Source: Escherichia coli
GTDB taxonomy: Bacteria; Pseudomonadota; Gammaproteobacteria; Enterobacterales; Enterobacteriaceae
Assembly (NCBI RefSeq): GCF_009931435.1
Contig: NZ_CP043414.1
Length of the DNA stretch: 64,000 bases
Direction: 5' to 3' (one strand)
This document shows positions 1 to 64,000 of this stretch, piece by piece. The notes beneath the pieces are model-generated. The model ran no database searches. It had not been told where the DNA came from and worked only from the letters and a program-made list of their open reading frames with translations. How positions within the stretch are numbered: the first letter of the stretch is position 1; the number at the start of each line of letters is the position of its first letter. A program made the translations under genes and the position numbers.

Positions 1-65
1 CTCTACCGGAAGGCATCTGGAGCGGCGACGTTAGCGTACAGTTCGACGCGACCTGGACCAGTTAA
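1..65 (+). CDS. ecpA: EcpA (common pilus major subunit), 3' end only
   Basis: Frame-3 ORF entering from the left edge, translating ...LPEGIWSGDVSVQFDATWTS then TAA at 63-65; sits directly upstream of ecpB as in the ecp operon. Only 21 codons visible. Confidence 0.55.
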   Translation, partial: LPEGIWSGDVSVQFDATWTS

Positions 66-122
66 TCTCTCTGATGTACCAGCAGGGGTAGCCCCCCTGC
101 TTTATTCCTGGACGGAATTGTT

Positions 123-791
123 ATGAAAAAGCACCTTCTGCCTCTCGCTCTGCTGTTTGCCGGAATATCTCCGGCCCATGCGCTGGATGTCGGCGATATA
201 TCATCGTTTATGAACAGTGACAGCAGCACGCTGAGCAAAACAATCAAAAACAGTACCGACAGTGGTCGCCTCATCAATATCCGTCTCGAACGGCTCTCTT
301 CACCGCTTGACGACGGGCAGGTTATCGCAATGGACAAGCCGGATGAGTTGCTACTCACTCCCGCCAGCTTGCTGCTACCCGCCCAAGCCAGCGAAGTGAT
401 CCGCTTCTTCTATAAGGGACCAGTAGATAAAAAAGAGCGCTACTACCGCATTGTCTGGTTTGATCAGGCCCTCAGTGATGCGCAGCGCGATAATGCCAAC
501 CGCAGCGCTGTGGCCACTGCTTCCGCCCGCATCGGCACCATTCTGGTCGTCGCCCCCCGCCAGGCGAACTACCGCTTTCAGTACGCCAACGGCTCCCTGA
601 CAAATACAGGAAATGCGACGCTGCGGATCCTCGCCTACGGCCCCTGCCTGAAAGCCGCCAATGGTAAGGAGTGTAAAGAGAACTACTACCTGATGCCGGG
701 CAAGTCGCGTCGTTTTACCCGCGTGGACACGGCGGATAACAAAGGACGGGTTGCACTTTGGCAGGGTGATAAGTTCATTCCCGTGAAATAG
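123..791 (+). CDS. ecpB: EcpB periplasmic pilus chaperone
   Basis: 222-aa ORF with signal peptide [20 protein letters not shown]; recognised as EcpB/YagY; operon context with usher and adhesin. Confidence 0.9.
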
Positions 792-816
792 ATAGCTGTG
801 CAGATGGATAACGACA

Positions 817-3342
817 ATGCCTTTACGACGGTTCTCCCCAGGACTGAAAGCCCAGTTTGCCTTCGGCATGGTCTTTTTGTTCGTTCAGCCCGATGCCAGC
901 GCTGCTGACATAAGCGCGCAGCAAATAGGTGGGGTGATTATTCCGCAGGCCTTCAGTCAGGCGCTTCAGGACGGCATGAGCATCCCGCTCTATATTCATC
1001 TCGCCGGTAGCCAGGGTCGCCAGGACGATCAGCGAATCGGCAGCGCTTTTATCTGGTTGGATGATGGACAGTTACGCATCCGGAAAATACAGCTGGAAGA
1101 GAGTGAAGATAACGCCAGTGTCAGCGAACAAACTCGACAGCAACTGATGACTCTGGCCAACGCCCCGTTCAATGAGGCCCTTACCATCCCCCTGACTGAC
1201 AACGCGCAGTTGGATCTCAGCTTGCGCCAACTGCTGCTGCAGCTGGTGGTCAAGCGCGAAGCACTGGGCACCGTACTACGCTCACGTAGCGAAGACATCG
1301 GGCAATCCAGTGTTAACACCCTCAGCAGTAACCTGAGCTATAACTTCGGCATCTATAACAACCAGTTGCGTAACGGCGGGAACAATACATCCAGCTATCT
1401 GTCGCTAAATAACGTGACAGCACTGCGCGAACATCATGTGGTGCTCGACGGCTCGCTGTATGGGATCGGTAGCGGTCAACAGGACAGTGAATTATATAAA
1501 GCGATGTATGAACGCGATTTTGCTGGTCACCGATTTGCCGGTGGAATGCTCGACACCTGGAACTTGCAGTCCTTAGGGCCGATGACCGCCATTTCAGCAG
1601 GGAAGATTTACGGCCTTTCCTGGGGAAACCAGGCCAGCTCCACCATCTTCGACAGCAGCCAGTCGGCCACGCCAGTGATCGCCTTTTTACCGGCGGCGGG
1701 CGAAGTACATCTCACCCGTGATGGGCGGCTACTAAGCGTTCAGAACTTCACCATGGGCAATCATGAAGTGGATACCCGAGGTCTACCGTACGGTATTTAC
1801 GATGTGGAAGTTGAGGTGATCGTTAACGGTCGCGTGATCAGCAAACGCACCCAGCGGGTCAATAAGCTGTTTAGCCGGGGGCGCGGTGTCGGTGCGCCGC
1901 TGGCGTGGCAGATATGGGGCGGCAGCTTTCATATGGATCGCTGGTCGGAAAACGGGAAAAAGACGCGACCAGCTAAAGAGAGTTGGCTAGCAGGAGCCTC
2001 GACCTCCGGCTCACTGAGTACGCTTAGCTGGGCGGCAACGGGATATGGGTACGATAATCAGGCAGTAGGTGAAACCCGTCTGACGCTGCCGCTTGGGGGA
2101 GCAATCAACGTTAACCTGCAAAACATGCTGGCCAGTGACAGCTCATGGAGCAATATCGGCAGCATCAGCGCCACACTACCGGGAGGCTTCAGTTCGCTGT
2201 GGGTTAACCAGGAGAAAACCCGCATTGGCAATCAATTGCGGCGTAGCGATGCCGACAACCGTGCAATCGGCGGCACACTCAACCTGAACTCACTGTGGTC
2301 GAAGCTGGGCACATTCAGCATCAGCTACAATGATGACCGCCGCTACAACAGCCATTATTACACGGCAGATTACTATCAAAGTGTTTACAGCGGTACCTTT
2401 GGTTCGCTTGGCCTGCGAGCCGGTATTCAGCGCTATAACAACGGCGACAGCAGCGCCAATACAGGGAAATATATCGCTCTCGATCTCTCGCTACCTCTGG
2501 GCAACTGGTTTAGCGCAGGGATGACTCATCAAAACGGCTACACCATGGCAAACCTGTCAGCACGCAAGCAGTTTGATGAAGGAACCATTCGCACTGTTGG
2601 TGCCAATCTGTCACGAGCCATCTCCGGCGATACCGGTGATGACAAAACCCTCAGCGGTGGGGCGTATGCACAGTTCGACGCTCGTTACGCCAGCGGAACG
2701 CTGAACGTCAATAGCGCGGCGGACGGCTACGTCAATACCAACTTGACCGCCAATGGCAGCGTCGGCTGGCAGGGTAAAAACATCGCTGCCAGCGGGCGGA
2801 CTGATGGCAACGCTGGGGTGATATTCAACACCGGGCTGGAGGACGACGGTCAGATCAGCGCCAAAATCAACGGGCGGATTTTCCCGCTTAACGGCAAGCG
2901 CAACTACCTCCCGCTCTCTCCGTATGGGAGATATGAGGTGGAGTTGCAGAACAGCAAAAACTCACTCGACAGCTACGATATCGTCAGCGGCCGCAAAAGC
3001 CATCTGACCCTCTATCCAGGCAATGTCGCCGTCATTGAGCCAGAGGTGAAGCAGATGGTTACCGTCTCCGGTCGTATCCGTGCAGAAGACGGCACACTGC
3101 TGGCTAACGCACGGATTAACAACCATATCGGCCGAACCCGAACCGATGAAAACGGCGAGTTTGTCATGGACGTGGATAAGAAATACCCCACTATCGATTT
3201 TCGCTACAGTGGCAATAAAACCTGCGAAGTGGCACTGGAACTCGACCAGGCGCGCGGTGCCGTCTGGGTCGGTGATGTGGTCTGCAGCGGCCTCTCATCG
3301 TGGGCGGCGGTGACGCAGACAGGAGAAGAGAATGAGAGTTAA
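817..3342 (+). CDS. ecpC: EcpC outer-membrane usher
   Basis: 841-aa ORF with N-terminal signal peptide; length and sequence recognised as EcpC/YagX. Confidence 0.9.
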
Positions 3343-4975
3343 CCTACTGATAGCGATGATAATCTTTGCGCTATTCTGGCCAGCAACCGCGCTCAGAGCT
3401 GCAGTGAGCAAAACAATCTGGACGGATGCACCGGCACGCGAGTTTGTGTTTGTCGAAAACAACTCAGACGACAACTTTTTCGTCACGCCTGGCGGGGCGC
3501 TGGATCCGCGCCTGACCGGTGCCAACCGCTGGACCGGTTTAAAATACACTGGCTCAGGAACCATCTATCAACAAAGCCTCGGCTACATTGATAACGGTTA
3601 CAACACCGGCCTTTATACCAACTGGAAGTTTGATATGTGGCTGGAAAATTCGCCGGTTTCATCTCCTTTAACTGGCTTGCGCTGCATCAACTGGTACGCA
3701 GGGTGTAATATGACCACCAGTCTTATCCTGCCGCAAACCACCGACGCCAGTGGATTTTATGGCGCGACGGTGACCAGCGGCGGCTCGAAGTGGATGCACG
3801 GCATGTTGTCAGACGCGTTTTACCAGTATCTGCAACAAATGCCCGTTGGCAGCAGCTTTACGATGACCATCAATGCCTGCCAAACCTCAGTGAACTATGA
3901 CGCCAGCAGCGGCGCGCGCTGTAAGGATCAGGCCTCCGGCAACTGGTATGTTCGCAACGTCACCCATACGAAAGCAGCAAATTTGCGGTTGATAAATACC
4001 CACTCGCTGGCGGAGGTATTTATCAACAGCGACGGAGTACCGACTCTGGGCGAAGGGAACGCCGACTGCCGGACGCAAACCATCGGCAGCCGTTCAGGAT
4101 TAAGTTGTAAGATGGTTAACTATACCCTGCAAACAAACGGGCTCAGCAACACCTCAATCCATATATTCCCGGCGATCGCCAACTCGTCGTTAGCCTCGGC
4201 CGTCGGGGCGTACGATATGCAGTTCAGTCTGAATGGTAGTTCATGGAAACCGGTGAGCAATACCGCTTATTACTACACCTTCAACGAGATGAAGAGCGCA
4301 GACTCGATCTATGTTTTCTTCTCGAGCAACTTCTTTAAGCAGATGGTGAACCTGGGGATCAGCGATATCAACACCAAAGATCTATTCAACTTTCGCTTTC
4401 AGAACACCACATCACCGGAGTCTGGCTGGTATGAATTTTCTACCTCCAACACGCTGATTATCAAACCCCGTGATTTCAGCATCAGTATTATCTCCGATGA
4501 ATATACTCAGACACCGTCGCGGGAGGGATATGTTGGCAGCGGCGAGTCGGCACTCGATTTCGGCTATATCGTAACCACCAGCGGTAAAACAGCTGCCGAC
4601 GAAGTGCTGATCAAGGTGACCGGACCCGCGCAGGTGATTGGCGGACGCTCCTATTGTGTCTTCAGCTCCGATGACGGTAAGGCGAAAGTACCGTTCCCGG
4701 CGACGCTTTCCTTTATTACCCGCAACGGAGCTACAAAAACCTACGATGCCGGGTGCGATGATAGCTGGCGGGATATGACCGATGCGCTGTGGCTAACCAC
4801 ACCGTGGACTGATATCTCTGGCGAAGTGGGGCAGATGGATAAGACCACTGTCAAATTTTCGATTCCAATGGATAACGCCATTTCGCTGCGTACGATAGAT
4901 GATAACGGCTGGTTTGGCGAAGTTAGCGCTTCAGGAGAGATTCATGTTCAGGCGACATGGCGTAACATTAACTAA
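3332..4975 (+). CDS. ecpD: EcpD pilus tip adhesin
   Basis: 547-aa ORF, signal peptide [34 protein letters not shown] upstream; overlaps ecpC by 11 nt; recognised as EcpD/YagW. Confidence 0.9.
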
Positions 4976-5654
4976 GGCCCTGCTGACAGTGGTCTGTATG
5001 CTGGCGACACCTTTGACACAGGCGATTTCGGTCGGCAATCTGACTTTTTCACTGCCGTCCGAGACTGACTTTGTCAGCAAACGTGTAGTGAATAACAACA
5101 AAAGCGCGCGGATATACCGTATTGCCATCAGTGCCATCGATAGCCCAGGCAGCAGTGAATTGCGCACTCGACCGGTGGATGGTGAACTGCTTTTCGCTCC
5201 CCGCCAGCTGGCGTTGCAGGCTGGTGAGAGTGAGTATTTTAAATTTTACTATCATGGCCCCCAGGATAACCGCGAGCGCTACTACCGGGTCTCATTTCGC
5301 GAGGTCCCCACTCGCAACCAGACAAGACGCAGCCCAACCGGCGGCGAGGTCAGCACTGAGCCGGTGGTGGTGATGGATACCATTCTGGTAGTACGACCTC
5401 GTCAGGTTCAGTTTAAATGGTCCTTCGACCAGGTGACAGGAACGGTAAGTAACACCGGCAACACGTGGTTTAAGCTACTGATTAAACCAGGATGTGATTC
5501 GACCGAAGAGGAAGGCGACGCCTGGTATCTACGTCCGGGAGACGTAGTTCATCAGCCTGAGTTACGTCAGCCGGGGAATCATTATCTGGTCTATAACGAC
5601 AAATTCATTAAGATTAGCGATTCCTGTCCTGCTAAGCCCCCTTCGGCGGACTAA
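4944..5654 (+). CDS. ecpE: EcpE pilus chaperone
   Basis: Track ORF 4899-5654 (251 aa); EcpE/YagV is 236 aa beginning [14 protein letters not shown] (signal peptide), so start placed at the in-frame ATG at 4944. Confidence 0.85.
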
Positions 5655-5967
5655 GACTTATCCATCGGACGAGGGAAGAATTCCACCTCAGAGACTCAAA
5701 TAATCGTTTAAATGATGTGGAAGCGATCGTCAATGTCACCTGTAATGATGGGCTTTCTCATATGTACACCATAGTGTTCAGGAGACACGGAAAAGTGCCA
5801 GGCAGCCTGCTAACGAGTGGTTTCTTCACGAATTAGTACGTAAAATCGGTAACGGCTGGAAATCATTCAATACTCACACTATCGAAAGTTCCCCAGCCAA
5901 CCGCGGTACGTTCTTACATACGATGTACCGCTGTTCTCTTTACGATTTATAGCTGTACTGGTGAATT

Positions 5968-6297
5968 ATGAGCAATCTGAATCCATGCATGACGTGTGGT
6001 GCCTGTTGTGCATTTTTCCGCGTCTCTTTTTACTGGGCCGAAGCCGACGATGCTGGCGGTACCATTCCCGCCAGGCTCACTGAACAAATATCCCCTTTTC
6101 ACCGATGCATGAGCGGTACCAATCAGAAAAACCCCAGATGTATTGCCCTTGCAGGAACACCGGGCAAAAATGCCTGCTGCACGATATATAAAAATCGATC
6201 GTCCACGTGCAGAGAATTCGCCATGTCTGGTGAGAACGGAGAAGTCAATGAGGCTTGCAATCGTGCAAGAGCTAAATACGGGCTGACACCGTTATAA
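5968..6297 (+). CDS. ykgJ: YkgJ, small Cys-rich putative metal-binding protein
   Basis: 109-aa ORF with CxxCxxCC motif ([11 protein letters not shown]); recognised as YkgJ; conserved position between ecpE and yagU. Confidence 0.85.
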
Positions 6298-6319
6298 AGA
6301 TGCAATAATTAATTGCACT

Positions 6320-6353
6320 GCCCCGCCAGCTATAATCGCGGGGCTTCGTTTTT
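6320..6353 (+). terminator. Rho-independent terminator after ykgJ
   Basis: GC stem GCCCCGC / GCGGGGC with about 11-nt loop, followed by TTCGTTTTT, about 25 nt after the ykgJ stop. Confidence 0.5.
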
Positions 6354-6504
6354 CAGGGATAACAAAACCCGAAACTTCTTCCATCTGCCAGCAACAATGC
6401 CTCTTCCTCTATAGGGTTCTCCGGATCTACAGCATCCTGAAGTAGCGCGATGTACTCACTGGCTATCTGCATCAGAAAGTTAAAAACAATGTTTTTAACC
6501 TATA

Positions 6505-6531
6505 AAAATGGCGCTGTATTTGCGCCATTTT
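6505..6531. terminator. Bidirectional hairpin terminator between convergent ykgJ and yagU
   Basis: Perfect 10-bp inverted repeat AAAATGGCGC...GCGCCATTTT flanked by A-run and T-run; lies just downstream of the yagU stop (minus strand). Confidence 0.55.
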
Positions 6532-6545
6532 TATCATTCAATGCA

Positions 6546-7160
6546 TTATCTGTTTGAGCCTAAAGGGATCTCAGGGTCTGGCTCATGAGTAATTCTGTTT
6601 CGTAAATCTCTGCGAATAATTTCAATGGACCAGAACCAGACTAAATGTCCAAAAATTTCAGAAACATTCTCATACCACGGGAGATCAAACAGAGGTGGCG
6701 TCAGTCCCATGAGAGGGAATGAAATCATATGAACAAAAAGTTGGGCTAAAGCACCTGCCAGTAAGCCCTGCCAGAGTTTAATTTTTGGAAATACTTCAGC
6801 GACCACACAATAACCGACAGCAAACACTATCGAAAAGATAATGTGCGTAACACCAACCCAGTTAAAGACATGCCCGGCAAAGGTATAAACAGCCGAATTT
6901 GGATCTGTCAGTCCCAGCCAGTCTCGAAGAAAAATATACGGAGGATTGAGAAAATTACGGGAGCAATCAATTTGCCCAGCAGCCCTGATTAATGATTCCG
7001 GGCCACACGCTGCATTAAACATATCCACCGGGCTACGTGGCGGCAATGGAACTTCAGCCCCCCACTTCACAAATGCGGAAACAACGCCAGCAATTAGCCC
7101 AATGAATGCAGCAAGACCATAACGTCTGCGGTTCGGTGGAGTTTGTTCAAATATATTCAT
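6546..7160 (-). CDS. yagU: YagU inner membrane protein (DUF1440)
   Basis: 204-aa ORF with several hydrophobic segments; recognised as YagU ([25 protein letters not shown]...). Confidence 0.85.
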
Positions 7161-7565
7161 ATTTACCCTGTTTGTTTCATTATGTTGTACACCTCTTCAG
7201 GAGTATTCATAAAACAAGATAAATGTAAAGAACTGTATTGTTTTGTATAATGCAATGGTGACTAATCGCCAATTAATATAAGCACCATCATTTCTCCCTA
7301 TTTTTATGTTAGAAGTGACAACGACTTGCAGGGTGATGCAGAGCTGACAATCACAGGTTTCCTTATCGGTTTTTGCATCGCACAACTAAAGCAATAAACT
7401 AGCTCCCGTCATCGGCGAATATGAATTAATTAGCCGGGCTCATAGCTGCATTCGCGTTTTAAGAATAATCCTCCTGCTCTCACCGACTATGCTTAACGTT
7501 TAAAAAAGCATCAACACTCTCGCAACGCACTCTTATTTTCCCCTTTAGAATACCGGAGGCCTGGT

Positions 7566-8255
7566 ATGAGCAACCAAGGCGAATACCCCGAAGATAATCG
7601 GGTTGGGAAGCACGAGCCGCACGATTTTAGTTTGACCCGCCGCGATCTGATTAAAGTGAGCGCCGCAACGGCGGCGACCGCCGTGGTTTATCCTCATTCT
7701 ACGCTTGCGGCAAGCGTTCCGGCAGCTACACCCGCGCCAGAGATAATGCCCCTGACACTTAAGGTGAACGGCAAAACCGAGCAGCTTGAGGTGGATACCC
7801 GAACCACGCTACTGGACGCTTTGCGTGAAAATCTGCATCTGATCGGTACCAAGAAAGGTTGCGATCACGGACAGTGCGGAGCCTGTACCGTACTGGTCAA
7901 TGGTCGCAGGCTTAATGCCTGCCTGACGCTGGCAGTCATGCATCAGGGGGCCGAGATCACCACCATTGAAGGCCTGGGTTCACCAGAGAATCTTCACCCC
8001 ATGCAGGCGGCCTTTATCAAGCATGATGGCTTCCAGTGCGGCTACTGCACCTCCGGGCAAATTTGCTCATCAGTAGCGGTGCTAAAAGAGATTCAGGACG
8101 GCATTCCCAGTCACGTCACGGTCGATTTGGTTTCCCCTCCAGAAAGAACTGCCGATGAGATCCGTGAACGTATGAGCGGCAACATCTGTCGCTGTGGTGC
8201 ATACGCTAACATCCTTGCCGCCATTGAAGACGCTGCGGGGGAGATAAAATCATGA
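7566..8255 (+). CDS. paoA: PaoA, periplasmic aldehyde oxidoreductase 2Fe-2S subunit
   Basis: 229 aa; Tat-type signal ([19 protein letters not shown]); ferredoxin Cys clusters ([25 protein letters not shown]); SD GGAGG upstream. Confidence 0.9.
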
Positions 8256-9208
8256 AGGCGTTTACCTATGAACGTGTGAACACCCCTGCCGAGGCGGCAC
8301 TTAGCGCTCAGCGCGTACCCGGCGCAAAATTTATCGCTGGCGGGACCAATCTGCTGGACCTGATGAAGCTGGAAATTGAAACGCCAACCCACCTTATCGA
8401 TGTGAACGGGCTCGGGCTCGATAAGATTGAAGTGACCGACGCGGGTGGGCTGCGCATCGGCGCACTGGTACGGAACACCGACCTGGCGGCTCACGAGCGC
8501 GTGCGTCGTGATTACGCGGTACTCTCCCGCGCTCTGCTCGCTGGCGCGTCTGGTCAGTTACGTAATCAGGCAACCACCGCAGGTAATCTGCTCCAGCGCA
8601 CGCGCTGCCCCTATTTTTACGACACCAATCAGCCCTGCAATAAGCGCCTGCCCGGGAGCGGCTGCGCGGCACTTGAAGGCTTTAGCCGTCAGCACGCGGT
8701 GGTAGGCGTAAGCGAAGCCTGCATTGCCACCCATCCGAGCGATATGGCGGTCGCAATGCGGTTGCTGGATGCGGTGGTGGAAACCATCACGCCGGAGGGA
8801 AAAACTCGCAGTATCACACTGGCTGATTTTTATCACCCACCGGGGAAAACGCCGCACATTGAAACCGCCCTGCTTCCCGGTGAGCTTATCGTTGCGGTGA
8901 CGTTACCTCCGCCGCTCGGCGGAAAACATATCTACCGCAAGGTGCGCGATCGCGCCTCCTACGCCTTTGCCCTGGTATCGGTCGCGGCGATTATTCAGCC
9001 TGACGGCAGCGGGCGCGTCGCGCTGGGCGGAGTAGCACATAAGCCCTGGCGCATTGAGGCTGCGGATGCTCAGCTATCCCAGGGGGCGCAGGCCGTGTAT
9101 GACGCGCTGTTCGCCAGCGCCCATCCCACCGCTGAAAATACCTTTAAACTCCTGTTGGCGAAGCGAACGCTTGCCTCCGTACTGGCTGAAGCGAGGGCAC
9201 AGGCATGA
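8252..9208 (+). CDS. paoB: PaoB, FAD-binding subunit
   Basis: 318 aa; 4-nt start/stop overlap with paoA; recognised as YagS/PaoB. Confidence 0.9.
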
Positions 9209-11403
9209 AATTTGATAAACCCGCAGGGGAAAACCCGATCGATCAGCTGAAGGTTGTCGGTCGTCCCCATGACCGCATCGACGGACCGCTGAAAACTACC
9301 GGCACGGCACGCTACGCCTACGAATGGCATGAAGAAGCCCCCAACGCCGCCTATGGCTATATCGTCGGTTCCGCCATTGCCAAAGGACGCCTCACCGCCC
9401 TAGATACGGACGCCGCGCAAAAAGCGCCGGGCGTACTGGCTGTCATTACCGCCAGTAACGCTGGGGCACTCGGCAAAGGCGACAAAAACACCGCCAGGCT
9501 GTTAGGCGGCCCCACTATTGAGCACTATCATCAGGCCATTGCGCTGGTAGTGGCCGAGACCTTCGAACAGGCGCGAGCGGCGGCCTCGCTGGTGCAGGCG
9601 CACTATCGCCGTAATAAAGGAGCTTACTCCCTGGCGGACGAGAAACAGGCCGTCAGTCAGCCGCCGGAAGACACGCCCGATAAAAACGTTGGTGACTTTG
9701 ACGGGGCTTTCACCTCCGCTGCAGTGAAAATTGATGCTACATACACGACCCCGGACCAGAGCCATATGGCGATGGAGCCGCATGCCTCGATGGCCGTCTG
9801 GGATGGAAATAAGCTTACCCTCTGGACCTCAAATCAGATGATTGACTGGTGCCGCACCGATCTGGCAAAAACGCTGAAAGTGCCCGTGGAGAATGTGCGT
9901 ATTATCTCCCCGTATATCGGCGGAGGGTTTGGCGGCAAGCTATTCCTGAGAAGCGATGCGCTGCTGGCGGCCCTCGCCGCCCGTGCGGTGAAACGTCCGG
10001 TTAAAGTGATGCTCCCCCGCCCCACTATTCCCAATAACACCACGCACCGCCCCGCCACCCTTCAGCACCTGCGTATCGGTGCCGACCAGAGCGGGAAAAT
10101 CACCGCTATCTCACATGAAAGCTGGTCCGGAAACCTGCCCGGCGGCACGCCGGAAACGGCGGTACAGCAAAGCGAATTACTCTACGCAGGGGCAAACCGT
10201 CATACCGGCCTGCGGCTCGCCGCGCTTGATTTGCCGGAAGGGAACGCCATGCGTGCGCCCGGCGAAGCCCCCGGTCTGATGGCGCTCGAAATCGCGATCG
10301 ACGAACTGGCGGAAAAAGCGGGCATCGATCCCGTCGAGTTTCGCATCCTGAATGACACTCAGGTTGACCCCGCCGACCCGACGCGCCGCTTCTCTCGCCG
10401 TCAGCTTATCGAGTGCTTGCGCACCGGAGCGGATAAATTTGGCTGGAAGCAGCGCAACGCTACACCCGGACAGGTGCGCGACGGGGAGTGGCTAGTCGGC
10501 CACGGTGTTGCGGCGGGCTTTCGCAATAATCTGCTGGAAAAATCGGGTGCTCGGGTTCACCTCGAACAAAATGGCACCGTTACCGTAGAAACGGACATGA
10601 CCGACATTGGCACCGGCAGCTACACCATTCTGGCCCAGACGGCAGCGGAAATGCTTGGCGTACCGCTGGAGCAGGTTGCGGTTCACCTCGGCGATTCCAG
10701 TTTCCCGGTTTCTGCGGGTTCTGGTGGACAATGGGGCGCGAATACCTCCACCTCCGGCGTTTACGCCGCCTGTGTGAAACTTCGCGAAATGATTGCCTCG
10801 GCGGTCGGGTTTGATCCTGAGCAGTCGCAGTTTGCCGACGGCAAGATTACCAACGGTACCCGAAGCGCCACGCTACATGAGGCCACCGCAGGCGGCAGAC
10901 TGACAGCGGAAGAGAGCATTGAGTTCGGCACTCTCAGCAAGGAGTACCAGCAATCGACCTTTGCCGGGCATTTTGTGGAGGTCGGCGTGCATAGCGCGAC
11001 GGGAGAAGTTCGGGTCCGGCGTATGCTCGCCGTGTGCGCAGCGGGGCGCATTCTGAATCCGAAAACTGCACGCAGCCAGGTCATTGGCGCGATGACTATG
11101 GGCATGGGCGCGGCACTGATGGAGGAGCTGGCGGTAGATGACCGTTTGGGCTACTTCGTTAATCACGATATGGCGGGGTATGAGGTGCCGGTTCATGCGG
11201 ATATCCCAAAACAGGAGGTGATTTTCCTGGATGATACCGACCCCATCTCCTCCCCGATGAAGGCCAAAGGTGTCGGTGAGCTGGGCCTGTGCGGCGTGAG
11301 CGCGGCTATCGCCAACGCGGTGTATAACGCCACCGGTATTCGGGTACGGGATTATCCCATCACTCTGGATAAGCTGCTCGATAAACTGCCGGATGTGGTT
11401 TAA
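9205..11403 (+). CDS. paoC: PaoC, molybdopterin-binding catalytic subunit
   Basis: 732 aa; 4-nt overlap with paoB; xanthine dehydrogenase-family large subunit; recognised as YagR/PaoC. Confidence 0.9.
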
Positions 11404-11412
11404 GGAGGAACA

Positions 11413-12369
11413 ATGTCATACTCGCTTTTTGACAAAGACGAGCACTGGCATAAGCCAGAGCAGGCGTTTCTCACCGATGACCACCGGACCATTCTGCGCT
11501 TCGCCGTAGAGGCGCTAATGTCCGGTAAAGGAGCGGTGCTGGTGACGCTGGTGAAGATACGCGGCGGCGCGGCGCGCCCGCTCGGAGCACAGATGGTGGT
11601 GCGCGAAGATGGTCGTTACTGCGGTTTTGTCTCTGGCGGCTGCGTGGAGGCCGCTGCCGCTTTTGAAGCGCTGGAGGTGATGGGCTCAGGCTGCGATCGC
11701 GAAATTCGCTATGGCGAAGGTTCGCCGTGGTTTGACATCGTTCTGCCCTGCGGCGGTGGGATCACGCTGACGCTCCATAAACTACGCTCGGCACAGCCTC
11801 TGCTCGCCGTGCTGAACCGCCTGGAACAGAGAAAACCGGCGGGTCTGCGCTACGATCCGCAAGCTCAATCGCTGGTGTGCCTGCCCACGCAAACCCGAAC
11901 GGGCTGGAATCTCAATGGCTTTGAGGTGGGGTTCAGGCCATGCGTCAGGCTGATGATTTACGGACGTTCTCTTGAGGCGCAGGCAACCGCGAGTCTTGCA
12001 GCAGCCACAGGCTATGACAGCCATATCTTCGATATTTTTCCGGCCTCAGCCAGCGCTCAGATCGATACCGATACGGCGGTCATTTTGCTGTGCCATGATC
12101 TCAACCGGGAGCTGCCAGTGTTGCAGGCCGCGCGAGAGGCAAAACCCTTTTATCTCGGCGCATTGGGCAGCTATCGAACCCACACGTTACGTCTGCAAAA
12201 GCTCCACGAGCTAGGATGGTCCAGGGAGGAGACAGCGCAAATCCGGGCACCCATCGGGATATTCCCCAAAGCCCGGGATGCGCATACTCTGGCACTCTCC
12301 GTGCTGGCAGAAGTCGCTTCTGTACGTCTCCATCAGGAGGAGGATTCATGCCTGCCCCCGTCGTCGTGA
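11413..12369 (+). CDS. paoD: PaoD, XdhC-type molybdenum cofactor insertion chaperone
   Basis: 318 aa; last gene of paoABCD; recognised as YagQ/PaoD. Confidence 0.85.
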   Translation: MSYSLFDKDEHWHKPEQAFLTDDHRTILRFAVEALMSGKGAVLVTLVKIRGGAARPLGAQMVVREDGRYCGFVSGGCVEAAAAFEALEVMGSGCDREIRYGEGSPWFDIVLPCGGGITLTLHKLRSAQPLLAVLNRLEQRKPAGLRYDPQAQSLVCLPTQTRTGWNLNGFEVGFRPCVRLMIYGRSLEAQATASLAAATGYDSHIFDIFPASASAQIDTDTAVILLCHDLNRELPVLQAAREAKPFYLGALGSYRTHTLRLQKLHELGWSREETAQIRAPIGIFPKARDAHTLALSVLAEVASVRLHQEEDSCLPPSS

Positions 12370-12547
12370 TCCTTGCGGCCGGGCGTGGAGAGCGCTTTCT
12401 CGCCTCCGGGGGAAATACCATAAATTAAGAGAAAAATCTGCAGTAGCCGTTTTAGAAAATCACCTAAATCGTTTAAAAGAGCGCCCAACCCATAGTGGGC
12501 GCTCATCGCCTTGTGTAACTTATTCAGCAACGCGCGCCCTCGCCGGA

Positions 12548-13741
12548 CTAAAGCGCACCGGCCTTCTGGCGTGCGGTAACAAAGGTCAGTACGCCAGCGC
12601 AAAGGAGCAGCACGCTACTCATAGCAAACGTGCTCTGCCAGCCAAGGCGGTCAAACACAATGCCTCCTGCCGTTGATCCAAGGGCGATGGCGAGCTGAAT
12701 CACCGCGACCATGAGCCCGCCTCCGGCTTCGGCGTTGTCAGGCAACGTACGCGCAATCCATGTCCACCATCCGGTTGGCGCGGCGGTGGCCAGCATGCCC
12801 CAGAGTCCTAACAGCAGCGAGACCGTCCAGACGTGATGCCCGATAAGCATCAGACCGATAGCAATGACGGCCATAAGTCCGGGTATGGCCATCAGCGTGG
12901 GGTAGAATTTTCTGTTGAGAAATGCCGAAACAACCAGCGTGCCAATAAAACCGGCCACGCCGATAATCAGCAAAATCAACGACAAGCCTGAGGAATTAAC
13001 CCGTGTCACCGACTCCAGAAACGGGCGCACATAGGTGAATAGCGCAAACTGCCCCATGAAAAACAGGCCACAAGCTATCATGCCGACCACAACCATGCGG
13101 CGGCTAAATAAGCGGAATACCGTGCCAAATGACGTGTGGCTTTTATTCGCATCCATACTGGGCAGGCTGATGCACTGCCAGATAAAGGCGACAACCGCCA
13201 TGGGCACCAGGCACAAGAAAGCGCCTCGCCATCCGACCGTAGCCCCCAGATAGCTTCCCAGCGGCGCGGCCACGACCGTCGCCAGCGCATTACCGGCATT
13301 GAAAATCGCCAGCGCACGCGTGACCTGTTGCTGCGGCACCAGACGAATCGCCGTTGCCGCAGACATCGACCAGAATCCGCCAATAGCCACACCAATCATC
13401 GCACGACCGACCATATACATCAGATAACTGGAAGCCAGCGCAATAATAAGCCCCGAGACGGCCATCAGAACCGTCATCCCCAGCAGCAGGAACTTACGAT
13501 TCATCTTTCCAGCTAGCGTTGAAAGCGTCAGGCTGGTCAGAACCGCCAGCGCGCCGGAGATAGCAATCCCCTGCCCTGCCAGCCCCTCCGTCACGCCTAA
13601 ATCGCGGGTAATCGGCGTGAGCAGGCTGACGGGCATAAATTCAGAAGCAATCAGCACAAACACGCACAGGGTCATGGCAAAAATACCGCCCCAGTATGCG
13701 TGCTGATGATGAGGTGATGGTGTTTGGCTTAGTGTCGACAT
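12548..13741 (-). CDS. MFS-family transporter
   Basis: 397-aa ORF, about 12 hydrophobic helices, typical MFS composition; no specific ortholog recognised. A hairpin (about 12479-12503) followed by a T-run on the minus strand looks like its terminator. Confidence 0.75.
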   Translation of the reverse strand: MSTLSQTPSPHHQHAYWGGIFAMTLCVFVLIASEFMPVSLLTPITRDLGVTEGLAGQGIAISGALAVLTSLTLSTLAGKMNRKFLLLGMTVLMAVSGLIIALASSYLMYMVGRAMIGVAIGGFWSMSAATAIRLVPQQQVTRALAIFNAGNALATVVAAPLGSYLGATVGWRGAFLCLVPMAVVAFIWQCISLPSMDANKSHTSFGTVFRLFSRRMVVVGMIACGLFFMGQFALFTYVRPFLESVTRVNSSGLSLILLIIGVAGFIGTLVVSAFLNRKFYPTLMAIPGLMAVIAIGLMLIGHHVWTVSLLLGLWGMLATAAPTGWWTWIARTLPDNAEAGGGLMVAVIQLAIALGSTAGGIVFDRLGWQSTFAMSSVLLLCAGVLTFVTARQKAGAL

Positions 13742-13816
13742 AGTGAAATTTCACAAAGATCAGGATAAAAGCCACCGGCCATAGACCGGTGGCTTTGCAT
13801 CAATTCAGGAGAGGTT

Positions 13817-14965
13817 TTATTTCAGTTTGGTCTGGAAAAATTGTTCGAACTTCGCGAAAGGTATTTTTCCGGCCACGTTATCGTACAGGTCCACGTGATT
13901 TGCCCCTGGTACCACCACCAGCTCTTTGTCTTTACTGCCAACCGCCTTGTAAGCATCTTCAGCAAAATAGCGTGAATGCGCTTTCTCACCGGTCACAATC
14001 AGCGTCGGAATGGTGATTTCACTGGCGTAGCTCAACAGCGGCATATTCATAAATGACAGCGGCATCGTTGCCGTCCACGCCCCGGTAGAGTTAACGGAAC
14101 GTTCGTGGAAGCCGCGCGGCATGCGATAGTAGTCAAAGAACTCTTTCAGTACCGGATGAGGATTTGCCGGCAGCGTTTCTGGCAGAATACGCTCGCCCGC
14201 ACTGACCTTGCCGTTGCTGTCGACATTAATATCATGACCACCGTGAGCGAACGTTCCGCTCTGCGCATCCTTCCAGCGCTGTTCATTCAGATATTGCAGA
14301 ACAGCACGACGGTCGGCGGTAGAATAACGGTCTTTGCCATCCCCCACACCATGGCCCATCGCCCGGCTCATGTCATACATCACGCTGGTAGCTACCGCTT
14401 TAACGCGGGTATCCATCGCCGCGTCGTTCAGCGCCATGCCGCCCCAGCCACAAATACCGAGCAGCCCGATACGGTTGCGATCTACCTCTTTTTGCAGCCC
14501 TAAGAAATCCACCGCCGCGCTGAAATCTTCAGTGTTGATATCCGGTGAAGCGACGTTTCGCGGATAGCCGCCGCTTTCCCCGGTGTAAGAAGGATCGAAC
14601 GCCAGGGTAACAAACCCTCGTTCCGCCAGCGTCTGCGCATACAGGCCGCTGGATTGCTCTTTCACCGCGCCAAATGGCCCACTGACCGCAATCGCCGCCA
14701 GCTTGCGATCGCCACGGTCTTTAGGCAGGTAAAGATCGCCCACTAAGGTGATGCCATATCGGTTCGGGAACGAGACTTTACGGTGATCGACTTTCTGGCT
14801 CTCGGCGAACGTTTTATCCCATTTATCTGTCATGGACACAGGGGCATTAGGATTGGTTGAATCAGCATAACTCATTGTCGTGACTCCACTTAATGATGCG
14901 AAAAGCAGCATGGTCGGCATCGCGATTTTTAGCGTTCGGGTGAAGGCTTTCATAAAAATCCCCAT
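13817..14965 (-). CDS. Secreted alpha/beta-hydrolase-like protein (dienelactone-hydrolase-like, Cys in nucleophile position)
   Basis: Track ORF 13817-14974 begins with TTG; first ATG placed at 14965 (start uncertain). Signal peptide-like N-terminus; nucleophile-elbow-like GICGWGG with Cys rather than Ser. Confidence 0.65.
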   Translation of the reverse strand: MGIFMKAFTRTLKIAMPTMLLFASLSGVTTMSYADSTNPNAPVSMTDKWDKTFAESQKVDHRKVSFPNRYGITLVGDLYLPKDRGDRKLAAIAVSGPFGAVKEQSSGLYAQTLAERGFVTLAFDPSYTGESGGYPRNVASPDINTEDFSAAVDFLGLQKEVDRNRIGLLGICGWGGMALNDAAMDTRVKAVATSVMYDMSRAMGHGVGDGKDRYSTADRRAVLQYLNEQRWKDAQSGTFAHGGHDINVDSNGKVSAGERILPETLPANPHPVLKEFFDYYRMPRGFHERSVNSTGAWTATMPLSFMNMPLLSYASEITIPTLIVTGEKAHSRYFAEDAYKAVGSKDKELVVVPGANHVDLYDNVAGKIPFAKFEQFFQTKLK

Positions 14966-15139
14966 AAAAAACAACAGAGAGATACAGGTTTCCGACGGAC
15001 AACACTGCGGTGCTTTACTTTGATGGGGTCATTATAGTGAGCAGAATTAGTGCTGATTAGGGGGCGATTAATGCTAAGATTAATACCATATTGTTATAAA
15101 TTAATGCGGAGATTGCCGGCATGAAGGGGGGATGTTTCA

Positions 15140-16024
15140 ATGGCGAAAAGGGAGAACTACAACGAGCTGTACCTGTTTATGCAGGTGGTGCGGGAAGGCA
15201 GCTTTACCGCAGCGGCTCAGCGGCTGGGTCTTGCTCAGTCAGGAGTCAGCCGTTCTGTTCGCGAGCTTGAAGAAAGGCTCGGCGTCCAGCTGCTGGTGCG
15301 CACCACGCGTAAACTGTCGCTGACGCAAGCAGGCGAGCAGCTCTACCAGAAGACGGCATCTGGATTTGAAATGTTAGATCTTGGGCTTGCCACACTGGCG
15401 CACTATCGAGAGACGCCCTCCGGCACGGTGCGTATCAATGCCAGCCAGCACGCGATTGATAAATGCCTGCTGCCAAAGCTGGCGGTATTTAAACAGCGAT
15501 ATCCTGATATCCGGCTTGAACTGATAAATGAGAGCCGGTTCGTCGATATCATCGAGGAAAGATTCGATGCTGGTGTCCGCCTGGGGCCTGAAGTCGGCCA
15601 GGGTATGGTCGCGGTACGCATCACGCCCGATATGGAGATGGCAATTGTGGGGACTCCGGAACATTTTCGTCGCTATGGTTTTCCGCAAACCCCGGCGGAT
15701 TTAAAGGCGCATCCCTGTATCGCCTATCAGTTTGCCGACGGCAGCGTATACCAGTGGGAACTCAATCAGGATGATAAAAAAATCACTCATCGCCCTGAAG
15801 GGCAATGGGCCCTATCCGACAGCTATATGGAAGCAGAAGCCGCACGGCTGGGCCTCGGATTGGCCTATGTTCCTGTTGAACTGGTTGCGGATGATTTAGA
15901 ACACGGTAAGCTTATCAGAGTGTTGCAGCGTTACAGCCTGCGAATGGAGGGATTGTTTCTCTATTACCCTCATCGCAACGTCTCCCCCGCTCTGCGGATG
16001 GTCATTGATACATTGAAAATCTGA
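15140..16024 (+). CDS. LysR-family transcriptional regulator
   Basis: 294 aa; N-terminal HTH (FTAAAQRLGLAQSGVSRSVRELEERLGVQLL) and LysR substrate-binding domain; divergent from the hydrolase gene. Confidence 0.8.
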   Translation: MAKRENYNELYLFMQVVREGSFTAAAQRLGLAQSGVSRSVRELEERLGVQLLVRTTRKLSLTQAGEQLYQKTASGFEMLDLGLATLAHYRETPSGTVRINASQHAIDKCLLPKLAVFKQRYPDIRLELINESRFVDIIEERFDAGVRLGPEVGQGMVAVRITPDMEMAIVGTPEHFRRYGFPQTPADLKAHPCIAYQFADGSVYQWELNQDDKKITHRPEGQWALSDSYMEAEAARLGLGLAYVPVELVADDLEHGKLIRVLQRYSLRMEGLFLYYPHRNVSPALRMVIDTLKI

Positions 16025-16734
16025 ACGTTAACAACGACCGACTCTTCACTGTGCAATATTGTGTCAGGTAGTCACTCTGCGTTCAATTCCAGGGGCCGCT
16101 TTGAGCGAGAAAGAGCGGACTTATCTGTACAAGGGGACTATCCAGCAATGGAGATCACCCATAAGAAAAAAGTACCTGGCTCCCTCGACAACCTTCATCC
16201 GGGAATTTAGCCTCAATCAACATTTTTATATCTGTCAGGTTACTTCATTATGAAAACCGATCAATATCGTTGTTTTTGTTGCAATAGTAGAATACGCCTA
16301 TTTATTCCTCCATTTCTATTAATAACGGCCATAAACCGTTCACTTCACTGATATTTAAAATATGCATCCTTTTCCTGCTTTTCAAGTTGTTCAGCGGCGT
16401 AAGAAAACGTATTAAATATGAATTCGACGATTTAACCATTTCTGTCTGATTGGTAATCATCTGTGATTAATGCTGGTCTATTGATTACGCCAGCATTAAC
16501 CGCTTAGGGATGTATTCTTCCTGATCATATACATCCCTCGAAAAAGAGAGAAAATAAAACTGTGTCCAATATTACTCTACCACTCCAGACCGAAGTATCG
16601 GTAGAATTAGCAGAACGACTGGTACAATAGATTGGGATAGCGTCATTTGTCAGGTATTCCATTGCCTGACAAATGACAATTTTGAGTCAATAGACGTGCT
16701 TCTTGATCATGTCTTACAAATTATACCATGAACC

Positions 16735-17007
16735 TTATGAAGCATCATTTTTACTGACTGGTGTTAACTTTGCTATCATATAAACTCTGTTCTTAAAAAA
16801 CGCGCCCAGAATTTTATATGATTTCCCTTGTTTTTCTGCCTGTAAAGAAATTTCTTTTTCAGTGCTGTTAATGGTTGAACCGACGGCAGTAATCTTTTTG
16901 GCGACGCTACTGAATGATAATAAAGACAGTGTAACCACAACAATTAAAGAACAGATAGTATTCACGTTAATTCTCCTGACAATTGAGAGGGTGAGTTTTA
17001 TATACAT
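16735..17007 (-). CDS. Small secreted DUF1471-like (YdgH/BhsA/McbA-family) protein
   Basis: 90-aa ORF in an AT-rich stretch; signal-peptide-like N-terminus; mature part (KITAVGSTINSTEKEISLQAEKQGKSYKIL...YMIAKL) fits the DUF1471 pattern of small stress/biofilm proteins. No convincing SD. Confidence 0.4.
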   Translation of the reverse strand: MYIKLTLSIVRRINVNTICSLIVVVTLSLLSFSSVAKKITAVGSTINSTEKEISLQAEKQGKSYKILGAFFKNRVYMIAKLTPVSKNDAS

Positions 17008-17176
17008 AGGTATTAAACATGAGTCATATTTACTCCAAGAGAAAACACTCCTTCTGTAATTAAACCTTCATCTCCTTCGGGGTGAGCAATACATAATGCA
17101 TCTTGCTATGCAAAACAGGTGGATATCAATTTTCCTCCCGACCTATTTAATAAAACGTGAATATAAAAGTTATTCT

Positions 17177-17899
17177 TCAGTTTGCAGATGCAGTAGGTCT
17201 GATGGTAATTTCGGTTGTATCAACGCTTTCGGGAGATTCAATAATATGCCTTACAGCACGGGCAATATCCGCGGGTTGAAGTGCAACAGAACGGTAGGCG
17301 TTCATTGACTTCATGGTTTCCACATGGGTAATGGTTGAAGCCAGTTCACTTTCTACAACCCCAGGATTTACGCAGGTCACACGGATTTTCGAGCTTTCCT
17401 GCCGTAAGCCATCAGAAATAGCCCGTACTGCAAATTTTGATGCGCAATAGACTGCGCCTGTGGGCACAACAGAAAGGGCACCAATAGAACCAAGATTGAT
17501 TATCTGACCGGAACCCTGTGCTTCCATCACCGGAAGTACAGCGCCAATTCCCCAAAGTACGCCTTTGATATTCACGTCAATAGTGAGCTCCCATTCATTT
17601 TGTTTTCCTGCTGCAAGCGGTGAAAGCGGCATAACGCCCGCATTATTGATAAGAACATCAACTCGCCCCCAGCTATCCAGCGCTGCTTGCACGAAATCTG
17701 CCATGGACTGTCGGTCTGTGACATCCAACTCCCGCGCTTTAGCAATTCCTCCTGCGCGGCAGATTTCTTTTGCAATGGCTTCGATACGCTCAAGTCTGCG
17801 TGCTCCCAGTAAAACCTTTGCACCTGCCGTTCCCAGCTCTCTGGCAATACCTTCCCCAATACCACTTGATGCGCCGGTGATTAATATGACCTTATCCAT
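17177..17899 (-). CDS. Short-chain dehydrogenase/reductase (SDR)
   Basis: Track ORF starts at a TTG (17914); start placed at ATG 17899 (MDKVILITGASSGIGEG, classic TGxxxGxG NAD(P)-binding motif) with AAGGAG SD 7 nt upstream. Confidence 0.8.
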   Translation of the reverse strand: MDKVILITGASSGIGEGIARELGTAGAKVLLGARRLERIEAIAKEICRAGGIAKARELDVTDRQSMADFVQAALDSWGRVDVLINNAGVMPLSPLAAGKQNEWELTIDVNIKGVLWGIGAVLPVMEAQGSGQIINLGSIGALSVVPTGAVYCASKFAVRAISDGLRQESSKIRVTCVNPGVVESELASTITHVETMKSMNAYRSVALQPADIARAVRHIIESPESVDTTEITIRPTASAN

Positions 17900-17997
17900 T
17901 ACGTTCTCCTTCAAATGTGTTCGGAGAGAGAATAGAACTTTATGATTGGTTCCAGTATCCTGCTTTCAATGTACTCAATGGTTAGCGGCATTAAACA

Positions 17998-18897
17998 ATG
18001 AAAATCGATCTTAATCTTTTACCCATTTTTATCGCGGTAGCAGAAGAGAGTAATTTCAGTAAAGCCGCCGCACGACTGGGCGTTACCCGTTCAGCGGTCA
18101 GTCAGGGAATAAGACGTCTTGAAGATGCATTCGGGACAATGCTTGTAATGCGGACCACGCGCTCAGTTAATTTGACGGAAGCGGGAGAACGGCTGCATAA
18201 ATCGTTGTCATTACCTTTATCCGGTATTGAGGCAGCGTTCGAAGAGATGGTCTCTGACCATGTACCACGTGGACATCTCAGAATCGCGGTGACGTCGATA
18301 GCAGAAGAATTTCTTTCAGGTCCGCTAATCGCTTCGTTTGCAGCTGCCAATCCAGCCGTTACGCTTGATATTGTTGTCACGGATGAGGAATTCGATATCG
18401 TTGCCGCAGGTTACGATGCTGGCGTAAGGCTCGGAGAGGTCATTGAAAAAGACATGATTGCTGTTCCCCTTACCGGTAAGCAGCGTGAGATGGTCGTTGC
18501 CTCTCCCTCCTATCTCGCAGCCAACAGCACACCTGTTCATCCGCGCGAACTTGTGAATCATAAGTGTATCGGCTGGCGTCAGTCCCCGGAGGTTGCGCCT
18601 TATCGCTGGCCATTTGAAGAAAACGGTAGAGCTTTCGACCTTGCGATTGAACCGCAGATTACGACGAATGATCTGCGTCTGATGTTGAGGCTGGCTCTTG
18701 CCGGCGGAGGAATAACAATTGCCACTCAGGAAACGTTCAGGCCATATATTGAAAGCGGTAAGCTTGTATCGCTGCTTGATGACTTTCTTCCACAATTTCC
18801 GGGCTTCTATCTGTATTTCCCACAGCGTCGCAATATTGCACCAAAGCTCCGCGCCCTGATTGACCACGTCAAGGAATGGCGGCAGCAATTGGCTTAA
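17998..18897 (+). CDS. LysR-family transcriptional regulator
   Basis: 299 aa, HTH near N-terminus (FSKAAARLGVTRSAVSQGIRRLE); divergently transcribed from the SDR gene. Confidence 0.8.
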   Translation: MKIDLNLLPIFIAVAEESNFSKAAARLGVTRSAVSQGIRRLEDAFGTMLVMRTTRSVNLTEAGERLHKSLSLPLSGIEAAFEEMVSDHVPRGHLRIAVTSIAEEFLSGPLIASFAAANPAVTLDIVVTDEEFDIVAAGYDAGVRLGEVIEKDMIAVPLTGKQREMVVASPSYLAANSTPVHPRELVNHKCIGWRQSPEVAPYRWPFEENGRAFDLAIEPQITTNDLRLMLRLALAGGGITIATQETFRPYIESGKLVSLLDDFLPQFPGFYLYFPQRRNIAPKLRALIDHVKEWRQQLA

Positions 18898-19024
18898 ATG
18901 TCTGCACCTGCACTGCCTGATGTCAGAACAGTATTTTGAGAAATTGCCAGGGTTACAATGGCACAAATACGGCACAGGAGGAAAACGTGGTGTAATTGAA
19001 TGTGAGGTAACTTATTGATTTAAA

Positions 19025-19100
19025 TGGTGCCGATAATAGGAGTCGAACCTACGACCTTCGCATTACGAATGCGCTGCTCTACCAACTGAGCTATATCGGC
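19025..19100 (-). tRNA. thrW: tRNA-Thr (anticodon CGU)
   Basis: Reverse complement reads GCCGATATAGCTCAGTTGGTAGAGCAGCGCATTCGTAATGCGAAGGTCGTAGGTTCGACTCCTATTATCGGCACCA: 76 nt, cloverleaf arms, anticodon loop TTCGTAA, 3' CCA; downstream of proA as thrW is in E. coli. Confidence 0.9.
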
Positions 19101-19214
19101 CCTGAAAGGACATGTTCACGAGCGTGAATCACGGTGGACAAGGTTAAAACTAACCGGGCGATGCGTCAATGGCCTTGTGAATCAAATGGCTACTTTTGCA
19201 TCACCCGGTTTTAT

Positions 19215-20468
19215 TTATGCACGAATGGTGTAATCACCAATGCCGATCCACTTGTAGGTGGTCAGAGCTTCCAGCCCCATTGGGCCGCGCGCGTGGAGTT
19301 TTTGTGTGCTTACCGCAACTTCCGCACCCAGACCAAACTGGCCGCCGTCGGTAAACCGCGTAGAGGCGTTAACGTAAACAGCGGAGGAATCCACTTCGTT
19401 GACAAAACGCTGGGCATTACGCATATCGCGGGTCAGGATCGCATCGGAGTGTTGCGTACCGTGTTCACGAATATGGGCGATGGCATCGTCAAGATCGCTG
19501 ACGATTTTGACGTTCAAGTCTAATGACAGGAACTCATCGTCATACTCTTCGGCTTTAACAGCCACCACCTTCGCGGGGCCTGCCTGCAACTGCGCCAGCG
19601 CAGTTGCGTCAGCGTGTAATGTCACGCCGCTTTCCGCCATTTGCTTGCTTAATGCGGGCAGGAAGCTATCTGCGATGTTTTTATTTACCAGCAACGTTTC
19701 TACCGTATTACACGTGCTCGGGCGCTGAGTTTTCGCGTTGACAATCACTTTCAATGCTTCAGCGATCTCTGCACTTTCATCAACGTAAATATGGCATACG
19801 CCTATACCACCTGTGATTACCGGAATCGTCGACTGCTCGCGGCACAGTTTATGCAACCCAGCCCCGCCGCGTGGGATCAGCATGTCGATGTATTTATCCA
19901 TACGCAGCAGTTCACTGACCAGCGCACGGTCAGGATTATCAATCGCCTGCACGGCACCCGCCGGTAAACCGCAGGATTTCAGGGCGTCCTGAATCACCGC
20001 CACCGTTGCAGCGTTAGTGCGACAGGTTTCTTTGCCGCCACGCAGAATCACTGCATTACCGGTTTTCAGGCACAGCGAAGCGACATCAACCGTCACGTTC
20101 GGGCGCGCTTCATAAATCACGCCAATCACCCCCAGCGGCACGCGACGGCGTTCCAGGCGCAGGCCACTGTCCAGCACGCCACCATCAATCACCTGCCCCA
20201 CCGGATCGGCGAGGTTACACACCTGGCGCACATCATCGGCAATGCTTTTCAGCCGTGCGGGCGTCAGTGCCAGGCGGTCAAGCATCGCTTCGCTAAGGCC
20301 ATTGGCACGCGCGTCAGCAACATCCTGGGCGTTAGCATTGAGGATGCTTTCGCTTTGTGCTTCCAGTTCATCGGCGATTTTTTCCAGCACGCGATTTTTT
20401 TCGCGACTGGAGAGTTGCGCTAAATTATACGAGGCTTGCTTCGCGGCAATGCCCATTTGTTCCAGCAT
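19215..20468 (-). CDS. proA: ProA, gamma-glutamyl phosphate reductase
   Basis: 417 aa, recognised as E. coli ProA ([36 protein letters not shown]...). Confidence 0.95.
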
Positions 20469-20478
20469 CGGCTGCTCC

Positions 20479-21582
20479 TTAACGGGTAATCATATCATCA
20501 CGGTGAACGGCAACCGGGCCGTATTCATATCCCAGTATTGCATCAATTTCTTGCGAGTGGTGTCCGGCAATACGGCGTAATGCATCGCTGTTGTAACGAC
20601 TGACGCCGTGGGCGATATCGCGACCTTCGAGGTTGCAAATGCGAATGACTTCACCACGCGAGAAGTTGCCGGTTACGCTTTTAATGCCTTTCGGCAACAG
20701 GGAGCTGCCGCGTTCAAGAATGGCGGCGGTTGCCCCTTCATCTACCGTGATTTCACCCGCAGGTGGCGCACCGAAAATCCAACGTTTGCGGTTTTCAAGC
20801 GGAGTCGCCTGGGCATGGAACAGCGTACCGACGGAAATACCTTCCATCACATCACCAATGACACCCGGCTTACTGCCCGCGGCAATAATGGTGTCGATAC
20901 CCGCACGGCAAGCCACGTCAGCGGCCTGCAATTTAGTGCTCATGCCGCCGGTTCCAAGACCTGAAACGCTGTCACCGGCAATCGCGCGCAGTGCGTCATC
21001 AATGCCGTACACATCTTTAATCAGTTCTGCCTGCGGATTGCTACGCGGGTCAGCGGTATACAAACCTTTTTGATCGGTCAGCAACAACAGTTTATCGGCA
21101 CCTGCCAGAATCGCCGCCAGCGCCGAAAGGTTATCGTTATCGCCGACTTTAATCTCTGCAGTAGCGACAGCATCGTTCTCATTAATTACCGGGACAATGT
21201 TGTTATCGAGCAGCGCACGAAGGGTATCCCGCGCGTTAAGGAAGCGTTCACGGTCTTCCATATCAGCACGAGTTAGCAGCATCTGCCCGACGTGAATGCC
21301 ATAAATCGAAAACAGCTGTTCCCACAGTTGAATCAGTCGACTCTGCCCTACCGCCGCCAGAAGTTGTTTCGAGGCGATAGTCGCTGGCAGTTCCGGGTAA
21401 CCCAGGTGCTCACGTCCGGCGGCAATCGCCCCCGACGTCACAATTACAATCCGATGCCCGGCGGCATGTAGCTGCGCGCACTGGCGAACAAGTTCAACGA
21501 TATGGGCACGGTTCAGGCGGCGCGATCCGCCTGTTAGCACACTGGTGCCGAGTTTTACCACCAGCGTCTGGCTGTCACTCAT
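20479..21582 (-). CDS. proB: ProB, glutamate 5-kinase
   Basis: Track ORF 20479-21669; ProB is 367 aa starting [19 protein letters not shown], so start placed at in-frame ATG 21582. Confidence 0.95.
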
Positions 21583-21770
21583 GATTCTCTGCCATTCAAT
21601 TTTAGGGAAAATGATATCAAACGAACGTTTTAGCAGGACTGTCGCCGGTTGCCAACCATCTGCAAGCAAAGCATGGCGTTTTGTTGCGCGGGATCAGCAA
21701 GCGTAGCGGCAGTTGTTTACGCTTTTATTACAGATTTAATAAATTACCACATTTTAAGAATATCATTAAT

Positions 21771-21796
21771 CTGTAATATATCTTTAACAATCTCAG
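21771..21796 (+). promoter_or_regulatory. Pho box (PhoB binding site) in the phoE promoter
   Basis: CTGTAATATATCTTTAACAATCTCAG about 75 nt upstream of the phoE start matches the CTGTCATA-type direct-repeat Pho box; further TTACAG/TTACCAC repeats upstream. Confidence 0.5.
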
Positions 21797-21869
21797 GTTA
21801 AAAACTTTCCTGTTTTCAACGGGGCTCTCCCGCTGAATATTCGCGCGTTAATTAAAATCAGGAATGAAA

Positions 21870-22925
21870 ATGAAAAAGAGCACTCTGGCATTAGTGGTGA
21901 TGGGCATTGTGGCATCGGCATCCGTACAGGCCGCAGAAATATATAACAAAGACGGTAATAAACTGGATATCTATGGCAAAGTTAAAGCCATGCATTATAT
22001 GAGCGATAATGACAGTAAAGATGGCGACCAAAGTTATATCCGTTTTGGTTTTAAAGGCGAAACACAAATTAACGATCAACTGACCGGTTATGGTCGCTGG
22101 GAAGCAGAGTTTGCCGGAAATAAAGCAGAGAGTGATACTGCTCAGCAAAAAACGCGTCTTGCCTTTGCCGGGTTGAAATATAAAGATTTGGGTTCTTTCG
22201 ACTATGGTCGTAACCTGGGGGCGCTGTATGACGTGGAAGCATGGACCGATATGTTCCCGGAATTCGGCGGCGATTCCTCCGCGCAGACAGACAACTTTAT
22301 GACCAAACGCGCCAGCAGTCTGGCAACGTATCGGAACACCGACTTCTTCGGCGTTATCGATGGTCTGAACTTAACCCTGCAATATCAAGGAAAAAACGAA
22401 AACCGCGACGTTAAAAAGCAAAACGGTGATGGCTTCGGCACGTCATTGACATATGACTTTGGCGGCAGCGATTTTGCCATTAGTGGGGCCTATACCAACT
22501 CCGATCGCACCAACGAGCAGAACCTGCAAAGCCGTGGCACGGGCAAGCGTGCAGAAGCATGGGCAACAGGCCTGAAATACGATGCCAATAATATTTACCT
22601 GGCAACTTTCTATTCTGAAACGCGTAAAATGACGCCAATCTCTGGTGGTTTTGCCAATAAGACGCAGAACTTTGAAGCAGTCGCTCAATACCAATTCGAC
22701 TTTGGCCTGCGTCCATCGCTGGGTTATGTCTTATCGAAAGGGAAAGATATTGAGGGCATCGGTGATGAGGATCTGGTCAATTATATTGATGTCGGTGCTA
22801 CATATTATTTCAACAAAAATATGTCGGCCTTTGTTGATTATAAAATCAACCAACTGGACAGCGATAACAAATTAAATATTAATAATGATGATATTGTCGC
22901 GGTTGGGATGACCTATCAGTTTTAA
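21870..22925 (+). CDS. phoE: PhoE, phosphate-starvation outer membrane porin
   Basis: Track ORF begins MKMKKSTL; PhoE precursor is 351 aa starting [21 protein letters not shown], so start at 21870 (AGGA SD 7 nt upstream). Confidence 0.95.
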
Positions 22926-22933
22926 TGGAGATT

Positions 22934-22960
22934 GCCGGATGCGGCGCATCCGGCACTTTT
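22934..22960. terminator. Hairpin terminator between convergent phoE and crl
   Basis: GCCGGATGCG...CGCATCCGGC perfect stem followed by ACTTTT, immediately after the phoE stop. Confidence 0.5.
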
Positions 22961-22963
22961 CAC

Positions 22964-23422
<459 letters not shown>

Positions 23423-24667
23423 TTAACACAATCGTTTTTCGATCCAGCTCGTGATTTCCTGAAGACCTTTGTCAAAATTCCGATACACCGGATTAAATGG
23501 AATCTCTAACAATTTACCATCAGCAGATGATGAGGTGATTAAGCGTGAGTCCTCTTCCGGGCTGAACGGATCGTTCTTCCAGTAGCCTGATAACATTGGC
23601 GTCGGGCAGCGACGGCCCAGCAATCCTTGCACTTTTAATGAATAACGATTCAGTTCCACACGCAACGCTTCATCGGAAGCATCATGCATCCCCAAACGAC
23701 TCGCCAGAACGTCAAGATACATTTCCGGCACCTGTTGCTGGCACTTAAAATCACTCAACAGGGTATGAACTACCGGACCAAGACAAGCAACCGCTTTCAG
23801 ACGCGGCGATTCAAGATATGCCAGACGCACAGCAACGTTAGCGCCAAAACGGAAACCAAAGGCCGCGACACGGGTGTGATCCACCCACGGGACGTTAGGC
23901 AGCGCCTTTAAGACGTGCTGATGCAACAGGCTGGAGTCCTGGGTGAGCTTCCATTTTGAAGAAAAGCCCACCGACGGCATATCAATAGTCAGCATCGCAA
24001 TGCCGCGCGGGGCAAAATAACGTTCATACAGACTGTAATAATCCGTCTGCATCGCATCCAGACCACCACACATTAATACCGTCGGGAACGGGCCATCGCC
24101 TTTCGGCATATGCAAAAAGCCGGTGATGGGCGCACCGCCTGGTACGGTAAACTCCATCTGCCGCATCGTGCCCGGCAGACGTTGGGCGGCCTCTTCATAG
24201 GCACGGTTTGACAAAGCCTGCGCTTGCTCGGCCAGGTCATCCCCTTTCAGATGAGGATAGGCGGCAATGTTGTACAACGTGGCCGCATGCAGCCAGTGAC
24301 GACCACTGAGTTGTGGATCTTCTTCCGCACAAGCTTTTTGTTGCCACACCATCGCCTGGGTGGCCCATTCATAAATCCAGTTGCCGCCGCGGTAGCCAAT
24401 CACCGTATCGTATAAATCATCGTCGGTACGTTCAGCATCGCTCATCACAATACGCGCCTGAACGTCGAGGATTTCACGTGGGTCAATGCCGCGCCAGATC
24501 CACATCAGACGGTTTATCATGCGATACCAGTGGGGGATGGTTTTACCATCAAGGGCCGACTGCACAGGCGGTTGTGCGCCGTGATTAAAGCGGCGGACTA
24601 GCGTCGAGGTTTCAGGATGTTTAAAGCGGGGTTTGAACAGGGTTTCGCTCAGGTTTGCCTGTGTCAT
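23423..24667 (-). CDS. frsA: FrsA, fermentation/respiration switch esterase
   Basis: 414 aa, recognised as FrsA ([27 protein letters not shown]...). Confidence 0.95.
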
Positions 24668-24758
24668 GGATGCAGCCTCCAGAATACTTACTGGAAACTA
24701 TTGTAACCTGCCTGAAGTTAAAAAGAACAACGCCCGGCAGTGCCAGGCGTTGAAAAGA

Positions 24759-25217
24759 TTAGCGACCGGAGATTGGCGGGACGAATACGACGCCCATATC
24801 CCACGGCTGTTCAATCCAGGTATCTTGTGGGATATCAACAACATAATCATCAACCAGCGGACGACCTGCCGGTTTAGCGAAGATGGTGACAAAGTGCGCT
24901 TTTGGATACATTTCACGAATCGCAACCGCAGTACCGCCGGTATCCACCAGATCATCAATAACGATGAAGCCTTCGCCATCGCCTTCTGCGCGTTTCAGCA
25001 CTTTAAGCTCGCGCTGGTTGTCGTGATCGTAGCTGGAAATACAAACGGTATCGACATGACGAATACCCAGTTCACGCGCCAGTAACGCACCCGGTACCAG
25101 ACCGCCACGGCTTACGGCAATAATGCCTTTCCATTGTTCAGAAGGCATCAGTCGGCTTGCGAGTTTACGTGCATGGATCTGCAACATGTCCCAGGTGACG
25201 ATGTATTTTTCGCTCAT
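24759..25217 (-). CDS. gpt: Gpt, xanthine-guanine phosphoribosyltransferase
   Basis: 152 aa, recognised as Gpt ([23 protein letters not shown]...); hairpin plus T-run terminator on minus strand at about 24720-24752. Confidence 0.95.
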
Positions 25218-25477
25218 GTGAAGTGTCCCAGCCTGTTTATCTACGGCTTAAAAAGTGTTCGAGGGGAAAATAGGTTGCGCGAGATTATAGAGATCTGACG
25301 CACTAAAAACCAGTATTTCACATGAGTCCGCGTCTTTTTACGCACAGCCTCTCCCTGACGCGGGATAAAGTGGTATTCTCAAACATATCTCGCAAGCCTG
25401 TCTTGTGTTGACAACATTTTCTGCTAACCCTGTGACCTGCAATACTGTTTTGCGGGTGATCGACAAGGAGACTTAAC

Positions 25478-26935
25478 GTGTCTGAACTGTCTCAATTATC
25501 TCCACAGCCGCTGTGGGATATTTTTGCCAAAATCTGTTCTATTCCTCACCCGTCCTATCATGAAGAGCAACTCGCTGAATACATTGTTGGTTGGGCAAAA
25601 GAGAAAGGTTTCCATGTCGAACGCGATCAGGTGGGTAATATCCTGATTCGTAAACCTGCTACCGCAGGTATGGAAAATCGTAAACCGGTCGTCTTACAGG
25701 CCCACCTCGATATGGTGCCGCAGAAAAATAACGACACCGTGCATGACTTCACTAAAGATCCTATCCAGCCTTATATTGATGGCGAATGGGTTAAAGCGCG
25801 CGGTACCACGCTGGGCGCGGATAACGGCATTGGTATGGCCTCTGCACTGGCGGTTCTGGCTGACGAAAACGTGGTTCACGGCCCGCTGGAAGTGCTGCTA
25901 ACCATGACCGAAGAAGCCGGTATGGACGGGGCGTTCGGCTTACAGAGCAACTGGTTGCAGGCTGATATTCTGATTAACACCGACTCCGAAGAAGAAGGTG
26001 AAATCTACATGGGTTGTGCTGGGGGTATCGACTTCACCTCCAACCTGCATTTAGATCGTGAAGCCGTTCCGGCTGGTTTTGAAACCTTCAAATTAACCTT
26101 AAAAGGTCTGAAAGGCGGTCACTCCGGCGGTGAAATCCACGTTGGCCTGGGTAACGCGAACAAACTGCTGGTGCGCTTCCTGGCGGGACATGCAGAAGAA
26201 CTGGACCTGCGTCTTATTGATTTCAACGGCGGCACACTGCGTAACGCCATCCCGCGTGAAGCCTTTGCGACCATCGCTGTCGCAGCTGATAAAGTCGACG
26301 CACTGAAAACGCTGGTGAATACCTATCAGGACATCCTGAAAAACGAGCTGGCAGAGAAAGAGAAAAATCTGGCCTTGTTGCTGGACTCTGTTGCGAACGA
26401 TAAAGCTGCCCTGATTGCGAAATCTCGCGATACCTTTATTCGTCTGCTGAACGCCACCCCGAACGGTGTGATCCGCAACTCCGACGTGGCAAAAGGTGTG
26501 GTTGAAACCTCCCTGAACGTCGGTGTCGTGACCATGACCGACAACAACGTAGAAATTCACTGTCTGATCCGTTCTCTGATCGACAGCGGTAAAGACTACG
26601 TGGTGAGCATGCTGGATTCGCTGGGTAAACTGGCTGGCGCGAAAACCGAAGCGAAAGGCGCATATCCTGGCTGGCAGCCGGACGCTAATTCTCCGGTGAT
26701 GCATCTGGTACGTGAAACCTATCAGCGCCTGTTCAACAAGACGCCGAACATCCAGATTATTCACGCGGGCCTGGAATGTGGTCTGTTCAAAAAACCGTAT
26801 CCGGAAATGGACATGGTTTCTATCGGGCCAACCATCACCGGTCCGCACTCTCCGGATGAGCAGGTTCACATCGAAAGCGTAGGCCATTACTGGACACTGC
26901 TGACTGAACTGCTGAAAGAAATTCCGGCGAAGTAA
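25478..26935 (+). CDS. pepD: PepD, cytosolic non-specific dipeptidase
   Basis: 485 aa with GTG start (AAGGAG SD upstream), recognised as PepD (SELSQLSPQPLWDIFAKICSIPHPSYHEEQ...). Confidence 0.95.
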   Translation: MSELSQLSPQPLWDIFAKICSIPHPSYHEEQLAEYIVGWAKEKGFHVERDQVGNILIRKPATAGMENRKPVVLQAHLDMVPQKNNDTVHDFTKDPIQPYIDGEWVKARGTTLGADNGIGMASALAVLADENVVHGPLEVLLTMTEEAGMDGAFGLQSNWLQADILINTDSEEEGEIYMGCAGGIDFTSNLHLDREAVPAGFETFKLTLKGLKGGHSGGEIHVGLGNANKLLVRFLAGHAEELDLRLIDFNGGTLRNAIPREAFATIAVAADKVDALKTLVNTYQDILKNELAEKEKNLALLLDSVANDKAALIAKSRDTFIRLLNATPNGVIRNSDVAKGVVETSLNVGVVTMTDNNVEIHCLIRSLIDSGKDYVVSMLDSLGKLAGAKTEAKGAYPGWQPDANSPVMHLVRETYQRLFNKTPNIQIIHAGLECGLFKKPYPEMDMVSIGPTITGPHSPDEQVHIESVGHYWTLLTELLKEIPAK

Positions 26936-26991
26936 TTTTTTGATTTGCTGCCGGATGGCGTTTGATCGTCTTCCGGCAGTTTCATCCTTTC

Positions 26992-27606
26992 TTATCCTTC
27001 GATAAAAGCCATCCCTGTAAACGTCCGTCGCGGGTTGCCACGTTCAATCTGGTGATGGAACATTCGCCGCTGCGATTTCAGCGCCGCGCTATTTTCCTGT
27101 TGCTGTTGCTCCAGCTTCCAGGCAATCAGCAATCGCGCCAGCCGTTTGTTGGCATGTTGGCTGCGCTCTGACTGAACCTTCACGCTAATCCCGGATGCCA
27201 GATGCGTGGCGCGTACCGCCGAGTCGGTTTTATTGACATGTTGACCGCCCGGCCCCGACGAACGCAGCGTCTCATAACGGATTGCATCCGATTGTTCCTG
27301 CTCATCAGCGGTAAAACGCCCAATGCCCAGAAACCAGTTTTTGCGCCCATGATGAGGCCGATACGGGCTTGGGCAAATCCACTGAATAGTGCCGCACCAA
27401 CTTTCGCTTAATGCCCATGCGTTATCGCCATCCAGAGAAATCAGCGCCGAACGCAGCGTGTCAGAGTAGCGGCCCGTTTCTGTTTCCAGCACCGTTACCG
27501 CGACGTCTTGTCGGGTAGCTTCTTTAATCAACCTGTCCAGCGCCTTTTTCACTGCGAGACAACATTCTTCCGGTCCCTGAGCTGAGGAGAGTTGCAGCAA
27601 GATCAT
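26992..27606 (-). CDS. prfH: PrfH, peptide chain release factor homolog (RF-H), apparently intact
   Basis: Track ORF 26992-27690; start set at in-frame ATG 27606 giving 204 aa ([21 protein letters not shown]...); contains GGQ motif ([17 protein letters not shown]); ATGA start/stop overlap with upstream rtcB-like gene. Confidence 0.8.
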
Positions 27607-28754
27607 CCTTTTTTCCCTCCACTGTTTTTGAGCGTCAGCACCGGACGCAGTCGCGCGGCAGGAATAATTAAACCGGCCTGCACCAGACATTGCACCACAC
27701 TTTCAGCCGATTTATAGGCTTGTGGCGCTTCTTCAAAGATGAGTTGTTTATCGCGACAAATTACCCGACCGCCAAGTTCAGTACGTGAGAGTTGCGTCGC
27801 CGTGTATTTCGCTGCCAGACGCCCTTTACACTCGGTGCGCCCCCATTTACGCCCTGCCCCATGCGCCAGTGAGTGAAGCGTTTTTTCGTTCGCAACAGGT
27901 TTAACCAGCCAGGAGTAATCACCGCGTGAACCGGGAATAATCACCAGACCGTTGTCATCCGGCGTAGCCCCTTTACGGTGTAACCATCCTTGTTGATCGC
28001 CGATTCGACATGCGCTAACAAAGTTATGCGCCACATCCAGAACCGAATTTCCGTTGGCCTTAACTTGTTGCATTATGCGCAAAGCGATCAGCTGGCGATT
28101 AATACGCGCAAACGCCAGCGCATCATCATGTTCCGCAATATAACTTAGCGCGTCGTCACTGCCTTCCGGCAAACCATGATGCGAAAACGAGGCAATATGC
28201 CGCTGTAAAATAGACTGCCCTAAACCACGCGAGCCGCTATGGACCAGCAGTTGCAGATGCTGCGCATCCAGACCTGACAGTGCAAACAGTTCCGCATCGA
28301 TGATTTGATCAATCTGTTGCAGTTCTGCAAAGTGGTTACCGCCACCGATAGAGCCAAGCGCGCAGCGCCACGGATGCTGTGCAAACGCTGACGGCAGGTT
28401 TTCCTCCAGCCAGCTTTCTTCAGCAACGTCATCCAGCGCAGATAATCGCTTTTCAAACTTATCGGCGTTGTATTTACGCGCGAGAATATCTGTTTGCCAT
28501 AGCGCCATACCGCAGCCGATATCATTGCCGACCAGTGCCGGGTAAAAACGGCCTACGGAGAAGAACGCTGCGCCAATCGGATAGCCGCGTCCTGGGTGTA
28601 AATCTGGCATCCCTACGACGCGTTGCATGTCGGGTAAATTTGCCGTGGTGTGTAATTGTTGGATCGCTGAACTCTCGATCCACAGGTCATCAGATGCGAT
28701 GGTAAATACCGCATCGGATAAGGGACGAATATATTTGCCCATGTACCATTCCAT
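27603..28754 (-). CDS. RtcB-family RNA ligase paralog (RtcB2/YkfJ), apparently intact
   Basis: 383 aa; RtcB-like motifs ([34 protein letters not shown]); translationally coupled to prfH. Start could be the fifth codon. Confidence 0.8.
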
Positions 28755-29059
28755 TTATACTCGTCATACTTCAAGTTGCATGTACTGCGACTGCGTTCGT
28801 TCACCCCAGTCACTTACTTTAGTAAGCTCCTGGGGATTCACTCGCTTGTCGCCTTCCTGCAACTCGAATTATTTAGAGTATATAAATATAAAAATCAGGA
28901 AATGGCAGACGAATCCAGGGCAAGAAAAAAAGAATTAATCCTGGAAAGGTCTGCAAAGAGTCATTGATAAAGGATTTTTCATGATTTACCTCCTTGCAGT
29001 TTGTGGAATAAGAAAACGCGCACATATTAGGCGGGCGTTATTTTCATTGCAAGCTGGAT

Positions 29060-29512
29060 TTAGTGTTGCGGTTTATATCGCATATGAAAATTAGTAAACC
29101 ACGCTCCCCGGCATTCAACGCGCTGCTGCTTAACTGTCTGAAAACCATAACGTTCAAAAAAGGGTTTTGCGGTTATGCTGGCATCTACCGTAAGTTCGGA
29201 TTCAGACTTAATCAAAGGTTTTAACAAAGCGCTGGCAACCCCGCAGCGGTTGTATTTCGGATCAACAAATAACATATCGATATAATGCTCAATGCAGGTA
29301 ATAAAGCCGACCAGTTGTGTATTAATCACCGCAACCCGCACTTGTGATTTCGCGAGTTTCTCTTTCCATCGATGTTCATCAATCTGCGCCCAGGCGGCAA
29401 TTTGTTGTGGTGAATAATGCTGACTGGCGGTCATCGTAACCGCTCTAATAAAAATAGCGCATAGCTGCTGAAAATCGCCAGGCTGATAGTCTCTTATTTG
29501 TATATTATTCAT
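29060..29512 (-). CDS. yafP: YafP, GNAT-family acetyltransferase
   Basis: 150 aa recognised as YafP ([21 protein letters not shown]...); ATGA overlap with dinB stop. Confidence 0.85.
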
Positions 29513-30564
29513 AATCCCAGCACCAGTTGTCTTTCCATTTGCGGATCAAGCAACGTCACATGCAGCCCCACCAGTCGCACACCGCGTCCGCCCCGGCGTT
29601 CATCCCAGGTTTTACGCGCAGTGGCGATCAAGTCAGCTTTATTCAGCCGCGGCCAGACGTGTTCCTGGGTGGTTTGCTGAAAATCGTCGAACTTTAATTT
29701 CACCCCCTGGCGGGCAATCAGTAAATCAGGTTTTACCTTTGCCAGACGACGCTCCAGTTCAGGGTAAAGCCGCTCGATGATCGCTTCACATTCAGACCAG
29801 TGATGAATATCTTCCGCCATGGTGCGTTCTACACCGACGGATTTTCGCAACCTTTCGCTGTTAACGTCGCGCTCGTCAATCCCCTGACTACGCTCCCACA
29901 AAATGCGACCAAATTTGCCAAAGCGTTTAAGCAACGTCACCAGATCACACTTTTGTACATCGCCGCAGGTCCGCAGCCCCATCGCTTCCAGTTTTGCCGC
30001 CGAGACTTTGCCGACACCGGGAATTTTTGCCAGCGGTAAGGTTTGCAGAAATGCCGGGACGTCCGCCGGCGTAATCACAAACTGTCCGTTGGGTTTATTC
30101 ATATCAGAGGCGATTTTGGCGAGAAACTTGACCGGCGCAACGCCCGCAGACGCCGTCAGTTGCAGCTCGTTGAAGATCGTCTGGCGGATTTCCTGAGCGA
30201 TAAGGGTCGCAGAGCCGTGGCAATGTACGCTGTCGGTGACGTCGAGATAGGCTTCATCCAGTGACAGCGGCTCAATACGCGATGTGTAGCGAGAGAAGAT
30301 TTCGCGGATATGATTTGACGCTTCTTTGTAGGCGTCAAAGCGCCCTGGAAGCAAGGTGAGATGCGGACACAGTTTGAGCGCCATGCCGGTTGGCATTGCG
30401 CTACGCACGCCAAATTTACGCGCGGGATAATTGGCGGTGCTGATCACCCCCCGGCGTTCGCGGCTGCCGCCAATAGCAATAGGGATATCGCGCAGGGCGG
30501 GATTGTCGCGCATCTCCACCGCGGCGAAAAAGCAGTCCATATCCACATGAATGATTTTACGCAT
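29509..30564 (-). CDS. dinB: DinB, DNA polymerase IV
   Basis: 351 aa, recognised as DinB ([33 protein letters not shown]...). Confidence 0.95.
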
Positions 30565-30578
30565 TGCTCACCTCTCAA

Positions 30579-30598
30579 CACTGGTAAAGTATACAGTG
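30579..30598 (-). promoter_or_regulatory. LexA (SOS) box of dinB
   Basis: Plus strand CACTGGTAAAGTATACAGTG = reverse complement of CACTGTATACTTTACCAGTG, a CTGT-N8-ACAG palindrome about 15 nt upstream of the dinB start. Confidence 0.6.
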
Positions 30599-30634
30599 AT
30601 TTCAGAGTTTGAGAAATGCGTAAAGATTCAGCAT

Positions 30635-31400
30635 TTAACGCGTTCGCTGCGAAAGCACCTGCTGCTTATCCAGCTTTTTCACCAGCGGCTGCACCACCTT
30701 ATCCCCATGCTGACCAAAATATTGATACAACGTATCAGACGCGCTTTTGGTGAGCACCATAATCTCAATGCGCCGGTTACCCGCACTTTGCGGATTTTTC
30801 GTGTCCAGCAGCATCTGGTCCGCCATTGCGCTCACCTGCATCACTTTATCTTCCGGCATCCCGGCCTCTTCCAGCACCCGACGAGCCGAGAGCGCACGAT
30901 CGCCCGAAAGGTTCCAGTTGTTGTAGATATTGCTTTTATAGGCCATCGCATCGGTATGCCCGGTAATAATAATTTTGTTATCGAGCGAGTCGAATACCGG
31001 CGCGAGCTCCACCAGCAGAGTTTTAAAGAACGGCATAATCTTCGCGCTGCCGCGTTCAAACATATTGCGGTTCTGGTCATCTTTAATCAGCACGCGTAAT
31101 CCCTGCGGGACAATCTCCATCTCCAGATTGGCTTCCATATGCGCATCGCGGGCGATGGTGTTGATACTGGTCGCCAGCTCGCCAAGCTCAGTGGCGGACT
31201 TCTTCTTCAGTAGCGCCGTTTTCTCGTTGACGTCGCGGGCTTTTTTCTCCGTCTCTTCCGGCACCGCCACGGTGGCAGGTTTCAGCGGATGCGTCGGGCT
31301 GATTTTATTTAACGGCGATAGCCCGCCGCCATTGAAAATCGACTGCCCGTGCAGCGCGGCGATAATGCTTTCACGCTCGGATTTACTGACGCTGTTGACA
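30635..31400 (-). pseudogene. lafU: lafU (Flag-2 MotB-like) fragment, N-terminally truncated
   Basis: Track ORF 30635-31552; MotB-like OmpA C-terminal domain (ITGHTDAMAYKSNIYNNWNLSGDRALSARRVLEEAG) but no proper TM/N-terminus; its 5' part is antisense to the lfhA fragment. Boundary approximate. Confidence 0.6.
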
Positions 31401-33104
31401 ATCAACTTTATTGTCGTCACCAAAGGGGCTGAGCGTATTTCCGAGGTTTCTGCCCGCTTTACCCTGGACGCGATGCCCGGCAAGCAAATGGCGATTGACG
31501 CCGATCTTAACGCCGGGTTGATCAACCAGGCGCAGGCGCAGACCCGCCGCAAAGATGTTGCCAGCGAGGCCGATTTCTACGGCGCGATGGACGGGGCATC
31601 GAAGTTTGTGCGCGGGGATGCCATCGCCGGGATGATGATTCTGGCGATCAACCTGATTGGCGGCGTTTGTATCGGGATCTTCAAATACAACCTGAGCGCC
31701 GATGCCGCCTTCCAGCAATATGTGCTGATGACCATCGGCGACGGCCTGGTGGCGCAGATCCCGTCCCTGCTGCTTTCCACCGCGGCGGCGATTATCGTCA
31801 CCCGCGTCAGCGACAACGGCGATATTGCCCATGACGTGCGCCACCAGTTGCTGGCAAGCCCGTCGGTGCTCTACACCGCCACCGGGATTATGTTCGTGCT
31901 GGCGGTGGTGCCGGGAATGCCGCACTTCCCGTTCCTGATGTTCAGCGCCCTGCTTGGTTTTACCGGCTGGCGAATGAGCAAACGCCCGCAGGCGGCGGAG
32001 GCGGAAGAGAAAAGCCTCGAAACGCTGACCCGCACCATCACTGAAACCAGCGATCAACAGGTCAGTTGGGAAACCATTCCGCTGATCGAGCCCATCAGTT
32101 TAAGCCTCGGTTACAAGCTGGTGGCGCTGGTGGACAAAGCGCAGGGCAACCCGCTCACCCAGCGTATTCGCGGCGTGCGGCAGGTGATTTCCGACGGCAA
32201 CGGCGTGCTGCTGCCGGAGATCCGCATTCGGGAAAACTTCCGCCTCAAGCCCAGCCAGTACGCCATTTTCATCAACGGCATTAAGGCTGATGAAGCGGAT
32301 ATTCCGGCGGATAAACTGATGGCCCTGCCCTCCAGCGAAACCTACGGCGAGATTGACGGCGTGCTGGGGAACGACCCGGCGTACGGGATGCCGGTGACCT
32401 GGATTCAGCCCGCGCAGAAGGCGAAGGCGCTGAATATGGGGTATCAGGTGATCGACAGCGCCAGCGTAATTGCCACGCATGTGAATAAGATTGTGCGCAG
32501 CTATATTCCTGATTTGTTTAACTATGACGATATTACTCAGCTGCATAACCGTTTGTCGTCAATGGCACCGCGCCTGGCAGAGGATTTGAGTGCGGCGCTG
32601 AATTACAGCCAGTTGCTGAAAGTGTACCGGGCACTGCTGACCGAAGGCGTTTCCCTGCGCGATATCGTCACCATCGCCACCGTGCTGGTCGCCAGTAGCA
32701 CCGTCACCAAAGATCATATTCTGCTGGCGGCCGATGTGCGCCTGGCACTGCGGCGCAGCATTACCCATCCGTTCGTTCGCAAGCAGGAGCTGACGGTGTA
32801 TACGCTGAATAATGAGCTGGAAAATCTGCTGACCAACGTGGTGAATCAGGCGCAACAGGCCGGCAAAGTGATGCTCGATAGCGTGCCGGTTGACCCAAAT
32901 ATGCTCAACCAGTTCCAGAGCACGATGCCGCAGGTGAAGGAGCAGATGAAAGCGGCAGGTAAAGACCCGGTGCTGCTGGTGCCGCCGCAGCTGCGCCCGT
33001 TGCTGGCGCGTTATGCGAGGTTATTTGCGCCGGGGTTGCATGTGCTGTCGTATAACGAAGTGCCGGACGAGCTGGAGTTGAAGATTATGGGGGCGTTGAG
33101 TTGA
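31401..33104 (+). pseudogene. lfhA: lfhA (Flag-2 FlhA-like) fragment lacking its N-terminal membrane region
   Basis: Track ORF 30975-33104; FlhA similarity begins about codon 143 (INFIVVTKGAERISEVSARFTLDAMPGKQMAIDADLNAG), earlier codons are antisense of lafU; no promoter or start at the homology onset. Boundary approximate. Confidence 0.6.
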
Positions 33105-33187
33105 TTGAGGATTCTTTTCCATACTTTGCAGCACCTGACACCATTAATTGACGTCACACTGCAAAGAGACTACGATGACACCATACA

Positions 33188-33487
33188 ATGACGTCATGGA
33201 TTGATAGTATGATTAAGGTCAGCGCGCTAGGCTCTCGTCATAGAAAAACATTCGACGATGTAATGACGGAGCCGCCAAAATCTGGAATTAAATGGGATGA
33301 TGTTGTTGCTCTCATTAAAGCGGTGGGTGGATCAATAAAAAATAACAACGGCTCCAGACGAAAATTTCAGATTGGAACGACCAAATTCAGCACACATGAG
33401 CCGCATCCAAAGAATGTGATGGATAAAGGCGCAGTAGCAGGTCTTAAGGAGTGGTTTGTTAACTGTGTAGGGGTAGATTATGAATAA
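33188..33487 (+). CDS. Putative HicA-like toxin (type II TA), hypothetical
   Basis: 99-aa ORF overlapping the next ORF by 8 nt; C-terminal half (VVALIKAVGGSIKNNNGSRRKFQIGTTKFSTHEPHPKNVMDKGAVAGLKEW) loosely fits the HicA/YcfA pattern. Start uncertain (alternative ATG about 21 nt downstream). Confidence 0.4.
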   Translation: MTSWIDSMIKVSALGSRHRKTFDDVMTEPPKSGIKWDDVVALIKAVGGSIKNNNGSRRKFQIGTTKFSTHEPHPKNVMDKGAVAGLKEWFVNCVGVDYE

Positions 33488-33836
33488 AGCATCGAACATT
33501 ATCACAATTAAAGGTCAACCAGCCGCAGTGACATTTGAAGCCGATATCAACGCATTTCGCGGCAAGTTCCTCAATGTAAACGGTTATTGTGACTTTGTAG
33601 CCACAAGTATTGAGGCATTATATCGTGAAGGCGAAAGCGCTCTGGATGAGTGGATGGCGGATTGTGAAGAGGACGGTATTGCCCCTTTTCGTGAAGAAGA
33701 AGAGCAAAAACGCCTGACGCTTCGTGTGCCGCATCACATCGATTCGCGGCTGACCATCGTCGCCAGACAACATTCCATTTCAAAAAACCAGCTCATTATT
33801 GATGTCTTAGAACGTGAGTTTTCAGCCCAGATGTAA
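33480..33836 (+). CDS. Putative HicB-like antitoxin with C-terminal ribbon-helix-helix
   Basis: 118 aa; N-terminal HicB/UPF0150-like segment and C-terminal RHH-like segment (KRLTLRVPHHIDSRLTIVARQHSISKNQLIIDVLEREF). Confidence 0.5.
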   Translation: MNKASNIITIKGQPAAVTFEADINAFRGKFLNVNGYCDFVATSIEALYREGESALDEWMADCEEDGIAPFREEEEQKRLTLRVPHHIDSRLTIVARQHSISKNQLIIDVLEREFSAQM

Positions 33837-33858
33837 ACAGGTCGTCAATATTACCCAT

Positions 33859-34608
33859 TTACAAAATCGTCTCTTCCGTCAAAATCCGCCGCGCGCCTAA
33901 AAAATGATCCTGCCAGAAAGGTTCAGCTAACCGACTTACCCGAATGGTTTCCCCGGTGCGCGGCGACTCGATAAACTGACCGTCTCCCAGATACACGCCC
34001 ATATGGTCGGCAATCTCGCGGCTGTGAATATGGAAAAACAGCAAATCTCCCCGGCGCAGGTCGTTATTTGCCACAATGGTTGCCCGACGGTAGTGATACA
34101 TCTCATTGGCCGTGCGCGGGAGTTTCGCCTCGAGGATCTTGTTGTAGGCATAAAAAACCAACCCGCTACAGTCGAAGCCTTTATCAGGCCGCGTACCTCC
34201 CCAGACGTAAGGCTTACCAAGCTGCTGCTCCAGACGGTGAATCGCTACTTCGGTGATGTTATGCAGATGGTCGCTGCTTAAGAAATGGTTGTTTTCCGCC
34301 AGCGCCTGCCAATGTTTATCGCTCAACTTCAACGGTGCAGGGAACCACTCAGGATGCTGTTTTATCTGCTCCCGGTTGTGCTGGCGCAGCGCCCTTCTGC
34401 TTTGTGCATCGCCTTCCACAATGTAGCTGGCCTGTTTTTTCAGATGCGCGTGGTATCGCTTTAGCAATCGCGTACGGTTTTGCATCCGCTGGCGGGCGGC
34501 GTAGCTGAAAGAGATATGTGATGCGGTGGCGCTGGCAAATGAAGAAAACGGCAAGCAAAGCAACAATAATCCCGACAACACAAAAGAGGGAATCGACGGC
34601 AAAGACAT
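33859..34608 (-). CDS. yafL: YafL, NlpC/P60-family lipoprotein endopeptidase
   Basis: Track ORF 33859-34668; YafL is 249 aa starting MSLPSIPSFVLSGLLLLCLPF, so start at 34608; NlpC/P60 Cys motif (GFDCSGLVFYAY). Confidence 0.85.
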   Translation of the reverse strand: MSLPSIPSFVLSGLLLLCLPFSSFASATASHISFSYAARQRMQNRTRLLKRYHAHLKKQASYIVEGDAQSRRALRQHNREQIKQHPEWFPAPLKLSDKHWQALAENNHFLSSDHLHNITEVAIHRLEQQLGKPYVWGGTRPDKGFDCSGLVFYAYNKILEAKLPRTANEMYHYRRATIVANNDLRRGDLLFFHIHSREIADHMGVYLGDGQFIESPRTGETIRVSRLAEPFWQDHFLGARRILTEETIL

Positions 34609-34817
34609 TCTCAATAATGGCTGGTCATGCATTGATGTTGCAGTGTATCCCGGCCCGTACCTGAACAAACTTAATAAACCATTATTATAAAATTAATAAA
34701 TATATTTCAGTTAATTATGTAAAAACATCCGTTTATTAAATTACTCATGGATTGTCGTTGTTGCTCATTTGAGCTACAATTCAAGCTGAATAAATATACA
34801 GCACAGGAGATACCCCA

Positions 34818-35078
34818 ATGGCTGCTAACGCGTTTGTTCGCGCCCGAATCGATGAAGATCTGAAGAATCAGGCGGCGGACGTACTGGCCGGGATGGGGCT
34901 GACCATCTCTGACCTGGTTCGCATAACCCTCACAAAAGTCGCGCGTGAAAAGGCATTGCCGTTTGATTTACGCGAGCCTAATCAATTAACCATTCAATCA
35001 ATTAAAAACAGCGAAGCTGGCGTTGATGTTCATAAGGCCAAAGACGCCGATGATTTATTTGATCAATTAGGAATTTAA
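34818..35078 (+). CDS. dinJ: DinJ antitoxin
   Basis: 86 aa recognised as DinJ (MAANAFVRARIDEDLKNQAADVLAGMGLTISDLVRI...). Confidence 0.9.
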   Translation: MAANAFVRARIDEDLKNQAADVLAGMGLTISDLVRITLTKVAREKALPFDLREPNQLTIQSIKNSEAGVDVHKAKDADDLFDQLGI

Positions 35079-35080
35079 AT

Positions 35081-35359
35081 ATGATTCAAAGGGATATTGA
35101 ATACTCGGGACAATTTTCAAAGGATGTAAAACTTGCACAAAAGCGTCATAATGATATGAATAAATTGAAATATCTTATGACGCTTCTTATCAATAATACT
35201 TTACCACTTCCAGCTGTTTATAAAGACCACCCGCTGCAAGGTTCATGGAAAGGTTATCGCGATGCTCATGTTGAACCGGACTGGATCCTGATTTACAAAC
35301 TTACCGATAAACTTTTACGATTTGAGAGAACTGGAACTCACGCGGCGCTATTTGGGTAA
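35081..35359 (+). CDS. yafQ: YafQ toxin (RelE-family mRNA interferase)
   Basis: 92 aa recognised as YafQ; 2 nt after the dinJ stop. Confidence 0.9.
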   Translation: MIQRDIEYSGQFSKDVKLAQKRHNDMNKLKYLMTLLINNTLPLPAVYKDHPLQGSWKGYRDAHVEPDWILIYKLTDKLLRFERTGTHAALFG

Positions 35360-35514
35360 AGCCCGCTTCCGATGAAATTTGTAAACCCTGCGCCGACAGG
35401 CTTGCGTAAAACTCTTTTGGTGATAATGTGAGCCTTCCAAATCCAGACTATTCCGATTTGGGATCCATTTTGCCGTCCTGGCGTGTGTAACCGTTTTATC
35501 AAGGAATAAGCAGT

Positions 35515-36255
35515 ATGCGTAAAATCGCATTAATTCTTGCGATGTTGTTGATCCCGTGCGTTTCGTTTGCCGGTTTGCTGGGCAGCAGTAGCTCGACCAC
35601 GCCAGTGAGCAAAGAGTATAAGCAGCAGTTGATGGGCTCCCCTGTCTACATCCAGATCTTCAAGGAAGAGCGCACTCTCGATCTCTACGTCAAAATGGGT
35701 GAGCAATATCAGCTGCTCGACAGTTATAAAATCTGTAAATATTCCGGCGGATTAGGGCCTAAACAGCGTCAGGGCGATTTCAAAAGCCCGGAAGGGTTTT
35801 ATAGCGTCCAGCGTAATCAGTTAAAACCAGACAGCCGTTACTACAAAGCGATTAATATTGGATTCCCCAATGCTTATGACCGTGCGCATGGTTATGAAGG
35901 GAAATACCTGATGATTCACGGCGATTGTGTTTCCATCGGCTGCTACGCGATGACCAATCAAGGTATTGATGAGATCTTCCAGTTCGTTACTGGCGCGCTG
36001 GTGTTTGGTCAGCCAAGCGTGCAAGTGAGTATTTACCCGTTCCGCATGACCGACGCCAACATGCAGCGCCATAAATATTCCAACTTTAAGGACTTCTGGG
36101 AGCAACTGAAGCCGGGCTACGACTACTTTGAACAAACCCGTAAGCCACCGACCGTTTCTGTGGTCAATGGTCGTTACGTGGTCAGCAAGCCGTTAAGCCA
36201 CGAAGTGGTGCAGCCACAGCTGGCATCAAACTACACGCTCCCCGAGGCAAAATAA
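35515..36255 (+). CDS. yafK: YafK/DpaA, L,D-transpeptidase-fold periplasmic protein
   Basis: 246 aa, signal peptide [19 protein letters not shown], YkuD-type domain; recognised as YafK. Confidence 0.9.
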
Positions 36256-36993
36256 GCGCCATTCGCCTGGCATAATCTTTTGCCAGGTTTCATTGCCCGT
36301 CAGCGGCTGTGTCGCAATCACCGTGACCACATCATTCGGTGTGGTCTGCGAGCTGAAGTCGATTTCCACATCCTGATCCAGCAACGTTGCCACGCCAAAC
36401 GGCGCGCGGCGGGTGATCCAGTGCAGATTGGTCGAGCAATACGCCATTACATAGCGTCCGTCCGAAAGTAGCATGTTGAAAACGCCCTTCTGCCGCAGTT
36501 CATCCGCCAGTGAGGCGATATATTTAAACACTGCCGCCATGTTGCCTGGTGTGCGCGGGTAACGCTGTGTTAATTTATGCAGCAGCCAGCAAAAGGCTTT
36601 TTCGCTGTCGGTTTCACCTACCGGACGGAAGTTGCCGGTTTCCAGTGACTTGTACCCCGTCAGTTGCCCGTTATGGGCATAAGTCCAGTTGCGTCCCCAT
36701 AACTCGCGGGTAAACGGGTGAGTATTTTCCAGCGCCACCTCGCCCCGATTGGCCTGGCGAATATGAGCCACCACCGAACAGGATTTTATCGGGTAGTCCT
36801 GGACAAGTTTGGCGATGGGGGAATTAAAGCTGGGTTGTGGATCTTTAAATGTGCGACAGCCTTTACCTTCGTAAAAGGTAATGCCCCAGCCATCTTTATG
36901 TGGCCCGGTTCCACCACCACGCTGCACCAGACCGGTGAAACTAAAGCAGATATCGGTAGGGACGTTAGCGCTCATCCCGAGCAATTCGCACAT
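36226..36993 (-). CDS. yafJ: YafJ, class II glutamine amidotransferase-like protein
   Basis: Track ORF 36226-37008; YafJ is 255 aa starting [11 protein letters not shown], so start 36993 (GGAGG SD); 3' end overlaps yafK by 30 nt (convergent). Confidence 0.9.
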
Positions 36994-37049
36994 GGGTAAC
37001 CTCCACAACAGCGGGAGCGCATGGCCCCCGGCGAAGATTGATTTAAGAA

Positions 37050-37195
37050 TTTTCAGGTCGGATGCGGCGTGAATGCATTATTCGGCCTACGGTTCGGGTA
37101 CAGATTTGTAGGCATGATAAGACGCGTCAGCGTCGCATCAGGCATCAGCGCACAAGTGCCGGATGCGGCGTAAACGCCTTATCCAGCCTACGCCA
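37050..37195. repeat. REP/BIME cluster (three REP palindromes)
   Basis: Three copies of the REP motif (GTCGGATGCGGCGTGAATGCATTATTCGGCCTAC; GTAGGCATGATAAGACGCGTCAGCGTCGCATCAGGC; GCCGGATGCGGCGTAAACGCCTTATCCAGCCTAC) in alternating orientation between yafJ and gmhA. Confidence 0.65.
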
Positions 37196-37198
37196 GAC

Positions 37199-37777
37199 TT
37201 ACTTAACCATCTCTTTTTCAATTAACTGGATCAGGATATGGATCACTTTAATGTGGATCTCCTGAATGCGGTCGGCATAACCAAAGTGCGGAACGCGAAT
37301 TTCAATATCCGCCGTGCCAGCCATTTTGCCGCCATCTTTACCGGTCAGGGTGATCACTTTCATCCCCTTCTCACGCGCCGCTGCGATCGCTTTGATCACG
37401 TTTGCAGAGTTACCGGAGGTAGAGATCCCCAGCAATACATCGCCTTCGCGACCTACCGCTTCAACGTAGCGGGAGAAAATATCATTGAAACCGAAATCAT
37501 TACCGACGCAGGAAATATGACTAACGTCAGAAATGGCAATCGCCGGATAGCCCGGACGGTTTTCACGGTAGCGCCCCGTCAACTCTTCGGCAAAGTGCAT
37601 GGCGTCGCAATGGGAACCGCCATTACCGCAGGAAAGCACCTTACCACCGGCTTTAAAGCTATCTGCTAACAGGACCGCCGCGCGCTGAATGGCGTGAATA
37701 TTGGCGTCATCTTTTAAAAAGTTAGCCAGCGTTTCCGCCGCTTCGTTCAGTTCGTTACGAATAAGATCCTGGTACAT
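37199..37777 (-). CDS. gmhA: GmhA, phosphoheptose isomerase
   Basis: Track ORF 37199-37939; GmhA is 192 aa starting [20 protein letters not shown], start at 37777 with AAGGA SD. Confidence 0.95.
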
Positions 37778-37978
37778 GAGGATATCCTTCAGCATAAATG
37801 TAATAGACAAAATGCAGTGTACCGGATACCGCCAAAAGCGAGAAGTACGGGCAGGTGCGATGACCAGGACTTTTTGACCTGAAGTGCGGATAAAAACAGC
37901 AACAATGTGAGCTTTGTTGTAATTATATTGTAAACACATTGCTAAATGTTTTTACATCCACTACAACCATATCATCAC

Positions 37979-37995
37979 AAGTGGTCAGACCTCCT
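37979..37995 (+). promoter_or_regulatory. Candidate FadR operator upstream of fadE
   Basis: AAGTGGTCAGACCTCCT resembles the FadR consensus AACTGGTCNGACCTGTT; about 20 nt upstream of the fadE start. Confidence 0.45.
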
Positions 37996-38016
37996 ACAAG
38001 TAAGGGGCTTTTCGTT

Positions 38017-40461
38017 ATGATGATTTTGAGTATTCTCGCTACGGTTGTCCTGCTCGGCGCGTTGTTCTATCACCGCGTGAGCTTATTTATCAGCAGTCTG
38101 ATTTTGCTCGCCTGGACAGCCGCCCTCGGCGTCGCTGGTCTGTGGTCGGCGTGGGTACTGGTGCCTCTGGCCATTATCCTCGTACCGTTTAACTTTGCGC
38201 CTATGCGTAAGTCGATGATTTCCGCACCGGTATTTCGCGGTTTCCGTAAGGTGATGCCGCCAATGTCGCGCACTGAAAAAGAAGCGATTGATGCAGGCAC
38301 TACCTGGTGGGAAGGCGACTTGTTCCAGGGTAAGCCGGACTGGAAAAAGCTGCATAACTATCCGCAGCCGCGCCTGACCGCTGAAGAGCAAGCGTTTCTC
38401 GACGGCCCGGTAGAAGAAGCCTGCCGGATGGCGAATGATTTCCAGATTACTCATGAGCTGGCGGATCTGCCGCCGGAGTTGTGGGCGTACCTTAAAGAGC
38501 ATCGCTTCTTCGCGATGATCATCAAAAAAGAGTACGGCGGGCTGGAGTTCTCGGCTTATGCCCAATCTCGTGTGCTGCAAAAACTCTCCGGCGTGAGCGG
38601 GATCCTGGCGATTACCGTCGGCGTGCCGAACTCATTAGGCCCGGGCGAGCTGCTGCAACATTACGGCACTGACGAGCAGAAAAATCACTATCTGCCGCGT
38701 CTGGCGCGTGGTCAGGAGATCCCTTGCTTTGCACTGACCAGCCCGGAAGCGGGTTCCGATGCGGGCGCGATTCCGGATACCGGGATTGTCTGCATGGGCG
38801 AGTGGCAGGGCCAGCAGGTGCTGGGGATGCGACTGACCTGGAACAAACGCTACATTACGCTCGCGCCAATTGCGACCGTGCTTGGGCTGGCGTTTAAACT
38901 TTCCGACCCGGAAAAACTGCTGGGTGGCGCAGAAGATTTAGGCATTACCTGTGCACTTATCCCGACCACCACGCCAGGCGTGGAAATTGGTCGTCGCCAC
39001 TTCCCGCTGAACGTACCGTTCCAGAACGGACCGACGCGAGGTAAAGATGTCTTCGTACCGATCGACTACATTATCGGCGGACCAAAAATGGCCGGGCAAG
39101 GCTGGCGGATGCTGGTGGAGTGTCTCTCCGTGGGGCGCGGCATCACCCTACCTTCCAACTCAACCGGCGGCGTGAAGTCGGTGGCGCTGGCAACGGGCGC
39201 GTATGCGCACATTCGCCGTCAGTTCAAAATCTCTATCGGTAAGATGGAAGGGATTGAAGAGCCGCTGGCGCGTATTGCCGGTAATGCCTACGTGATGGAT
39301 GCTGCGGCATCGCTGATTACCTACGGCATTATGCTCGGTGAAAAACCTGCCGTGCTGTCGGCTATCGTTAAGTATCACTGTACCCACCGTGGGCAGCAGT
39401 CGATTATTGATGCGATGGATATCACCGGGGGTAAAGGCATTATGCTCGGTCAGAGCAACTTCCTGGCACGAGCTTACCAGGGCGCACCGATTGCCATCAC
39501 CGTTGAAGGGGCCAACATTCTGACCCGCAGCATGATGATCTTCGGTCAGGGAGCGATTCGTTGCCATCCGTACGTGCTGGAAGAGATGGAAGCGGCGAAG
39601 AACAATGACGTAAACGCGTTCGATAAACTGCTGTTCAAACATATCGGTCACGTCGGTAGCAACAAAGTTCGCAGCTTCTGGCTGGGCCTGACGCGCGGTT
39701 TAACCAGCAGCACGCCAACCGGCGATGCCACTAAACGCTACTATCAGCACCTGAACCGCCTGAGCGCCAACCTCGCCCTGCTTTCTGATGTCTCGATGGC
39801 TGTGCTGGGCGGCAGCCTGAAACGTCGCGAGCGTATCTCGGCACGTCTGGGGGATATTTTAAGCCAGCTTTACCTCGCCTCTGCCGTTCTGAAGCGTTAT
39901 GACGACGAAGGCCGTAATGAAGCCGACCTGCCGCTGGTGCACTGGGGCGTACAGGATGCGCTGTATCAGGCAGAGCAGGCGATGGACGATTTACTGCAAA
40001 ACTTCCCGAACCGCGTGGTTGCCGGGCTTCTGAATGTGGTGATCTTCCCGACCGGACGTCATTATCTGGCACCGTCTGACAAGCTGGATCATAAGGTGGC
40101 GAAGATTTTACAAGTGCCGAACGCCACCCGTTCACGTATTGGTCGCGGTCAGTACCTGACCCCGAGCGAGCATAACCCGGTTGGTTTACTGGAAGAGGCG
40201 CTGGTGGATGTGATTGCCGCCGACCCAATTCATCAGCGGATCTGTAAAGAGCTGGGTAAAAACCTGCCGTTTACCCGTCTGGATGAACTGGCGCATAACG
40301 CGCTGGCGAAGGGGCTGATTGATAAAGATGAAGCCGCTATTCTTGTGAAAGCTGAAGAAAGCCGTCTGCGCAGTATTAATGTTGATGACTTTGATCCGGA
40401 AGAGCTGGCGACGAAGCCGGTAAAGTTGCCGGAGAAAGTGCGGAAAGTTGAAGCCGCATAA
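38017..40461 (+). CDS. fadE: FadE, acyl-CoA dehydrogenase
   Basis: Track ORF 37939-40461; FadE is 814 aa starting [21 protein letters not shown], start at 38017 with AAGGGG SD. Confidence 0.95.
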
Positions 40462-40467
40462 TTGAAT

Positions 40468-40496
40468 AACGGAGCCGAAAGGCTCCGTTTCTTTAT
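40468..40496. terminator. Bidirectional rho-independent terminator between fadE and ivy
   Basis: AACGGAGCC-GAAA-GGCTCCGTT hairpin followed by TCTTTAT. Confidence 0.6.
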
Positions 40497-40503
40497 CCGC
40501 TAA

Positions 40504-40977
40504 TTATTTAAAATTAAAGCCATCCGGATGGTTTTCCAGGCTGCCGGTCAACGCCGCGAACAGCACCGTTTTACCATCAATAGAAAGCGCATCGTTCACA
40601 TTCAACCAGGTGAGTTTCTCTTGCGACGTTTTCTCATCAATGGTCGAGAACAGCCCCGTCATCTGATTAGATTTCTCGGACCACATCACAGCGATACGTT
40701 GCGAGCCACAGTCATGCGGTTTGCACGCGCTCATCACCTGATACGTCTCATCTCCCAACGTTACGGTTTGTGCAGGGGTATAAGTCCCGCCTTTCATCAC
40801 CCAGGCAGGCAGCTTATGCCCTTGTACCATCTGATTAAATGCAGCTTTGGTGGTTTCGCCCTTTGCAAGGCTGCTAATGGTTAAATCATCCTGCGCCATT
40901 GCACTGGTGGCGATGACCAGAGCGGCGACTGTCGTTATTGCCTTAAACATCATTCCTCCCGAGCTTATCCTGCCCAT
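40504..40977 (-). CDS. ivy: Ivy, inhibitor of vertebrate lysozyme
   Basis: 157 aa with signal peptide, recognised as Ivy (…DDLTISSLAKGETTKAAFNQMVQGHKLPAWV…CKPHDCGSQ…). Confidence 0.9.
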   Translation of the reverse strand: MGRISSGGMMFKAITTVAALVIATSAMAQDDLTISSLAKGETTKAAFNQMVQGHKLPAWVMKGGTYTPAQTVTLGDETYQVMSACKPHDCGSQRIAVMWSEKSNQMTGLFSTIDEKTSQEKLTWLNVNDALSIDGKTVLFAALTGSLENHPDGFNFK

Positions 40978-41130
40978 GTTATTAACCTCCTAAAGCCTGG
41001 CGATAACACGATAATTTGCAAATCAGATATTTCCAATATCAGCATTTGTTATCAATTTATTCTGCGCTAAGGCAACTGCCTGATAAGGTGTTAGAGTTAT
41101 AAAACCCTTCACATAAAGGAGTTGTACACC

Positions 41131-41901
41131 GTGCCTGGTTTGAAGATTACGCTTTTGCAGCAACCACTGGTGTGGATGGATGGTCCTGCCAACCTGCGCC
41201 ATTTTGATCGTCAACTAGAAGGTATTACCGGGCGCGATGTGATCGTTCTACCGGAGATGTTTACCAGCGGCTTTGCCATGGAAGCGGCCGCTTCGTCGCT
41301 AGCACAAGATGACGTAGTGAACTGGATGACAGCCAAAGCGCAGCAGTGCAATGCGTTGATTGCAGGCAGTGTTGCATTACAAACGGAGTCTGGTACGGTT
41401 AACCGCTTTTTGCTGGTTGAACCGGGCGGCACGGTACATTTTTATGATAAGCGTCATCTGTTCCGAATGGCAGATGAGCATCTGCATTATAAAGCGGGCA
41501 ATGCGCGAGTGATTGTGGAATGGCGCGGCTGGCGTATTTTGCCGCTGGTGTGCTACGACTTACGTTTTCCAGTGTGGTCGCGCAATCTCAACAATTATGA
41601 CCTCGCCATCTACGTCGCCAACTGGCCTGCACCGCGCTCTCTGCACTGGCAGGCATTGCTGACAGCCCGCGCGATTGAGAATCAGGCGTATGTGGCGGGA
41701 TGCAATCGCGTCGGCAGCGATGGCAACGGCTGCCATTATCGCGGTGACAGCCGGGTGATTAATCCACAGGGCGAGATTATCGCTACTGCCGACGCGCATC
41801 AGGCAACGCGCATTGATGCGGAGCTGTCGATGGCGGTGTTAAGGGAATATAGAGAAAAGTTTCCGGCATGGCGGGATGCGGATGAGTTTAGGTTGTGGTG
41901 A
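41131..41901 (+). CDS. yafV: YafV, omega-amidase (nitrilase superfamily)
   Basis: Track ORF starts at TTG 41122; YafV begins (V/M)PGLKITLLQQPLVWMDG, so GTG at 41131 with AAGGAG SD 9 nt upstream; nitrilase-family Cys (ILPLVCYDLRFP). Confidence 0.85.
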   Translation: MPGLKITLLQQPLVWMDGPANLRHFDRQLEGITGRDVIVLPEMFTSGFAMEAAASSLAQDDVVNWMTAKAQQCNALIAGSVALQTESGTVNRFLLVEPGGTVHFYDKRHLFRMADEHLHYKAGNARVIVEWRGWRILPLVCYDLRFPVWSRNLNNYDLAIYVANWPAPRSLHWQALLTARAIENQAYVAGCNRVGSDGNGCHYRGDSRVINPQGEIIATADAHQATRIDAELSMAVLREYREKFPAWRDADEFRLW

Positions 41902-42029
41902 GTGGGGGTTGTGTTTAGGGCCGGGGAGAGTTGGGGTATGACTACGAAAGCCCGCTCTCCTGCGACCACTTTTATCATAGGAGTGTGGAAGTGCTTTTCC
42001 ATCAATCGCGATGACGTCTCAGGGAAAGA

Positions 42030-43103
42030 TTACGAAAGCCCGCTCCCCGCAAGGACTGACGCCAGATACTTTCTGTCCATGGCTGCTTTTCGCATCTTAC
42101 GTCTTAACCCTGCCTTGAATACCTTATCATTCGTCAAAATATTAATTGCGATGTGCCGTATCCCTGAAAATAATTCTGCTGCATTTCCTCTTCTTATTTT
42201 GCAGTCGTCTTCATTCATTACCACGTCCAGACGCCAGTGCAGCTTATTCTCCACGTGCCAGTGGTTTCGGATTGCTGTGGCGAACTTCTCTGCGGTTAAA
42301 TCAGCAGAACTGATATAATATCTGACCGTCATTTCTGGCTCTTTCTTTTGTTCTGCTATTATTGACCGAAAGGAGACTGCCACGCATAATTTCTTCAGAC
42401 CTTTCCATTCAAACGTGAAATCAATAAGTTCATCAGGGACATCGCAAACAATGTGAAGACGGATTTCTTCTCTGCCGTGACTCTTTTCACTAATTGCGTA
42501 ACTGTCATGCTCTGGATTATTTAATTCTTTCAGCGGAAATTTTTCCTCGAAGCCTTTATTTAGCCGCCCCTGGTTTCCTTTTACAGCGAATAAATAATCA
42601 CCTCCCTGTTTTTGTATCTTCTCTGCAATATCTTTCTGGCAACCCATCGCATCAGTTGTGATGATTTTTCCTTTAATATCCAGCATGTTAAGAAGTTCTG
42701 GGATAGCTGTAATCTCATTGGATTTCTCATCCGTCTTGATCTGTCCGATGACCAGACTGTGCATTGTTGAGAACGCACTAATGACATGAATCGCTCCCCT
42801 GCGGCGACTCTTGTCATAAGAGTGCCGGAGCGTTTTTCCATCAATTGCAATGACGCCTTTATCATCTGAAGAATGGCAGTCACGCATCCAGTTAATAAAG
42901 CACTCGTGAAATTTTGCAGGACTGATACAGGATACAACTCTGGCAATGGTATCGTGAACAGGAATACCATTTTCAAAATCACCATATTGCTTCAAAAAAT
43001 CGAGATGTGTTTCCCCAAAATCCTCTATATCTTCCCAACCTTCTGCACCCGAAATAACGGCGCAAATAGTCAACAGTAGAATATCCGATAATTTATGTTC
43101 CAC
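42030..43103 (-). mobile_element. ISAs1-family (H-repeat-associated) transposase, intact ORF
   Basis: 357-aa ORF recognised as H-repeat/ISAs1 transposase ([39 protein letters not shown]...); lies next to the Rhs genes. Element ends (inverted repeats) not determined. Confidence 0.8.
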
Positions 43104-43310
43104 TTTCTAGGCTTGTCTGTAATCGGGGATAATAGAAATATGTTCCATCAATTTTTTAAGTTCCATTTTGTTCTCCTTAATTATGTAAGGAGTATTTGAT
43201 CATGTATAAGCAATAAAAAACAGCTTCAGGTAATGAGGAATATCTCAATTTTTAAACATAAAATGCGAATTGTTTAGTACAAAAAAGCAGCGTTACGTGA
43301 TCTTTCCCTG

Positions 43311-43414
43311 CCAGCCCCTCCGGGTTGACCTGCTCCGTCACCCGCAGAACCCTGCACAATATCCAGTCCCTTGCAGGTCATGTCACCCTGCCGCGCCGCC
43401 GGTTTTCCGCTCAT
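43311..43414 (-). pseudogene. Orphan Rhs 5' fragment (Rhs upstream region + first 22 codons fused to a short internal Rhs piece)
   Basis: Minus strand 43414 down to 43345 near-identical to the Rhs2 start ([13 protein letters not shown][C][11 protein letters not shown]) and preceded by the same upstream sequence (CATGGTTTATTCCT); 43344-43311 matches an internal Rhs segment (…[11 protein letters not shown]…) read out of frame; stop soon after. Confidence 0.55.
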
Positions 43415-43546
43415 GGTTTATTCCTTTTCTTTTACCTTACATGGCCATACAAATAGTTACCTATACTGTCTTTGAATATTGCCCTATCATTTAAAGCCCA
43501 CCTAATTTTTGCGACAGCAAAGGGATTTCTTTTTTAATCCAATCTA

Positions 43547-43939
43547 TCATTTCATTTTTTTAAAACATACGTTAATGCCATTCACACTTCCACATTCACC
43601 AAAAGCATCAAAATAAATTTCACATTTATTGTTGCCTTTCGAAATGATGCTAACCCCCCATCTTATATTGTTATATTTTTCTTTTCTGAAATACTTCATT
43701 TGCAATAAATCAATTATCTTACCCGCATAGAGATCGCTAAGTTCATTCACCACCACTTTATATCTGTATATTTCATTAAGACCTTCCTTGCTAAGCGGAA
43801 CTAACGTGGTAACATACGATGGAAGATTAACTACCTCTATCGTTTTCACGCTATCTATTCCACACAATTCATTCACTCGCCCCATCCCCAATACCGAACC
43901 AGAAAATAGAGACAATAAAACCATCAAATATTTCATCAT
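43547..43939 (-). CDS. Putative secreted immunity protein for the Rhs2 C-terminal toxin
   Basis: Track ORF starts at GTG 43951, overlapping the Rhs2 stop; ATG at 43939 has a GAGG SD. Sec signal peptide (MMKYLMVLLSLFSGSVLG), about 130 aa, AT-rich, immediately 3' of the Rhs2 toxin domain. No recognised family. Confidence 0.55.
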   Translation of the reverse strand: MMKYLMVLLSLFSGSVLGMGRVNELCGIDSVKTIEVVNLPSYVTTLVPLSKEGLNEIYRYKVVVNELSDLYAGKIIDLLQMKYFRKEKYNNIRWGVSIISKGNNKCEIYFDAFGECGSVNGINVCFKKMK

Positions 43940-43950
43940 AAAAAACCTCA

Positions 43951-46900
43951 CTATTCTGGCGTACCCGTTATTGTCATCGTCTGCAACGGTCCATCCACCC
44001 GATAAAAAGGCAGTCCACTATGAGCTCCTCTGACACACTCATCTAAAGTTTTCGCCGCACGCGATTCAATTATTGTAATAACCCTTGCCTCTTCTTTATT
44101 ATCATATTTCTTATCCGTCCGACTTAAAAGAGCCATGAAATTTTCTTTATCAAGAAGGTAATACTGTGCATGTGCAAACTCATGCCCCAAACCTAATGCA
44201 GGCGATTGTGATTTCGAGTTTAATTCAGTTGAACAAAATAAAGACGCTCTACTATTCCAATATATCGTCATATTATTCGAATTAAATCTACCATTGGTTC
44301 CTTCAATATACTCTATATTTATAGTTTCTTCAGAGCTTGATAAAAAATCTATAGCATCTTTCATTCGTGAATCTTTTTCTAAATACTTAACAGCCTGATT
44401 AAAATCACTTGGATCACCATTAACCTCGAATTTTAAACCCAAAGAATCTATAAACCGAACAGGGTTTAATGGATATTTATACAGATTCCATTCACCTCTT
44501 AGCCCGATTGGATCCTGCGTGATATACCTCCCCTGCAACGGGTCATAGTACCGGTGACGGTTGTAGTACAGCCCCGACTCCTCATCATACTGCTGCCCTG
44601 GCAGACGGTACGGCTGTTGCAGGTGCTCCGGGTTTTCCTCTCCCAGCAGGTTTCCCCACTCGTCATACTCCCCGCGCCACGCCGTTTCCCCTTCCGGGCT
44701 GATAAGCGCCTGCGGCAGCCCACGGTGGTCACAGTGGTAAAGATGAAGTTTCCTCTCCGGGATGTATTCTTCCTCCATCTGGTTGTTCATCTGTTCCGCC
44801 GTCAGCCCGCACTGCGCAAGCCATGCTTCACTCTCCGCACTCACCGCACCCGCGCGCAGTTCCCGCTCCAGCCTCCCCAGCATCACCGACAGCTCCGCCG
44901 GGAGCGTCACACCCGTGTCCTCCTGCAACACCTCCGCCAGGCTACGGTGCCGCGCCTTCGCCTGTTCGCCATTCTCTGTTTCGATTCTCAGGAGCGGCGT
45001 GAAGCTTCCCGGCTGATAAATCGTCTGGATACGTGTGGTGCCGGTCTGTACCGTCGTCAGCCTGTCACCGTCCCACCCGTACCATGTCTCCTCCGGTTTA
45101 CGCGACAGCGACATCCATCCCGTCAGGTCACGCTCCCGCCGCCACACCCGTTTTCCCGTCCTGCGGCCCAGCGGGTCGTAAAGGTAGCGGCTCTCCACCT
45201 GCGGCTCGCCGTGCTGTATCCGCGTGTAGAACACCAGACGGTGCTGGCTGTCGTAATGGTAGTGGTGGGTGCGCTCGTCGTGCATCCGTATCACCCCTTC
45301 CGGGATACGGTCCGTCTTCTCCGCCAGCCTGCCGTATTCATCGTGGCGGTAGACATAGTGCGCATCTTCCGCGATGCGGTTATCCGGCCACGCCGTGAAG
45401 GTGCTGTCCGGGTGCAGTTCCGGGTCCGGCAGCCGGTTTCCTGCCGGGTCCGTCGCATACGGGATATCAATGTCCAGGTTCGCTGCCGTGGTGTGGACGC
45501 CCGTCAGCCTTCCCGTGTCGCTGTAACGGTACTCCCGGCTCTCCTGCGGGCCGCTGATACGCACCAGTTGCCCGTTATCATTCCACGTATACTCACGGTC
45601 AAGCTGCGGAAGGTTCAGGTGCCTGCTCCGGAGCTGGCCTGTGAGGGTGTATGTGCTGGTCAGTTCATATGCGGCATTACTGCCTGCCATGCTGCCGAAG
45701 CTGCGCACCGTCTCACGGTGCAGCCTGTCCCGCGTGTACTCGACCAGCGGCGTTCCGCCCAGCTTCATCCCCGCAAGATAACCGCTGCCATACGTCAGCC
45801 ACTCCACCGGCGGCAGACCGTCCGGCTCCTGACGGGTCGCCAGCCCCTGTTCGCTGTACGCGTGCCCCGTCTCATGCTCCCACAGCATCTCCCCCGTCTC
45901 CGGGTTCTCCACCGTCTGCCGTTCGCCCGTCAGGCGGCCCTTATCGTCATAGCCGTAGTGGACCGCCACACGGTGGCCTTCACTGGTATGGCTGAGGGTG
46001 GTTAACCACCCGTGCTCATCATACTGCCACTGCTCTGCCGCTTCGCCGTTCACCGTCCGGTGCGTGATGCGGTCCGACGCATCGTAGTGCCAGAGGGTGA
46101 TAAGTCCCTCGTCTTCACTGCGGACAAGCTGCCCTGTGGCGCTGTACCGGTAACGCTGTGTCCGTCCGTCAAAGCCGCGCTGCTCCGTCAGGCGGTCCAC
46201 CGGGTCATACAGGAACGTGGACTGGCTGCCGTTCTCATTAGTCAGCGTGGTGATGCGCCCGGCGGCGTCATACCCCATGCTGCGCGTCAGACCGCCCTGC
46301 GTGGTGCTGATAGCTTTACCCCACGCATCATACTGTGTCTCACTGCGGCTGCCGTTCGGGGCAATGATAGCGGTGAGGTCGCCTGCGGCGCTGTACTCAT
46401 AACGGGTTTCACGCCCCTGCACATCCTTCTGACTGACCAGTTGACCACGCGGGTTATAACTGCTGTAAGTGCTGATGCCTTCTTCCCGGTGAACCGCCGT
46501 CCTCTGCCCGTACCGGTCGTACTCATACCGTGTCGTGTACCCCGAGCAGTCCGTGAAGGCCAGCAGTTGACCGTAGCGGCTCCATGCCATCTGTTTTGTA
46601 CTGCCCGTCGCATCCTGTATCCCTGTCGGCAGCTCACTCGCCGGGTCATCATAGCTGTACCGCGTCGTCTCACCGCTGCGCGAGGTCTCCGCCGCCAGCC
46701 TTCCCTTCTCATCATACTCCCGGCTGCTGCGAAGCCCGTCCGGGTACGTCACTGACGTCACCTGCCGCTGGCTGTTGTAGCCATACCGCACCGTCCTGCC
46801 GTCCGGCCCCGTCACCGCCGTCACCGCGCCCGACGCCATATGCAGGCTGTACTCCGTCCGCCGCCCCGCCGCATCCGTCTGCGCCTTCAGCCTCCCCGCC

Positions 46901-48207
46901 GCATCATACTCGCTGCGGGTGATGCTCCCGTCCGCATGCTCCTTCTTCACCACCCGCTTCAGGCCACCCTCGCCTTCCGTGTACAGCACCTCCCGCCTGT
47001 TCAGGCTGTCCGTGATGGTCACACGGTCCTGCCCGTACTCAAAGCGGTAGGCCAGCCCCTCCGGGTTGACCTGCTCCGTCACCCGACCGGTATCATCATA
47101 CCGGTAGCGGCTCTCCGGCCTCCCCGCATAATGGTGCGCCACCATCCGCCCGGCGTGCTCCGCATCATAAGTAAACCCGCGCACCTGCGTCCCGCTGCGG
47201 TCATACACCGCCAGCAACTCACCGCTGGCCGTGTACGTGTAGCGCGCCAGCGGCGCAGTCGGCTGTTCATCCGGGTATGCCGGGTCGTGTGTCAGCCACA
47301 CCGCCTCCAGCCGGATACCGTTATCGGCACCGTATTCTGTACCGGCGGGCAGCGTGTCGGGGAAAACCTGAGAAGAGGAAACAGAACGGGGACCGGCAGG
47401 GGAAGATAAAGACGTGGCGCGCTGTTTACGGCAGGCTTCCGCCCGCTGCGCCTGCGTGCTCAGCAACAGGTGAAAACGACGGCCCGCACCGTCCGTCCCC
47501 CCCGTCACCGCGCCCGCCACGTCACCCTCCGCTGCCCGGTGAAAGGCCAGCGTCCGACCAAAGCCATCCACCACGCCCGTCAGCACCCGGTATGCGGGCG
47601 GTTCCGGCGGCAGCACCTCGTCCGCCCCCGGCACCCGCTCCGGCCAGCTGAGTATCCACCACGGCCCCTGAAGGCTGTTTGTCGCCAGGTACACATGCGG
47701 ACTCAGGCGAACATCTTCCGGCAGCACCTGCCAGAGCGCGCTTAGCGGCTGCGAACTGTGCTGCTCCGCCCCCCCGCCCCGCGCCAGCCAGAACGACTCG
47801 CTGCGGCTGTAGCTTATCTCGCCGGGAAACAGCGGCTCAAAGTGAATGCTCCTGCCGCCGTTGTCGTTGAGTATCAGTTCCCGCTCATGAACCTGTAAGC
47901 GGATATCGAAGGGCGCTTTCCAGCCGGGGCCGAACACGCCCACCGGCGCGGGCGTCCTGGTCCGGTAACTGCTGTAAGCGCGGGAAAGAATAAACGGCAG
48001 CGGGCCGGGCAGTGCCAGGTCCGTCTCGCCCGGCAGCACCTTCGCACCCAGCACCGGGTTCACCGGGTTAGCATAGGTAATCCCTCCCGGACACACCGAG
48101 CAGGCCACTCCCGTCGGCGCACCTATCAGCACCCCTGCTGAACCCTGCACAATATCCAGTCCCTTGCGGGTCATGTCGCCCTGCCGCGCCGCCGGTTTTC
48201 CGCTCAT
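43951..48207 (-). CDS. PAAR-Rhs polymorphic toxin (Rhs2), HExxH-containing C-terminal domain
   Basis: 1418 aa; N-terminus carries a literal PAAR motif ([13 protein letters not shown]...GSAGVLIG); long YD-repeat core; core ends [27 protein letters not shown]; last about 160 aa unique, with HEFAH. Confidence 0.9.
44497..47450. repeat. Rhs core direct repeat, copy A (paired with 50623-53580)
   Basis: Track shows identical 483-aa antisense ORFs at 44554-46005 and 50680-52131, so at least 1.45 kb is nucleotide-identical between the two Rhs genes; flanking core highly similar with scattered substitutions. Outer boundaries approximate. Confidence 0.8.
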
Positions 48208-48330
48208 GGTTTATTCCTCTTCCTCTGAATAAACTTATTTTTGATGCACTAATGATTTTCAAAAGAGATTTATATTTAACGACAATTCAGCACTTTTAAT
48301 GTAAAAGATCCCCGGCTGAATGATATTCAC

Positions 48331-49323
48331 TCATTGTTTGTTATCAGAAAGTGTTTTATACAGCGGCACATATCCCACGTCTTCCACAAGACTTTGCCCC
48401 TGAGGGCTTAAAAACCAGTCCACTAGTTTTTGTGTTTCCGGTGTCGGCTTTTCGCGGGTGACCATGTAGGCATCCACCACATACGGATAAGTACCGTTGC
48501 GGATATTCTCCACCGTTGGTGCAATACCATTTATTGCCAGCAGCTTAAGATTTGGGCTTATATCCTTATTCATCTGTGTGACATAATAGCGGAAGGTGTA
48601 ACCAATTGAAGGCTGCGTATTCCGGTAGGCAATTACTTTGGTTAACACTCCATTCATAAGGCTTACTTCTGTAGATGTTCTGGCGGGTAGCATCGGTGTC
48701 TCTTTCATCACCTTTGCCAGCATCACCGTCTGGCTACCGGAATCTTCCGGACGCTGCCAGACCTGAATGCGCTCATCACTGCCACCAACCTGACTCCAGC
48801 GGGTGATTTTACCGCTGAAGATATCCCGAACCTGCTGTTCAGTAAAAGAACTGACCGGATTACTGGCGTTAACGATAAAAACAAAGGCTTCGTGGGCGAA
48901 GGGGGTATAAACCAGTTTCACCCCGGCATCGGCAGCCCGTTGTTTTTGTCCTGCGGAAGGCTGGGCAACAAAAATAACATCGGCCTGGCGCTTTATGAGA
49001 TCATTATAGGCTTCTGGTGTACGAGTCGGATACATATAATTCAAACCCGGATCTTGATGGTTATCCCCGGGGATCAAATATCGGTAAGCTGAAGCATACA
49101 GTGGATATAACGCGGTTGCACCACATACCCGGGGCCATTTATTCGAGTTATCAGTGTAGCGTAAAGTGGGTTCTCCTCGTATATTGGTTTTCTCCCAACT
49201 CACTGTTTCTTTTACGCTGTTATCGCCCCCGCCGTCTACACATCCTGACATTAATACCGTCATATAAAATAATACTGGTAACAGGCCCACCCTACGCATA
49301 CAATGATTTAATAAATACGCCAT
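48331..49323 (-). CDS. PstS-like (phosphate-binding-protein fold) putative lipoprotein, orphan
   Basis: Track ORF 48331-49365; start placed at ATG 49323 (GAGG SD 5-6 nt upstream) giving MAYLLNHCMRRVGLLPVLFYMTVLMSGC with lipobox-like LMSGC; PstS-like motifs (VIFVAQPSAGQ..., FTEQQVRDIFSGKITRWSQVGGSDERIQVW); no ABC transporter genes nearby. Confidence 0.55.
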   Translation of the reverse strand: MAYLLNHCMRRVGLLPVLFYMTVLMSGCVDGGGDNSVKETVSWEKTNIRGEPTLRYTDNSNKWPRVCGATALYPLYASAYRYLIPGDNHQDPGLNYMYPTRTPEAYNDLIKRQADVIFVAQPSAGQKQRAADAGVKLVYTPFAHEAFVFIVNASNPVSSFTEQQVRDIFSGKITRWSQVGGSDERIQVWQRPEDSGSQTVMLAKVMKETPMLPARTSTEVSLMNGVLTKVIAYRNTQPSIGYTFRYYVTQMNKDISPNLKLLAINGIAPTVENIRNGTYPYVVDAYMVTREKPTPETQKLVDWFLSPQGQSLVEDVGYVPLYKTLSDNKQ

Positions 49324-49627
49324 ATACCTCACTCTAAAATATTGATTATATAAATACATATGCATAATTATATTTACATCAAATTCTGAATGAACAATTT
49401 AAATTTAGAGAAAGTGAAATTTAATTTTTCGATACTTCCGCATACATATTCCCCTCGCTAAAAAATCATCATTCCACAATCAATCATTAATTACAACTCA
49501 ATATACATCATTTAACTTTCATTAAACTCGCAATTTATTATTACATTGTAGCCATTATGAACTGTCATCACGCACACACTCTACATACACATTAGAAACA
49601 ATATAACCCCATGAGCCATCCTCCGTT

Positions 49628-50074
49628 TCAATACTTAGTGCAGCGTGTCTTAAGGAAATTAGAAGCCACAACATCAATCTTTTCTTTTAAGACTAAATCA
49701 TCCACATAATCACAAGACAAATAGAAGTCATTACCATCGGCCATTATAAATATCCTCATAGGTAAAGATTTATCATTATCAACATGAGCATTCGTAATAA
49801 TCCAATAATAAGGAAATCTAACATTTTTTGTAGGAATACCCAATAAATCATAAGCTTTATTATTATATTCTATCGCTCCCTTAACAAACGTTGGTTTGAC
49901 CTCCTTACCAATAATGCGATGCGACGTATATTCTTCCTTCTCAGCAAACGATTGCATTAATGCCCATATAGGTTTATTTGCCAGCTCACCGTGATGAAAA
50001 ATCCGATAAAAATACACTCCTAAAAAAAATATTAAGCCTAAGCAAACCAATACCATGAGGCAGTTCTTACTCAT
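49628..50074 (-). CDS. Putative membrane-anchored immunity protein for the Rhs1 C-terminal toxin
   Basis: 148 aa; ATGA start/stop overlap with Rhs1; single N-terminal TM helix ([19 protein letters not shown]); AT-rich. No recognised family. Confidence 0.55.
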
Positions 50075-53000
50075 TGATTAAAATCCGTAAAATTAGAAGG
50101 AACAGGGCCATTCTCAGGTGAAAACAATGGAGATGTATTTGATACTCGTGATGCTATCATTTCTACAGTAGCAGGAAGATACATTGGCATTCCATTATCA
50201 CCACCTAGCGGATCAGTTGAAGTTAAAATTTCATTTATTGAATCTACTGAGACTCCCGCATGCAACATTGCCTCAATAACCATTGTTGCACAATTGTGCG
50301 TAAAATAGTTATAGTCACTTCTATCTACTTTATATTTTTCATCAATGTACTTAATCATTGCTTTCTCTTGTTCTGGCGTGGTTTTAATTGTATATATCCT
50401 CGTGCTTCTACGTTGTGCTTGTTCAGTTAAATAAGCTATGACACTCCCTCCACGTGGGGTAGCGGTTCCATAGCTATATACCCCTTTTCCAGTAAATGCC
50501 ATCGCAGAATGCCCTAATGGATTACCACTCGTGGGTCCCCCAGCAAAAATAAGGGTATCCAAACCAAGTGGATCTATATTTATAGTTGGATTCCACGGAT
50601 ATTTATAAAGATTCCATCCCCCCGCAAGCCCGATTGGATCCTGCGTGATATACCTCCCCTGCAACGGGTCATAGTACCGGTGACGGTTGTAGTACAGCCC
50701 CGACTCCTCATCATACTGCTGCCCTGGCAGACGGTACGGCTGTTGCAGGTGCTCCGGGTTTTCCTCTCCCAGCAGGTTTCCCCACTCGTCATACTCCCCG
50801 CGCCACGCCGTTTCCCCTTCCGGGCTGATAAGCGCCTGCGGCAGCCCACGGTGGTCACAGTGGTAAAGATGAAGTTTCCTCTCCGGGATGTATTCTTCCT
50901 CCATCTGGTTGTTCATCTGTTCCGCCGTCAGCCCGCACTGCGCAAGCCATGCTTCACTCTCCGCACTCACCGCACCCGCGCGCAGTTCCCGCTCCAGCCT
51001 CCCCAGCATCACCGACAGCTCCGCCGGGAGCGTCACACCCGTGTCCTCCTGCAACACCTCCGCCAGGCTACGGTGCCGCGCCTTCGCCTGTTCGCCATTC
51101 TCTGTTTCGATTCTCAGGAGCGGCGTGAAGCTTCCCGGCTGATAAATCGTCTGGATACGTGTGGTGCCGGTCTGTACCGTCGTCAGCCTGTCACCGTCCC
51201 ACCCGTACCATGTCTCCTCCGGTTTACGCGACAGCGACATCCATCCCGTCAGGTCACGCTCCCGCCGCCACACCCGTTTTCCCGTCCTGCGGCCCAGCGG
51301 GTCGTAAAGGTAGCGGCTCTCCACCTGCGGCTCGCCGTGCTGTATCCGCGTGTAGAACACCAGACGGTGCTGGCTGTCGTAATGGTAGTGGTGGGTGCGC
51401 TCGTCGTGCATCCGTATCACCCCTTCCGGGATACGGTCCGTCTTCTCCGCCAGCCTGCCGTATTCATCGTGGCGGTAGACATAGTGCGCATCTTCCGCGA
51501 TGCGGTTATCCGGCCACGCCGTGAAGGTGCTGTCCGGGTGCAGTTCCGGGTCCGGCAGCCGGTTTCCTGCCGGGTCCGTCGCATACGGGATATCAATGTC
51601 CAGGTTCGCTGCCGTGGTGTGGACGCCCGTCAGCCTTCCCGTGTCGCTGTAACGGTACTCCCGGCTCTCCTGCGGGCCGCTGATACGCACCAGTTGCCCG
51701 TTATCATTCCACGTATACTCACGGTCAAGCTGCGGAAGGTTCAGGTGCCTGCTCCGGAGCTGGCCTGTGAGGGTGTATGTGCTGGTCAGTTCATATGCGG
51801 CATTACTGCCTGCCATGCTGCCGAAGCTGCGCACCGTCTCACGGTGCAGCCTGTCCCGCGTGTACTCGACCAGCGGCGTTCCGCCCAGCTTCATCCCCGC
51901 AAGATAACCGCTGCCATACGTCAGCCACTCCACCGGCGGCAGACCGTCCGGCTCCTGACGGGTCGCCAGCCCCTGTTCGCTGTACGCGTGCCCCGTCTCA
52001 TGCTCCCACAGCATCTCCCCCGTCTCCGGGTTCTCCACCGTCTGCCGTTCGCCCGTCAGGCGGCCCTTATCGTCATAGCCGTAGTGGACCGCCACACGGT
52101 GGCCTTCACTGGTATGGCTGAGGGTGGTTAACCACCCGTGCTCATCATACTGCCACTGCTCTGCCGCTTCGCCGTTCACCGTCCGGTGCGTGATGCGGTC
52201 CGACGTATCGTAGTGCCAGAGGGTGATAAGCCCCTCGTCTTCACTGCGGACAAGCTGCCCTGCGGCGCTGTACCGGTAACGCTGTGTCCTGCCATCAAAG
52301 CCGCGCTGCTCCGTCAGGCGGTCCAGCACATCATAGGTAAACTCACTCCGGCTGCCGTTCTCGTTGGTCAGCACGGTGATGCGCCCGGCGGCGTCATACC
52401 CCATGCTGCGCGTCAGCCCGCCCTGCGTGGTGCTGACGGCCTTTCCCCACGCATCATACTGTGTCTCACTGCGGCTGCCGTCCGGGGCAATGATAGCGGT
52501 GAGGTCGCCTGCGGCGCTGTACTCATAACGGGTTTCACGCCCCTGCACATCCTTCTGACTGACCAGTTGACCACGCGGGTTATAACTGCTGTAAGTGCTG
52601 ATGCCTTCTTCCCGGTGAACCGCCGTCCTCTGCCCGTACCGGTCGTACTCATACCGTGTCGTGTACCCCGAGCAGTCCGTGAAGGCCAGCAGTTGACCGT
52701 AGCGGCTCCATGCCATCTGTTTTGTACTGCCCGTCGCATCCTGTATCCCTGTCGGCAGCTCACTCGCCGGGTCATCATAGCTGTACCGCGTCGTCTCACC
52801 GCTGCGTGAGGTCTCCGCCGCCAGCCTTCCCTTCTCGTCATACTCCCGGCTGCTGCGCAGCCCGTCCGGGTACGTCACTGACGTCACCTGCCGCTGGCTG
52901 TTGTAGCCATACCGCACCGTCCTGCCGTCCGGCCCCGTCACCGCCGTCACCGCGCCCGACGCCATATGTATCCGGTACTCCGTCCGCCGTCCCGCCGCAT

Positions 53001-54342
53001 CCGTCTGCGCCTTCAGCCTCCCCGCCTCATCATACCCGCTGCGGGTGATGCTCCCGTCCGCATGCTCCTTCTTCACCACACGCTTCAGGCCACCCTCGCC
53101 CTCCGTGTACAGCACCTCCCGCCTGTTCAGGCTGTCCGTGATGGTCACACGGTCCTGCCCGTACTCAAAGCGGTAGTCCAGTCCCTCCGGGTTGACCTGC
53201 TCCGTCACCCGCCCGGTATCATCATACCGGTAGCGGCTCTCCGGCCTCCCCGCATAATGGTGCGCCACCATCCGCCCGGCGTGCTCCGCATCATAAGTAA
53301 ACCCGCGCACCTGCGTCCCGCTGCGGTCATACACCGCCAGCAACTCACCGCTGGCCGTGTACGTGTAGCGCGCCAGCGGCGCAGTCGGCTGTTCATCCGG
53401 GTATGCCGGGTCGTGTGTCAGCCACACCGCCTCCAGACGGATACCGTTATCGGCACCGTATTCTGTACCGGCGGGCAGCGTGTCGGGGAAAACCTGAGAA
53501 GAGGAAACAGAACGGGGACCGGCAGGGGAAGATAAAGACGTGGCGCGCTGTTTACGGAAGGCTTCCGCCCGCTGCGCCTGCGTGCTCAGCAACAGGTGAA
53601 AACGACGGCCCGCACCGTCCGTCACCCCCGTCACCGCGCCCGCCACGTCACCCTCTGCCACCCGGTGGAAAGTCATCGTCCGACCAAAGCCATCCACCAC
53701 GCCCGTCAGTACCCGGTATGCGGGTGGCTCCGGCGGCAGCACCTCGTCCACTTCCGGCACCCGCTCCGGCCAGCCGAGCACCAGCCACTGCCCGGTTGTG
53801 CTGACAGCCATCATATAGGTGTGTGGACTCAGGCGGACCGCTTCCGGCAGCGCCCGCCAGAACCGCGCAAGCGGGTGTCCTTTATGCTGTTTCAGCACCC
53901 CGCCCCGCGCCAGCCAGAACGACTCGCTGCGGCTGTAGCTTATCTCGCCGGGAAACAGGGGTTCAAAGTGGATGCTCCGGCCACCGCTGTCGTTAAGTAT
54001 CAGTTCACGCTCACAAATCTGTAAGCGGATGTCGGAGGGGGCTTTCCAGCCGGGGCCGAATATCCCCACCGGGGCTGGCGTCTTCGTCCGGTAACTGCTG
54101 TAGGCGCGGAAAAGGATGAACGGCAACGGGCCGGATAGTGCCAGGTCGGTTTCAGCAGGCAGTACCTTCGCTCCCAGCAGCGGGTTTACCGGATTGCCAT
54201 ATTTCGGCGTGGCTTCCCCTGTGGGACACACCGAGCAGGCAACCCCCGTCGGCGCACCTATCAGCACCCCTGCTGAACCCTGCACAATATCCAGTCCCTT
54301 GCGGGTCATGTCACCCTGCCGCGCCGCCGGTTTTCCGCCCAT
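50071..54342 (-). CDS. PAAR-Rhs polymorphic toxin (Rhs1), His/Cys-containing C-terminal domain
   Basis: 1423 aa; PAAR motif at N-terminus ([13 protein letters not shown]...); YD-repeat core; core ends [27 protein letters not shown]; last about 162 aa unique (…[11 protein letters not shown]…[11 protein letters not shown]…); GAAGGA SD; 75 nt downstream of vgrG. Confidence 0.9.
50623..53580. repeat. Rhs core direct repeat, copy B (paired with 44497-47450)
   Basis: See copy A; same orientation, about 6.1 kb apart. Confidence 0.8.
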
Positions 54343-54417
54343 GAATCAATTCCTTCTGCTTTTAATATGGTTCATCTGGCCACTGCACCAGTTCCGTTTT
54401 AATTTTTTGCACCTGAC

Positions 54418-56559
54418 TCAAAATTGCCGCATATCCGGCATTCCGGGGGGTAAATCTTTCGGCACAGGCGCATCCGGCACAGGTTGTGTGGCACCACAGT
54501 TCCAGTTAATCACCGGCGCATCACCGTTCACATCCGACTCCCCTTCCAGATGAATGTGCGTACCATTAAGAAATATGCTTCCGTCCTTCGTCAGCACCAG
54601 CCTTGCCTTACCACAGCAGAGTTCAAGATGCTCACCGGCAGAATAAACTGCTGTTTGTCCGGTGTTTTCCTTCATCGTCTTGCCCACCGAGAAGGTGACG
54701 TTATTCCCTACATTGACGCTGTAGCCCATTCCCACCATCAGTGATTTATGCAGCCCTACCTGTGAGGACTGCAACAACGCCACCGAGGTATTCATAATGC
54801 CGCCTACCGTCGTCTGGTAAGCCACGCCCACCGTCAGCGCACGAATGATCCCCACCTTTTCAACCTGGTTTGATCCCACTTTGATAATCTGGTTACTGCC
54901 CACCGTTTCCACCTGGTTGACACCAACCGTCTGTATCTGATTAACGCCAATGTTCTGGATCTGGTTATTGGTAACGGTGATCGCCTGGTTGTTACCTATT
55001 TTTTCGGCATGGTTGTTTATCACATCAGTGGTGCGGTTATTCAGCACCTCGGTGTTCATGTTCTTCTGCGCGTGGATGTAGACCTGTTCTTTCCCTGTCG
55101 CATCGTCAAACTTCAGTTCATTAAACCCGCTGCCCTTATAGGTTTTCGAACGAATGGTCATCTGCGTCTTTGTTCCCGGCAGGCTGCCGGGGGTGCGGTT
55201 TTCCTGGTGGTAGGTACGCCCCATAATAATCGGCTGGTCCGGATCGCCGTTGAGGAAGTCCACAATGACCTCCTGACCCACACGCGGTATCGCCAGGTTA
55301 CCAAACCCGGTGCCTGCCCACGCCTGTGCCACACGGATCCAGCATGAACTGTCCTGGTTTGACGGGTTATAACGGTCCCAGTTAAATTTCACCCGCACGC
55401 GGCCATGTTCATCACAGAAGATTTCTTCTCCTGCCGGTCCCGTCACGACGGCGCTCTGCGGGCCATCCACCAGCGGTTTCAGCAACGGCTGTGGCCGCCA
55501 TGTTCTGTCTGCCGGTATTACCGCAAAGTGGTTATTCAGCGTGGTACCTGAACCCCTGCGTCCCGGCACCGCCTGCGGCTGCTCGCCGTGCAGTTCACTT
55601 GCCACCACCTGCCATTCCCGGTTCAGGTTCGCCTGCGGATGCCCCGTCAGCGCAATTCGCCGTCCCGGCCATATCTCCGGAGAACGGCTTGTTCCGCGCG
55701 CCACTTCTGCGTTGTTTCGCCAGCCATCCATCTGCCAGCGGGCAAAGTTCTGCCCGTGGGCACCCTTGAAACGTCCGGGGTAGTCATACACTTCATACTG
55801 TGTGCGCTGGTAATCCTGGTACTGGCCTTCCTGATCAAAACGCCCTGCCCAGCCGGGTCGTTTAAAGGTGTAGTCCTTGGTCACCACGGAAGAAGGGCGG
55901 ATTTGTGCGCTGTAGCGGAACTGGCTGATGCATAGGGTGCTCACCTCGGTACGGGTGTTCGGATTCCAGGGGATCTCAAAGGACTCCGGCAGATAACGCA
56001 CGGTGTCGCACAGGACCAGGCTCTGGTCGGTACTTTTTTGCGCGTGCTCCTCATAAAAGAAGATGCCTTCCTCCGCCGCCATCCGGCACAGGAAATCGTA
56101 ATCGGTTTCGCCGTACTGGACACAAAACTCACGGGAAGGATGCGGCTCGCTGAACAGCGGACTCCACTCGGTCACCCCGTTTTCTTTCAGGATCGTCGCG
56201 AGTATGCTTTCGATGTCCTCATTCTGGAAGATACGGAAGTTCTGGCGCAGCCCTGTGCGCCACAGCGGTGGGCATACCTTCATGCTGTACAGCATCTGGT
56301 TTTTGTCGTTCTCCCCCAGTTCAAACCAGGTCACCACACCTTTCACCCGGCGCTGTACGTCATCGCCCTGCCATATCGTCAGGTAGGCCATTTTGTCCAG
56401 CACCTGCGCAAATTCAAGGGAGAGAAACTGCTGGCTGACCAGAGAGAGATCGAGGGAAAAGAGCGAAGAGAGTGACTGGTTCAGATGAAAGGAGACCACC
56501 GCAAACGCGTCCGGTGGCAGGCCGTCCACTTCCAGCGTGAAACGTAATCCGGTTGACAT
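54418..56559 (-). CDS. vgrG: VgrG (TssI) spike protein
   Basis: 713 aa; gp27/gp5-like region and C-terminal beta-helix repeats (VGVNQVETVGSNQIIKVGSNQVEKVG); no large C-terminal effector extension. Confidence 0.9.
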   Translation of the reverse strand: MSTGLRFTLEVDGLPPDAFAVVSFHLNQSLSSLFSLDLSLVSQQFLSLEFAQVLDKMAYLTIWQGDDVQRRVKGVVTWFELGENDKNQMLYSMKVCPPLWRTGLRQNFRIFQNEDIESILATILKENGVTEWSPLFSEPHPSREFCVQYGETDYDFLCRMAAEEGIFFYEEHAQKSTDQSLVLCDTVRYLPESFEIPWNPNTRTEVSTLCISQFRYSAQIRPSSVVTKDYTFKRPGWAGRFDQEGQYQDYQRTQYEVYDYPGRFKGAHGQNFARWQMDGWRNNAEVARGTSRSPEIWPGRRIALTGHPQANLNREWQVVASELHGEQPQAVPGRRGSGTTLNNHFAVIPADRTWRPQPLLKPLVDGPQSAVVTGPAGEEIFCDEHGRVRVKFNWDRYNPSNQDSSCWIRVAQAWAGTGFGNLAIPRVGQEVIVDFLNGDPDQPIIMGRTYHQENRTPGSLPGTKTQMTIRSKTYKGSGFNELKFDDATGKEQVYIHAQKNMNTEVLNNRTTDVINNHAEKIGNNQAITVTNNQIQNIGVNQIQTVGVNQVETVGSNQIIKVGSNQVEKVGIIRALTVGVAYQTTVGGIMNTSVALLQSSQVGLHKSLMVGMGYSVNVGNNVTFSVGKTMKENTGQTAVYSAGEHLELCCGKARLVLTKDGSIFLNGTHIHLEGESDVNGDAPVINWNCGATQPVPDAPVPKDLPPGMPDMRQF

Positions 56560-56768
56560 AGCAACCTCCGGGTTTAAGGAAAAACAGACAGTTCGCTGTT
56601 AAAGCGGCTGTAACAGTACAGTGTTACGCTTGCGTTCAGGCACGCTACCGCCGAAGTTTCCGGCATCCGCCATCTCCCGTGAACGTAACCCCTTACTGAC
56701 AACCTTTCTTTTTACGGCGTAATACAAAAACAGCATCCGGCCTGATAGCCGGATGCTGTTGGCTTAAC

Positions 56769-57287
56769 TTATGCTTCCAGCGGTGCGCGCCAGTCGTCGG
56801 CACCGGAGGTGCCAGATTTGACGTGTTCCCACTCAATCTTGCGGTAGGCCAGTGAAACTTCGAGCAACTGGGTGAACTCGCGTTTCGCCGGGTCCTGGCA
56901 ATGCGGCATATGCAGTTTCATATCGACAATCGTCGAATCAGTCAGGCGGGTGGTGAAATAATGCTCCTGTTTGCCTTCCACAGATGTACGCCACCAGTGC
57001 AGTTCAGTGGTTGGCAGCATTTCACCGGAGGCCAGTGCGTTGTACATCAGCGGAACCGCTTTGTTCAGCGCCACGGTAAAAATGAACGGCTTGTGAGCAC
57101 GCTGACCCGCAGGCTGACCGGACTGAGGATCGGTCGGGACAGTAACGTTATGCAGGAATTCCTGCACCAGCATCTCGTCTTCGTGCCCCTGCACATAGAT
57201 GTTGCCGACAGAATCAGCGGTAAATGCACCTGCAGTAATATTTCCCTGGGTCTGACCAGTGATGGAGATATAACACGGTGTTGGCAT
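56769..57287 (-). CDS. hcp: Hcp (TssD) tube protein
   Basis: 172 aa, Hcp1-family sequence (MPTPCYISITGQTQGNITAGAFTADSVGNIYVQGHEDEMLVQEF...); directly upstream of vgrG. Confidence 0.85.
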   Translation of the reverse strand: MPTPCYISITGQTQGNITAGAFTADSVGNIYVQGHEDEMLVQEFLHNVTVPTDPQSGQPAGQRAHKPFIFTVALNKAVPLMYNALASGEMLPTTELHWWRTSVEGKQEHYFTTRLTDSTIVDMKLHMPHCQDPAKREFTQLLEVSLAYRKIEWEHVKSGTSGADDWRAPLEA

Positions 57288-57583
57288 TTGTAAACTCCTT
57301 GTTAACGTGGTTAATTACTACTTACAATGACCTGCCGTTAATCCCAGACAGGCAGATGCAGCTCACTTCACGGAACCGCATCATTTTTCAGTATTTTTTA
57401 CATACAAACCGAGCTAGAATTTACGGTTGTCGTAAAAACTATTTTTAAAATCATTAAATCTCTTATTCAGCAATAACTTAATAATATATATCTGGATAAC
57501 TATACCCAACTGTTCAAAGTCCGTATTGCCTCCATAAAATGGCCAAAGCTGAATCATGAATAAATATTGTATTTATCCTTTCT

Positions 57584-57605
57584 GAATTATCATTTTGATA
57601 ATTTT
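57584..57605. promoter_or_regulatory. Candidate Fur-box-like site in the divergent T6SS promoter region
   Basis: GAATTATCATTTTGATAATTTT contains inverted ATTATC/GATAAT hexamers; in AT-rich 700-bp region between hcp and tssB. Weak call. Confidence 0.25.
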
Positions 57606-57982
57606 TGAGATATTCCTTAAAAATACCCACTTACTCAATCACAAAACAAATATATAAACAAGCAATCATTAGATTAGCTTATGTTTAATGAAATTATTAT
57701 ATACTTCAATAAGATACATAAAAACTCTATATTTAAATTATTGCCATAATACACCTGACGCGAATTGCACAGGTTCACACAATCTATTTAACGCTTGCAG
57801 AATACCCCTCTTTACGATCGATAAAAAGTCCTTTTCTTATTTATTTTGAAGCGTAAAATGCGGGGTGATGAAGGAGTGGTGATTTTATTTTCACCGCCAT
57901 CAAGGCGGCATTTCCGATATTTTTTGCGGTACAAATATGCTGTGTTCATGGCCTGTACGAGATAACATGACGGATCACTTTT

Positions 57983-58483
57983 ATGAGCAAAAAATTTGAA
58001 GGCAGCGTCGCGCCTCGCGAGCGTATTAATATATCGTATGTCCCAAAAACAGATGGCCAGACGGCTGAAGTGGAACTTCCGCTTAACATGCTCGTTGTCG
58101 GCGATACCGGAAATACGCAGGAAACATCCTCACTGGATGAACGTCAGGCAGTTTCCGTTAACAAGCACAATTTCGGTGCAGTGATGGCTGAAGCAGCCAT
58201 TGGCCTCAATTTTACCGTCCCCGCCACGCTGAAGGGAAGCACAACGGACGATGAACTGAATGTGGCGCTGAATATCAAGTCACTGGATGATTTTTCACCA
58301 GATAGCGTGGCCCGGCAGGTTCCGGAAGTGAATAAATTGCTGGAATTACGTGAAGCACTGACTGCACTGAAGGGGCCGATGGGTAACCTTCCGGCATTCC
58401 GTACCCAGCTCCAGGCATTGCTGGAAAATGAAGAGTCCCGCGAGCAGTTGCTCAAAGAAATCGGCCAGGTGAGCAATAAATAA
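57983..58483 (+). CDS. tssB: TssB (VipA) sheath small subunit
   Basis: 166 aa recognised as TssB (MSKKFEGSVAPRERINISYVPKTDGQTAEVELPLNMLVVGD...). Confidence 0.85.
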   Translation: MSKKFEGSVAPRERINISYVPKTDGQTAEVELPLNMLVVGDTGNTQETSSLDERQAVSVNKHNFGAVMAEAAIGLNFTVPATLKGSTTDDELNVALNIKSLDDFSPDSVARQVPEVNKLLELREALTALKGPMGNLPAFRTQLQALLENEESREQLLKEIGQVSNK

Positions 58484-58517
58484 CCACCACTATTTCATTA
58501 AACAGGGTTATCCAGGC

Positions 58518-58742
58518 ATGACGGCACACAAAAATATCTCCGGGACATACCACCTCTCTGTTGCAGACATTCTGCAGGTGGTTTACCAGGTATGTTTCAG
58601 CCCGTCCGTTGAAATCAACCAGGATGGTGTGGCTGCGCTGATTACAACACTGGATCGCCGTATCAGTGATCTATTGGATGAGATTATCCATTTTTGTGAG
58701 TTTCAGCAGAGCGCGTCGCACTGGCAGCGCGTACTTCACTGA
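58518..58742 (+). CDS. Hypothetical 74-aa protein resembling a TssC N-terminal segment
   Basis: ORF between tssB and tssC; C-terminal half (LITTLDRRISDLLDEIIHFCEFQQSASHWQRV) aligns with TssC residues IADIDERISRQMDVIIHAPAFQQVESFWRSL; similarity is protein-level only. Confidence 0.3.
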   Translation: MTAHKNISGTYHLSVADILQVVYQVCFSPSVEINQDGVAALITTLDRRISDLLDEIIHFCEFQQSASHWQRVLH

Positions 58743-58792
58743 CGGCGAAAAGCCGGTTTCAGAAACACAGCTAAAACAGAAGGATTTTCAGT

Positions 58793-60268
58793 ATGTCTTT
58801 ACAGGAAGAGGAACTCGTTTCCAGTCATGCCGGGCAGCCTGAGCAGGCATCGTCGCTGCTTGATCAAATCATGGCACAGACCCGTATTCAGCCCGGTTCG
58901 GAAGGTTATGACGTTGCCCGCCAGGGTGTGACAGCCTTTATTGCCAGCATCCTGCAATCCACTGCATCTGCCGAACCGGTCAATAAACTGGCCGTGGACA
59001 GCATGATTGCAGATATTGATGAACGCATCAGCCGCCAGATGGATGTCATCATCCATGCGCCTGCCTTTCAGCAGGTCGAGTCGTTCTGGCGCTCACTGAA
59101 AACCATGGTGGATCGCGTTGATTTCCGTGAAAACATCAAGGTCAACGTGCTTCATGTCACCAAGCAGGAACTTCTGGAAGACTTTGAGTTTGCGCCAGAA
59201 ATTATTCAGTCCGGATTTTATAAGCACGTTTATTCGTCCGGTTTCGGACAGTTTGGCGGTGAACCCATCGCTGCCGTGCTGGGCGCTTATGAGTTCAAAA
59301 ATACCGCGCCTGACATGAAACTGCTGCAATACGTCAGTGCCGTGGGCGCAATGGCGCACGCACCGTTCCTGTCCTCCGTTTCCCCGGAGTTTATGGGGCT
59401 GAACTCGTGGACCGAACTGCCTAATATCAAAGATCTTTATGCCATCTTTGAAGGTCCGGCCTACACCAAATGGCGCGCCCTGCGTGACTCGGAAGATTCG
59501 CGCTATTTAGGGCTTACGGCACCCCGCTTCCTGCTTCGCCAGCCCTATTCACCAACAGATAACCCTGTTAAGAACTTTAACTATTACGAAGATGTCAGCC
59601 AGAACCACGAAGATTATCTGTGGGGTAATACGGCCTGGATGCTGGCATGCAATATCGCAGACAGTTTTGCCAAATACCGCTGGTGTCCAAACATTATCGG
59701 TCCGCAAAGCGGCGGCGCAGTGAAAGATCTGCCGGTGCATCTGTTCGAAACGATGGGGCAGATTCAGGCCAAAATCCCAACCGAGGTGCTGGTCACCGAT
59801 CGCCGCGAATTTGAACTGGCTGAAGAGGGTTTTATCACCCTTACCATGCGTAAAGACTCTGATAATGCAGCCTTTTTCTCTGCAAACTCGGTACAAAAAC
59901 CGAAGCACTTTCCGGGAAAAGATGCAGAAACCAACTATAAGCTGGGTACGCAGCTTCCTTATCTCTTCATCATCAATCGGTTAGCGCACTACATCAAGGT
60001 GTTGCAGCGTGAACAACTGGGGTCATGGAAAGAAAGGAGCGACTTAGAAAGAGAGCTTAATACCTGGATCCGTCAGTATGTTGCCGACCAGGAAAACCCG
60101 CCTGCAGACGTGCGCAGCCGCAAACCTCTGCGCGCTGCCAAAGTTGAGGTTATGGATGTAGAAGGCGAACCCGGCTGGTACCAGGTTGCGCTAAGCGTGA
60201 GACCTCATTTTAAATTTATGGGGGCAAATTTTGAGCTTTCCCTGGTTGGCCGGTTAGACAGGGAGTAA
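58793..60268 (+). CDS. tssC: TssC (VipB) sheath large subunit
   Basis: 491 aa recognised as TssC. Confidence 0.9.
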   Translation: MSLQEEELVSSHAGQPEQASSLLDQIMAQTRIQPGSEGYDVARQGVTAFIASILQSTASAEPVNKLAVDSMIADIDERISRQMDVIIHAPAFQQVESFWRSLKTMVDRVDFRENIKVNVLHVTKQELLEDFEFAPEIIQSGFYKHVYSSGFGQFGGEPIAAVLGAYEFKNTAPDMKLLQYVSAVGAMAHAPFLSSVSPEFMGLNSWTELPNIKDLYAIFEGPAYTKWRALRDSEDSRYLGLTAPRFLLRQPYSPTDNPVKNFNYYEDVSQNHEDYLWGNTAWMLACNIADSFAKYRWCPNIIGPQSGGAVKDLPVHLFETMGQIQAKIPTEVLVTDRREFELAEEGFITLTMRKDSDNAAFFSANSVQKPKHFPGKDAETNYKLGTQLPYLFIINRLAHYIKVLQREQLGSWKERSDLERELNTWIRQYVADQENPPADVRSRKPLRAAKVEVMDVEGEPGWYQVALSVRPHFKFMGANFELSLVGRLDRE

Positions 60269-60274
60269 CACACC

Positions 60275-60688
60275 ATGATACCGGATCGGGAAAGAACCAC
60301 AGGTTCTCTTTTTGAGCGTATGGAAGCCTCTTCGGCCAGAAACCGGCAGGGAGGCAGTATTCATTCGCTCAGGCAATCCATTCGCCAGAACCTACGAAAC
60401 ATTCTTAATACCCGGTCCGGTAGTTGCCGGGGTGCGCCTGAGCTGGGCATTGATGAACCGGAAGGGGCTGAAAACTTCCGCGAATCCATGAGTCGGGCCA
60501 TCGAGCAATGTATAGAACGCTATGAACCCCGGATCTCACACGCTGAAGTGCAGGCAGTGGTTTCATCCGCCTCCAGCCCGCTGGATATGACGTTTCATAT
60601 TACAGCCTGGGTGACATTTAACGAAACGCATGAGGTGCTTGAATTTGATATGGCACCGAATGGCAGCCAGCATTACCGGGTGGACTGA
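60275..60688 (+). CDS. tssE: TssE (gp25-like baseplate protein)
   Basis: 137 aa, GSLFERM-type N-terminus; GGGAG SD; position after tssC. Confidence 0.75.
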   Translation: MIPDRERTTGSLFERMEASSARNRQGGSIHSLRQSIRQNLRNILNTRSGSCRGAPELGIDEPEGAENFRESMSRAIEQCIERYEPRISHAEVQAVVSSASSPLDMTFHITAWVTFNETHEVLEFDMAPNGSQHYRVD

Positions 60689-60691
60689 CAG

Positions 60692-62542
60692 ATGGAATTT
60701 GAAGAACGCTATTTCCGGGAAGAACTCGATTACCTGCGCCAGCTCAGCAAGCTGCTGGCAACGGAAAAACCCCATCTGGCCCGCTTCCTGGCCGAAAAAG
60801 ATGCGGATCCGGATATTGAACGCCTGCTGGAAGGCGTGGCTTTTCTTACCGGCAATCTCCGTCAAAAAATTGAGGATGAATTCCCAGAACTGACGCACGG
60901 GCTTATCAAGATGCTGTGGCCTAATTACCTGCGTCCGGTTCCGGCAATGACCCTTATTGAATATACGCCGGATATGGATAAGTCTTCTGTGCCGGTGTTA
61001 ATCCCCCGTAATGAGCAGTTTACAACCAACGCCGGGGAAATCAGAGTCGATGAAGTGCTGCCCTCCGATGCTAAAAAGGAGGAGCCGCCTCCCTGTACCT
61101 TCACCCTCTGCCGGGATATCTGGCTGCTGCCCGTTCGCCTGGAGCAGATTGAAAACCGCAGTACGACCCGTAATGGTGTTATCAACATCACCTTTTCGGT
61201 CGCACCGGGAACGGACTTCCGCACGCTGGATCTGAACAAACTTCGCTTCTGGCTCGGCAATGACGACAACTATACCCGTGACCAGCTTTATTTATGGTTC
61301 TGTGAATACTTGCAGGGTGCCGACCTGACTGTGGGTGAACAGCATATTCGCCTGCCTGAGTTTATACTGAAAGCTGTCGGTTTTGAGCCGCAGGATGCCA
61401 TGCTGCCCTGGCCGAAAAACGTCCACAGCGGCTACCGGATCCTTCAGGAGTATTTCTGTTACCCGGATGCGTTTCTCTTTTTTGATCTTTGTGGTTGCCC
61501 GGCGTTACCTGACGGATTGCAGGCTGAATCCTTTACCCTGCAACTGCGTTTTTCGCGCCCATTGCCCGTGGACATCCGGTTGCGCCGCGACTCCCTGCGC
61601 CTGTATTGCGCGCCTGCCATTAATTTATTTATCCACCATGCAGAAGCCATCACGCTGGACAACCGGCGGGCAGACTATCCGCTGGTTCCCAGCCGCCATT
61701 ATCCGAAACATTACGATGTCTTTTCCGTTAACGGCGTGATAAGCCAGGTGCAGGATATGTTCAGGAAAAAAGATCTGGGGCGTCCTGTTTCGACGCAGGC
61801 CGCGCGCCAGTGGCCTGCCTTTGAAAGTTTCAGCCATCAGATGGAATACAGCCGGAAGCGGGAAGTGGTGTACTGGCATCACCGGACCAAAACATCCCTG
61901 TTCCATCGCGGCTTTGATCATACCCTTGCTTTTATACATGCTGATGGCAGTTATCCGTCAGACGAATCGCTGCTCAGTAATGAAGTGGTTTCGGTATCGC
62001 TGACCTGTACCAACCGTGAGCTTCCGTCACAAATTCGTTCCGGCGATATCACCGGCACAACCGGTAAAAATGCGGCTGTTGCTTCATTTCGCAACATTAC
62101 CCGCCCGACGCAACCACTCTGGCCGGTCATTGATGGCAGCCTGCACTGGTCCCTACTCTCCGCCATGAACCTGAATTATCTGTCATTACTAGATACGGAC
62201 GCGCTGAAGCAGGTCATCGCCAACTTTGATCGCCACGCAATCCATCATCCGCAGACGGCGCGGCTGTCACAACAAAAGCTGGATGCCATTGAGCGTCTGG
62301 AGACCCGCCCCGTTGATCGCCTGTTTACGGGTATTCCCGTCCGGGGGCTGGCCTCCACGCTGTATCTGCACCCGGAGCCGTTTGTCTGTGAAGGGGAAAT
62401 GTATCTGCTCGGTACGGTGCTTTCGCATTTTCTGTCGCTGTACGCCAGCGTTAACTCATTCCACATGCTGACCGTTGTGAACACAGAAAGCCAGGAGACA
62501 TGGAAATGGACGGAAAGAACCGGGCAGCATCCTCTTATCTGA
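60692..62542 (+). CDS. tssF: TssF baseplate protein
   Basis: 616 aa; size, sequence and operon position consistent with TssF. Confidence 0.8.
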   Translation: MEFEERYFREELDYLRQLSKLLATEKPHLARFLAEKDADPDIERLLEGVAFLTGNLRQKIEDEFPELTHGLIKMLWPNYLRPVPAMTLIEYTPDMDKSSVPVLIPRNEQFTTNAGEIRVDEVLPSDAKKEEPPPCTFTLCRDIWLLPVRLEQIENRSTTRNGVINITFSVAPGTDFRTLDLNKLRFWLGNDDNYTRDQLYLWFCEYLQGADLTVGEQHIRLPEFILKAVGFEPQDAMLPWPKNVHSGYRILQEYFCYPDAFLFFDLCGCPALPDGLQAESFTLQLRFSRPLPVDIRLRRDSLRLYCAPAINLFIHHAEAITLDNRRADYPLVPSRHYPKHYDVFSVNGVISQVQDMFRKKDLGRPVSTQAARQWPAFESFSHQMEYSRKREVVYWHHRTKTSLFHRGFDHTLAFIHADGSYPSDESLLSNEVVSVSLTCTNRELPSQIRSGDITGTTGKNAAVASFRNITRPTQPLWPVIDGSLHWSLLSAMNLNYLSLLDTDALKQVIANFDRHAIHHPQTARLSQQKLDAIERLETRPVDRLFTGIPVRGLASTLYLHPEPFVCEGEMYLLGTVLSHFLSLYASVNSFHMLTVVNTESQETWKWTERTGQHPLI

Positions 62543-63588
62543 GTCCGGGACATCCCCCGGCAGATAAAGAGCAGAATGATCCGCTGGCACAGGTTTTCCA
62601 TAACGCCTGCTCTTACAATTTTTTTGCGATGGCGGAGCTGTTGCACCGCCTGGCACAGGGTGAAAAGGGGACACCGGAATTATCCCTGCGCGATGATCCG
62701 GCACAGGAAACCCTGCGTTTCAGCGCCGATGCCAGCCTTGCCTTCCCGTGCAGTGATATCAGTGGGCTGAAACGGGATAAGTCAGGGGCATTCAGGATGA
62801 CCACCACCTTTATGGGGTTACAGGGGAGCCAGTCGCCTCTTCCCGGTTATTACCTGGATCACCTGGCCTGGAAAGCGGTACATGAACAAAGTCCGGTAGG
62901 CGATTTTCTGGATATGTTCAGCCACCGCCTGACCCAGTTTGTCTGGCATATCTGGCGTAAGTACCGCTATCACATCAGTTTTCGTAACGGCGGTGTGGAT
63001 GCGTTCTCGCAGCGCATGTACTCCCTTGTCGGGCTGGGCCACCGCCAGCTTCGCGATAAGCTGGCGATTAATCACAGCAAAATGCTGGCGTATTCCGGGA
63101 TCCTGGCAAATCCGGGACGATCCCCGGAAATCATCTGCGGCCTGGTGTCCCACTGTTTTGACTTGTCAGACGTGACGCTGCAAAACTGGCAACGTCGCAA
63201 GGTGGATATTGAACCGGATCAGCAAAACAGCCTGGGGAGCTATTCCCTTAAAAATGGCGAAAAACTGGCCGGAAGATCGGTACTGGGCAACTTTGTTCTG
63301 GGTACACGGGTGCCCGATCTCAGCGGAAAATTCCAGCTCAGTATTACCAGCCTGACCCGAAAACAGTTCCTCTCTTTTCTGCCGTCCGGCGAAAACTTCC
63401 TGCCACTGACGATGTTTGTGTCCTTCATCCTGCGCGATCAGCTTGCCTGGGACTTACATCTGGGGCTGGCACCGGAGCAGGTGGGCGCAATGCGCCTGGG
63501 CGATAACAAAAGTGCGCTGCTGGGCTGGACCAGCTTCCTCGGCACACCGGAAGAACGACCCTCAGTCACCATCAGGGTACGGTCGTAA
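62506..63588 (+). CDS. tssG: TssG baseplate protein
   Basis: Track ORF starts at 62500; second ATG at 62506 has better AGGAG spacing; about 360 aa; overlaps the tssF 3' end by about 37 nt. Confidence 0.75.
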   Translation: MDGKNRAASSYLSPGHPPADKEQNDPLAQVFHNACSYNFFAMAELLHRLAQGEKGTPELSLRDDPAQETLRFSADASLAFPCSDISGLKRDKSGAFRMTTTFMGLQGSQSPLPGYYLDHLAWKAVHEQSPVGDFLDMFSHRLTQFVWHIWRKYRYHISFRNGGVDAFSQRMYSLVGLGHRQLRDKLAINHSKMLAYSGILANPGRSPEIICGLVSHCFDLSDVTLQNWQRRKVDIEPDQQNSLGSYSLKNGEKLAGRSVLGNFVLGTRVPDLSGKFQLSITSLTRKQFLSFLPSGENFLPLTMFVSFILRDQLAWDLHLGLAPEQVGAMRLGDNKSALLGWTSFLGTPEERPSVTIRVRS

Positions 63589-63612
63589 ATTATGATAATC
63601 ACGGAGCAGAAT

Positions 63613-64000
63613 ATGCCGGAAGAGAAACTACAGACGCTTTCATTGCAGGTCATTAACGGCAGTGAGCTGGAAAGCGGGCGGGCGGCGCGCTGTCTGTTCA
63701 CGCAGCAGGGAAATGTCGGCCATGGCCCCGAATGCCACTGGTCGGTACAGGATCGTCAGCAGAGCATTCCGGCTCAGGCCTTTACCGTTATACTGCACGA
63801 TGGCACATTTTGTCTGCGCCCGCAGACGGCACAACTGTGGCTGAACCAGGCAAAAGTCACAGCAACATCAGACCTGATACAGCTGCGCCAGGGCGATGAG
63901 ATCCAGATAGGGCGTCTGATGGTGAGGGTTCATCTGAACCGGGGTGATATCCCCCATTACGATGAGGAAATGGCCACTCCCGAAACCATCGTCACCAATC
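63613..64000 (+). CDS. FHA-domain T6SS protein (TagH/Fha-like), 5' part only
   Basis: ORF starting at ATG 63613 (GGAG SD), running off the window; FHA-like pattern (…GRAARCLF…HDGTFCLRPQT…LRQGDEIQIGRLMVRV). Confidence 0.45.
   Translation, partial: MPEEKLQTLSLQVINGSELESGRAARCLFTQQGNVGHGPECHWSVQDRQQSIPAQAFTVILHDGTFCLRPQTAQLWLNQAKVTATSDLIQLRQGDEIQIGRLMVRVHLNRGDIPHYDEEMATPETIVTN

Follow-up and report, generated by a model that had tools for sequence, protein, structure and literature searches.

The dinB-yafP operon and its predicted expression

The 64-kb stretch of Escherichia coli DNA analyzed here (“the window”) carries dinB and yafP as directly adjoining genes on the minus strand. According to the ORF listing and the sequence, dinB occupies 30564..29509 and encodes 351 amino acids, yafP occupies 29512..29060 and encodes 150, and both reading frames are intact. 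The two genes have in common the ATGA at 29512..29509, in which the TGA stop of dinB lies over the ATG start of yafP, exactly as described in an earlier reading of the letters alone (“the sequence-only reading”). The features of the operon are the following:

30588..30615, minus strand: dinB promoter-like site with -35 TTCTCA, a 16-nt spacer, and -10 TATACT (consensus scan)
30581..30596, minus strand: LexA (SOS) box CTGTATACTTTACCAG over the -10 hexamer (pattern search, K-12 alignment)
30568..30574, minus strand: dinB Shine-Dalgarno sequence GAGGTGA (duplex with the 16S 3' end of -7.1 kcal/mol, equal to K-12)
29509..30564, minus strand: dinB, DNA polymerase IV, 351 aa, ending in QLVLGL (ORF, Pfam, K-12 identity)
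29509..29515, minus strand: single ATTATGA copy containing the ATGA stop/start overlap (sequence; alignments with K-12, E. whittamii, and other loci)
29060..29512, minus strand: yafP, GNAT N-acetyltransferase, 150 aa, without a usable Shine-Dalgarno sequence of its own (ORF, Pfam, anti-SD pairing)

The Pfam domains of the dinB product (PF00817 (IMS, E = 4.8e-51), PF11798, PF21999, and PF11799, i.e., IMS, IMS_HHH, and IMS_C) identify it as a Y-family polymerase, DNA polymerase IV. It is identical to K-12 DinB at 349/351 residues, the two changes being E168D and M210T, and its C-terminus (...QLVLGL), the beta-clamp-binding motif, is kept whole at the junction with yafP. YafP, with matches to PF13673 (E = 2.4e-19), PF13508, and PF00583, is a GNAT N-acetyltransferase that differs from K-12 YafP at 13/150 residues (137/150 identical). 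Its gene has the same synteny as in K-12, with dinB on one side and the rtcB/prfH-pepD region on the other.

The LexA-box-like site CTGTATACTTTACCAG, found by pattern search at 30596..30581 on the minus strand, fits a CTGT-N8-ACAG-like pattern and overlaps the promoter-like -10 hexamer. Pairwise alignment shows that it is identical to the K-12 box, so the claim of the sequence-only reading that the LexA box is intact holds. In the same alignment, the promoter-like site differs from K-12 by one substitution, which falls within the -35/-10 spacer; that the site at 30588..30615 functions as the dinB promoter is our assumption from what is known of K-12. With a LexA box over this promoter, the operon is a predicted member of the SOS (LexA) regulon. 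No convincing internal promoter or terminator was found within dinB-yafP of the window.

The best anti-SD pairing upstream of yafP amounts to -4.0 kcal/mol in the window, where it lies directly against the ATG, and to +0.4 kcal/mol in K-12, where yafP starts 9 nt past the yafO stop without a Shine-Dalgarno sequence; the value for dinB is -7.1 kcal/mol. Because this pairing is weak, yafP lacks a ribosome-binding site of its own in both forms of the operon. The dinB/yafP pair of the window thus has the hallmarks expected of a termination-reinitiation pair, namely, a stop/start overlap and a downstream gene without its own Shine-Dalgarno sequence, and we infer that YafP is most likely made by re-initiation after dinB.

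In the mechanism that we propose, LexA would repress the dinB promoter until DNA damage or stationary phase lifts the repression, and a single mRNA would then encode both Pol IV (dinB) and the GNAT acetyltransferase YafP. Ribosomes would start at the strong dinB Shine-Dalgarno sequence and stop at the UGA inside AUGA, where some of them would re-initiate at yafP. YafP output would thereby be tied to DinB output, at a fixed ratio below that of Pol IV. In the two-gene strain CFT073, dinB and yafP are co-transcribed, and a YafP-YFP fusion is induced by mitomycin C and in stationary phase (PMC3105422). The authors of that study (Gutierrez et al. 2011) speak loosely of “frameshifting” at dinB-yafP. 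A programmed -1 frameshift that would yield a DinB-YafP fusion was considered and rejected, since no slippery heptamer precedes the stop (G GGA TTA TGA).

Presence and absence of the yafNO cassette

K-12 annotation gives the order dinB-yafN-yafO-yafP, which is the order that the sequence-only reading had given. Pairwise alignment of the window with K-12, suggested there as a check, contains one clean 759-bp gap on the window side, exactly between dinB and yafP. In addition, tblastn and blastn searches with K-12 YafN/YafO and yafN/yafO as queries returned no homologue better than chance in the whole 64-kb window. Altogether, the single indel and these searches confirm that the yafNO toxin-antitoxin (TA) pair is absent from the window.

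In K-12, the cassette lies between two identical 7-bp direct repeats, ATTATGA, of which one includes the dinB stop and the other the yafP start. Since the window has a single copy, the endpoints of the indel cannot be placed within the 7 bp. As such, the structure of the junction is compatible with either a precise deletion or an insertion accompanied by a 7-bp duplication. A third ATTATGA copy lies in the dinB-yafN spacer of K-12, 39 bp past the dinB stop (locus L001, 5987-5993); were it to recombine with the copy next to yafP, a different junction would result, and none of the genomes sampled has this junction. GC content was considered as a marker of foreign origin (cassette, 42.0%; yafP, 43.3%; dinB, 54.2%) and is uninformative on the origin of the cassette, because yafP is as AT-rich as the cassette itself.

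A third allelic state, dinB-yafN-yafP, was found in Escherichia sp. E1V33 and E. coli MEI003. Both keep yafN, but a deletion between TTAT microhomologies has removed 379 bp of yafO, which leaves a yafO remnant of 10 codons whose TGA overlaps the yafP ATG (E1V33, locus L004, 4969-5001; MEI003, locus L024, 2338-2370). This loss of yafO alone shows that the locus is subject to microhomology deletions and that the antitoxin can outlast its toxin.

To place the window among E. coli, we surveyed 5,426 complete genomes, 5,416 of which hold the locus. A 400-bp query with the direct dinB-yafP junction at its centre is matched without interruption in 2,569 genomes (47%), and the K-12 yafNO cassette is present in 2,847 (52%). 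Added together, the counts equal the 5,416 genomes with the locus; therefore, the two states appear to exclude each other, and genomes of the two-gene type do not as a rule have yafNO at another site. For the yafN-only state the survey gives an upper bound only, of at most 16 genomes with a partial cassette among the 5,426. The sequence-only reading had proposed a presence/absence polymorphism of the TA module and a population survey of this junction; the polymorphism is evident in the counts.

Plasmids were considered as a vehicle for yafNO and rejected, as the 14 plasmid matches give no evidence for a plasmid-borne cassette. They include K-12/laboratory-culture plasmids of ~214-242 kb in which yafP adjoins the cassette, probably F' factors in our view, as well as multi-megabase records filed as plasmids. 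The two divergent matches that we inspected carry few annotations and resemble chromosomal fragments of low quality.

The TA-free dinB-yafP arrangement has been known since 2011. Gutierrez et al. (2011; PMC3105422) reported only dinB and yafP in 40% of sequenced strains and in 50% of the ECOR collection, found the two genes “always fused” with an ATGA overlap in two-gene strains, and used the two-gene strain CFT073 as their model. In the review of Fraikin et al. (2020; PMC7167474), dinB-yafP of UTI89-like strains is an “undisturbed bicistronic operon.” The operon of CFT073 and UTI89 resembles that of the window in gene order, ATGA overlap, LexA-controlled promoter, and ATTATGA junction (PMC3105422, PMC7167474); the window differs in that its allele belongs to a deep haplotype. 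The four-gene operon of K-12 has the same promoter, LexA box, dinB, yafP, and flanking genes as the window, including the upstream lfhA'-'lafU scar. It differs in the extra 759 bp with the yafNO type II TA pair between ATTATGA repeats, in the position of yafP 9 nt past the yafO stop, and in the decay of rtcB (ykfJ) and prfH, both of which are intact in the window.

Direction of change at the dinB-yafP junction

Two views of this locus have been published. Because E. fergusonii was reported with four genes, Gutierrez et al. (2011; PMC3105422) inferred a four-gene ancestor and at least three deletions between ATGA sequences, whereas in the account of Fraikin et al. (2020; PMC7167474), yafNO is an insertion on the 3' side of dinB. 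For the window, the first view would mean that its lineage lost yafNO secondarily, by recombination or slippage between the ATTATGA repeats. The exact 7-bp direct repeats that flank the four-gene cassette are equally what a precise deletion would use, and the reported four-gene state of E. fergusonii (PMC3105422) also speaks for such a loss.

The outgroups point the other way. In E. marmotae, dinB and yafP are joined by ATGA; in Citrobacter amalonaticus, the TAA stop of dinB is followed after 5 nt by the yafP ATG; and in a Kluyvera contig, the same spacing is 2 nt after a TAA stop. All three are free of the TA pair, which argues against secondary loss, and the C. amalonaticus and Kluyvera loci also have the downstream pepD-gpt-frsA synteny in common. 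Because of these arrangements, tight dinB-yafP adjacency predates Escherichia, and the outgroups indicate that the arrangement of the window is the ancestral type and that of K-12 the derived one. The sequence-only reading treated K-12 as the reference state, against which the outgroups speak. Among further species representatives, Escherichia sp. MOD1-EC7003 has two genes. Four genes are present in E. whittamii and in the SCPM-O-B-8794 genome, which stands for a separate species in the GTDB genome collection, and these two would again fit a four-gene ancestor. The outgroup loci came from a protein search, which also identified a YafP homologue in Yokenella (P0037), and from contig look-ups, and this sample is without E. 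fergusonii and E. albertii. A scan of species representatives with exact YafP peptide patterns gave at least 5 loci; neither E. fergusonii nor E. albertii was among them, nor was the representative of E. coli.

Synonymous divergence provides a second line of evidence. Across 11 four-gene alleles, dS averages 0.183 for dinB, 0.084 for yafN, 0.035 for yafO, and 0.138 for yafP. The values for yafNO, which rest on these 11 alleles and ~145 synonymous sites, are thus 2-5 times below those of the flanking genes, and diversity among four-gene alleles has a trough over yafO. The deficit extends to comparisons between species, which weighs further against secondary loss: between K-12 and E. whittamii, 75/345 synonymous sites differ in the flanks and 8/144 in yafNO (Fisher p = 5e-6). 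Since yafNO is less diverged than its flanks, the common ancestor of the cassette is younger, as expected if the cassette spread between lineages by recombination. Alternatively, constraint on synonymous sites or homogenizing recombination could lower the dS of yafNO.

Some of the allele data also speak for a loss. In trees built from 300 bp of sequence to the left and right of the junction, two-gene alleles fall among four-gene ones. Specifically, the flanks of the two-gene strains S5 and SCAID are identical or nearly so to those of the four-gene strain APEC O1:K1:H7. Such near-identity across states means that the state changed repeatedly or was exchanged, and that recent switching occurs. 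The separate yafO-only deletion between TTAT microhomologies in E1V33 and MEI003 likewise counts in favour of loss at this locus.

The history of the allele in the window, however, fits poorly with such a loss. Its dinB has a dS of at least 0.25 to all sampled alleles except that of strain RMDEC465 (0.08), the only strain with which the window clusters, and the sample contains no close four-gene relative. The depth of this haplotype exceeds the yafO divergences (maximum dS 0.087) and the mean yafN divergence (dS 0.078, with a maximum of 0.21). At the nucleotide level, dinB-yafP is ~6% diverged from almost all complete E. coli, with 95-99% identity in 18/5,424 records. We therefore regard secondary loss in the lineage of the window, on the model of Gutierrez et al. 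(2011), as unlikely, though it deserves more weight than the other alternatives considered below.

The divergence is not confined to the operon. The segments lfhA-lafU-dinB-yafP-rtcB-prfH and dinJ-yafL (~27000-35300) are only 93-95% identical to K-12, and dS between the window and K-12 is 0.33 for dinB, comparable to between-species values. The adjoining pepD-gpt-frsA segment (21800-27000) is 97% identical to K-12 and 99% to RMDEC465. Judging from these identities, ~27000-35300 appears to be a deep or introgressed haplotype block.

We consider it very likely that the window carries the common two-gene, LexA-controlled dinB operon, with yafP coupled by re-initiation; that this is the TA-free ancestral type, to which yafNO would be a later insertion with duplication of the 7-bp ATTATGA; and that this very old haplotype probably never had the cassette. 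The direction of change, insertion rather than deletion, is what we infer from the outgroups and the divergence, and we hold with moderate confidence that the architecture of the window is of the ancestral type and probably never carried yafNO. After its insertion, the cassette would have spread among Escherichia lineages, to become polymorphic at ~50%.

On balance, we also lean towards a broader reversal of the 2011 polarity. In this account, dinB-ATGA-yafP is the ancestral arrangement in Escherichia; a younger yafNO landed exactly at the stop/start overlap, hitch-hikes on the SOS promoter, spread by homologous recombination among Escherichia species and haplotypes, and was lost again by precise or partial deletion, at a frequency near 50%, with the window never having carried it. 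The insertion view had already been voiced in the 2020 review, so what is added here is quantitative support, namely, the evidence for a TA-free ancestral form and for a cassette younger than the genes on either side.

Functional meaning and neighbouring features

The polymorphism might nevertheless have consequences, and the sequence-only reading suggested that the absence of yafNO may alter SOS-linked persistence or mutagenesis. A difference in YafP dosage in this strain would be a further form of the same idea. In K-12, yafNO is under the LexA-controlled dinB promoter (PMC7167474), and manipulation of yafNO has probable polar effects on yafP (PMC5120126). Moreover, because K-12 yafP lies 9 nt past the yafO stop without a Shine-Dalgarno sequence, its translation is coupled to yafO and not to dinB, so that YafP dosage could differ between the two forms. 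However, according to the 2020 review, deletion of yafNO in K-12 has left SOS induction, adaptive mutation, and fluoroquinolone survival all unaffected (PMC7167474), which leaves the suggestion about persistence and mutagenesis unsupported. In addition, about half of natural E. coli are without the cassette, and CFT073, itself a two-gene strain, does produce YafP in an SOS-inducible manner (PMC3105422). As such, we find a functional effect of the missing cassette in this strain improbable. An assembly or sequencing artefact that collapsed the cassette, as a short direct repeat could in principle cause by misleading an assembler, can be dismissed for practical purposes, given the identical junction in 2,569 complete genomes, Escherichia sp. 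MOD1-EC7003, and E. marmotae and the intactness of both reading frames.

As for YafP itself, it has been proposed, from CFT073 genetics and not from biochemistry, that its acetyltransferase activity modifies nitroaromatic genotoxins or their metabolites and that Pol IV bypasses the resulting adducts (PMC3105422). Its gene is less conserved than dinB (dN/dS ~0.23 vs 0.02 among four-gene alleles) and is annotated as a pseudogene with an internal stop in one O121 strain; selection on yafP appears relaxed or diversifying.

Beyond correct annotation, the significance of the window's junction is small. The TA-free arrangement is normal and not a lesion of the SOS operon, and K-12 should thus not serve as the reference state. 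As an example from nature, the locus shows cleanly how a TA cassette can be inserted where two genes are translationally coupled. Since three states segregate (two-gene, four-gene, and yafN-only) and the cassette appears younger, it could be used to study the gain, spread, and decay of chromosomal TA pairs. By the description in the 2020 review (PMC7167474), relA-mazEF-mazG and relA-mazG are comparable, in that a TA pair likewise lies between two cistrons of a housekeeping operon and is missing in many strains; the locus and the TA family differ from those of dinB-yafNOP.

Downstream of the operon, on the minus strand at 26992-28754, the gene for an RtcB-family RNA ligase (383-aa ORF) overlaps that for the release-factor homologue PrfH, and both are intact; in K-12, ykfJ and prfH are all that is left of them, as pseudogenes. 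The interval from yafP to rtcB contains an ERIC/IRU-type repeat at 28798-28841, which matches the ERIC1R and ERIC2 primer sequences with 2 and 1 mismatches, respectively. A small ORF of 15 codons, MKNPLSMTLCRPFQD, with a perfect Shine-Dalgarno sequence, CAAGGAGGTAAATCATG, occupies 28935-28998 on the minus strand, 66 nt 3' of the yafP stop and 5' of rtcB-prfH. It occurs at the same position, with a near-identical peptide, in 25/25 Escherichia loci including E. marmotae, next to a yafP that is ~6% diverged, and is not in the K-12 RefSeq feature table. We note that its product may serve the rtcB-prfH operon as a leader peptide or be a small protein of that operon.

Upstream of dinB, the lfhA'-'lafU junction (30635-33104) carries at ~31406 the same Flag-2 lateral-flagella deletion scar as K-12. 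Genomes in which Flag-2 is intact (RMDEC465, E. whittamii, E1V33, and MOD1-EC7003) align only up to 31406, and K-12 aligns through. We regard the 709-aa ORF on the plus strand at 30975-33104 as a probable artefact that runs from antisense lafU into the lfhA remnant. Farther along, a second LexA-box-like site, CTGTATATTTATTCAG, lies at 34786-34801 on the minus strand, just upstream of the dinJ-yafQ TA pair, as placed by the alignment with K-12. One TA pair with a LexA-box-like site in front of it is thus still present in the window.

Follow-up and report, generated by a model that had tools for sequence, protein, structure and literature searches.

The remnant of the Flag-2 lateral flagellar cluster is an established feature of Escherichia coli chromosomes, and it is described exactly in the accessible text of two papers (PMC3032704 and PMC6993521, both citing Ren et al. 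2005). In K-12 it consists of fragments of lfhA (b0229, formerly fhiA) and lafU (b0230, formerly mbhA) beside dinB. In intact Flag-2 clusters (E. coli 042, W, 2015C-4944, and S14), lafU and lfhA are the two terminal genes. The available sections of De Maayer et al. 2020 (PMC6993521) report lfhA-lafU remnants in 531/4028 Enterobacterales strains, including 50/66 Flag-2-negative Citrobacter clade A strains. ETT2 is a comparable system, a large ancestral secretion/motility island that, like Flag-2, is mostly deleted in E. coli with short-repeat breakpoints; its attrition has been attributed to deletion between small direct repeats (PMC5422975). ETT2 exists in many intermediate attrition forms, whereas for Flag-2 only full presence or full absence is reported (PMC5422975), an all-or-none pattern that fits the single junction found here.

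The window analyzed is a 64,000-nt stretch of an E. coli chromosome (RefSeq assembly GCF_009931435.1, contig NZ_CP043414.1). It carries the same two fragments as K-12, in the same orientation, with the same junction and the same dinB neighbor, and is colinear with K-12 across the junction at 94.7% identity (5% diverged). It differs from K-12 in its right neighbor, which is hicAB rather than rayT, and in lacking yafNO between dinB and yafP. Relative to intact Flag-2 it lacks ~35.1 kb, lafU codons 1–52, and lfhA codons 1–130. The preliminary description of this DNA had recognized the known Flag-2 remnant, and both the K-12 colinearity beside dinB and the literature agree. On sequence grounds the locus is almost certainly a Flag-2 deletion scar, in which loss of ~35 kb left two pseudogene fragments. 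The deletion removed some 40 lateral-flagellar genes and stripped both terminal genes of their promoters, start codons, and 5′ ends. The scar itself was already known; the only surprise is the recurrence of its exact breakpoint in four other genera. The features of the locus are as follows.

29509–30564, minus strand: dinB, conserved left neighbor, which fixes the chromosomal position of the scar
30635–31403, minus strand: lafU remnant (ORFs, Pfam, NCBIfam, alignment to the intact cluster)
30975–31400, plus strand: spurious N-terminal segment of the 709-aa ORF, complementary to coding sequence of lafU
31339–31366, plus strand: weak sigma-70-like match TCGACT-16-GATAAT (9/12), within antisense lafU
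31401–31403, no strand: deletion junction ATC (three-way alignment, repeat scoring)
31401–33104, plus strand: lfhA remnant (ORFs, Pfam, NCBIfam, alignment to the intact cluster)
31404–31552, minus strand: spurious N-terminal extension of the 305-aa lafU ORF, antisense to lfhA
33188–33836, plus strand: hicA-hicB toxin-antitoxin pair, right neighbor (domain matches, annotation)

The lafU 3′ fragment sits immediately upstream of dinB, with transcription running towards dinB, and the truncated 5′ ends of the lafU and lfhA fragments adjoin head to head. The ORF list holds a minus-strand ORF of 305 aa (30635–31552) and a plus-strand ORF of 709 aa (30975–33104). Both are chimeras that cross the junction into antisense sequence. 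Residues 1–142 of the 709-aa ORF are antisense lafU, open by chance and in frame with lfhA, in keeping with the preliminary description, which called this ORF chimeric, and no Pfam domain was found in it before residue 139. Residues 1–50 of the 305-aa ORF are antisense lfhA. At this scar, gene callers yield 700-aa chimeric "FlhA" proteins.

Alignment to the intact cluster shows that the lafU remnant runs from codon I53 to the stop (255 aa plus stop). Its MotB-like character is borne out by an OmpA-like domain (PF00691) at residues 164–257 of the 305-aa ORF (E = 3.6e-14), by a match to the NCBIfam LafU model NF005273 over positions 42–297 of 297, with positions 1–41 unmatched, and by the alignment to intact lafU. 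The missing LafU residues 1–52 contain the only hydrophobic helix of the protein and include ...AFADFTLAMMALFMTLW; what was lost is the transmembrane helix with the FAD aspartate and the MotB plug domain (PF13677). Intact LafU proteins have PF13677 and PF00691, and scar-type proteins, which start MTTIKL/IVNSV..., have PF00691 only. As a MotB/LafU stator protein, the fragment has the C-terminal OmpA-like domain and the NCBIfam score and lacks the N-terminal helix with its conserved aspartate and the plug. It scores 469 bits against NF005273 (cut-off 383 bits), and because it passes the NF005273 and PF00691 tests RefSeq annotates it as an intact lafU CDS. The RefSeq-style 261-aa "LafU" begins at GTG 31420, inside the antisense-lfhA extension. 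This is an annotation trap, and the fragment is routinely annotated as an intact gene.

The lfhA remnant starts with an I131 codon remade by ATC and continues from N132 to the stop (566 aa plus stop). LfhA residues 1–130 are absent and the fourth hydrophobic segment (residues 118–136) is severed mid-way, leaving the fragment without the export gate's first three and a half membrane helices. The FHIPEP loop, the subsequent transmembrane helices, and the cytoplasmic domain are retained. FHIPEP (PF00771) is matched at residues 139–700 of the 709-aa ORF from profile position 99 to 656 of 657; the profile N-terminus is therefore missing. The FlhA model TIGR01398 is matched over positions 118–677 of 678, with 1–117 absent, at 590 bits, below the 772-bit cut-off that an intact LfhA homolog passes at 773 bits. 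These matches and the alignment to intact lfhA confirm an FlhA-like remnant that is not a full-length FlhA/FHIPEP export gate. RefSeq labels it an incomplete pseudogene. Neither gene is complete, as previously proposed, and no intact N-terminus was found for either.

The deletion junction, placed near 31400 in the preliminary description, was mapped by the alignment to an intact Flag-2 cluster that had been suggested there. The reference was E. coli 2015C-4944 (locus L001; lafU 10741–11664, lfhA/flhA 46200–48293). The fragments are 94% identical to the 3′ parts of intact lafU and lfhA. The lafU side matches the intact cluster up to 31403 and the lfhA side from 31401, overlapping only in ATC, and from the alignment coordinates ~35.1 kb of 2015C-4944 Flag-2 (lafT through lfhB) is absent. 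The 3-bp microhomology ATC joins lafU codon 53 to lfhA codon 131 and sits in an imperfect 15-nt direct repeat, CTGnTGAnnATCnAC, with 11/15 matches (product 31392–31406). Better repeats between the cluster ends include four exact 11-mers, such as ATGCCCGGTAA, common to both genes, and seventeen 10-mers; ~2160 15-mer pairs equal or exceed the 11/15 matches of the pair used. Given this count, random repeated slippage or chance re-use of the microhomology is implausible.

The junction is colinear and ungapped in 4072/5426 complete E. coli genomes, with E = 0 over 2.7 kb, and is therefore shared by homology and not by chance. Its motif is also present in K-12, O157, E2348/69, and others. Scar alleles form no clade separate from intact alleles. 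Between scar AVS0969 and intact S14, the lafU side has 1 mismatch over 1007 nt and the lfhA side has 3 over 1808 nt. The K-12 lfhA flank has 1 difference in 1701 nt from intact FDAARGOS_1077, and its lafU flank is ~3% different from the same genome, starting 69 nt from the junction. E2348/69 is identical to 377323_2f over 1205 nt right of the junction; left of it their overall divergence is 5.5%, with mismatches at −1 and −4. Across scars, left-flank and right-flank haplotypes are nearly uncorrelated (r = 0.30), with the switch at the junction.

The junction is identical to the codon in Citrobacter, Kluyvera, Atlantibacter, and strain H11S18, a set of taxa that is undercounted by the strict codon-degenerate pattern used to scan genome contigs. 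Citrobacter remnants are likewise reported in PMC6993521, and Kluyvera, Atlantibacter, and strain H11S18 are added here; the codon-identical junction, genus-native flanks, and open, low-dN/dS remnants are not stated in the accessible text of that paper. Flanking sequence in these other-genus scars is native to the respective genus until only a few bases short of the junction, and synonymous states particular to each genus appear on the lafU side at −4, −16, and −22 and on the lfhA side from +12 onward. The Atlantibacter scar has Atlantibacter states at −1 and +3, flanking a 2-nt AT core. In K. ascorbata, the lafU flanks of the scar and of the intact cluster show no difference in the 49 nt displayed beside the junction and share 98.4% identity over 490 nt. 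For the lfhA side, scar and intact alleles were compared within genus for Citrobacter and Atlantibacter only, using different species. Both remnants are still open in all four of these taxa, and the lfhA remnant is open over all 566 codons there and in Escherichia. Inter-genus dN/dS is 0.02–0.13, not above intact-versus-intact values, and is rough given saturated dS (>1).

On balance, these comparisons favor a junction that arose once, as a single deletion allele since exchanged by recombination. Such a junction would persist as an "absence allele" alternating with the intact cluster. Homologous recombination would exchange scar and intact states between strains, with crossovers at or beside the edge of the 35-kb heterology, and scar flanks would usually be recent copies of flanks from a working cluster. 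The remnants would then look young (open, low in dN/dS, and genus-native up to the junction) because their flanks were recently copied from working clusters, and under this history they should need no function to do so. Against a single origin, conversion tracts must end within 1–12 nt of the junction in every genus, and sharing among five genera presupposes a balanced polymorphism of great age or transfer across ~20% sequence divergence. In ordinary RecA exchange, homology must extend ~25 nt or more past a marker. If a Holliday junction stalls where the heterology begins, it might be resolved there, and RuvC-type ATT/G sites are present at −4 to −1 and +7 to +10 of the junction. That ordinary recombination simply carried the E. 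coli junction into other genera was rejected, given native synonymous states 1–12 nt away, and no E. coli-like tract was found around the junction in Citrobacter, Kluyvera, or Atlantibacter. The scar offers a clean natural system for studying the loss and regain of large gene clusters between strains, and whether recombination endpoints accumulate at heterology borders.

A second explanation, which we consider unlikely, is repeated, sequence-directed, precise deletion at the same two codons, independent in each species. The cause would be a mechanism that reads the local sequence, and candidates are structure-prone DNA at the two breakpoints, or a trans-acting nuclease or recombinase that is hairpin-guided or site-specific. 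Every scar examined is the product expected of a clean deletion in the local intact cluster: K. ascorbata matches its own intact lafU flank, Atlantibacter has native states on both sides of the AT core, and AVS0969 equals S14 on both sides. Flank haplotypes with almost no correlation are also what one would expect of two ends still 35 kb apart until recently. The local DNA gives this explanation some footing, with the lafU breakpoint in the loop of an inverted repeat with an 8-bp stem (GACGCTGT-n9-ACAGCGTC) and the lfhA breakpoint adjoining the palindromes ATCATC-CT-GATGAT and GATGATCATC, all read from the alignment. However, K. ascorbata, with TTA as its Leu codon, does not conserve the lafU hairpin, and the lfhA palindromes simply reflect Ile/Leu/Met codons; a hairpin or palindrome hotspot was rejected on both counts. 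Exact microhomology is only 3 bp; the same two genes offer many far better repeats. No recombinase gene is annotated in the intact Flag-2 cluster of 2015C-4944, and rayT, a hairpin-acting transposase homolog, adjoins lfhA only in some E. coli and neither here nor at the Citrobacter, Kluyvera, and Atlantibacter loci. By eye, the junction is to our knowledge unlike XerCD dif, integron core, or invertase sites. No report of spontaneous loss at the junction was found in the accessible parts of the literature. Directed excision, if true, implies an undescribed mechanism for clean removal of a 35–45-kb cluster; the alternative would be a recombination rule that resolves exchanges exactly at the heterology edge. 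That Flag-2 loss in at least five genera reflects either precise, sequence-directed excision recurring at lafU I53 and lfhA I131 or such a resolution rule is a tentative proposal that we regard as improbable. A related reading, a presence/absence polymorphism older than the divergence of the five genera, is about equally doubtful.

An ancient deletion followed by purifying selection on the remnants, with a truncated LfhA comprising the later membrane helices and the cytoplasmic ring domain and/or a truncated LafU in a new role, and with lfhA translated from an internal start, is very unlikely. It would account for an lfhA remnant open for 566 codons across genera despite dS >1 with dN/dS of 0.02–0.13, and for its being open in 16/17 E. 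coli-like scars with scar-versus-scar dN/dS of 0.02–0.05 within E. coli. The lafU remnant is equally well preserved, though; without the membrane helix its peptidoglycan-binding domain could not reach the periplasm, and a common non-functional cause for both remnants is therefore more economical. Scar alleles are identical to same-species intact alleles, so low dN/dS is inherited from working genes. Allele-private variants in the 17 scar alleles are mostly synonymous (12 nonsynonymous and 1 stop versus 76 synonymous), and relaxed constraint is therefore barely detectable. Null alleles nevertheless segregate: the lfhA remnant has a nonsense codon in E2348/69 and a frameshift in E. albertii NBRC 107761, and an internal stop interrupts the lafU remnant of CFIAFB20190167. 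The two closest scar/relative pairs, which give the most recent changes, differ by one nonsense and one nonsynonymous change, with no synonymous change. A low dN/dS or an open ORF is no proof of function when a fragment exchanges sequence with working copies.

Translation of lfhA from an internal start, raised speculatively in the preliminary description, finds no support in the varying upstream frame, the nonsense and frameshift alleles, or the candidate starts. None of the in-frame ATG, GTG, or TTG codons at 30975–31800 has a Shine-Dalgarno match >3 nt. Upstream of the junction, the frame stays open for 154 codons here, for 37 in K-12 and O157, and for 19 in Citrobacter; across strains and genera its length is 19, 37, 85, 109, 125, or 154 codons. 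Neither a start codon with a ribosome-binding site nor a conserved upstream frame, as an expressed gene would be predicted to have, is apparent. Promoter-like sites number 5 against 2.4 expected by chance. The sigma-70-like site at 31339–31366 points into the lfhA remnant, but by eye its −10 hexamer is not kept in the Citrobacter flank, and we would not regard this match as evidence of expression. A literature search on fhiA and mbhA expression or phenotype returned nothing relevant.

The least probable account is the textbook one of a single ancestral accidental deletion with vertical inheritance only and neutral decay, which explains the identical junction in all scars and the deletion between direct repeats given in the available text of PMC6993521 (citing Ren et al. 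2005), but under which ~5% divergence within E. coli and inter-genus dS >1 should have riddled a neutral 1.7-kb frame with stops and frameshifts, yet nearly all copies are open, the scars form no separate clade, and flank haplotypes switch at the junction; this vertical-only version is already contradicted and survives only with recombination added.

The junction scan also matched metagenome-assembled genome contigs assigned to Collinsella and Clostridiales (L017 and L019). Both are E. coli-like at 93–95% identity and probably represent binning contamination.

Two overlapping open reading frames (ORFs) occupy the locus:

30635..31552, minus strand, ORF of 305 aa with a TTG start (ORF listing and raw sequence)
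30975..33104, plus strand, ORF of 709 aa with a TTG start, overlapping the 305-aa ORF (ORF listing)

Pfam places an OmpA-like domain at residues 164–257 of the 305-aa ORF and FHIPEP at residues 139–700 of the 709-aa ORF, from profile position 99 on. With NCBIfam, the lafU piece matches positions 42–297 of the LafU equivalog NF005273, and the lfhA piece matches positions 118–677 of FlhA TIGR01398 at 590 bits, below the 772-bit cut-off. The intact E. coli homologues span the full length of both models. The longer ORF is chimeric, as the preliminary description held: its first 142 residues are antisense lafU, and the first 50 residues of the 305-aa ORF likewise read the opposite gene in antisense.

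The junction was mapped against the intact Flag-2 cluster of E. coli 2015C-4944, where lafU is the last gene and adjoins dinB, lfhA (annotated flhA) is the first and adjoins hicAB, and ~40 flagellar genes lie between. The window aligns on the lafU side to 31403 and on the lfhA side from 31401. The crossover sequence common to both parents is only ATC, within an imperfect 15-nt direct repeat (CTGnTGAnnATCnAC, 11/15 matches), and ~35.1 kb is absent by alignment coordinates. LafU residues 1–52 are lost, including the sole hydrophobic helix with the FAD aspartate motif; in MotB proteins this part forms the stator's proton-channel helix and plug. LfhA residues 1–130 are lost, cut midway through hydrophobic segment 118–136; in FlhA they form the first three to four of eight export-gate membrane helices. 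The minus-strand lafU and plus-strand lfhA remnants, both without N-termini, abut at 31401–31403, close to the 31400 first proposed; the preliminary description and its interpretation both hold.

Left neighbors of the scar in the window are yafP and dinB, and right neighbors are hicA, hicB, yafL, dinJ-yafQ, and dpaA. The site between dinB and hicAB is the chromosomal position of Flag-2. In K-12 the two remnants are annotated as the pseudogenes lfhA (b0229) and lafU (b0230); formerly fhiA and mbhA, they are what Flag-2 left behind (PMC3032704, PMC6993521, both citing Ren et al. 2005). Of 5426 complete E. coli genomes, 4072 are colinear with the 2.7-kb region across the junction, and most others have it split into two places. 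The scar itself is already known, and the finding as first noted is ordinary.

Gene content beside the scar varies. yafP directly follows dinB with a 4-nt overlap (window 29060–30564). The yafN-yafO toxin-antitoxin pair, found between them in K-12, is missing from the window and from E2348/69, 2013C-4282, and S14. The hicA-hicB pair (33188–33836) fills the lfhA-yafL slot, which in K-12, O157, and S14 holds rayT, a REP-associated tyrosine transposase; each neighbor was seen with scars and with intact clusters. RefSeq calls the truncated lafU (30635–31420, minus strand) an "intact" 261-aa CDS, with a GTG start inside antisense lfhA, because the fragment still passes the NF005273 cut-off (469 versus 383 bits). 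The cluster of such truncated LafU proteins has 6260 member sequences, and the CDS is a widely propagating annotation artefact.

The suggestion that the lfhA remnant may be translated from an internal start gained no support: candidate starts, upstream frame, promoter-like sites, and null alleles offered nothing in its favor. In-frame ATG, GTG, and TTG codons from 30975 to 31800 have no Shine-Dalgarno match above 3 nt. Open codons upstream of the junction number 154 in the window, 37 in K-12 and O157:H7, 85 in E. albertii, and 19 in Citrobacter, so the 709-aa ORF is not conserved. Only one promoter-like site points into the remnant, a weak 9/12 match, and the region has 5 such sites versus 2.4 expected by chance. 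Null alleles of the lfhA remnant exist: E2348/69 has a nonsense codon and E. albertii a frameshift. The CFIAFB20190167 lafU remnant (locus L032, 236–1021) has an internal stop.

The E. coli sample comprised 17 scars and, from intact clusters, 6 lfhA ends and 3 lafU ends. Of the 17 scars, 16 have an open lfhA remnant. Among E. coli genomes this remnant diverges by ~5% (80–110 differences/1701 nt, dS ~0.2), with dN/dS of 0.02–0.05, scar-versus-scar pairs included. One genome per species was scanned with a codon-degenerate pattern spanning the junction, and each other genus was sampled with one to three loci. The identical junction was found in E. albertii, Kluyvera ascorbata, and Citrobacter sp. 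MGH106. Scar-type LafU proteins, which start (MTTI)KL|IVNSV..., also occur in C. gillenii, C. amalonaticus, Kluyvera sp., Atlantibacter hermannii, Atlantibacter sp., and Enterobacteriaceae strain H11S18. Non-Escherichia scar loci are 75–80% identical to the window, an ordinary between-genus divergence. Each keeps all 566 codons of the lfhA remnant open; the lafU remnant is open wherever readable to its end, and in Kluyvera until the contig edge. Between genera, dS is >1 and dN/dS is 0.02–0.13, not above intact-versus-intact values. Judged from these sequences, the remnants look unexpectedly young. Two contigs assigned to metagenome-assembled genomes (Collinsella and Clostridiales) carry E. coli-type scars with 93–95% identity to the window, probably Escherichia DNA from binning contamination.

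Scar flanks are native as far as the junction. The lafU-side valine codon nearest it is GTC in Escherichia, GTT in Kluyvera, and GTG in Citrobacter, with more genus-specific sites further out, and at such synonymous sites every scar has the state of its own genus's intact gene. Over the 490 nt leading to the junction, the K. ascorbata scar is 98.4% identical to an intact K. ascorbata lafU. On the lfhA side, the Citrobacter scar has Citrobacter states from 12 nt outward, and in Atlantibacter both bases around a 2-nt AT core are already in the Atlantibacter state.

In E. coli, haplotypes switch at the junction. Scar AVS0969 differs from intact S14 by 1 mismatch/1007 nt and 3/1808 nt on the two sides, and no other sampled scar matches AVS0969 past 80 nt left or 90 nt right. 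The K-12 lfhA flank has 1 difference/1701 nt from intact FDAARGOS_1077, whereas its lafU flank starts to differ 69 nt out. Right of the junction, E2348/69 and 377323_2f are identical over 1205 nt; on the left they are 5.5% different overall, with differences already at -1 and -4. Left- and right-flank distances among scars correlate weakly (r = 0.30). Scar allele-private variants are 12 nonsynonymous plus 1 stop versus 76 synonymous, and shared variants 20 versus 211. As a rough estimate, post-deletion mutations in the whole sample would be a mere handful.

The junction is best read as a single allele that alternates with the intact cluster through homologous recombination. Exchanges between scar and intact cluster would end where the 35-kb heterology begins; a branch point stalled there could, for instance, be cut at adjacent ATT|G sites. 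A directed mechanism that deletes the cluster precisely and repeatedly would account for the same data, but is rather improbable, with no recombinase found in the 2015C-4944 cluster and no conserved structure found at the breakpoints. Preservation of the remnants by selection is unlikely: the lafU piece is kept equally well despite loss of the helix placing its domain in the periplasm, the lfhA remnant has no start signal, and null alleles are segregating. The low dN/dS is moreover a legacy of intact genes, since scars and working alleles of one species are identical. Independent random slippage was rejected, since the same 3-bp microhomology recurs in five genera with far better repeats on offer (four exact 11-mers, seventeen 10-mers, and ~2160 15-mer pairs as good as or better than the used pair between the cluster ends). 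A single ancient deletion with neutral decay is ruled out by open 1.7-kb frames at such divergence.

The available portion of PMC6993521 also describes remnants in other Enterobacterales, but contains no statement of a codon-identical junction across genera, native flanks, or open remnants. These points add modestly to what is known and come from a small sample. The shared junction with native flanks, a side observation, merits population-genomic and experimental testing.

Elsewhere in the window, no match to the proBA region (19215–28800) among 5379 complete E. coli genomes exceeds 98.5% identity, and about half fall below 95%. The best identity for the scar region (30500–33200) is 97.3%, to strain 2013C-4282. 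The window is not typical E. coli and probably represents a divergent Escherichia lineage. dinB is frameshifted in 2013C-4282 (locus L002, 3011–4065), the window's closest relative. Rfam identified an IS009 RNA (6340–6540, minus strand, 196 bits) and naRNA4, a nucleoid-associated RNA (37111–37188, minus strand, 76 bits). The same 84-nt naRNA4 element lies within the intact 2015C-4944 cluster (locus L001, 41802–41884, 89% identity). A tRNA (19028–19100, minus strand) adjoins proA, at the usual thrW island-integration site. Between it and the IS009 RNA are LysR-type and short-chain dehydrogenase genes, which are not known at that position in K-12. Two Rhs-repeat proteins of ~1420 aa each (43951–48207 and 50071–54342, minus strand) lie downstream of a VgrG-like protein (54418–56559, minus strand); together they form a type VI secretion effector region with a tandem pair of rhs genes (43951–56559). 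Many E. coli LfhA/FlhA protein clusters (P0123–P0149) have odd lengths of 645–680 aa versus 697, at 93–98% identity and full coverage. These may be in-frame deletion variants, or products of alternative start calls, from Flag-2 clusters that are otherwise intact.

Follow-up and report, generated by a model that had tools for sequence, protein, structure and literature searches.

At one site of the Escherichia coli chromosome, between lfhA and yafL, the window analysed here (the whole stretch of 64,000 nucleotides) carries a short pair of genes where K-12 has the REP-associated transposase gene rayT. The locus raises the question of what this pair encodes and how its expression is controlled. 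The segment concerned comprises 760 bp (33100–33859) and lies between the stop codons of the lfhA fragment (33104) and of the − strand gene yafL (33859), which is the site of the rayT REPtron in K-12. In a blastn comparison, collinear homology to K-12 MG1655 with 94–95 % identity extends to 33099, five nucleotides short of the lfhA stop, and restarts at 33860, at the yafL stop. According to the K-12 annotation, the counterpart of the gap consists of about 900 bp with rayT and its flanking REP/BIMEs. No homology between 33100–33859 and this K-12 region (L003:4462–5363) was detected by blastn and no REP sequence was found in the segment, which thus has neither the Y1 HUH transposase gene nor the REP/BIME elements of a REPtron. 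With a GC content of 43.9 % compared to 58 % in lfhA and 53 % in yafL, the segment is taken to be of foreign origin. As the initial annotation had stated, its two overlapping open reading frames are located on the + strand, opposite to yafL, and the toxin–antitoxin (TA) genes dinJ-yafQ follow beyond yafL (34818–35359).

The surroundings of the segment vary between strains. The lafU/lfhA junction in the window is the Flag-2 deletion scar that K-12 also carries, with a lafU fragment joined to the lfhA fragment. Strain 2020CK-00188 (L001:1–4005) harbours a 100 % identical hicAB segment, yet its Flag-2 cluster is intact (flhA, flhB, fliR). Compared with the scar in the window (30002–33099) this indicates that the cassette and the Flag-2 deletion assort independently. 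The flanking core genes (30002–33099 and 33860–37000) are just 94–95 % identical to K-12 and only 7 of the 1479 hicAB-positive genomes match the segment with at least 99 %, pointing towards a comparatively divergent E. coli lineage as the source of the window. In strains carrying hicAB or hicB, such as E2348/69 (L002:5544–5854) and a second one (L004:3654–3953), dinJ-yafQ is absent between yafL and dpaA, so that two TA modules flanking yafL are one of several combinations at this site. E2348/69 and most hicAB-bearing E. coli further possess a 34-bp insert 3′ of hicB (compare L002:4738–4793 and L004:2848–2903), a hairpin with a 12-bp stem followed by TTTT (−27 kcal/mol) that is likely a terminator between the convergent genes hicB and yafL. 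The window and its closest relatives are devoid of this insert; here the two stop codons are separated by 22 nt (33837–33858) with no terminator-like site. An Rfam scan of 32900–34000 returned a sub-threshold chance match only.

A megablast survey of the locus, as the initial annotation had proposed, showed that, of 5426 complete E. coli genomes, 1479 (27 %) contain the hicAB segment, nearly always as a single chromosomal copy; rayT was found in 3575 of the same 5426. The distribution is that of an accessory, horizontally mobile module, in accordance with the low GC content and with relatives that occur on an IncFII plasmid as well as at chromosomal sites of unrelated context. The label "uncharacterised" is only in part appropriate. 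RefSeq names the two products "type II toxin-antitoxin system HicA family toxin" and "HicB family antitoxin" throughout these 1479 genomes, and Ton-Hoang et al. (2012, NAR 40:3596, PMC3333891) described that hicAB replaces tnpAREP (rayT) and BIMEs between yafL and fhiA. Their cassette, described for IAI1 and other B1 strains of E. coli, is the same one at the same locus as in the window, so that with the routine annotation the central observation was already known. That study recorded only the presence of the genes, whereas the proteins, the operator and the function are the subject of the present analysis. We found no experimental work on this module in the literature. What is added here is a conserved architecture of four operator boxes and the assignment of the toxin to a large, apparently unstudied HicA sub-group.

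Read from its first ATG, the upstream gene would span 33188–33487 on the + strand and encode 99 amino acids. The most likely start is, however, located at 33209, giving a hicA of 92 codons (33209–33487, + strand). This start agrees with the one in RefSeq, with the N-termini of the homologues, which show MIK, MIN or MIQ at this position in all complete sequences bar one (P0021), and with a GGA Shine-Dalgarno-like motif (33198–33200) that is conserved across loci 8–12 nt 5′ of it. The in-frame ATG at 33188 is merely the "ATG" that precedes one of the palindromes discussed below (box 4). In the other loci such an ATG either meets a stop codon or lies in another frame. The longer reading was rejected on these grounds. 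hicB (33480–33836, + strand, 118 amino acids) lies directly downstream in the same operon, which is the gene order expected for an RHH-type HicB. The 8-nt overlap of the two genes (ATGAATAA) is conserved in all related loci and suggests translational coupling of hicB to hicA.

The family membership was assessed by profile searches, and these assigned neither protein to an unrelated family. The HicA_toxin model of Pfam (PF07927) matches the first protein over model positions 1–50 of 58 (i-Evalue 1.7e-6, 28.5 bits), and in PHROGs it falls into phrog_8887, "toxin" (5e-20). The second protein matches Pfam HicB (PF05534) with residues 60–110 (E 4e-10) as well as the PHROGs families "HicB-like antitoxin" (5e-13) and phrog_582, Arc-like repressor (7.5e-5). 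Scans with NCBIfam and PADLOC gave no model matching HicA or HicB, and a single HicA or HicB sequence as query detected no solved structure.

For HicB, the AF2 model (pLDDT 84.5, about 90 over the N-terminal region) shows a β-β-β-β-α arrangement over residues 7–65 (strands 7–10, 13–20, 25–30 and 38–41, helix 44–65). Together with the Foldseek matches this identifies a partial RNase-H-like domain. The C-terminal part (about 77–117) forms a ribbon-helix-helix (RHH) with helices 85–97 and 102–117 after an extended segment, and the family profile aligns this part to the RHH of AmrZ (weakly, E 0.012) and Arc. The top Foldseek matches are the RHH-type HicBs of Burkholderia pseudomallei (6G26_A, probability 1.00) and Yersinia pestis (4P7D_A, 0.98), followed by 2DSY and 6G1C. 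The Foldseek E-values are weak (0.01–0.16). Those of the four HicB matches named span 0.01–2, with about 0.01–0.05 for the top two, which we attribute to the free orientation of the two domains in the monomer model. The earlier reading of the pair as a type II HicAB module is supported by the Pfam, PHROGs and HicB structure matches, and the pair fits class 4 of Gerdes, hicAB with an RHH HicB (PMC10865869).

The AF2 model of HicA (pLDDT 96.6) exhibits the dsRBD-like α1-β1-β2-β3-α2 fold of the family, preceded by an extra N-terminal helix (9–19). According to literature, every characterised HicA has an essential His at the start of β2 (Bps H24, Yp H28, Ec H23, Stp H36, Sm H24, Ng H24; PMC11594946, PMC12297915). 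In the window protein the first residue of β2 in the model is Arg50 instead. A profile of the sub-group, built from 55 representative clusters, aligns GS-R50 to GS-(H24A) of 4C26/6G26 and to GS-H28 of 4P78. The initial annotation had called the HicA assignment weak; the doubt was reasonable in view of an Arg at the catalytic position, but the fold is that of HicA. Single-sequence and close-family profile searches against the PDB sequences reached no HicA, and the broad sub-group profile reaches 6G26/4C26 weakly (E about 0.015).

The exchange is a property of the sub-group. In an exhaustive profile search the full-length relatives amounted to at least 634 representative clusters. In an alignment of 143 sequences (the window protein and 142 relatives) position 50 is Arg in 120, and only 9 of the 143 have any His at positions 48–53. 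Other residues are near-invariant: G48 in 140, S49 in 141, H63 and P65 in 138 each and H66 in 140 of the 143. G48 corresponds to the conserved Gly of the β1-β2 loop (Gly22 of Bps and Ng HicA). In the model, β2 (50–55) and β3 (58–63) are connected by a two-residue turn, R50 opens β2 and H63 closes β3. From this strand register, rather than from distances, we infer that R50 and H63 would be cross-strand neighbours, and in our reading the active site may have been rebuilt around these two residues and not lost. We tentatively suggest, as a reading that falls short of an even chance, that the "GSR...HxPHP" HicAs, the sub-group of the window protein, characterised by the additional N-terminal helix, the Arg in the catalytic place and the near-invariant His63 and His66, form a mechanistically distinct clade in which either the catalytic His has moved to β3, with His63 facing Arg50, or the chemistry or the target differs from that of the known HicA RNases.

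Comparison with studied systems underlines both the family membership and the distance. HicAB of B. pseudomallei (PDB 6G26, 4C26), likewise with an RHH-type HicB, is the best structural match for both window proteins, and its HicA is the sole solved one reached by the sub-group profile (E 0.015). Its Gly22 is the invariant G48 of the window protein and its essential His24 aligns to Arg50. The identity in structural alignments amounts to only 12–18 %, and BpsHicB binds one palindromic region at the −10, unlike the paired boxes of the window. HicA3/HicB3 of Y. pestis (PDB 4P78, 4P7D) shares the order hicA-then-hicB, gives a structural match for both proteins and has a HicB composed in the same way, with the partial RNase-H-like domain at the N-terminus and the RHH at the C-terminus. 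The layout of its promoter PhicA3 also resembles that of the window: one upstream promoter has an operator made of inverted repeats on either side (BS1 and BS2, of which one overlaps the −10), and a HicB3 tetramer binds to both (PMC11594946). In contrast, its operators are 15-bp repeats, whereas those predicted here are pairs of 8-bp TGACGTCA boxes, the Y. pestis genes are 174 bp apart instead of overlapping by 8 nt, and YpHicA3 carries the catalytic His28 in place of Arg50 and has no counterpart of the extra N-terminal helix. No similarity to the Y. pestis pair was detected with the single window protein sequences, and 4P78 was non-significant with the family profile (E 1.3).

HicAB of E. coli K-12 (hicA b4532/hicB b1438) has the family name, the gene order and the status of a chromosomal TA system in common with the pair. 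It differs by an HTH instead of an RHH domain in HicB, by two promoters and an intergenic gap of 45 nt, by a HicA of 58 amino acids with the catalytic His23 and by its location elsewhere, at 1.509 Mb; when the two family alignments were compared with the K-12 proteins by hhalign, no meaningful alignment resulted. In HicA(O)B of IncX4 plasmids the reading frames overlap with no internal terminator, as in the window, and toxicity and neutralisation were demonstrated (Lin et al. 2025, PMC11878559); that system is not of the sub-group described here. A tblastn search of window HicA against 72,556 plasmids found only five Escherichia records, all with 95–99 % identity. The common IncI2 and IncX4 loci are not among the hits, and a link to these experimentally studied plasmid HicABs was discarded.

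The control region is the second point of interest. The twin palindromes of the initial annotation were verified as exact copies of TGACGTCA at 33149–33156 and 33189–33196, 40 bp apart. Each closes, on its 3′ side, a directly repeated sequence of 21 nt, TGACACCATnnAnTGACGTCA, located at 33136–33156 and 33176–33196 on the + strand, and these repeats are the predicted operators O1 and O2. O1 consists of a degenerate box 1 (TGACACCA, 33136–33143), a 5-nt spacer and the perfect box 2 (33149–33156); O2 has the same composition with box 3 (TGACACCA, 33176–33183) and box 4 (33189–33196). A consensus scan placed a sigma-70-like promoter (predicted, 9 of 12 matches) at 33148–33176 on the + strand, with a −35 of TTGACG (33148–33153), a 17-nt spacer and a −10 of TACGAT (33171–33176). 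Box 2 overlaps the −35, while box 3 begins on the last base of the −10 and spans the expected transcription start (about 33183). The second palindrome had been described as overlapping the first start codon. With the start at 33209 this does not hold, and the palindrome ends up 13 nt upstream.

To judge these elements, seven loci with unrelated neighbouring genes were compared, namely L006 on a Salmonella IncFII plasmid, L007, L008, L010, L012, L013 and L017, with HicA identities to the window of 58–74 % in the first six of these. Four TGACGTCA-like boxes occur in all seven loci at −73/−75, −60/−62, −33/−32 and −20/−19 from the hicA ATG. No more than one mismatch was found in 27 of the 28 boxes, where the background frequency is 0.05 per 100 nt, and the remaining upstream DNA of these loci is unalignable with synonymous sites saturated. 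In every locus of the alignment an A/T-rich −10-like hexamer immediately precedes box 3. The boxes are arranged as two pairs with a spacing of 13 bp within the pair, the first pair overlapping the −35 and the second adjoining the −10. This phylogenetic footprint strongly supports a set of four conserved boxes interspersed with the −35 and −10 elements, through which the promoter may be autoregulated. The palindromes are very probably the operator of the hicAB module, and their earlier designation as candidate RHH operators receives strong support from the conservation of the boxes in the seven loci. Boxes 2 and 4 are perfect in E. coli, and boxes 1 and 3, with two mismatches each, are decayed in the E. 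coli version of the predicted four-box operator. The near-invariance of T80 and R82 in the β-strand of HicB is in line with a conserved DNA target of this protein.

Two further observations concern the same region. In L016:859–880, at the locus of a more distant relative (HicB 47 % identical), the pair of TGACGTCA boxes is replaced by a perfect 21-bp palindrome, TGACTTCAAATATTGAAGTCA, which keeps the 13-bp spacing with changed inner bases. This geometry suggests the box pair as the recognition unit, and the locus is a possible case of co-evolution of operator and repressor. In the window itself, a perfect 8-nt inverted repeat (CTTTGCAG/CTGCAAAG, 33124–33131 and 33159–33166) brackets O1 with its centre 1 nt off that of the box pair. 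Since it is not conserved in the other loci, it was not counted within the operator.

Indirect hints at a toxin that arrests growth or cleaves RNA come from selection, gene loss and plasmid contexts. Both genes are under purifying selection, with dN/dS values of 0.03–0.26 where measurable (about 0.1–0.26 for hicA). Between the window and E2348/69 the value for hicA is 0.09 and hicB shows no non-synonymous change. A partial match of the segment was obtained in about 110 E. coli genomes, and all three that were sampled keep hicB only. In one of them, E. coli AR_0372 (L004:2416–2500, corresponding to 33105–33490 of the window), hicA is cleanly deleted and an orphan hicB is left. The −10, boxes 3 and 4 (TGACATCA and TGACGTCA), the Shine-Dalgarno motif and the hicA ATG are retained and lead straight into hicB, which gains a new N-terminus (MMKTRLLISQASN...). 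A second, independent inactivation of the toxin with the antitoxin kept was observed in a Leclercia-like metagenome contig (L018:930–1208; compare L017), in which hicA has a premature stop at codon 47, just before the GSR motif, and hicB and all four operator boxes are intact. On plasmids the hicAB relatives adjoin parA, ccdAB and repA, as on the Salmonella IncFII plasmid (ccdAB, parA) and on a contig with an IncFII repA; several chromosomal contexts occur as well. Some relatives have another TA pair as their immediate neighbour, namely ccdAB on the Salmonella plasmid (L006:2513–3066) and a HigB-like/HTH pair on a Leclercia-like contig (L017:1627–2338). This clustering echoes that of hicAB and dinJ-yafQ in the window.

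Taken together, we consider the pair to be, with high likelihood, a horizontally acquired chromosomal type II TA operon of the HicAB family. A single sigma-70 promoter (−35 at 33148, −10 at 33171) would give rise to a bicistronic hicA-hicB mRNA, and translation of hicB would be coupled to that of hicA by the 8-nt overlap. HicA would act as a growth-arresting toxin of the dsRBD fold, most probably an RNase, with a non-canonical active site in which Arg50 at the start of β2 and the near-invariant His63 facing it on β3 may take part. HicB would neutralise it by its partial RNase-H-like domain, and RHH dimers of HicB would repress the promoter by binding to the 8-bp boxes, arranged in two 21-bp pairs, O1 covering part of the −35 and O2 reaching from the −10 over the presumed transcription start.

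Three other readings have to be weighed against or beside this one. The exchange of the canonical catalytic His for Arg in 120 of the 143 sequences could also mean that the HicA-like product, a dsRBD protein, has lost its catalytic activity or been repurposed, perhaps as a co-regulator that binds RNA, and that the pair is a HicB-centred regulatory module with no working TA function. The loss of hicA from genomes that keep hicB would fit such a role, as would the lack of any defence-system or NCBIfam model for the pair. We nevertheless regard it as quite improbable. The five residues G48, S49, H63, P65 and H66 are near-invariant in a sub-group that comprises at least 634 clusters, and hicA evolves under purifying selection; the plasmid relatives reside beside partition and ccdAB genes, and the PHROGs family is labelled a toxin. 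Loss of the toxin with retention of the antitoxin is the usual route by which real TA modules decay, and an Arg can serve RNA cleavage in other toxins such as RelE. With respect to the palindromes, coincidence or sites of a host factor unrelated to HicB might be invoked, given that the motif is short, that E. coli has just two perfect copies at the operon and that two more occur in the window at 46753 and 52879 (four in 64 kb compared to 0.93 expected). Four boxes, each at a constant distance from the hicA start codon, in seven loci that share hicAB only, including plasmids and other genera, their interleaving with the promoter elements, and the distant relative that maintains a 13-bp-spaced palindromic pair with altered inner sequence, as co-evolution with a repressor would give, make this explanation extremely unlikely.

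The third reading concerns the benefit to the host and is compatible at the molecular level with a HicAB TA operon. The main role could be anti-phage defence by abortive infection in place of genome or plasmid stabilisation. An anti-phage function has been suggested for HicA domains (PMC10865869), PHROGs contains phage-encoded relatives of both proteins, and an accessory cassette present in 27 % of the genomes would suit such a function. Opposed to this, no PADLOC model matches the pair and no defence genes neighbour the locus in the window, so that defence as the main role appears somewhat unlikely.

As first put, the finding carries little weight, since the cassette is routinely annotated and the replacement of rayT was published in 2012. 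For E. coli as a species, the polymorphism of hicAB versus rayT marks lineages that lost the REP transposase, and REPIN populations were reported to shrink in RAYT-less strains (bioRxiv 10.1101/2021.07.10.451892). The predicted operator is now precise enough for testing with few oligonucleotides. For the HicA family, the toxin sub-group breaks the rule of an "essential His at the start of β2", and mutagenesis of R50, H63 and H66 is feasible in E. coli. If these toxins do represent a distinct clade, of which apparently no member has been studied, the cassette of E. coli, including the conserved operator of four TGACGTCA boxes, would serve conveniently as its model.

Follow-up and report, generated by a model that had tools for sequence, protein, structure and literature searches.

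A probable ISEc1 pseudogene and an older H-repeat relic beside yafV, at the distal end of a T6SS-linked Rhs array in Escherichia coli

The ISEc1 or H-repeat (H-rpt) elements of Escherichia coli Rhs loci, such as yhhI, ydcC and ybfL/ybfD in K-12, are 1291 bp long, carry one 378-codon DDE frame (1134 nt before the stop) between CAGGGAAAGAT termini, and follow Rhs toxin and immunity modules on their downstream side. The same figures of 1291 bp and 1134 bp were reportedly given for the H-rpt by Zhao et al. 1993 (J Bacteriol 175:2799), who are also said to have described K-12 yafF as a 291-bp H-rpt fragment near minute 5. Scars made of H-rpts in tandem, with truncations and internal deletions, are well known in genomes and have already been described at RhsC of K-12 (ybfQ / ybfL / ybfD), where three tandem copies comprise positions 1-381, positions 1-1291, and positions 21-911 joined to 1225-1281. 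More distantly, ISAs1 from Aeromonas salmonicida, the prototype of the family, shares the same NCBIfam equivalog and Pfam domain pair and is a distant family relative, likened here by profile matches; it transposes experimentally. For H-rpt, in contrast, PMC3032704 states with reference to Zhao et al. 1993 that no experiment has shown transposition, and a mobilome preprint (10.1101/2024.07.17.603846) contains no ISAs1 activity data.

Here, we describe a related locus within a 64-kb stretch of E. coli DNA (64,000 nt, hereafter the window), in which VgrG, Rhs, Rhs, an Rhs relic, ISEc1, an old H-rpt relic and yafV follow one another. Together they form a composite scar where a T6SS-linked Rhs array comes to its distal end. 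Specifically, we consider it about 85% probable that it consists of a complete ISEc1 whose transposase gene is knocked out at codon 20, with a relic of an older H-rpt lineage at one end and an Rhs relic, without a target duplication (TSD), at the other. The design is that of K-12 RhsC: at both loci a truncated neighbor in direct orientation adjoins a complete IS end, and a large internal part is missing from one of the copies. The window locus differs in lying on the yafV side of a T6SS-linked array, in its breakpoints (453-519 joined to 1263-1291) and in its truncated partner, which belongs to a lineage ~20% diverged; for the copies of K-12, identity to ISEc1 is 88-96%. Compared with the ISEc1/H-rpt elements of Rhs loci in general, it is set apart by the amber codon, the lack of a TSD and the relics at both ends. 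The features are as follows, with the basis of each in brackets.

41122..41901, plus strand: yafV (2-oxoglutaramate amidase), conserved chromosomal flank (ORF list; RefSeq annotation of homologous loci)
41932..42019, minus strand: 88-bp old H-rpt relic, ISEc1 positions 453-519 joined to 1263-1291 (repeats D1 and D2)
41932..41960, minus strand: outer end of the old H-rpt (degenerate IRR' and last codons), homologue of 42020-42048 (repeat D2)
41953..42019, minus strand: internal segment of the old H-rpt (transposase codons ~84-105), homologue of 42792-42858 (repeat D1)
41953..41960, no strand assigned: 8-nt microhomology at the 751-bp deletion joint (overlap of the two homology blocks)
42020..43310, minus strand: complete ISEc1 / H-rpt of the ISAs1 family, 1291 bp (terminal repeats and exact CAGGGAAAGAT termini)
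42020..42044, no strand assigned: IRR, terminal inverted repeat at the transposase 3' end (25-nt arm of inverted repeat)
43286..43310, no strand assigned: IRL, terminal inverted repeat upstream of the transposase gene (25-nt arm of inverted repeat)
42030..43166, minus strand: canonical 378-codon transposase frame with its terminal stop, interrupted (translation MELKKLMEHISIIPDYRQA*KVEHK...)
43107..43109, minus strand: premature amber codon W20*, TGG to TAG (translation and strain comparison)
42030..43103, minus strand: residual 357-aa ORF, GTG start at canonical codon 22 (ORF list)
43311..43429, minus strand: relic of a third Rhs gene abutting IRL (identity to the Rhs genes in the window)

A sequence-only reading of this DNA had left the element boundaries undefined and proposed to define inverted repeats and target duplications by alignment to ISAs1/ISEc1 references. 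The ends can be fixed at 42020 and 43310. Imperfect terminal arms of 25 nt, 80% complementary and spaced 1241 nt, delimit the element; IRL and IRR are identical in their first 11 nt, and exact CAGGGAAAGAT termini stand at 42020 (+) and 43310 (-). The resulting 1291 bp agree with the bounding inverted repeats and ~1.2-1.3 kb size of the ISAs1 family. Over positions 1-1291 the window copy is 99.0-99.6% identical to copies at unrelated chromosomal sites in other genomes, named 'ISAs1-like element ISEc1 family transposase' by PGAP; with the full-length copy of K-12 RhsC, identity is 96.2%. The isoform assignment was made through these PGAP-named copies and the RhsC copy. In a separate comparison of ISEc1 copies across E. 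coli, identity to the window copy ranges from 95.6 to 99.6% (divergence 0.4-4.4%). One of the copies at unrelated sites, between wzzB and ugd and 99.3% identical, has the same ends flanked by a 10-bp direct repeat, CCCTGATAAC, which is single-copy in K-12 and represents the empty site. Both observations confirm the boundaries and indicate that target duplication holds for elements of the ISEc1 type. At the window copy there is none, as the flanks ...gatgacgtct and ccagcccctc differ, and the duplication was either lost or never made; none was found at the four Rhs-linked ISEc1 copies checked.

The 88-bp relic has the orientation of ISEc1. Its outer end lies 30 bp beyond the yafV stop codon, and its other end is cut off flush at the outermost base of the ISEc1 IRR. 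Homology to an H-rpt, in an internal segment as well as at the terminal end, co-linear and in the same orientation, marks it as an H-rpt/ISAs1-family remnant; with only one degenerate end, it lacks the two terminal inverted repeats of a MITE-like element. Its terminal part forms repeat D2 (41934-41960 against 42022-42048; 27 nt, 85% identical, spacing 88 bp). Inside D2 lies TACGAAAGCCCGCTC, a motif noticed twice in the sequence-only reading. The 64-kb window indeed has two occurrences and no more, one at 41943 and one at 42031, against a chance expectation of 0.01. The two homology blocks of the relic overlap in a microhomology that reads CGCTCTCC in the relic and CGCTCCCC in ISEc1, at 42041-42048 and 42792-42799. 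These CGCTCYCC repeats are spaced 751 bp in an intact element, and the old copy has lost 751 bp internally between them, with 8 nt of microhomology at the joint. The IRL side of the old H-rpt is missing in the window as well as in D8, O18 and LP5-1, and a blastn search of the 64 kb revealed no H-rpt copies besides ISEc1 and the relic.

Comparison with other strains shows that the relic and its deletion joint are common to O18, LP5-1, D8 and 2020CK-00188. In O18 and LP5-1 no ISEc1 directly abuts the relic, which extends further there, with ~200 bp at 82-84% identity to ISEc1 covering positions 323-519. In D8-type genomes, the old copy comprises positions 110-519 and the same old-type terminal end, and it abuts a full ISEc1; blastn reports the 110-519 block alone in D8, and the terminal end comes from a separate sequence comparison. 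Such a tandem of ISEc1 and a longer old copy also occurs in E. coli C and ATCC 8739 and, with an old copy 343 bp longer than the window relic, in ~115 genomes. The relic/ISEc1 region was covered in 117 genomes, and among the matches listed 59 of 60 were in two pieces, as in D8. A 70-nt probe across the relic/IRR junction of the window, in turn, gave a one-piece match in only one of 5,426 genomes. D8 and the window share no homology at the breakpoint; their ISEc1 copies are 95.6% identical (1236/1293) and differ in the IRL flanks. The D8 old copy is itself a mosaic, old-type to ~20 nt past the window breakpoint and ISEc1-type thereafter. In K-12 and 2014C-3011, the old-type end is joined directly to an ISEc1-type body, and exactly the 88 bp between the D2 repeats are missing. 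K-12 has only a fragment here according to the sequence-only reading, and this holds: yafF, an annotated pseudogene, occupies the same position by yafV with the same old-type outer end ...GGGGTATTACTACGAAAGCCCGCTC..., and is a 291-bp hybrid of old end and ISEc1 body with homology to ISEc1 1001-1291. Compared with the window, the 88 bp that separate the repeated 3' ends are absent from the yafF locus, which has neither Rhs nor T6SS cluster.

On the other side, IRL abuts a relic in which the start region and ~24 codons of an Rhs gene (43341-43429, 94% identical to 48134-48222) are joined, with a change of frame, to an Rhs core piece of 34 nt (43311-43344, 100% identical to 47052-47085). The core piece encodes a peptide of 11 residues, and no donor with an ISEc1 in the Rhs core at the site of this peptide was found other than 2020CK-00188, which is structured as the window. 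The IRL/Rhs junction, too, occurs in only one of 5,426 genomes. What adjoins IRL varies among strains: Rhs core codon ~385 in the window, Rhs codon 14 in 2014C-3011, whereas D8 has unrelated DNA there. IRR adjoins an old H-rpt cut at 453 in the window and at 110 in D8-type genomes. A 46-aa ORF is listed at 43274..43414, across the IRL/Rhs junction.

The available data are compatible with a model in which an old, internally deleted H-rpt first adjoined yafV, a state that O18 and LP5-1 would have kept, and an ISEc1 was next placed beside it, giving the tandem found in D8, E. coli C and ATCC 8739. In the window lineage, an event flush with the IS end and without junctional homology would then have removed the DNA from IRR to old-copy position 452/453. 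Elsewhere, the repeated 3' ends of 27 nt may have recombined and so fused the old end to an ISEc1 body, as seen in 2014C-3011, and further truncation may have produced the 291-bp yafF of K-12. The order of these events derives from a handful of genomes rather than from a phylogeny. The most likely flush event is a transposase-mediated adjacent deletion, i.e., intramolecular transposition from IRR, to which we give slightly less than an even chance; ISEc1 is not known to make adjacent deletions. Since the window ISEc1 is only 95.6% identical to that of D8 and has another IRL flank, one simple step from the sampled D8-type arrangement does not suffice to derive the locus. Either in addition or instead, one has to assume an independent insertion or an exchange of the IS body by recombination. 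A broader reading is that ISEc1/H-rpt is naturally active and repeatedly trims the distal ends of Rhs arrays by adjacent deletions flush with the IS end. It is allowed by the intact ends that abut different truncated neighbors in different strains, and by the missing TSD at four Rhs-linked copies where a non-Rhs site has a clean 10-bp one, and we regard it as tentative and rather doubtful.

The flush junction could also be explained by insertion of ISEc1 into the old H-rpt at 452/453, followed by loss of the other target half and the duplication on the IRL side. This would explain the intact IRR set flush on old-copy sequence without homology, the 95.6% identity to the ISEc1 of the D8-type tandem and the abutment at 453 here versus 110 in D8, and the window variant appears mobile in nature, given its 10-bp TSD at wzzB-ugd. 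However, beyond IRL there is no old-copy 1-452 and no TSD, but an Rhs relic, which means that at least one extra flush deletion is required and that the insertion is not simpler than an adjacent deletion. We consider it possible, if somewhat unlikely. The sequence-only reading had spoken of nested or recombined copies, and part of this stands, in that two H-repeat copies are juxtaposed and rearranged. Nesting probably does not apply: the Rhs relic, and the lack of a second half of the old copy, past the other IS end argue for a tandem with truncation.

A further possibility is that homologous recombination or gene conversion among H-rpts made the whole arrangement without any transposase. The mosaic old copy of D8 fits such exchange, and the hybrids of K-12 and 2014C-3011 are the exact products that a crossover between the two 27-nt copies of D2 would yield. 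The locus is, moreover, itself a recombination mosaic, as indicated by its comparison with 2020CK-00188, in which yafV is 1.9% and the IS 0.4% different. Recombination of this kind does not, however, predict the relic/IRR and IRL/Rhs junctions, both of which fall at the terminal base of the IS without homology to the deleted sequence, and as a complete explanation we judge it improbable.

The transposase gene of the window ISEc1 had been described as intact, a view that the canonical frame does not uphold. Its start lies at 43166, 63 nt upstream of the start of the 357-aa ORF, and the intact 378-aa proteins that 2020CK-00188 and D8 encode run co-linear with it. The single uninterrupted 378-codon ORF of ISEc1 is not found here, as codon 20 is TAG and the 357-aa product is the GTG-initiated remainder. 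The amber is a single-base difference, at 43108, from the intact 2020CK-00188 copy (99.6% identical, same locus), and the same TAG allele occurs in an O157 RhsC-linked copy, which PGAP annotates with an 'internal stop'. The gene is knocked out by this TGG to TAG change, although in principle an error of sequencing might have brought the TAG into the source assembly. What had been read correctly is the 357-aa ISAs1-family H-repeat ORF as such. It matches the equivalog NF033564 (E = 2.1e-124; 415 bits, where the cutoff is 70; model 1-314/314), PF01609 (E = 3e-30) and PF13808 (E = 1e-27), and thus encodes a transposase of the ISAs1 DDE type.

This invites the question whether the shortened protein works, for instance through termination and reinitiation at TAG-AAA-GTG, leaving the element autonomous. 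It covers the NCBIfam ISAs1 model as well as the DDE domain in full, its GTG lies 3 nt past the stop, and what remains is only 3 residues off the intact protein of the neighbor strain. Against this, it lacks 21 residues and 16 of the 88 positions of the conserved N-terminal DDE_Tnp_1_assoc domain (PF13808 is covered at 17-88/88, and at 2-88/88 once W20 is restored), and no Shine-Dalgarno-like sequence before the GTG is visible on reading the sequence. The intact copies examined (2020CK-00188 and D8), moreover, encode 378 aa, and PGAP treats the TAG allele as a pseudogene. Independent nonsense alleles exist at the locus, such as W93* in 2014C-3011, and indicate relaxed selection. We therefore regard a working short transposase as quite improbable, and the window ISEc1 is most likely unable to move on its own; having kept both ends, it could in principle be mobilized in trans if the genome has an intact ISEc1 at another site. 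As such, the element is to be annotated as an ISEc1 pseudogene with an internal stop and ends at 42020 and 43310.

The sequence beside yafV had been taken for a diverged copy of an internal segment of the same gene at about 80% identity, and the degree of similarity is borne out by repeat D1 (41953-42019 against 42792-42858; 67 nt ungapped, 53/67 or 79% identical). The two segments are clearly homologous, in the same orientation and 839 bp apart, as a duplication or internal rearrangement within the window ISEc1 would have it. The origin is nevertheless a different one, with self-duplication very improbable. The 21% divergence stands against 0.4-4.4% among ISEc1 copies across E. coli, and the identical relic and joint recur in O18 and LP5-1, which have no abutting ISEc1 and where the sequence extends further in diverged form. 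On this comparison, the relic belongs to an older H-rpt lineage, ~20% diverged and separate from ISEc1. A full-length living member of this lineage was sought by a search of distant sequences with the O18 relic, in which matches at other loci reached at most 93% identity among the matches listed. Its 88 bp by yafV should accordingly not be annotated as part of ISEc1 but as an older H-rpt relic. Chance, the outcome that the sequence-only reading had named as its refutation, is dismissed by a local alignment score of 64 against 18.0 +/- 2.1 (maximum 26) in 500 dinucleotide-preserving shuffles (z ~22), by blastn E values of 1e-10 to 1e-11 within the window and by conservation of the relic across strains.

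The findings have little importance beyond annotation. The locus illustrates how a T6SS-linked Rhs array decays, combining tandem IS copies, deletion at a microhomology, truncation flush with an IS end and recombination between IS ends, and it would account for the origin of the K-12 pseudogene yafF. The 99.3% identical copy with its 10-bp TSD provides modest evidence for ISEc1 transposition in nature. The signs of movement are indirect, in that nearly identical copies of full length occupy unrelated loci and a TSD flanks one of them.

Other scans added little. An Rfam scan of 38-50 kb found no RNA families. Between 41.7 and 43.7 kb, promoter-like sites (7 versus 4.1 +/- 2.4 expected) and terminator-like sites (2 versus 1.4 +/- 1.2 expected) were not above chance, and no regulatory role is therefore given to the relic. 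The window contains 11 CAGGGAAAGAT-like 11-mers with at most one mismatch, against 0.8 expected; as candidate solo IS ends they were rejected, since none extends past the 11-mer (5-12 of 29 further positions match), and the excess is attributed to composition or codon effects. A 138-aa plus-strand ORF at 41902..42318 runs antisense to the IS, overlaps the relic and was treated as spurious.

The element at 42020-43310 (minus strand) is the H-rpt of Rhs elements, ISEc1 (ISAs1 family), complete but inactivated by a nonsense mutation and adjoining a relic of an older H-rpt lineage that has undergone a microhomology deletion. Both of its ends lie flush against unrelated truncated sequences, and a target duplication is absent (flanks gatgacgtct and ccagcccctc). 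The boundaries, which a sequence-only reading had left undefined, are set by an imperfect inverted repeat of 25 nt (80% complementary; IRR, 42020-42044, at the 3' end of the transposase gene, versus IRL, 43286-43310, upstream) and by exact termini: the first 11 nt, CAGGGAAAGAT, are the same at both ends (42020 on the plus strand, 43310 on the minus strand), and the element therefore measures 1291 bp. Full-length copies at unrelated chromosomal sites of other E. coli, several of them named ISEc1 by PGAP, are 99.0-99.6% identical over positions 1-1291. In the wzzB-ugd intergenic region of strain Z0117EC0005 (L010 1491-2801), an ISEc1 of 99.3% identity sits between direct repeats of the 10-bp sequence CCCTGATAAC, of which the uninterrupted K-12 region (the empty site, L012) has a single copy. 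This copy is a textbook simple insertion and provides independent confirmation of the ISEc1 ends. It interrupts the hairpin CAGGGCgtaaataGCCCTG in its 3' arm. The hairpin arms are similar to the IS termini (CAGGG...CCCTG), a possible sign that IS-end-like sequences are preferred as targets.

Features of the region (coordinates, strand where assigned, identity; fadE, ivy and yafV from ORFs and RefSeq annotation of homologous loci).
19025-19100, tRNA-Thr(CGU), thrW
37939-40461, fadE, left of the element
40504-40977, minus, ivy
41122-41901, yafV, directly left of the relic and ISEc1
41932-41960, outer end of the old H-rpt relic, equivalent to the last 29 nt of H-rpt (42020-48 in ISEc1)
41953-42019, internal block of the relic, equivalent to ISEc1 positions 453-519 (42792-42858)
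43311-43429, minus, relic of a third Rhs gene, directly against the IRL
43547-43951, minus, small ORF with the PGAP name 'RHS element protein dsORF-h1', presumably an immunity gene
43951-48207, minus, full-length Rhs gene
48331-49365, PBP-like lipoprotein ORF between the two Rhs modules
49628-50074, minus, small ORF after the Rhs gene at 50071-54342, presumably an immunity gene
50071-54342, minus, full-length Rhs gene
54421-56559, minus, VgrG gene
58.8-63.6 kb, T6SS genes VipB/TssC, TssF and TssG

On the minus strand, the VgrG gene is followed by the two full-length Rhs genes, nearly identical in their cores and different in their C-terminal tips, with a small ORF after each. The flanking genes, yafV on one side and Rhs, VgrG and T6SS genes on the other, therefore place ISEc1 and the relic at the distal end of a T6SS-linked Rhs array, adjoining conserved chromosome. 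At the equivalent position K-12 has only the pseudogene yafF, and the Rhs and T6SS genes are absent; in the E. coli W genome paper (PMC3032704), b0215-b0221 is listed as an Rhs locus occupied in strain W and empty in K-12. On the IRL side, two pieces of the third Rhs gene survive, joined out of frame. One (43341-43429) covers the start and ~24 codons and matches the start of the adjacent Rhs gene at 94% identity; the other is a 34-nt stretch of Rhs core (43311-43344; 11 residues, codons ~375-385) that matches 47052-47085 of the adjacent full-length gene at 100%. This IRL junction occurs in 1 of 5,426 complete E. coli genomes, 2020CK-00188; elsewhere, the IRL neighbour is Rhs codon 14 (2014C-3011) or unrelated DNA (D8). 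Further left lies thrW, used by prophage CP4-6 as its attachment site in K-12. The ~19 kb left of it hold core genes (LysR regulators, pao-like molybdoenzyme genes, the ecp fimbrial operon), and since Pfam, applied to a sample of 10 larger ORFs in 1-19100, shows no integrase or prophage gene among them, the source strain seems to be without a CP4-6-like island.

The transposase gene had been described as an intact 357-aa ORF, but translation from the ATG at 43166 gives MELKKLMEHISIIPDYRQA*KVEHK..., a 378-codon frame with a TAG at codon 20 (43107-43109). The same-locus copy in 2020CK-00188, identical at 1286 of 1291 positions, has TGG at this codon and is annotated as intact (378 aa); the D8 copy is likewise intact at 378 aa. 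The 357-aa ORF (42030..43103, minus), which starts with GTG 3 nt past the TAG, is an ISAs1-family DDE transposase (NF033564, E = 2e-124; also PF01609 and PF13808). It keeps the whole NCBIfam model and lacks 16 of the 88 positions of the N-terminal DDE_Tnp_1_assoc domain, and no ribosome-binding site is visible in the sequence before the GTG. We infer that the gene is a pseudogene, on which low-level reinitiation is conceivable. The TAG allele is shared by the RhsC-linked copy that O157:H7 strains carry (PGAP label 'internal stop'), and a 71-nt probe for this W20 allele matches 180 records at 99% or more. The O157-type copy (E. coli 10671) is ~2.6% diverged from the window copy despite the common TAG, which could reflect either recurrent mutation or a short conversion tract between copies. 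At the yafV locus, 2014C-3011 carries a different nonsense allele, W93*.

The repeat noted downstream of the transposase gene proved real: between 41953-42019 and 42792-42858 there is a gap-free alignment of 67 nt with 79% identity, and the local alignment score is 64 versus 18.0 +/- 2.1 (maximum 26) in 500 dinucleotide-preserving shuffles (z ~22). The motif TACGAAAGCCCGCTC, also correctly read as duplicated, occurs exactly twice in the window (41943 and 42031; chance expectation 0.01) and is the core of a 27-nt repeat with copies 88 bp apart. The two homology blocks of the 88-bp relic (41932-42019) overlap by 8 nt, CGCTCTCC (41953-41960). The intact element has two CGCTCCCC copies 751 bp apart, so the relic is an H-rpt that lost 751 bp through microhomology deletion. 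Contrary to the proposal of a copy of the element's own internal segment, the relic does not derive from the adjacent ISEc1, because the two are ~21% diverged (among the ISEc1 copies compared, divergence is 0.4-4.4%) and because the joint of CGCTCTCC to TGCGAC is identical beside yafV in O18 and LP5-1, without a directly abutting ISEc1. In these strains, the old copy extends over ISEc1 positions 323-519 at 82-84% identity. The copies are recombined, as suggested, and tandem, but not nested.

In the O18/LP5-1 type, the internally deleted old H-rpt stands alone next to yafV. In the D8 type, which includes E. coli C and ATCC 8739, the old copy, made up of positions 110-519 and the terminal end, lies immediately against the IRR of a full-length ISEc1; being ISEc1-like in its 5' part, the old copy is a conversion mosaic. 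The relic/ISEc1 region is covered in 117 genomes, and among the 60 matches listed, 59 are two-piece like D8. The window type resembles D8 with 343 bp less: the old copy breaks off at position 453, exactly against the IRR, and this breakpoint has no junctional homology; a 70-nt junction probe finds a one-piece match in 1 of 5,426 complete genomes, again 2020CK-00188. In the 2014C-3011 type, an ISEc1 body follows immediately on the old outer end, and the missing DNA is exactly the stretch between the 27-nt repeated 3' ends. The 2.5-kb query is covered to 80% or more in 2,806 genomes, most of which, judged from the matches listed, appear to belong here. K-12 has the same hybrid reduced to positions 1001-1291 (yafF), in agreement with the sequence-only reading that only a fragment persists there. 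Zhao et al. are reported to have described, in 1993, a 291-bp H-rpt fragment near minute 5 in K-12, which this remnant matches. In a comparison of 41100-43600, the sole genome with both rare junctions, 2020CK-00188, shows 15 substitutions relative to the window in ~530 bp of yafV (41111-41634) and only 5 in the 1291-bp IS; the ancestry of the locus is therefore mosaic and recombinant.

An event directed by the IS end would have created the relic/IRR junction; the simplest such event is an adjacent deletion (intramolecular transposition) starting from an ISEc1 in tandem or upstream. Otherwise, ISEc1 may have inserted directly into the old copy, whose other half was then lost. The hybrid alleles, yafF included, would be explained by homologous exchange involving the repeated 3' ends. 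The sampled D8 tandem type is not the direct parent of the window arrangement, since the two ISEc1 copies are only 95.6% identical. The architecture is like that of K-12 RhsC, with three tandem H-rpts (1-381, then 1-1291, then 21-911 joined to 1225-1281). There is no departure from the known H-rpt/Rhs picture; the particular allele is rare, and its parts and processes are ordinary. The passage of PMC3032704 that cites Zhao et al. 1993 states that H-rpt transposition has not been observed.

Across the window, 11 11-mers lie within one mismatch of CAGGGAAAGAT, versus 0.8 expected from shuffles. Such sequences at 2462, 14726, 22738, 47397, 53523, 55087-55097, 57238-57248, 59718 and 60234-60244 show no further similarity to the inverted repeats, and the excess is probably a composition or codon effect. 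A second defective H-rpt lies ~1.5-2 kb further in at the yafV locus of O18 (L005 5538-6515) and LP5-1 (L004 6319-7289), adjoining a PAAR-like gene and an 'integrating conjugative element protein'. With positions 1-532 joined to 845-1291 and ~90-93% identity to ISEc1, it is another internally deleted copy, whose joint differs from that of the relic.

What the first reader, a model, noticed from the sequence alone, without database searches (positions are those of the whole stretch)
43289..43440. Orphan Rhs 5' fragment with upstream region downstream of the Rhs2 immunity gene
On the minus strand, 43414-43345 reproduces the Rhs upstream sequence and first 22 codons ([25 protein letters not shown]), joined to about 34 nt matching an internal Rhs segment out of frame and then unrelated sequence, giving a 41-codon dead-end ORF. 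This looks like a scar of past Rhs recombination or deletion. If the upstream sequence is a promoter it may still drive transcription toward the ISAs1 transposase.
Basis: seen in the sequence. Interest (0 to 1): 0.4.

Follow-up and report, generated by a model that had tools for sequence, protein, structure and literature searches.

The report
Dead Rhs gene stub beside IS
This is the leftover first ~80 bases (plus a 34-base internal scrap) of a third Rhs toxin gene that was destroyed by a deletion and cut off by an ISAs1 insertion sequence; it is an ordinary, already-annotated pseudogene scar, not a working gene or promoter.

Summary
On the minus strand, 43429-43341 copies the ribosome-binding site and first 74 nt of both Rhs genes (94% over 89 nt to Rhs2). 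43344-43311 copies Rhs core nt 1123-1156 exactly, out of frame. The dead-end ORF has 46 codons, not 41.

In about 1,070 of 5,426 complete E. coli genomes, the same 76-nt spacer and 5' end continue into an intact Rhs gene after the dsORF-h1 immunity gene. In about 987 genomes the gene is cut after nt 41 by an ISAs1. The window's form, with identical junctions, occurs in one RefSeq complete genome, where it is annotated as a partial pseudogene. Its exact 46-aa product is on record on 132 public contigs as "core protein".

The stub is therefore a single inherited scar of a lost third tandem Rhs gene. The promoter idea is not supported. Only 15 nt of upstream sequence are shared, the promoter scan is at chance level, and the transposase here carries a nonsense codon.

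Ordinary and already known; low interest.

The parts
43415..43490 (-). 76-nt spacer between the canonical dsORF-h1 stop (TAA 43493-43491) and the stub ATG. It contains the Shine-Dalgarno AAGGA at 43426-43422.
   Evidence: The same spacer precedes intact 'RHS element core protein' genes in L005 and L004 and in about 1,070 E. coli genomes. Only its last ~15 nt resemble the Rhs1/Rhs2 upstream regions.
43339..43414 (-). Rhs 5' coding remnant (ORF nt 1 to about 76, [25 protein letters not shown]).
   Evidence: 94.4% over 89 nt to the Rhs2 start and 89.6% to the Rhs1 start. The peptide matches positions 1-34 of NCBIfam NF041261 RHS_core at 36 bits, against a cut-off of 2000.
43339..43344 (-). Deletion junction in the microhomology CGGGTG, joining Rhs nt ~76-82 to nt ~1121-1126 (about 1,045 nt lost).
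   Evidence: Side-by-side sequences of the stub, the Rhs2/Rhs1 5' ends, the internal sites and the intact L004/L005 genes.
43311..43344 (-). 34-nt internal Rhs core piece (Rhs2 ORF nt 1123-1156), read out of frame.
   Evidence: 100% identical to 47052-47085. Identical in the intact L005 gene.
43274..43414 (-). 46-codon dead-end ORF (stop TAA 43276-43274, which lies inside the IS end).
   Evidence: The exact product is on record as 'core protein'/'hypothetical protein' on 132 contigs. The homologous stretch in E. coli 2020CK-00188 is annotated as a partial pseudogene.
42020..43310 (-). Complete 1,291-bp ISAs1-family element (ISEc1-like, the Rhs 'H-rpt'). IRL is 43310-43293 and IRR is 42020-42037. 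The transposase ORF runs 43166->42030 with TGG->TAG at codon 20 (43109-43107).
   Evidence: The IR pair matches 16/18 and 20/26. The ends read CAGGGAAAGAT.... The ORF hits NF033564 ISAs1 transposase at E 2e-124 and Pfam DDE_Tnp_1. No target-site duplication is present (flanks GGGGCTGG and AGACGTCA).
41961..42019 (-). 59-nt internally deleted remnant of an older H-rpt/ISAs1 copy. Its yafV-side end is the same truncated end seen in other strains.
43547..43939 (-). dsORF-h1 (immunity gene of the Rhs2 toxin tip). It is frameshifted here (A8->A7), giving 130 aa instead of 149 aa.
48134..48222 (-). Start of Rhs2 (gene 43951-48207). It is a direct-repeat partner of the stub, 4,793 nt upstream.
   Evidence: 84/89 identical, longest exact run 40 nt.
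54269..54364 (-). Start of Rhs1 (gene 50071-54342). It is a second direct-repeat partner, 10,928 nt upstream.
   Evidence: 70/74 identical in the coding part, longest exact run 35 nt.

Best explanation
The stub is a non-functional pseudogene scar: the 5' remnant of a third tandem Rhs gene. The ancestral order at this T6SS/yafV locus was VgrG - Rhs - toxin tip h1 - dsORF-h1 - 76-nt spacer - second full Rhs gene - its tip and immunity gene - truncated H-rpt - yafV.

In the lineage of this window the downstream Rhs gene was destroyed by two lesions. The first was an illegitimate deletion of about 1,045 nt between two CGGGTG microhomologies (nt ~80 to ~1122). The second was an ISAs1/ISEc1 element whose left end now abuts core nt 1156. 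Everything from nt 1157 through the toxin tip, the immunity gene and most of the older H-rpt copy is gone.

The complete IS has no target-site duplication, and its right end abuts an internal site of the older H-rpt. The loss is therefore best explained by an IS-end-mediated adjacent deletion, or by IS-IS recombination, after insertion into the core. That step and the order of the two lesions are inferred.

Shown: the homologies, the junctions, the IS boundaries, the intact counterpart in other genomes, and the identity of the junctions across independent assemblies. Any transcription of the stub is most likely passive read-through from the Rhs2-dsORF-h1 operon.
For: - Homologies and frames.
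- IS boundaries, inverted repeats, 1,291-bp length and absence of a target-site duplication.
- Transposase identity.
- The same spacer and 5' end continue into an intact Rhs gene after dsORF-h1 in about 1,070 of 5,426 complete E. coli genomes. L005 shows this at the same yafV locus and L004 at the pptA locus. The sequences line up base for base.
- An alternative truncation of the same gene, nt 41 joined to an ISAs1 end, occurs in about 987 genomes.
- The window's form has identical junctions, with a single synonymous SNP, in seven sequences aligned (the window and six independent assemblies) out of eight public places, all in the context VgrG/Rhs - dsORF-h1 - stub - ISAs1 - yafV - ivy - fadE. 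This points to one inherited event.
- PGAP annotates the stub as an incomplete pseudogene in 2020CK-00188.
- The peptide matches only positions 1-34 of the 1,261-position RHS_core model.
- There is no promoter signal above chance, no Rfam family, and no unusual RNA structure (z -0.5).
Against: - No intermediate was found among 5,426 complete genomes. There is no Rhs with an intact 5' end and ISAs1 at nt 1157, and no Rhs with the internal deletion alone. The order and exact mechanism of the two lesions are therefore inferred.
- The stub keeps a good Shine-Dalgarno and ATG, and gene callers name it, so translation of a 46-aa peptide cannot be excluded by sequence alone.
- Expression was not measured.
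Confidence: 0.85

Rival explanations
1. The stub and its upstream spacer act as a promoter or leader that drives transcription into the ISAs1 transposase.
For: The stub and the transposase lie on the same strand, and no terminator-like site was found between them on that strand. The spacer precedes intact Rhs genes elsewhere, so it could carry whatever start signals those genes use.
Against: - Only about 15 nt upstream of the ATG are shared with Rhs1/Rhs2.
- No promoter-like site lies in the spacer. The regional count is 4 against 3.5 +/- 2.0 expected, and the only nearby match (43386-43358, 9/12) lies inside the coding remnant.
- The transposase has a nonsense codon at position 20 in the window.
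- A 7-bp hairpin covers the transposase Shine-Dalgarno (dG -8 kcal/mol, z -2.45). From general knowledge of IS elements, such a hairpin typically blocks translation of externally initiated transcripts.
Confidence: 0.05
2. The stub is kept because it is useful as a homology anchor. As a direct repeat of the Rhs1/Rhs2 starts, it would promote RecA-dependent deletion or duplication of the Rhs2-immunity module, or capture of incoming Rhs genes.
For: The stub is a same-orientation repeat with exact runs of 40 nt (Rhs2) and 35 nt (Rhs1), at 4.8 and 10.9 kb. Rhs loci are known rearrangement and deletion sites (PMC10711316; L001 and L005 deletions).
Against: - The predicted product for the common short stub (vgrG spacer joined to stub and ISAs1) is absent from 5,426 genomes.
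- The homology is short.
- Persistence is explained by simple inheritance of a neutral scar, since the junctions are identical everywhere.
Confidence: 0.07
3. The 46-codon ORF is a real small-protein gene, named 'core protein' in databases, that carries the N-terminal KPAAR motif.
For: It has a good SD-ATG spacing (AAGGA 8 nt upstream). The exact product is called in many assemblies.
Against: - Residues 26-46 come from an out-of-frame core scrap and from the IS inverted repeat.
- There is no Pfam family.
- The peptide matches only positions 1-34 of RHS_core.
- The alternative short form would encode a different 25-aa tail, so nothing beyond the inherited N-terminus is conserved.
- PGAP calls it a pseudogene.
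Confidence: 0.02
4. The stub is an assembly or sequencing artefact, a mis-join among Rhs repeats.
For: Rhs and IS repeats are classic sources of mis-assembly.
Against: The same junctions occur in the six independent public assemblies aligned, out of eight places retrieved, including complete chromosomes.
Confidence: 0.01

Closest known systems
Rhs element composites with H-rpt (ISEc1, ISAs1 family) downstream of the core (Hill laboratory descriptions of RhsB/C/E and the min-5 H-rpt fragment; recalled from memory, papers not retrievable here)
   Same: A 1,291-bp H-rpt/ISAs1 copy lies downstream of the Rhs core-extension and its dsORF, in the same orientation. Tandem and partly deleted H-rpt copies are present. 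An H-rpt remnant lies next to yafV, near min 5.
   Different: Here the H-rpt end directly abuts scraps of an Rhs core. This shows that it truncated a further Rhs gene rather than sitting in unique sequence.
Orphan rhs 'C-terminal tips' downstream of intact rhs genes (Jackson et al. 2009, PMC2935791; summarised in PMC3032704)
   Same: A partial rhs fragment lies downstream of, and co-oriented with, a full rhs gene. It was produced by rearrangement within the rhs array.
   Different: Tips are 3' core fragments that carry a toxin domain and a cognate immunity gene, and they can be re-activated by recombination. This stub is a 5' fragment (nt 1-~80 plus nt 1123-1156) with no toxin, no immunity gene and no conserved core motif.
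IS-associated truncation or adjacent deletion pseudogenes, and Rhs-anchored deletions at the E. coli T6SS locus (PMC10711316)
   Same: A gene remnant ends exactly at an IS terminal inverted repeat with no target-site duplication. Neighbouring strains show other deletions with one end in an Rhs core (L001, L005).
   Different: Nothing of substance. This is another instance at a different junction.

Membership tests
RHS element core protein (NCBIfam NF041261) / functional Rhs toxin | Full-length match to the ~1,261-position core model above the curated cut-off (2000 bits) | tested here: not met
   The stub peptide scores 36 bits and matches model positions 1-34 only. Rhs2 scores 2603 bits.
RHS element core protein (NCBIfam NF041261) / functional Rhs toxin | DUF6531, YD/RHS repeats and the RHS-associated core domain followed by a toxin tip | tested here: not met
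   No Pfam family hits the 46-aa product. Rhs1 and Rhs2 have all three.
Orphan rhs C-terminal tip / immunity module | A 3' core fragment with a variable C-terminal toxin region, followed by a small immunity ORF | tested here: not met
   The fragment consists of ORF nt 1-~80 and nt 1123-1156 only, followed directly by the ISAs1 end.
ISAs1-family insertion sequence (ISEc1 / H-rpt) | One DDE transposase ORF of the ISAs1 type | tested here: met
   NF033564 at E 2e-124, 415 bits against a cut-off of 70. Pfam DDE_Tnp_1 and DDE_Tnp_1_assoc also hit. The ORF is inactivated by TAG at codon 20.
ISAs1-family insertion sequence (ISEc1 / H-rpt) | Length of about 1.2-1.5 kb, bounded by imperfect terminal inverted repeats beginning CAGGG (family features recalled from ISfinder and reviews) | tested here: met
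   42020-43310 is 1,291 bp. The IRs match 16/18 and 20/26, and both ends read CAGGGAAAGAT.
ISAs1-family insertion sequence (ISEc1 / H-rpt) | Flanking 8-10 bp target-site duplication of a simple insertion (recalled) | tested here: not met
   The flanks are CGGAGGGGCTGG and AGACGTCATCGC, with no repeat. This is consistent with a later adjacent deletion or recombination. It does not argue against the element being an IS.
Sigma-70 promoter upstream of the stub | -35/-10 hexamers with 16-18 nt spacing in 43415-43490 | tested here: not met
   No site lies in the spacer, and the regional count is at chance.

The most novel reading that the evidence does not exclude
The stub is not neutral. Its retained spacer, Shine-Dalgarno and first ~25 codons, kept in two independent truncated forms in roughly a fifth of E. 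coli, might serve as a docking site. That site would let incoming Rhs genes or toxin modules be re-captured by homologous recombination. Alternatively, it might give a translated leader that couples dsORF-h1 read-through to ISAs1 expression.
Probability: 0.03. Interest if true: 0.4.

Novelty: already known. Interest (0 to 1): 0.08.

Why it matters
It matters little in itself. It documents one more way in which Rhs arrays decay: IS truncation combined with a microhomology deletion. It also shows that this locus once held three tandem Rhs genes.

Its practical value is for annotation. The 46-aa 'core protein' calls in public assemblies are pseudogene fragments. The stub junctions (CGGGTG at 43339-43344; core|IS at 43311/43310) are clean lineage markers for typing variants of the T6SS/yafV locus.

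Tried and rejected
- Progenitor with an intact 5' end and ISAs1 at core nt 1157. A chimeric query found none in 5,426 genomes. Three genomes have an ISAs1 about 270 nt further into an Rhs N-terminal gene.
- Intermediate with the internal deletion but no IS. None was found; the single 81% hit is a different deletion.
- Recombinant in which the vgrG-Rhs spacer is joined to the short stub and the IS, which would show that the stub acts as a recombination partner. Zero genomes.
- Exact long-form junction in 100,044 species-representative genomes. Zero.
- Rfam families in 41900-44100. None at E <= 1.
- RNA structure of the stub region. Not different from shuffles (z -0.5).
- Promoter scan. At chance.
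- The classical Rhs/H-rpt papers (Zhao et al. 1993; Wang et al. 1998) could not be retrieved. What I say about them is from memory.
- Jackson et al. 2009 does not discuss 5' fragments or IS elements.

Full report
**Observation**

I compared 43100-43700 with the whole window. All coordinates below are on the minus strand.

| Stub segment | Matches | Identity | E-value |
|---|---|---|---|
| 43429-43341 | Rhs2 start, 48222-48134 | 94.4% over 89 nt | 8e-35 |
| 43434-43341 | Rhs1 start, 54364-54269 | 89.6% over 96 nt | 6e-30 |
| 43344-43310 | Rhs2 internal, 47085-47051 | 100% over 35 nt | 1.5e-12 |
| 43345-43311 | Rhs1 internal, 53212-53178 | 97% over 35 nt | 6.5e-11 |

- In ORF coordinates the first piece is 15 nt of upstream sequence plus nt 1-74. 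The second is nt 1123-1156 of Rhs2.
- The second piece is read out of frame. The native frame gives [11 protein letters not shown]; the stub gives [11 protein letters not shown].
- The ORF runs 43414->43274 and has 46 codons, not 41.
The codon counts were slightly off, and the shared "upstream sequence" is only the Shine-Dalgarno region.

- The sequence after the 34-nt scrap is not unrelated. Base 43310 is the first base of the terminal inverted repeat (CAGGGAAAGATCA...) of a complete ISAs1-family element spanning 42020-43310.
- This element is exactly 1,291 bp. Its inverted repeats are 43310-43293 and 42020-42037 (16/18; 20/26).
- Its single ORF (43166->42030) matches NCBIfam ISAs1 transposase at E 2e-124 and Pfam DDE_Tnp_1. 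It carries TGG->TAG at codon 20.
- From memory, 1,291 bp is the length of the classical Rhs-associated "H-rpt".
- There is no target-site duplication. The flanks are GGGGCTGG and AGACGTCA.
- Beyond the right end lie 59 nt of an older, internally deleted H-rpt copy (41961-42019), then yafV.
- The stop codon of the stub ORF lies inside the IS end.

**Context**

| Feature | Coordinates |
|---|---|
| Hcp | 56769-57287 |
| VgrG | 54418-56559 |
| Rhs1 | 50071-54342 |
| Small ORF | 49628-50074 |
| PBP-like ORF | 48331-49365 |
| Rhs2 | 43951-48207 |
| dsORF-h1 | 43939-43547 |
| Stub | 43414-43274 |
| ISAs1 | 43310-42020 |
| H-rpt remnant | 42019-41961 |
| yafV | 41122-41901 (+ strand) |

All features except yafV are on the minus strand, and ivy and fadE follow yafV. 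The fadE-yafV segment is 95-99% identical to every complete E. coli genome, with a best match of 98.8%. The source is therefore an Escherichia coli-like strain.

**Comparative evidence**

- *Intact form.* The 135-nt query made of the unique part of the spacer plus the 5' piece is covered at 80% or more in 1,070 of 5,426 complete E. coli genomes. In nearly all listed cases it lies under an annotated "RHS element core protein".
  - In strain P13-6 (L005), at the same yafV locus, dsORF-h1 is followed after 76 nt by an intact 4,233-nt Rhs gene, then small ORFs, an ISAs1 and yafV.
  - Strain 88-3493 (L004) shows the same dsORF-h1 - spacer - intact Rhs order at the pptA locus.
  - The spacer and 5' end align base for base with the stub. 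The intact genes contain the 34-nt scrap at nt ~1130-1165.
- *Short truncated form.* In about 987 genomes the same gene is truncated differently. Nt 1-41 are joined directly to an ISAs1 end of a different end-sequence variant.
- *The window's long form.* It is in one RefSeq complete genome, 2020CK-00188, where PGAP annotates it as an incomplete pseudogene.
  - The exact 46-aa product is on record on 132 contigs under names such as "core protein".
  - Eight retrieved places all show Rhs - dsORF-h1 - stub - ISAs1 - yafV - ivy - fadE, preceded by VgrG where the locus reaches that far.
  - In the window and the six of those assemblies that I aligned, the junctions are identical apart from one synonymous SNP.
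  - One assembly (L013) is 99.5% identical to the window over 9.8 kb.
  - The long form is therefore one historical event that has been inherited.

**Mechanism**

*Shown:*
- The stub equals the spacer and the first ~80 nt of a gene that is intact elsewhere.
- That piece is joined at a CGGGTG microhomology (43344-43339) to nt ~1123-1156 of the same core.
- It ends exactly at an ISAs1 inverted repeat that has no target-site duplication.

*Inferred:*
- An ISAs1 copy inserted into the core of the downstream Rhs gene.
- An IS-end-mediated adjacent deletion, or recombination with the older H-rpt next to yafV, then removed the rest of the core, its toxin tip, its immunity gene and most of the older H-rpt.
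- A separate microhomology deletion removed nt ~80-1122.
- I could not order these events. Neither intermediate exists among the complete genomes.

**Functional readings**

- *Promoter.* No sigma-70-like site lies in the spacer, and the regional count is at chance. Only about 15 nt upstream are shared with the two intact genes. There is no Rfam family and no unusual RNA structure. The transposase is a pseudogene here. Its Shine-Dalgarno sits in a 7-bp hairpin, which by general knowledge of IS elements would blunt translation from read-through transcripts.
- *Recombination substrate.* The stub is a co-oriented repeat of the Rhs2 and Rhs1 starts, with exact runs of 40 and 35 nt. However, the predicted deletion product for the common short stub is absent from 5,426 genomes.
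- *Small protein.* Residues 26-46 derive from an out-of-frame scrap and from the IS end. The short form would have a different tail.
- The best reading is a neutral scar, transcribed if at all by read-through from Rhs2-dsORF-h1.

**Comparison with the known, and verdict**

- Partial rhs fragments downstream of intact genes are well known, but those are 3' tips with toxin and immunity genes (PMC2935791; PMC3032704). This is a 5' stub and fails every defining feature of a tip or of a functional Rhs protein.
- H-rpt/ISAs1 copies downstream of Rhs cores, and Rhs-anchored deletions at this T6SS locus, are also known (PMC10711316; L001 and L005).
- The sequence itself is already in public databases and is flagged as a pseudogene.
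- Verdict: observation confirmed, "scar" interpretation supported, promoter idea not supported. The feature is already known and of low interest (0.08).

Noticed in passing
window 43547-43939 (-), A-run near 43560: The dsORF-h1 immunity gene after Rhs2 is frameshifted (A8->A7). This gives 130 aa instead of the canonical 149 aa, which would end at 43491. The same A7 is in L013. A8 is in L001 and L006-L012. It may be a real immunity-gene truncation or a homopolymer sequencing error shared by related assemblies.
   Followed up: partly
window 43107-43109 (-): The ISAs1 transposase has TGG->TAG at codon 20. The change is shared with L012 and L013, and the codon is intact in L001 and L006-L011. This IS copy is therefore dead in the window's sublineage.
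   Followed up: yes
window 43173-43192: A 7-bp inverted repeat (CUCCUUA-N6-UAAGGAG on the minus-strand RNA) covers the transposase Shine-Dalgarno (dG -8 kcal/mol, z -2.45). A -10-like CATAAT lies in its loop. This looks like the classic IS device against activation by outside transcription.
   Followed up: partly
window 41961-42019: A 59-nt internally deleted remnant of an older H-rpt/ISAs1 copy lies between the complete IS and yafV. In L002 and L005, a single IS lacking its last ~11 nt ends at the same yafV-side junction.
   Followed up: partly
window 48331-49365 (-): A 344-aa ORF with a PBP_like_2 / PstS-family-like domain (Pfam E 5e-32; below the NCBIfam cut-off) sits between the Rhs1 immunity-position ORF and Rhs2. 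In L011 a Sel1-repeat protein occupies that place. Its role in an Rhs array is unclear.
   Followed up: no
window 50074-54342 (-), residues 1306-1362 of Rhs1: The Rhs1 C-terminal tip has a weak Pfam hit to Lnb_N (E 4e-6). The Rhs2 tip has no Pfam hit.
   Followed up: no
L001 6953-9100; L005 11653-14762: Other strains carry deletions that fuse an Rhs core directly to T6SS genes (tagH in L001; an AAA ATPase in L005). These remove much of the secretion system, as reported for ST410 in PMC10711316.
   Followed up: no
L004 about 4120-4280; H126-H128: There are further cases of an ISAs1 left end abutting internal Rhs core sequence, or truncating a DUF6531 (Rhs N-terminal) gene. ISAs1/Rhs-core junctions therefore recur at several positions.
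   Followed up: no
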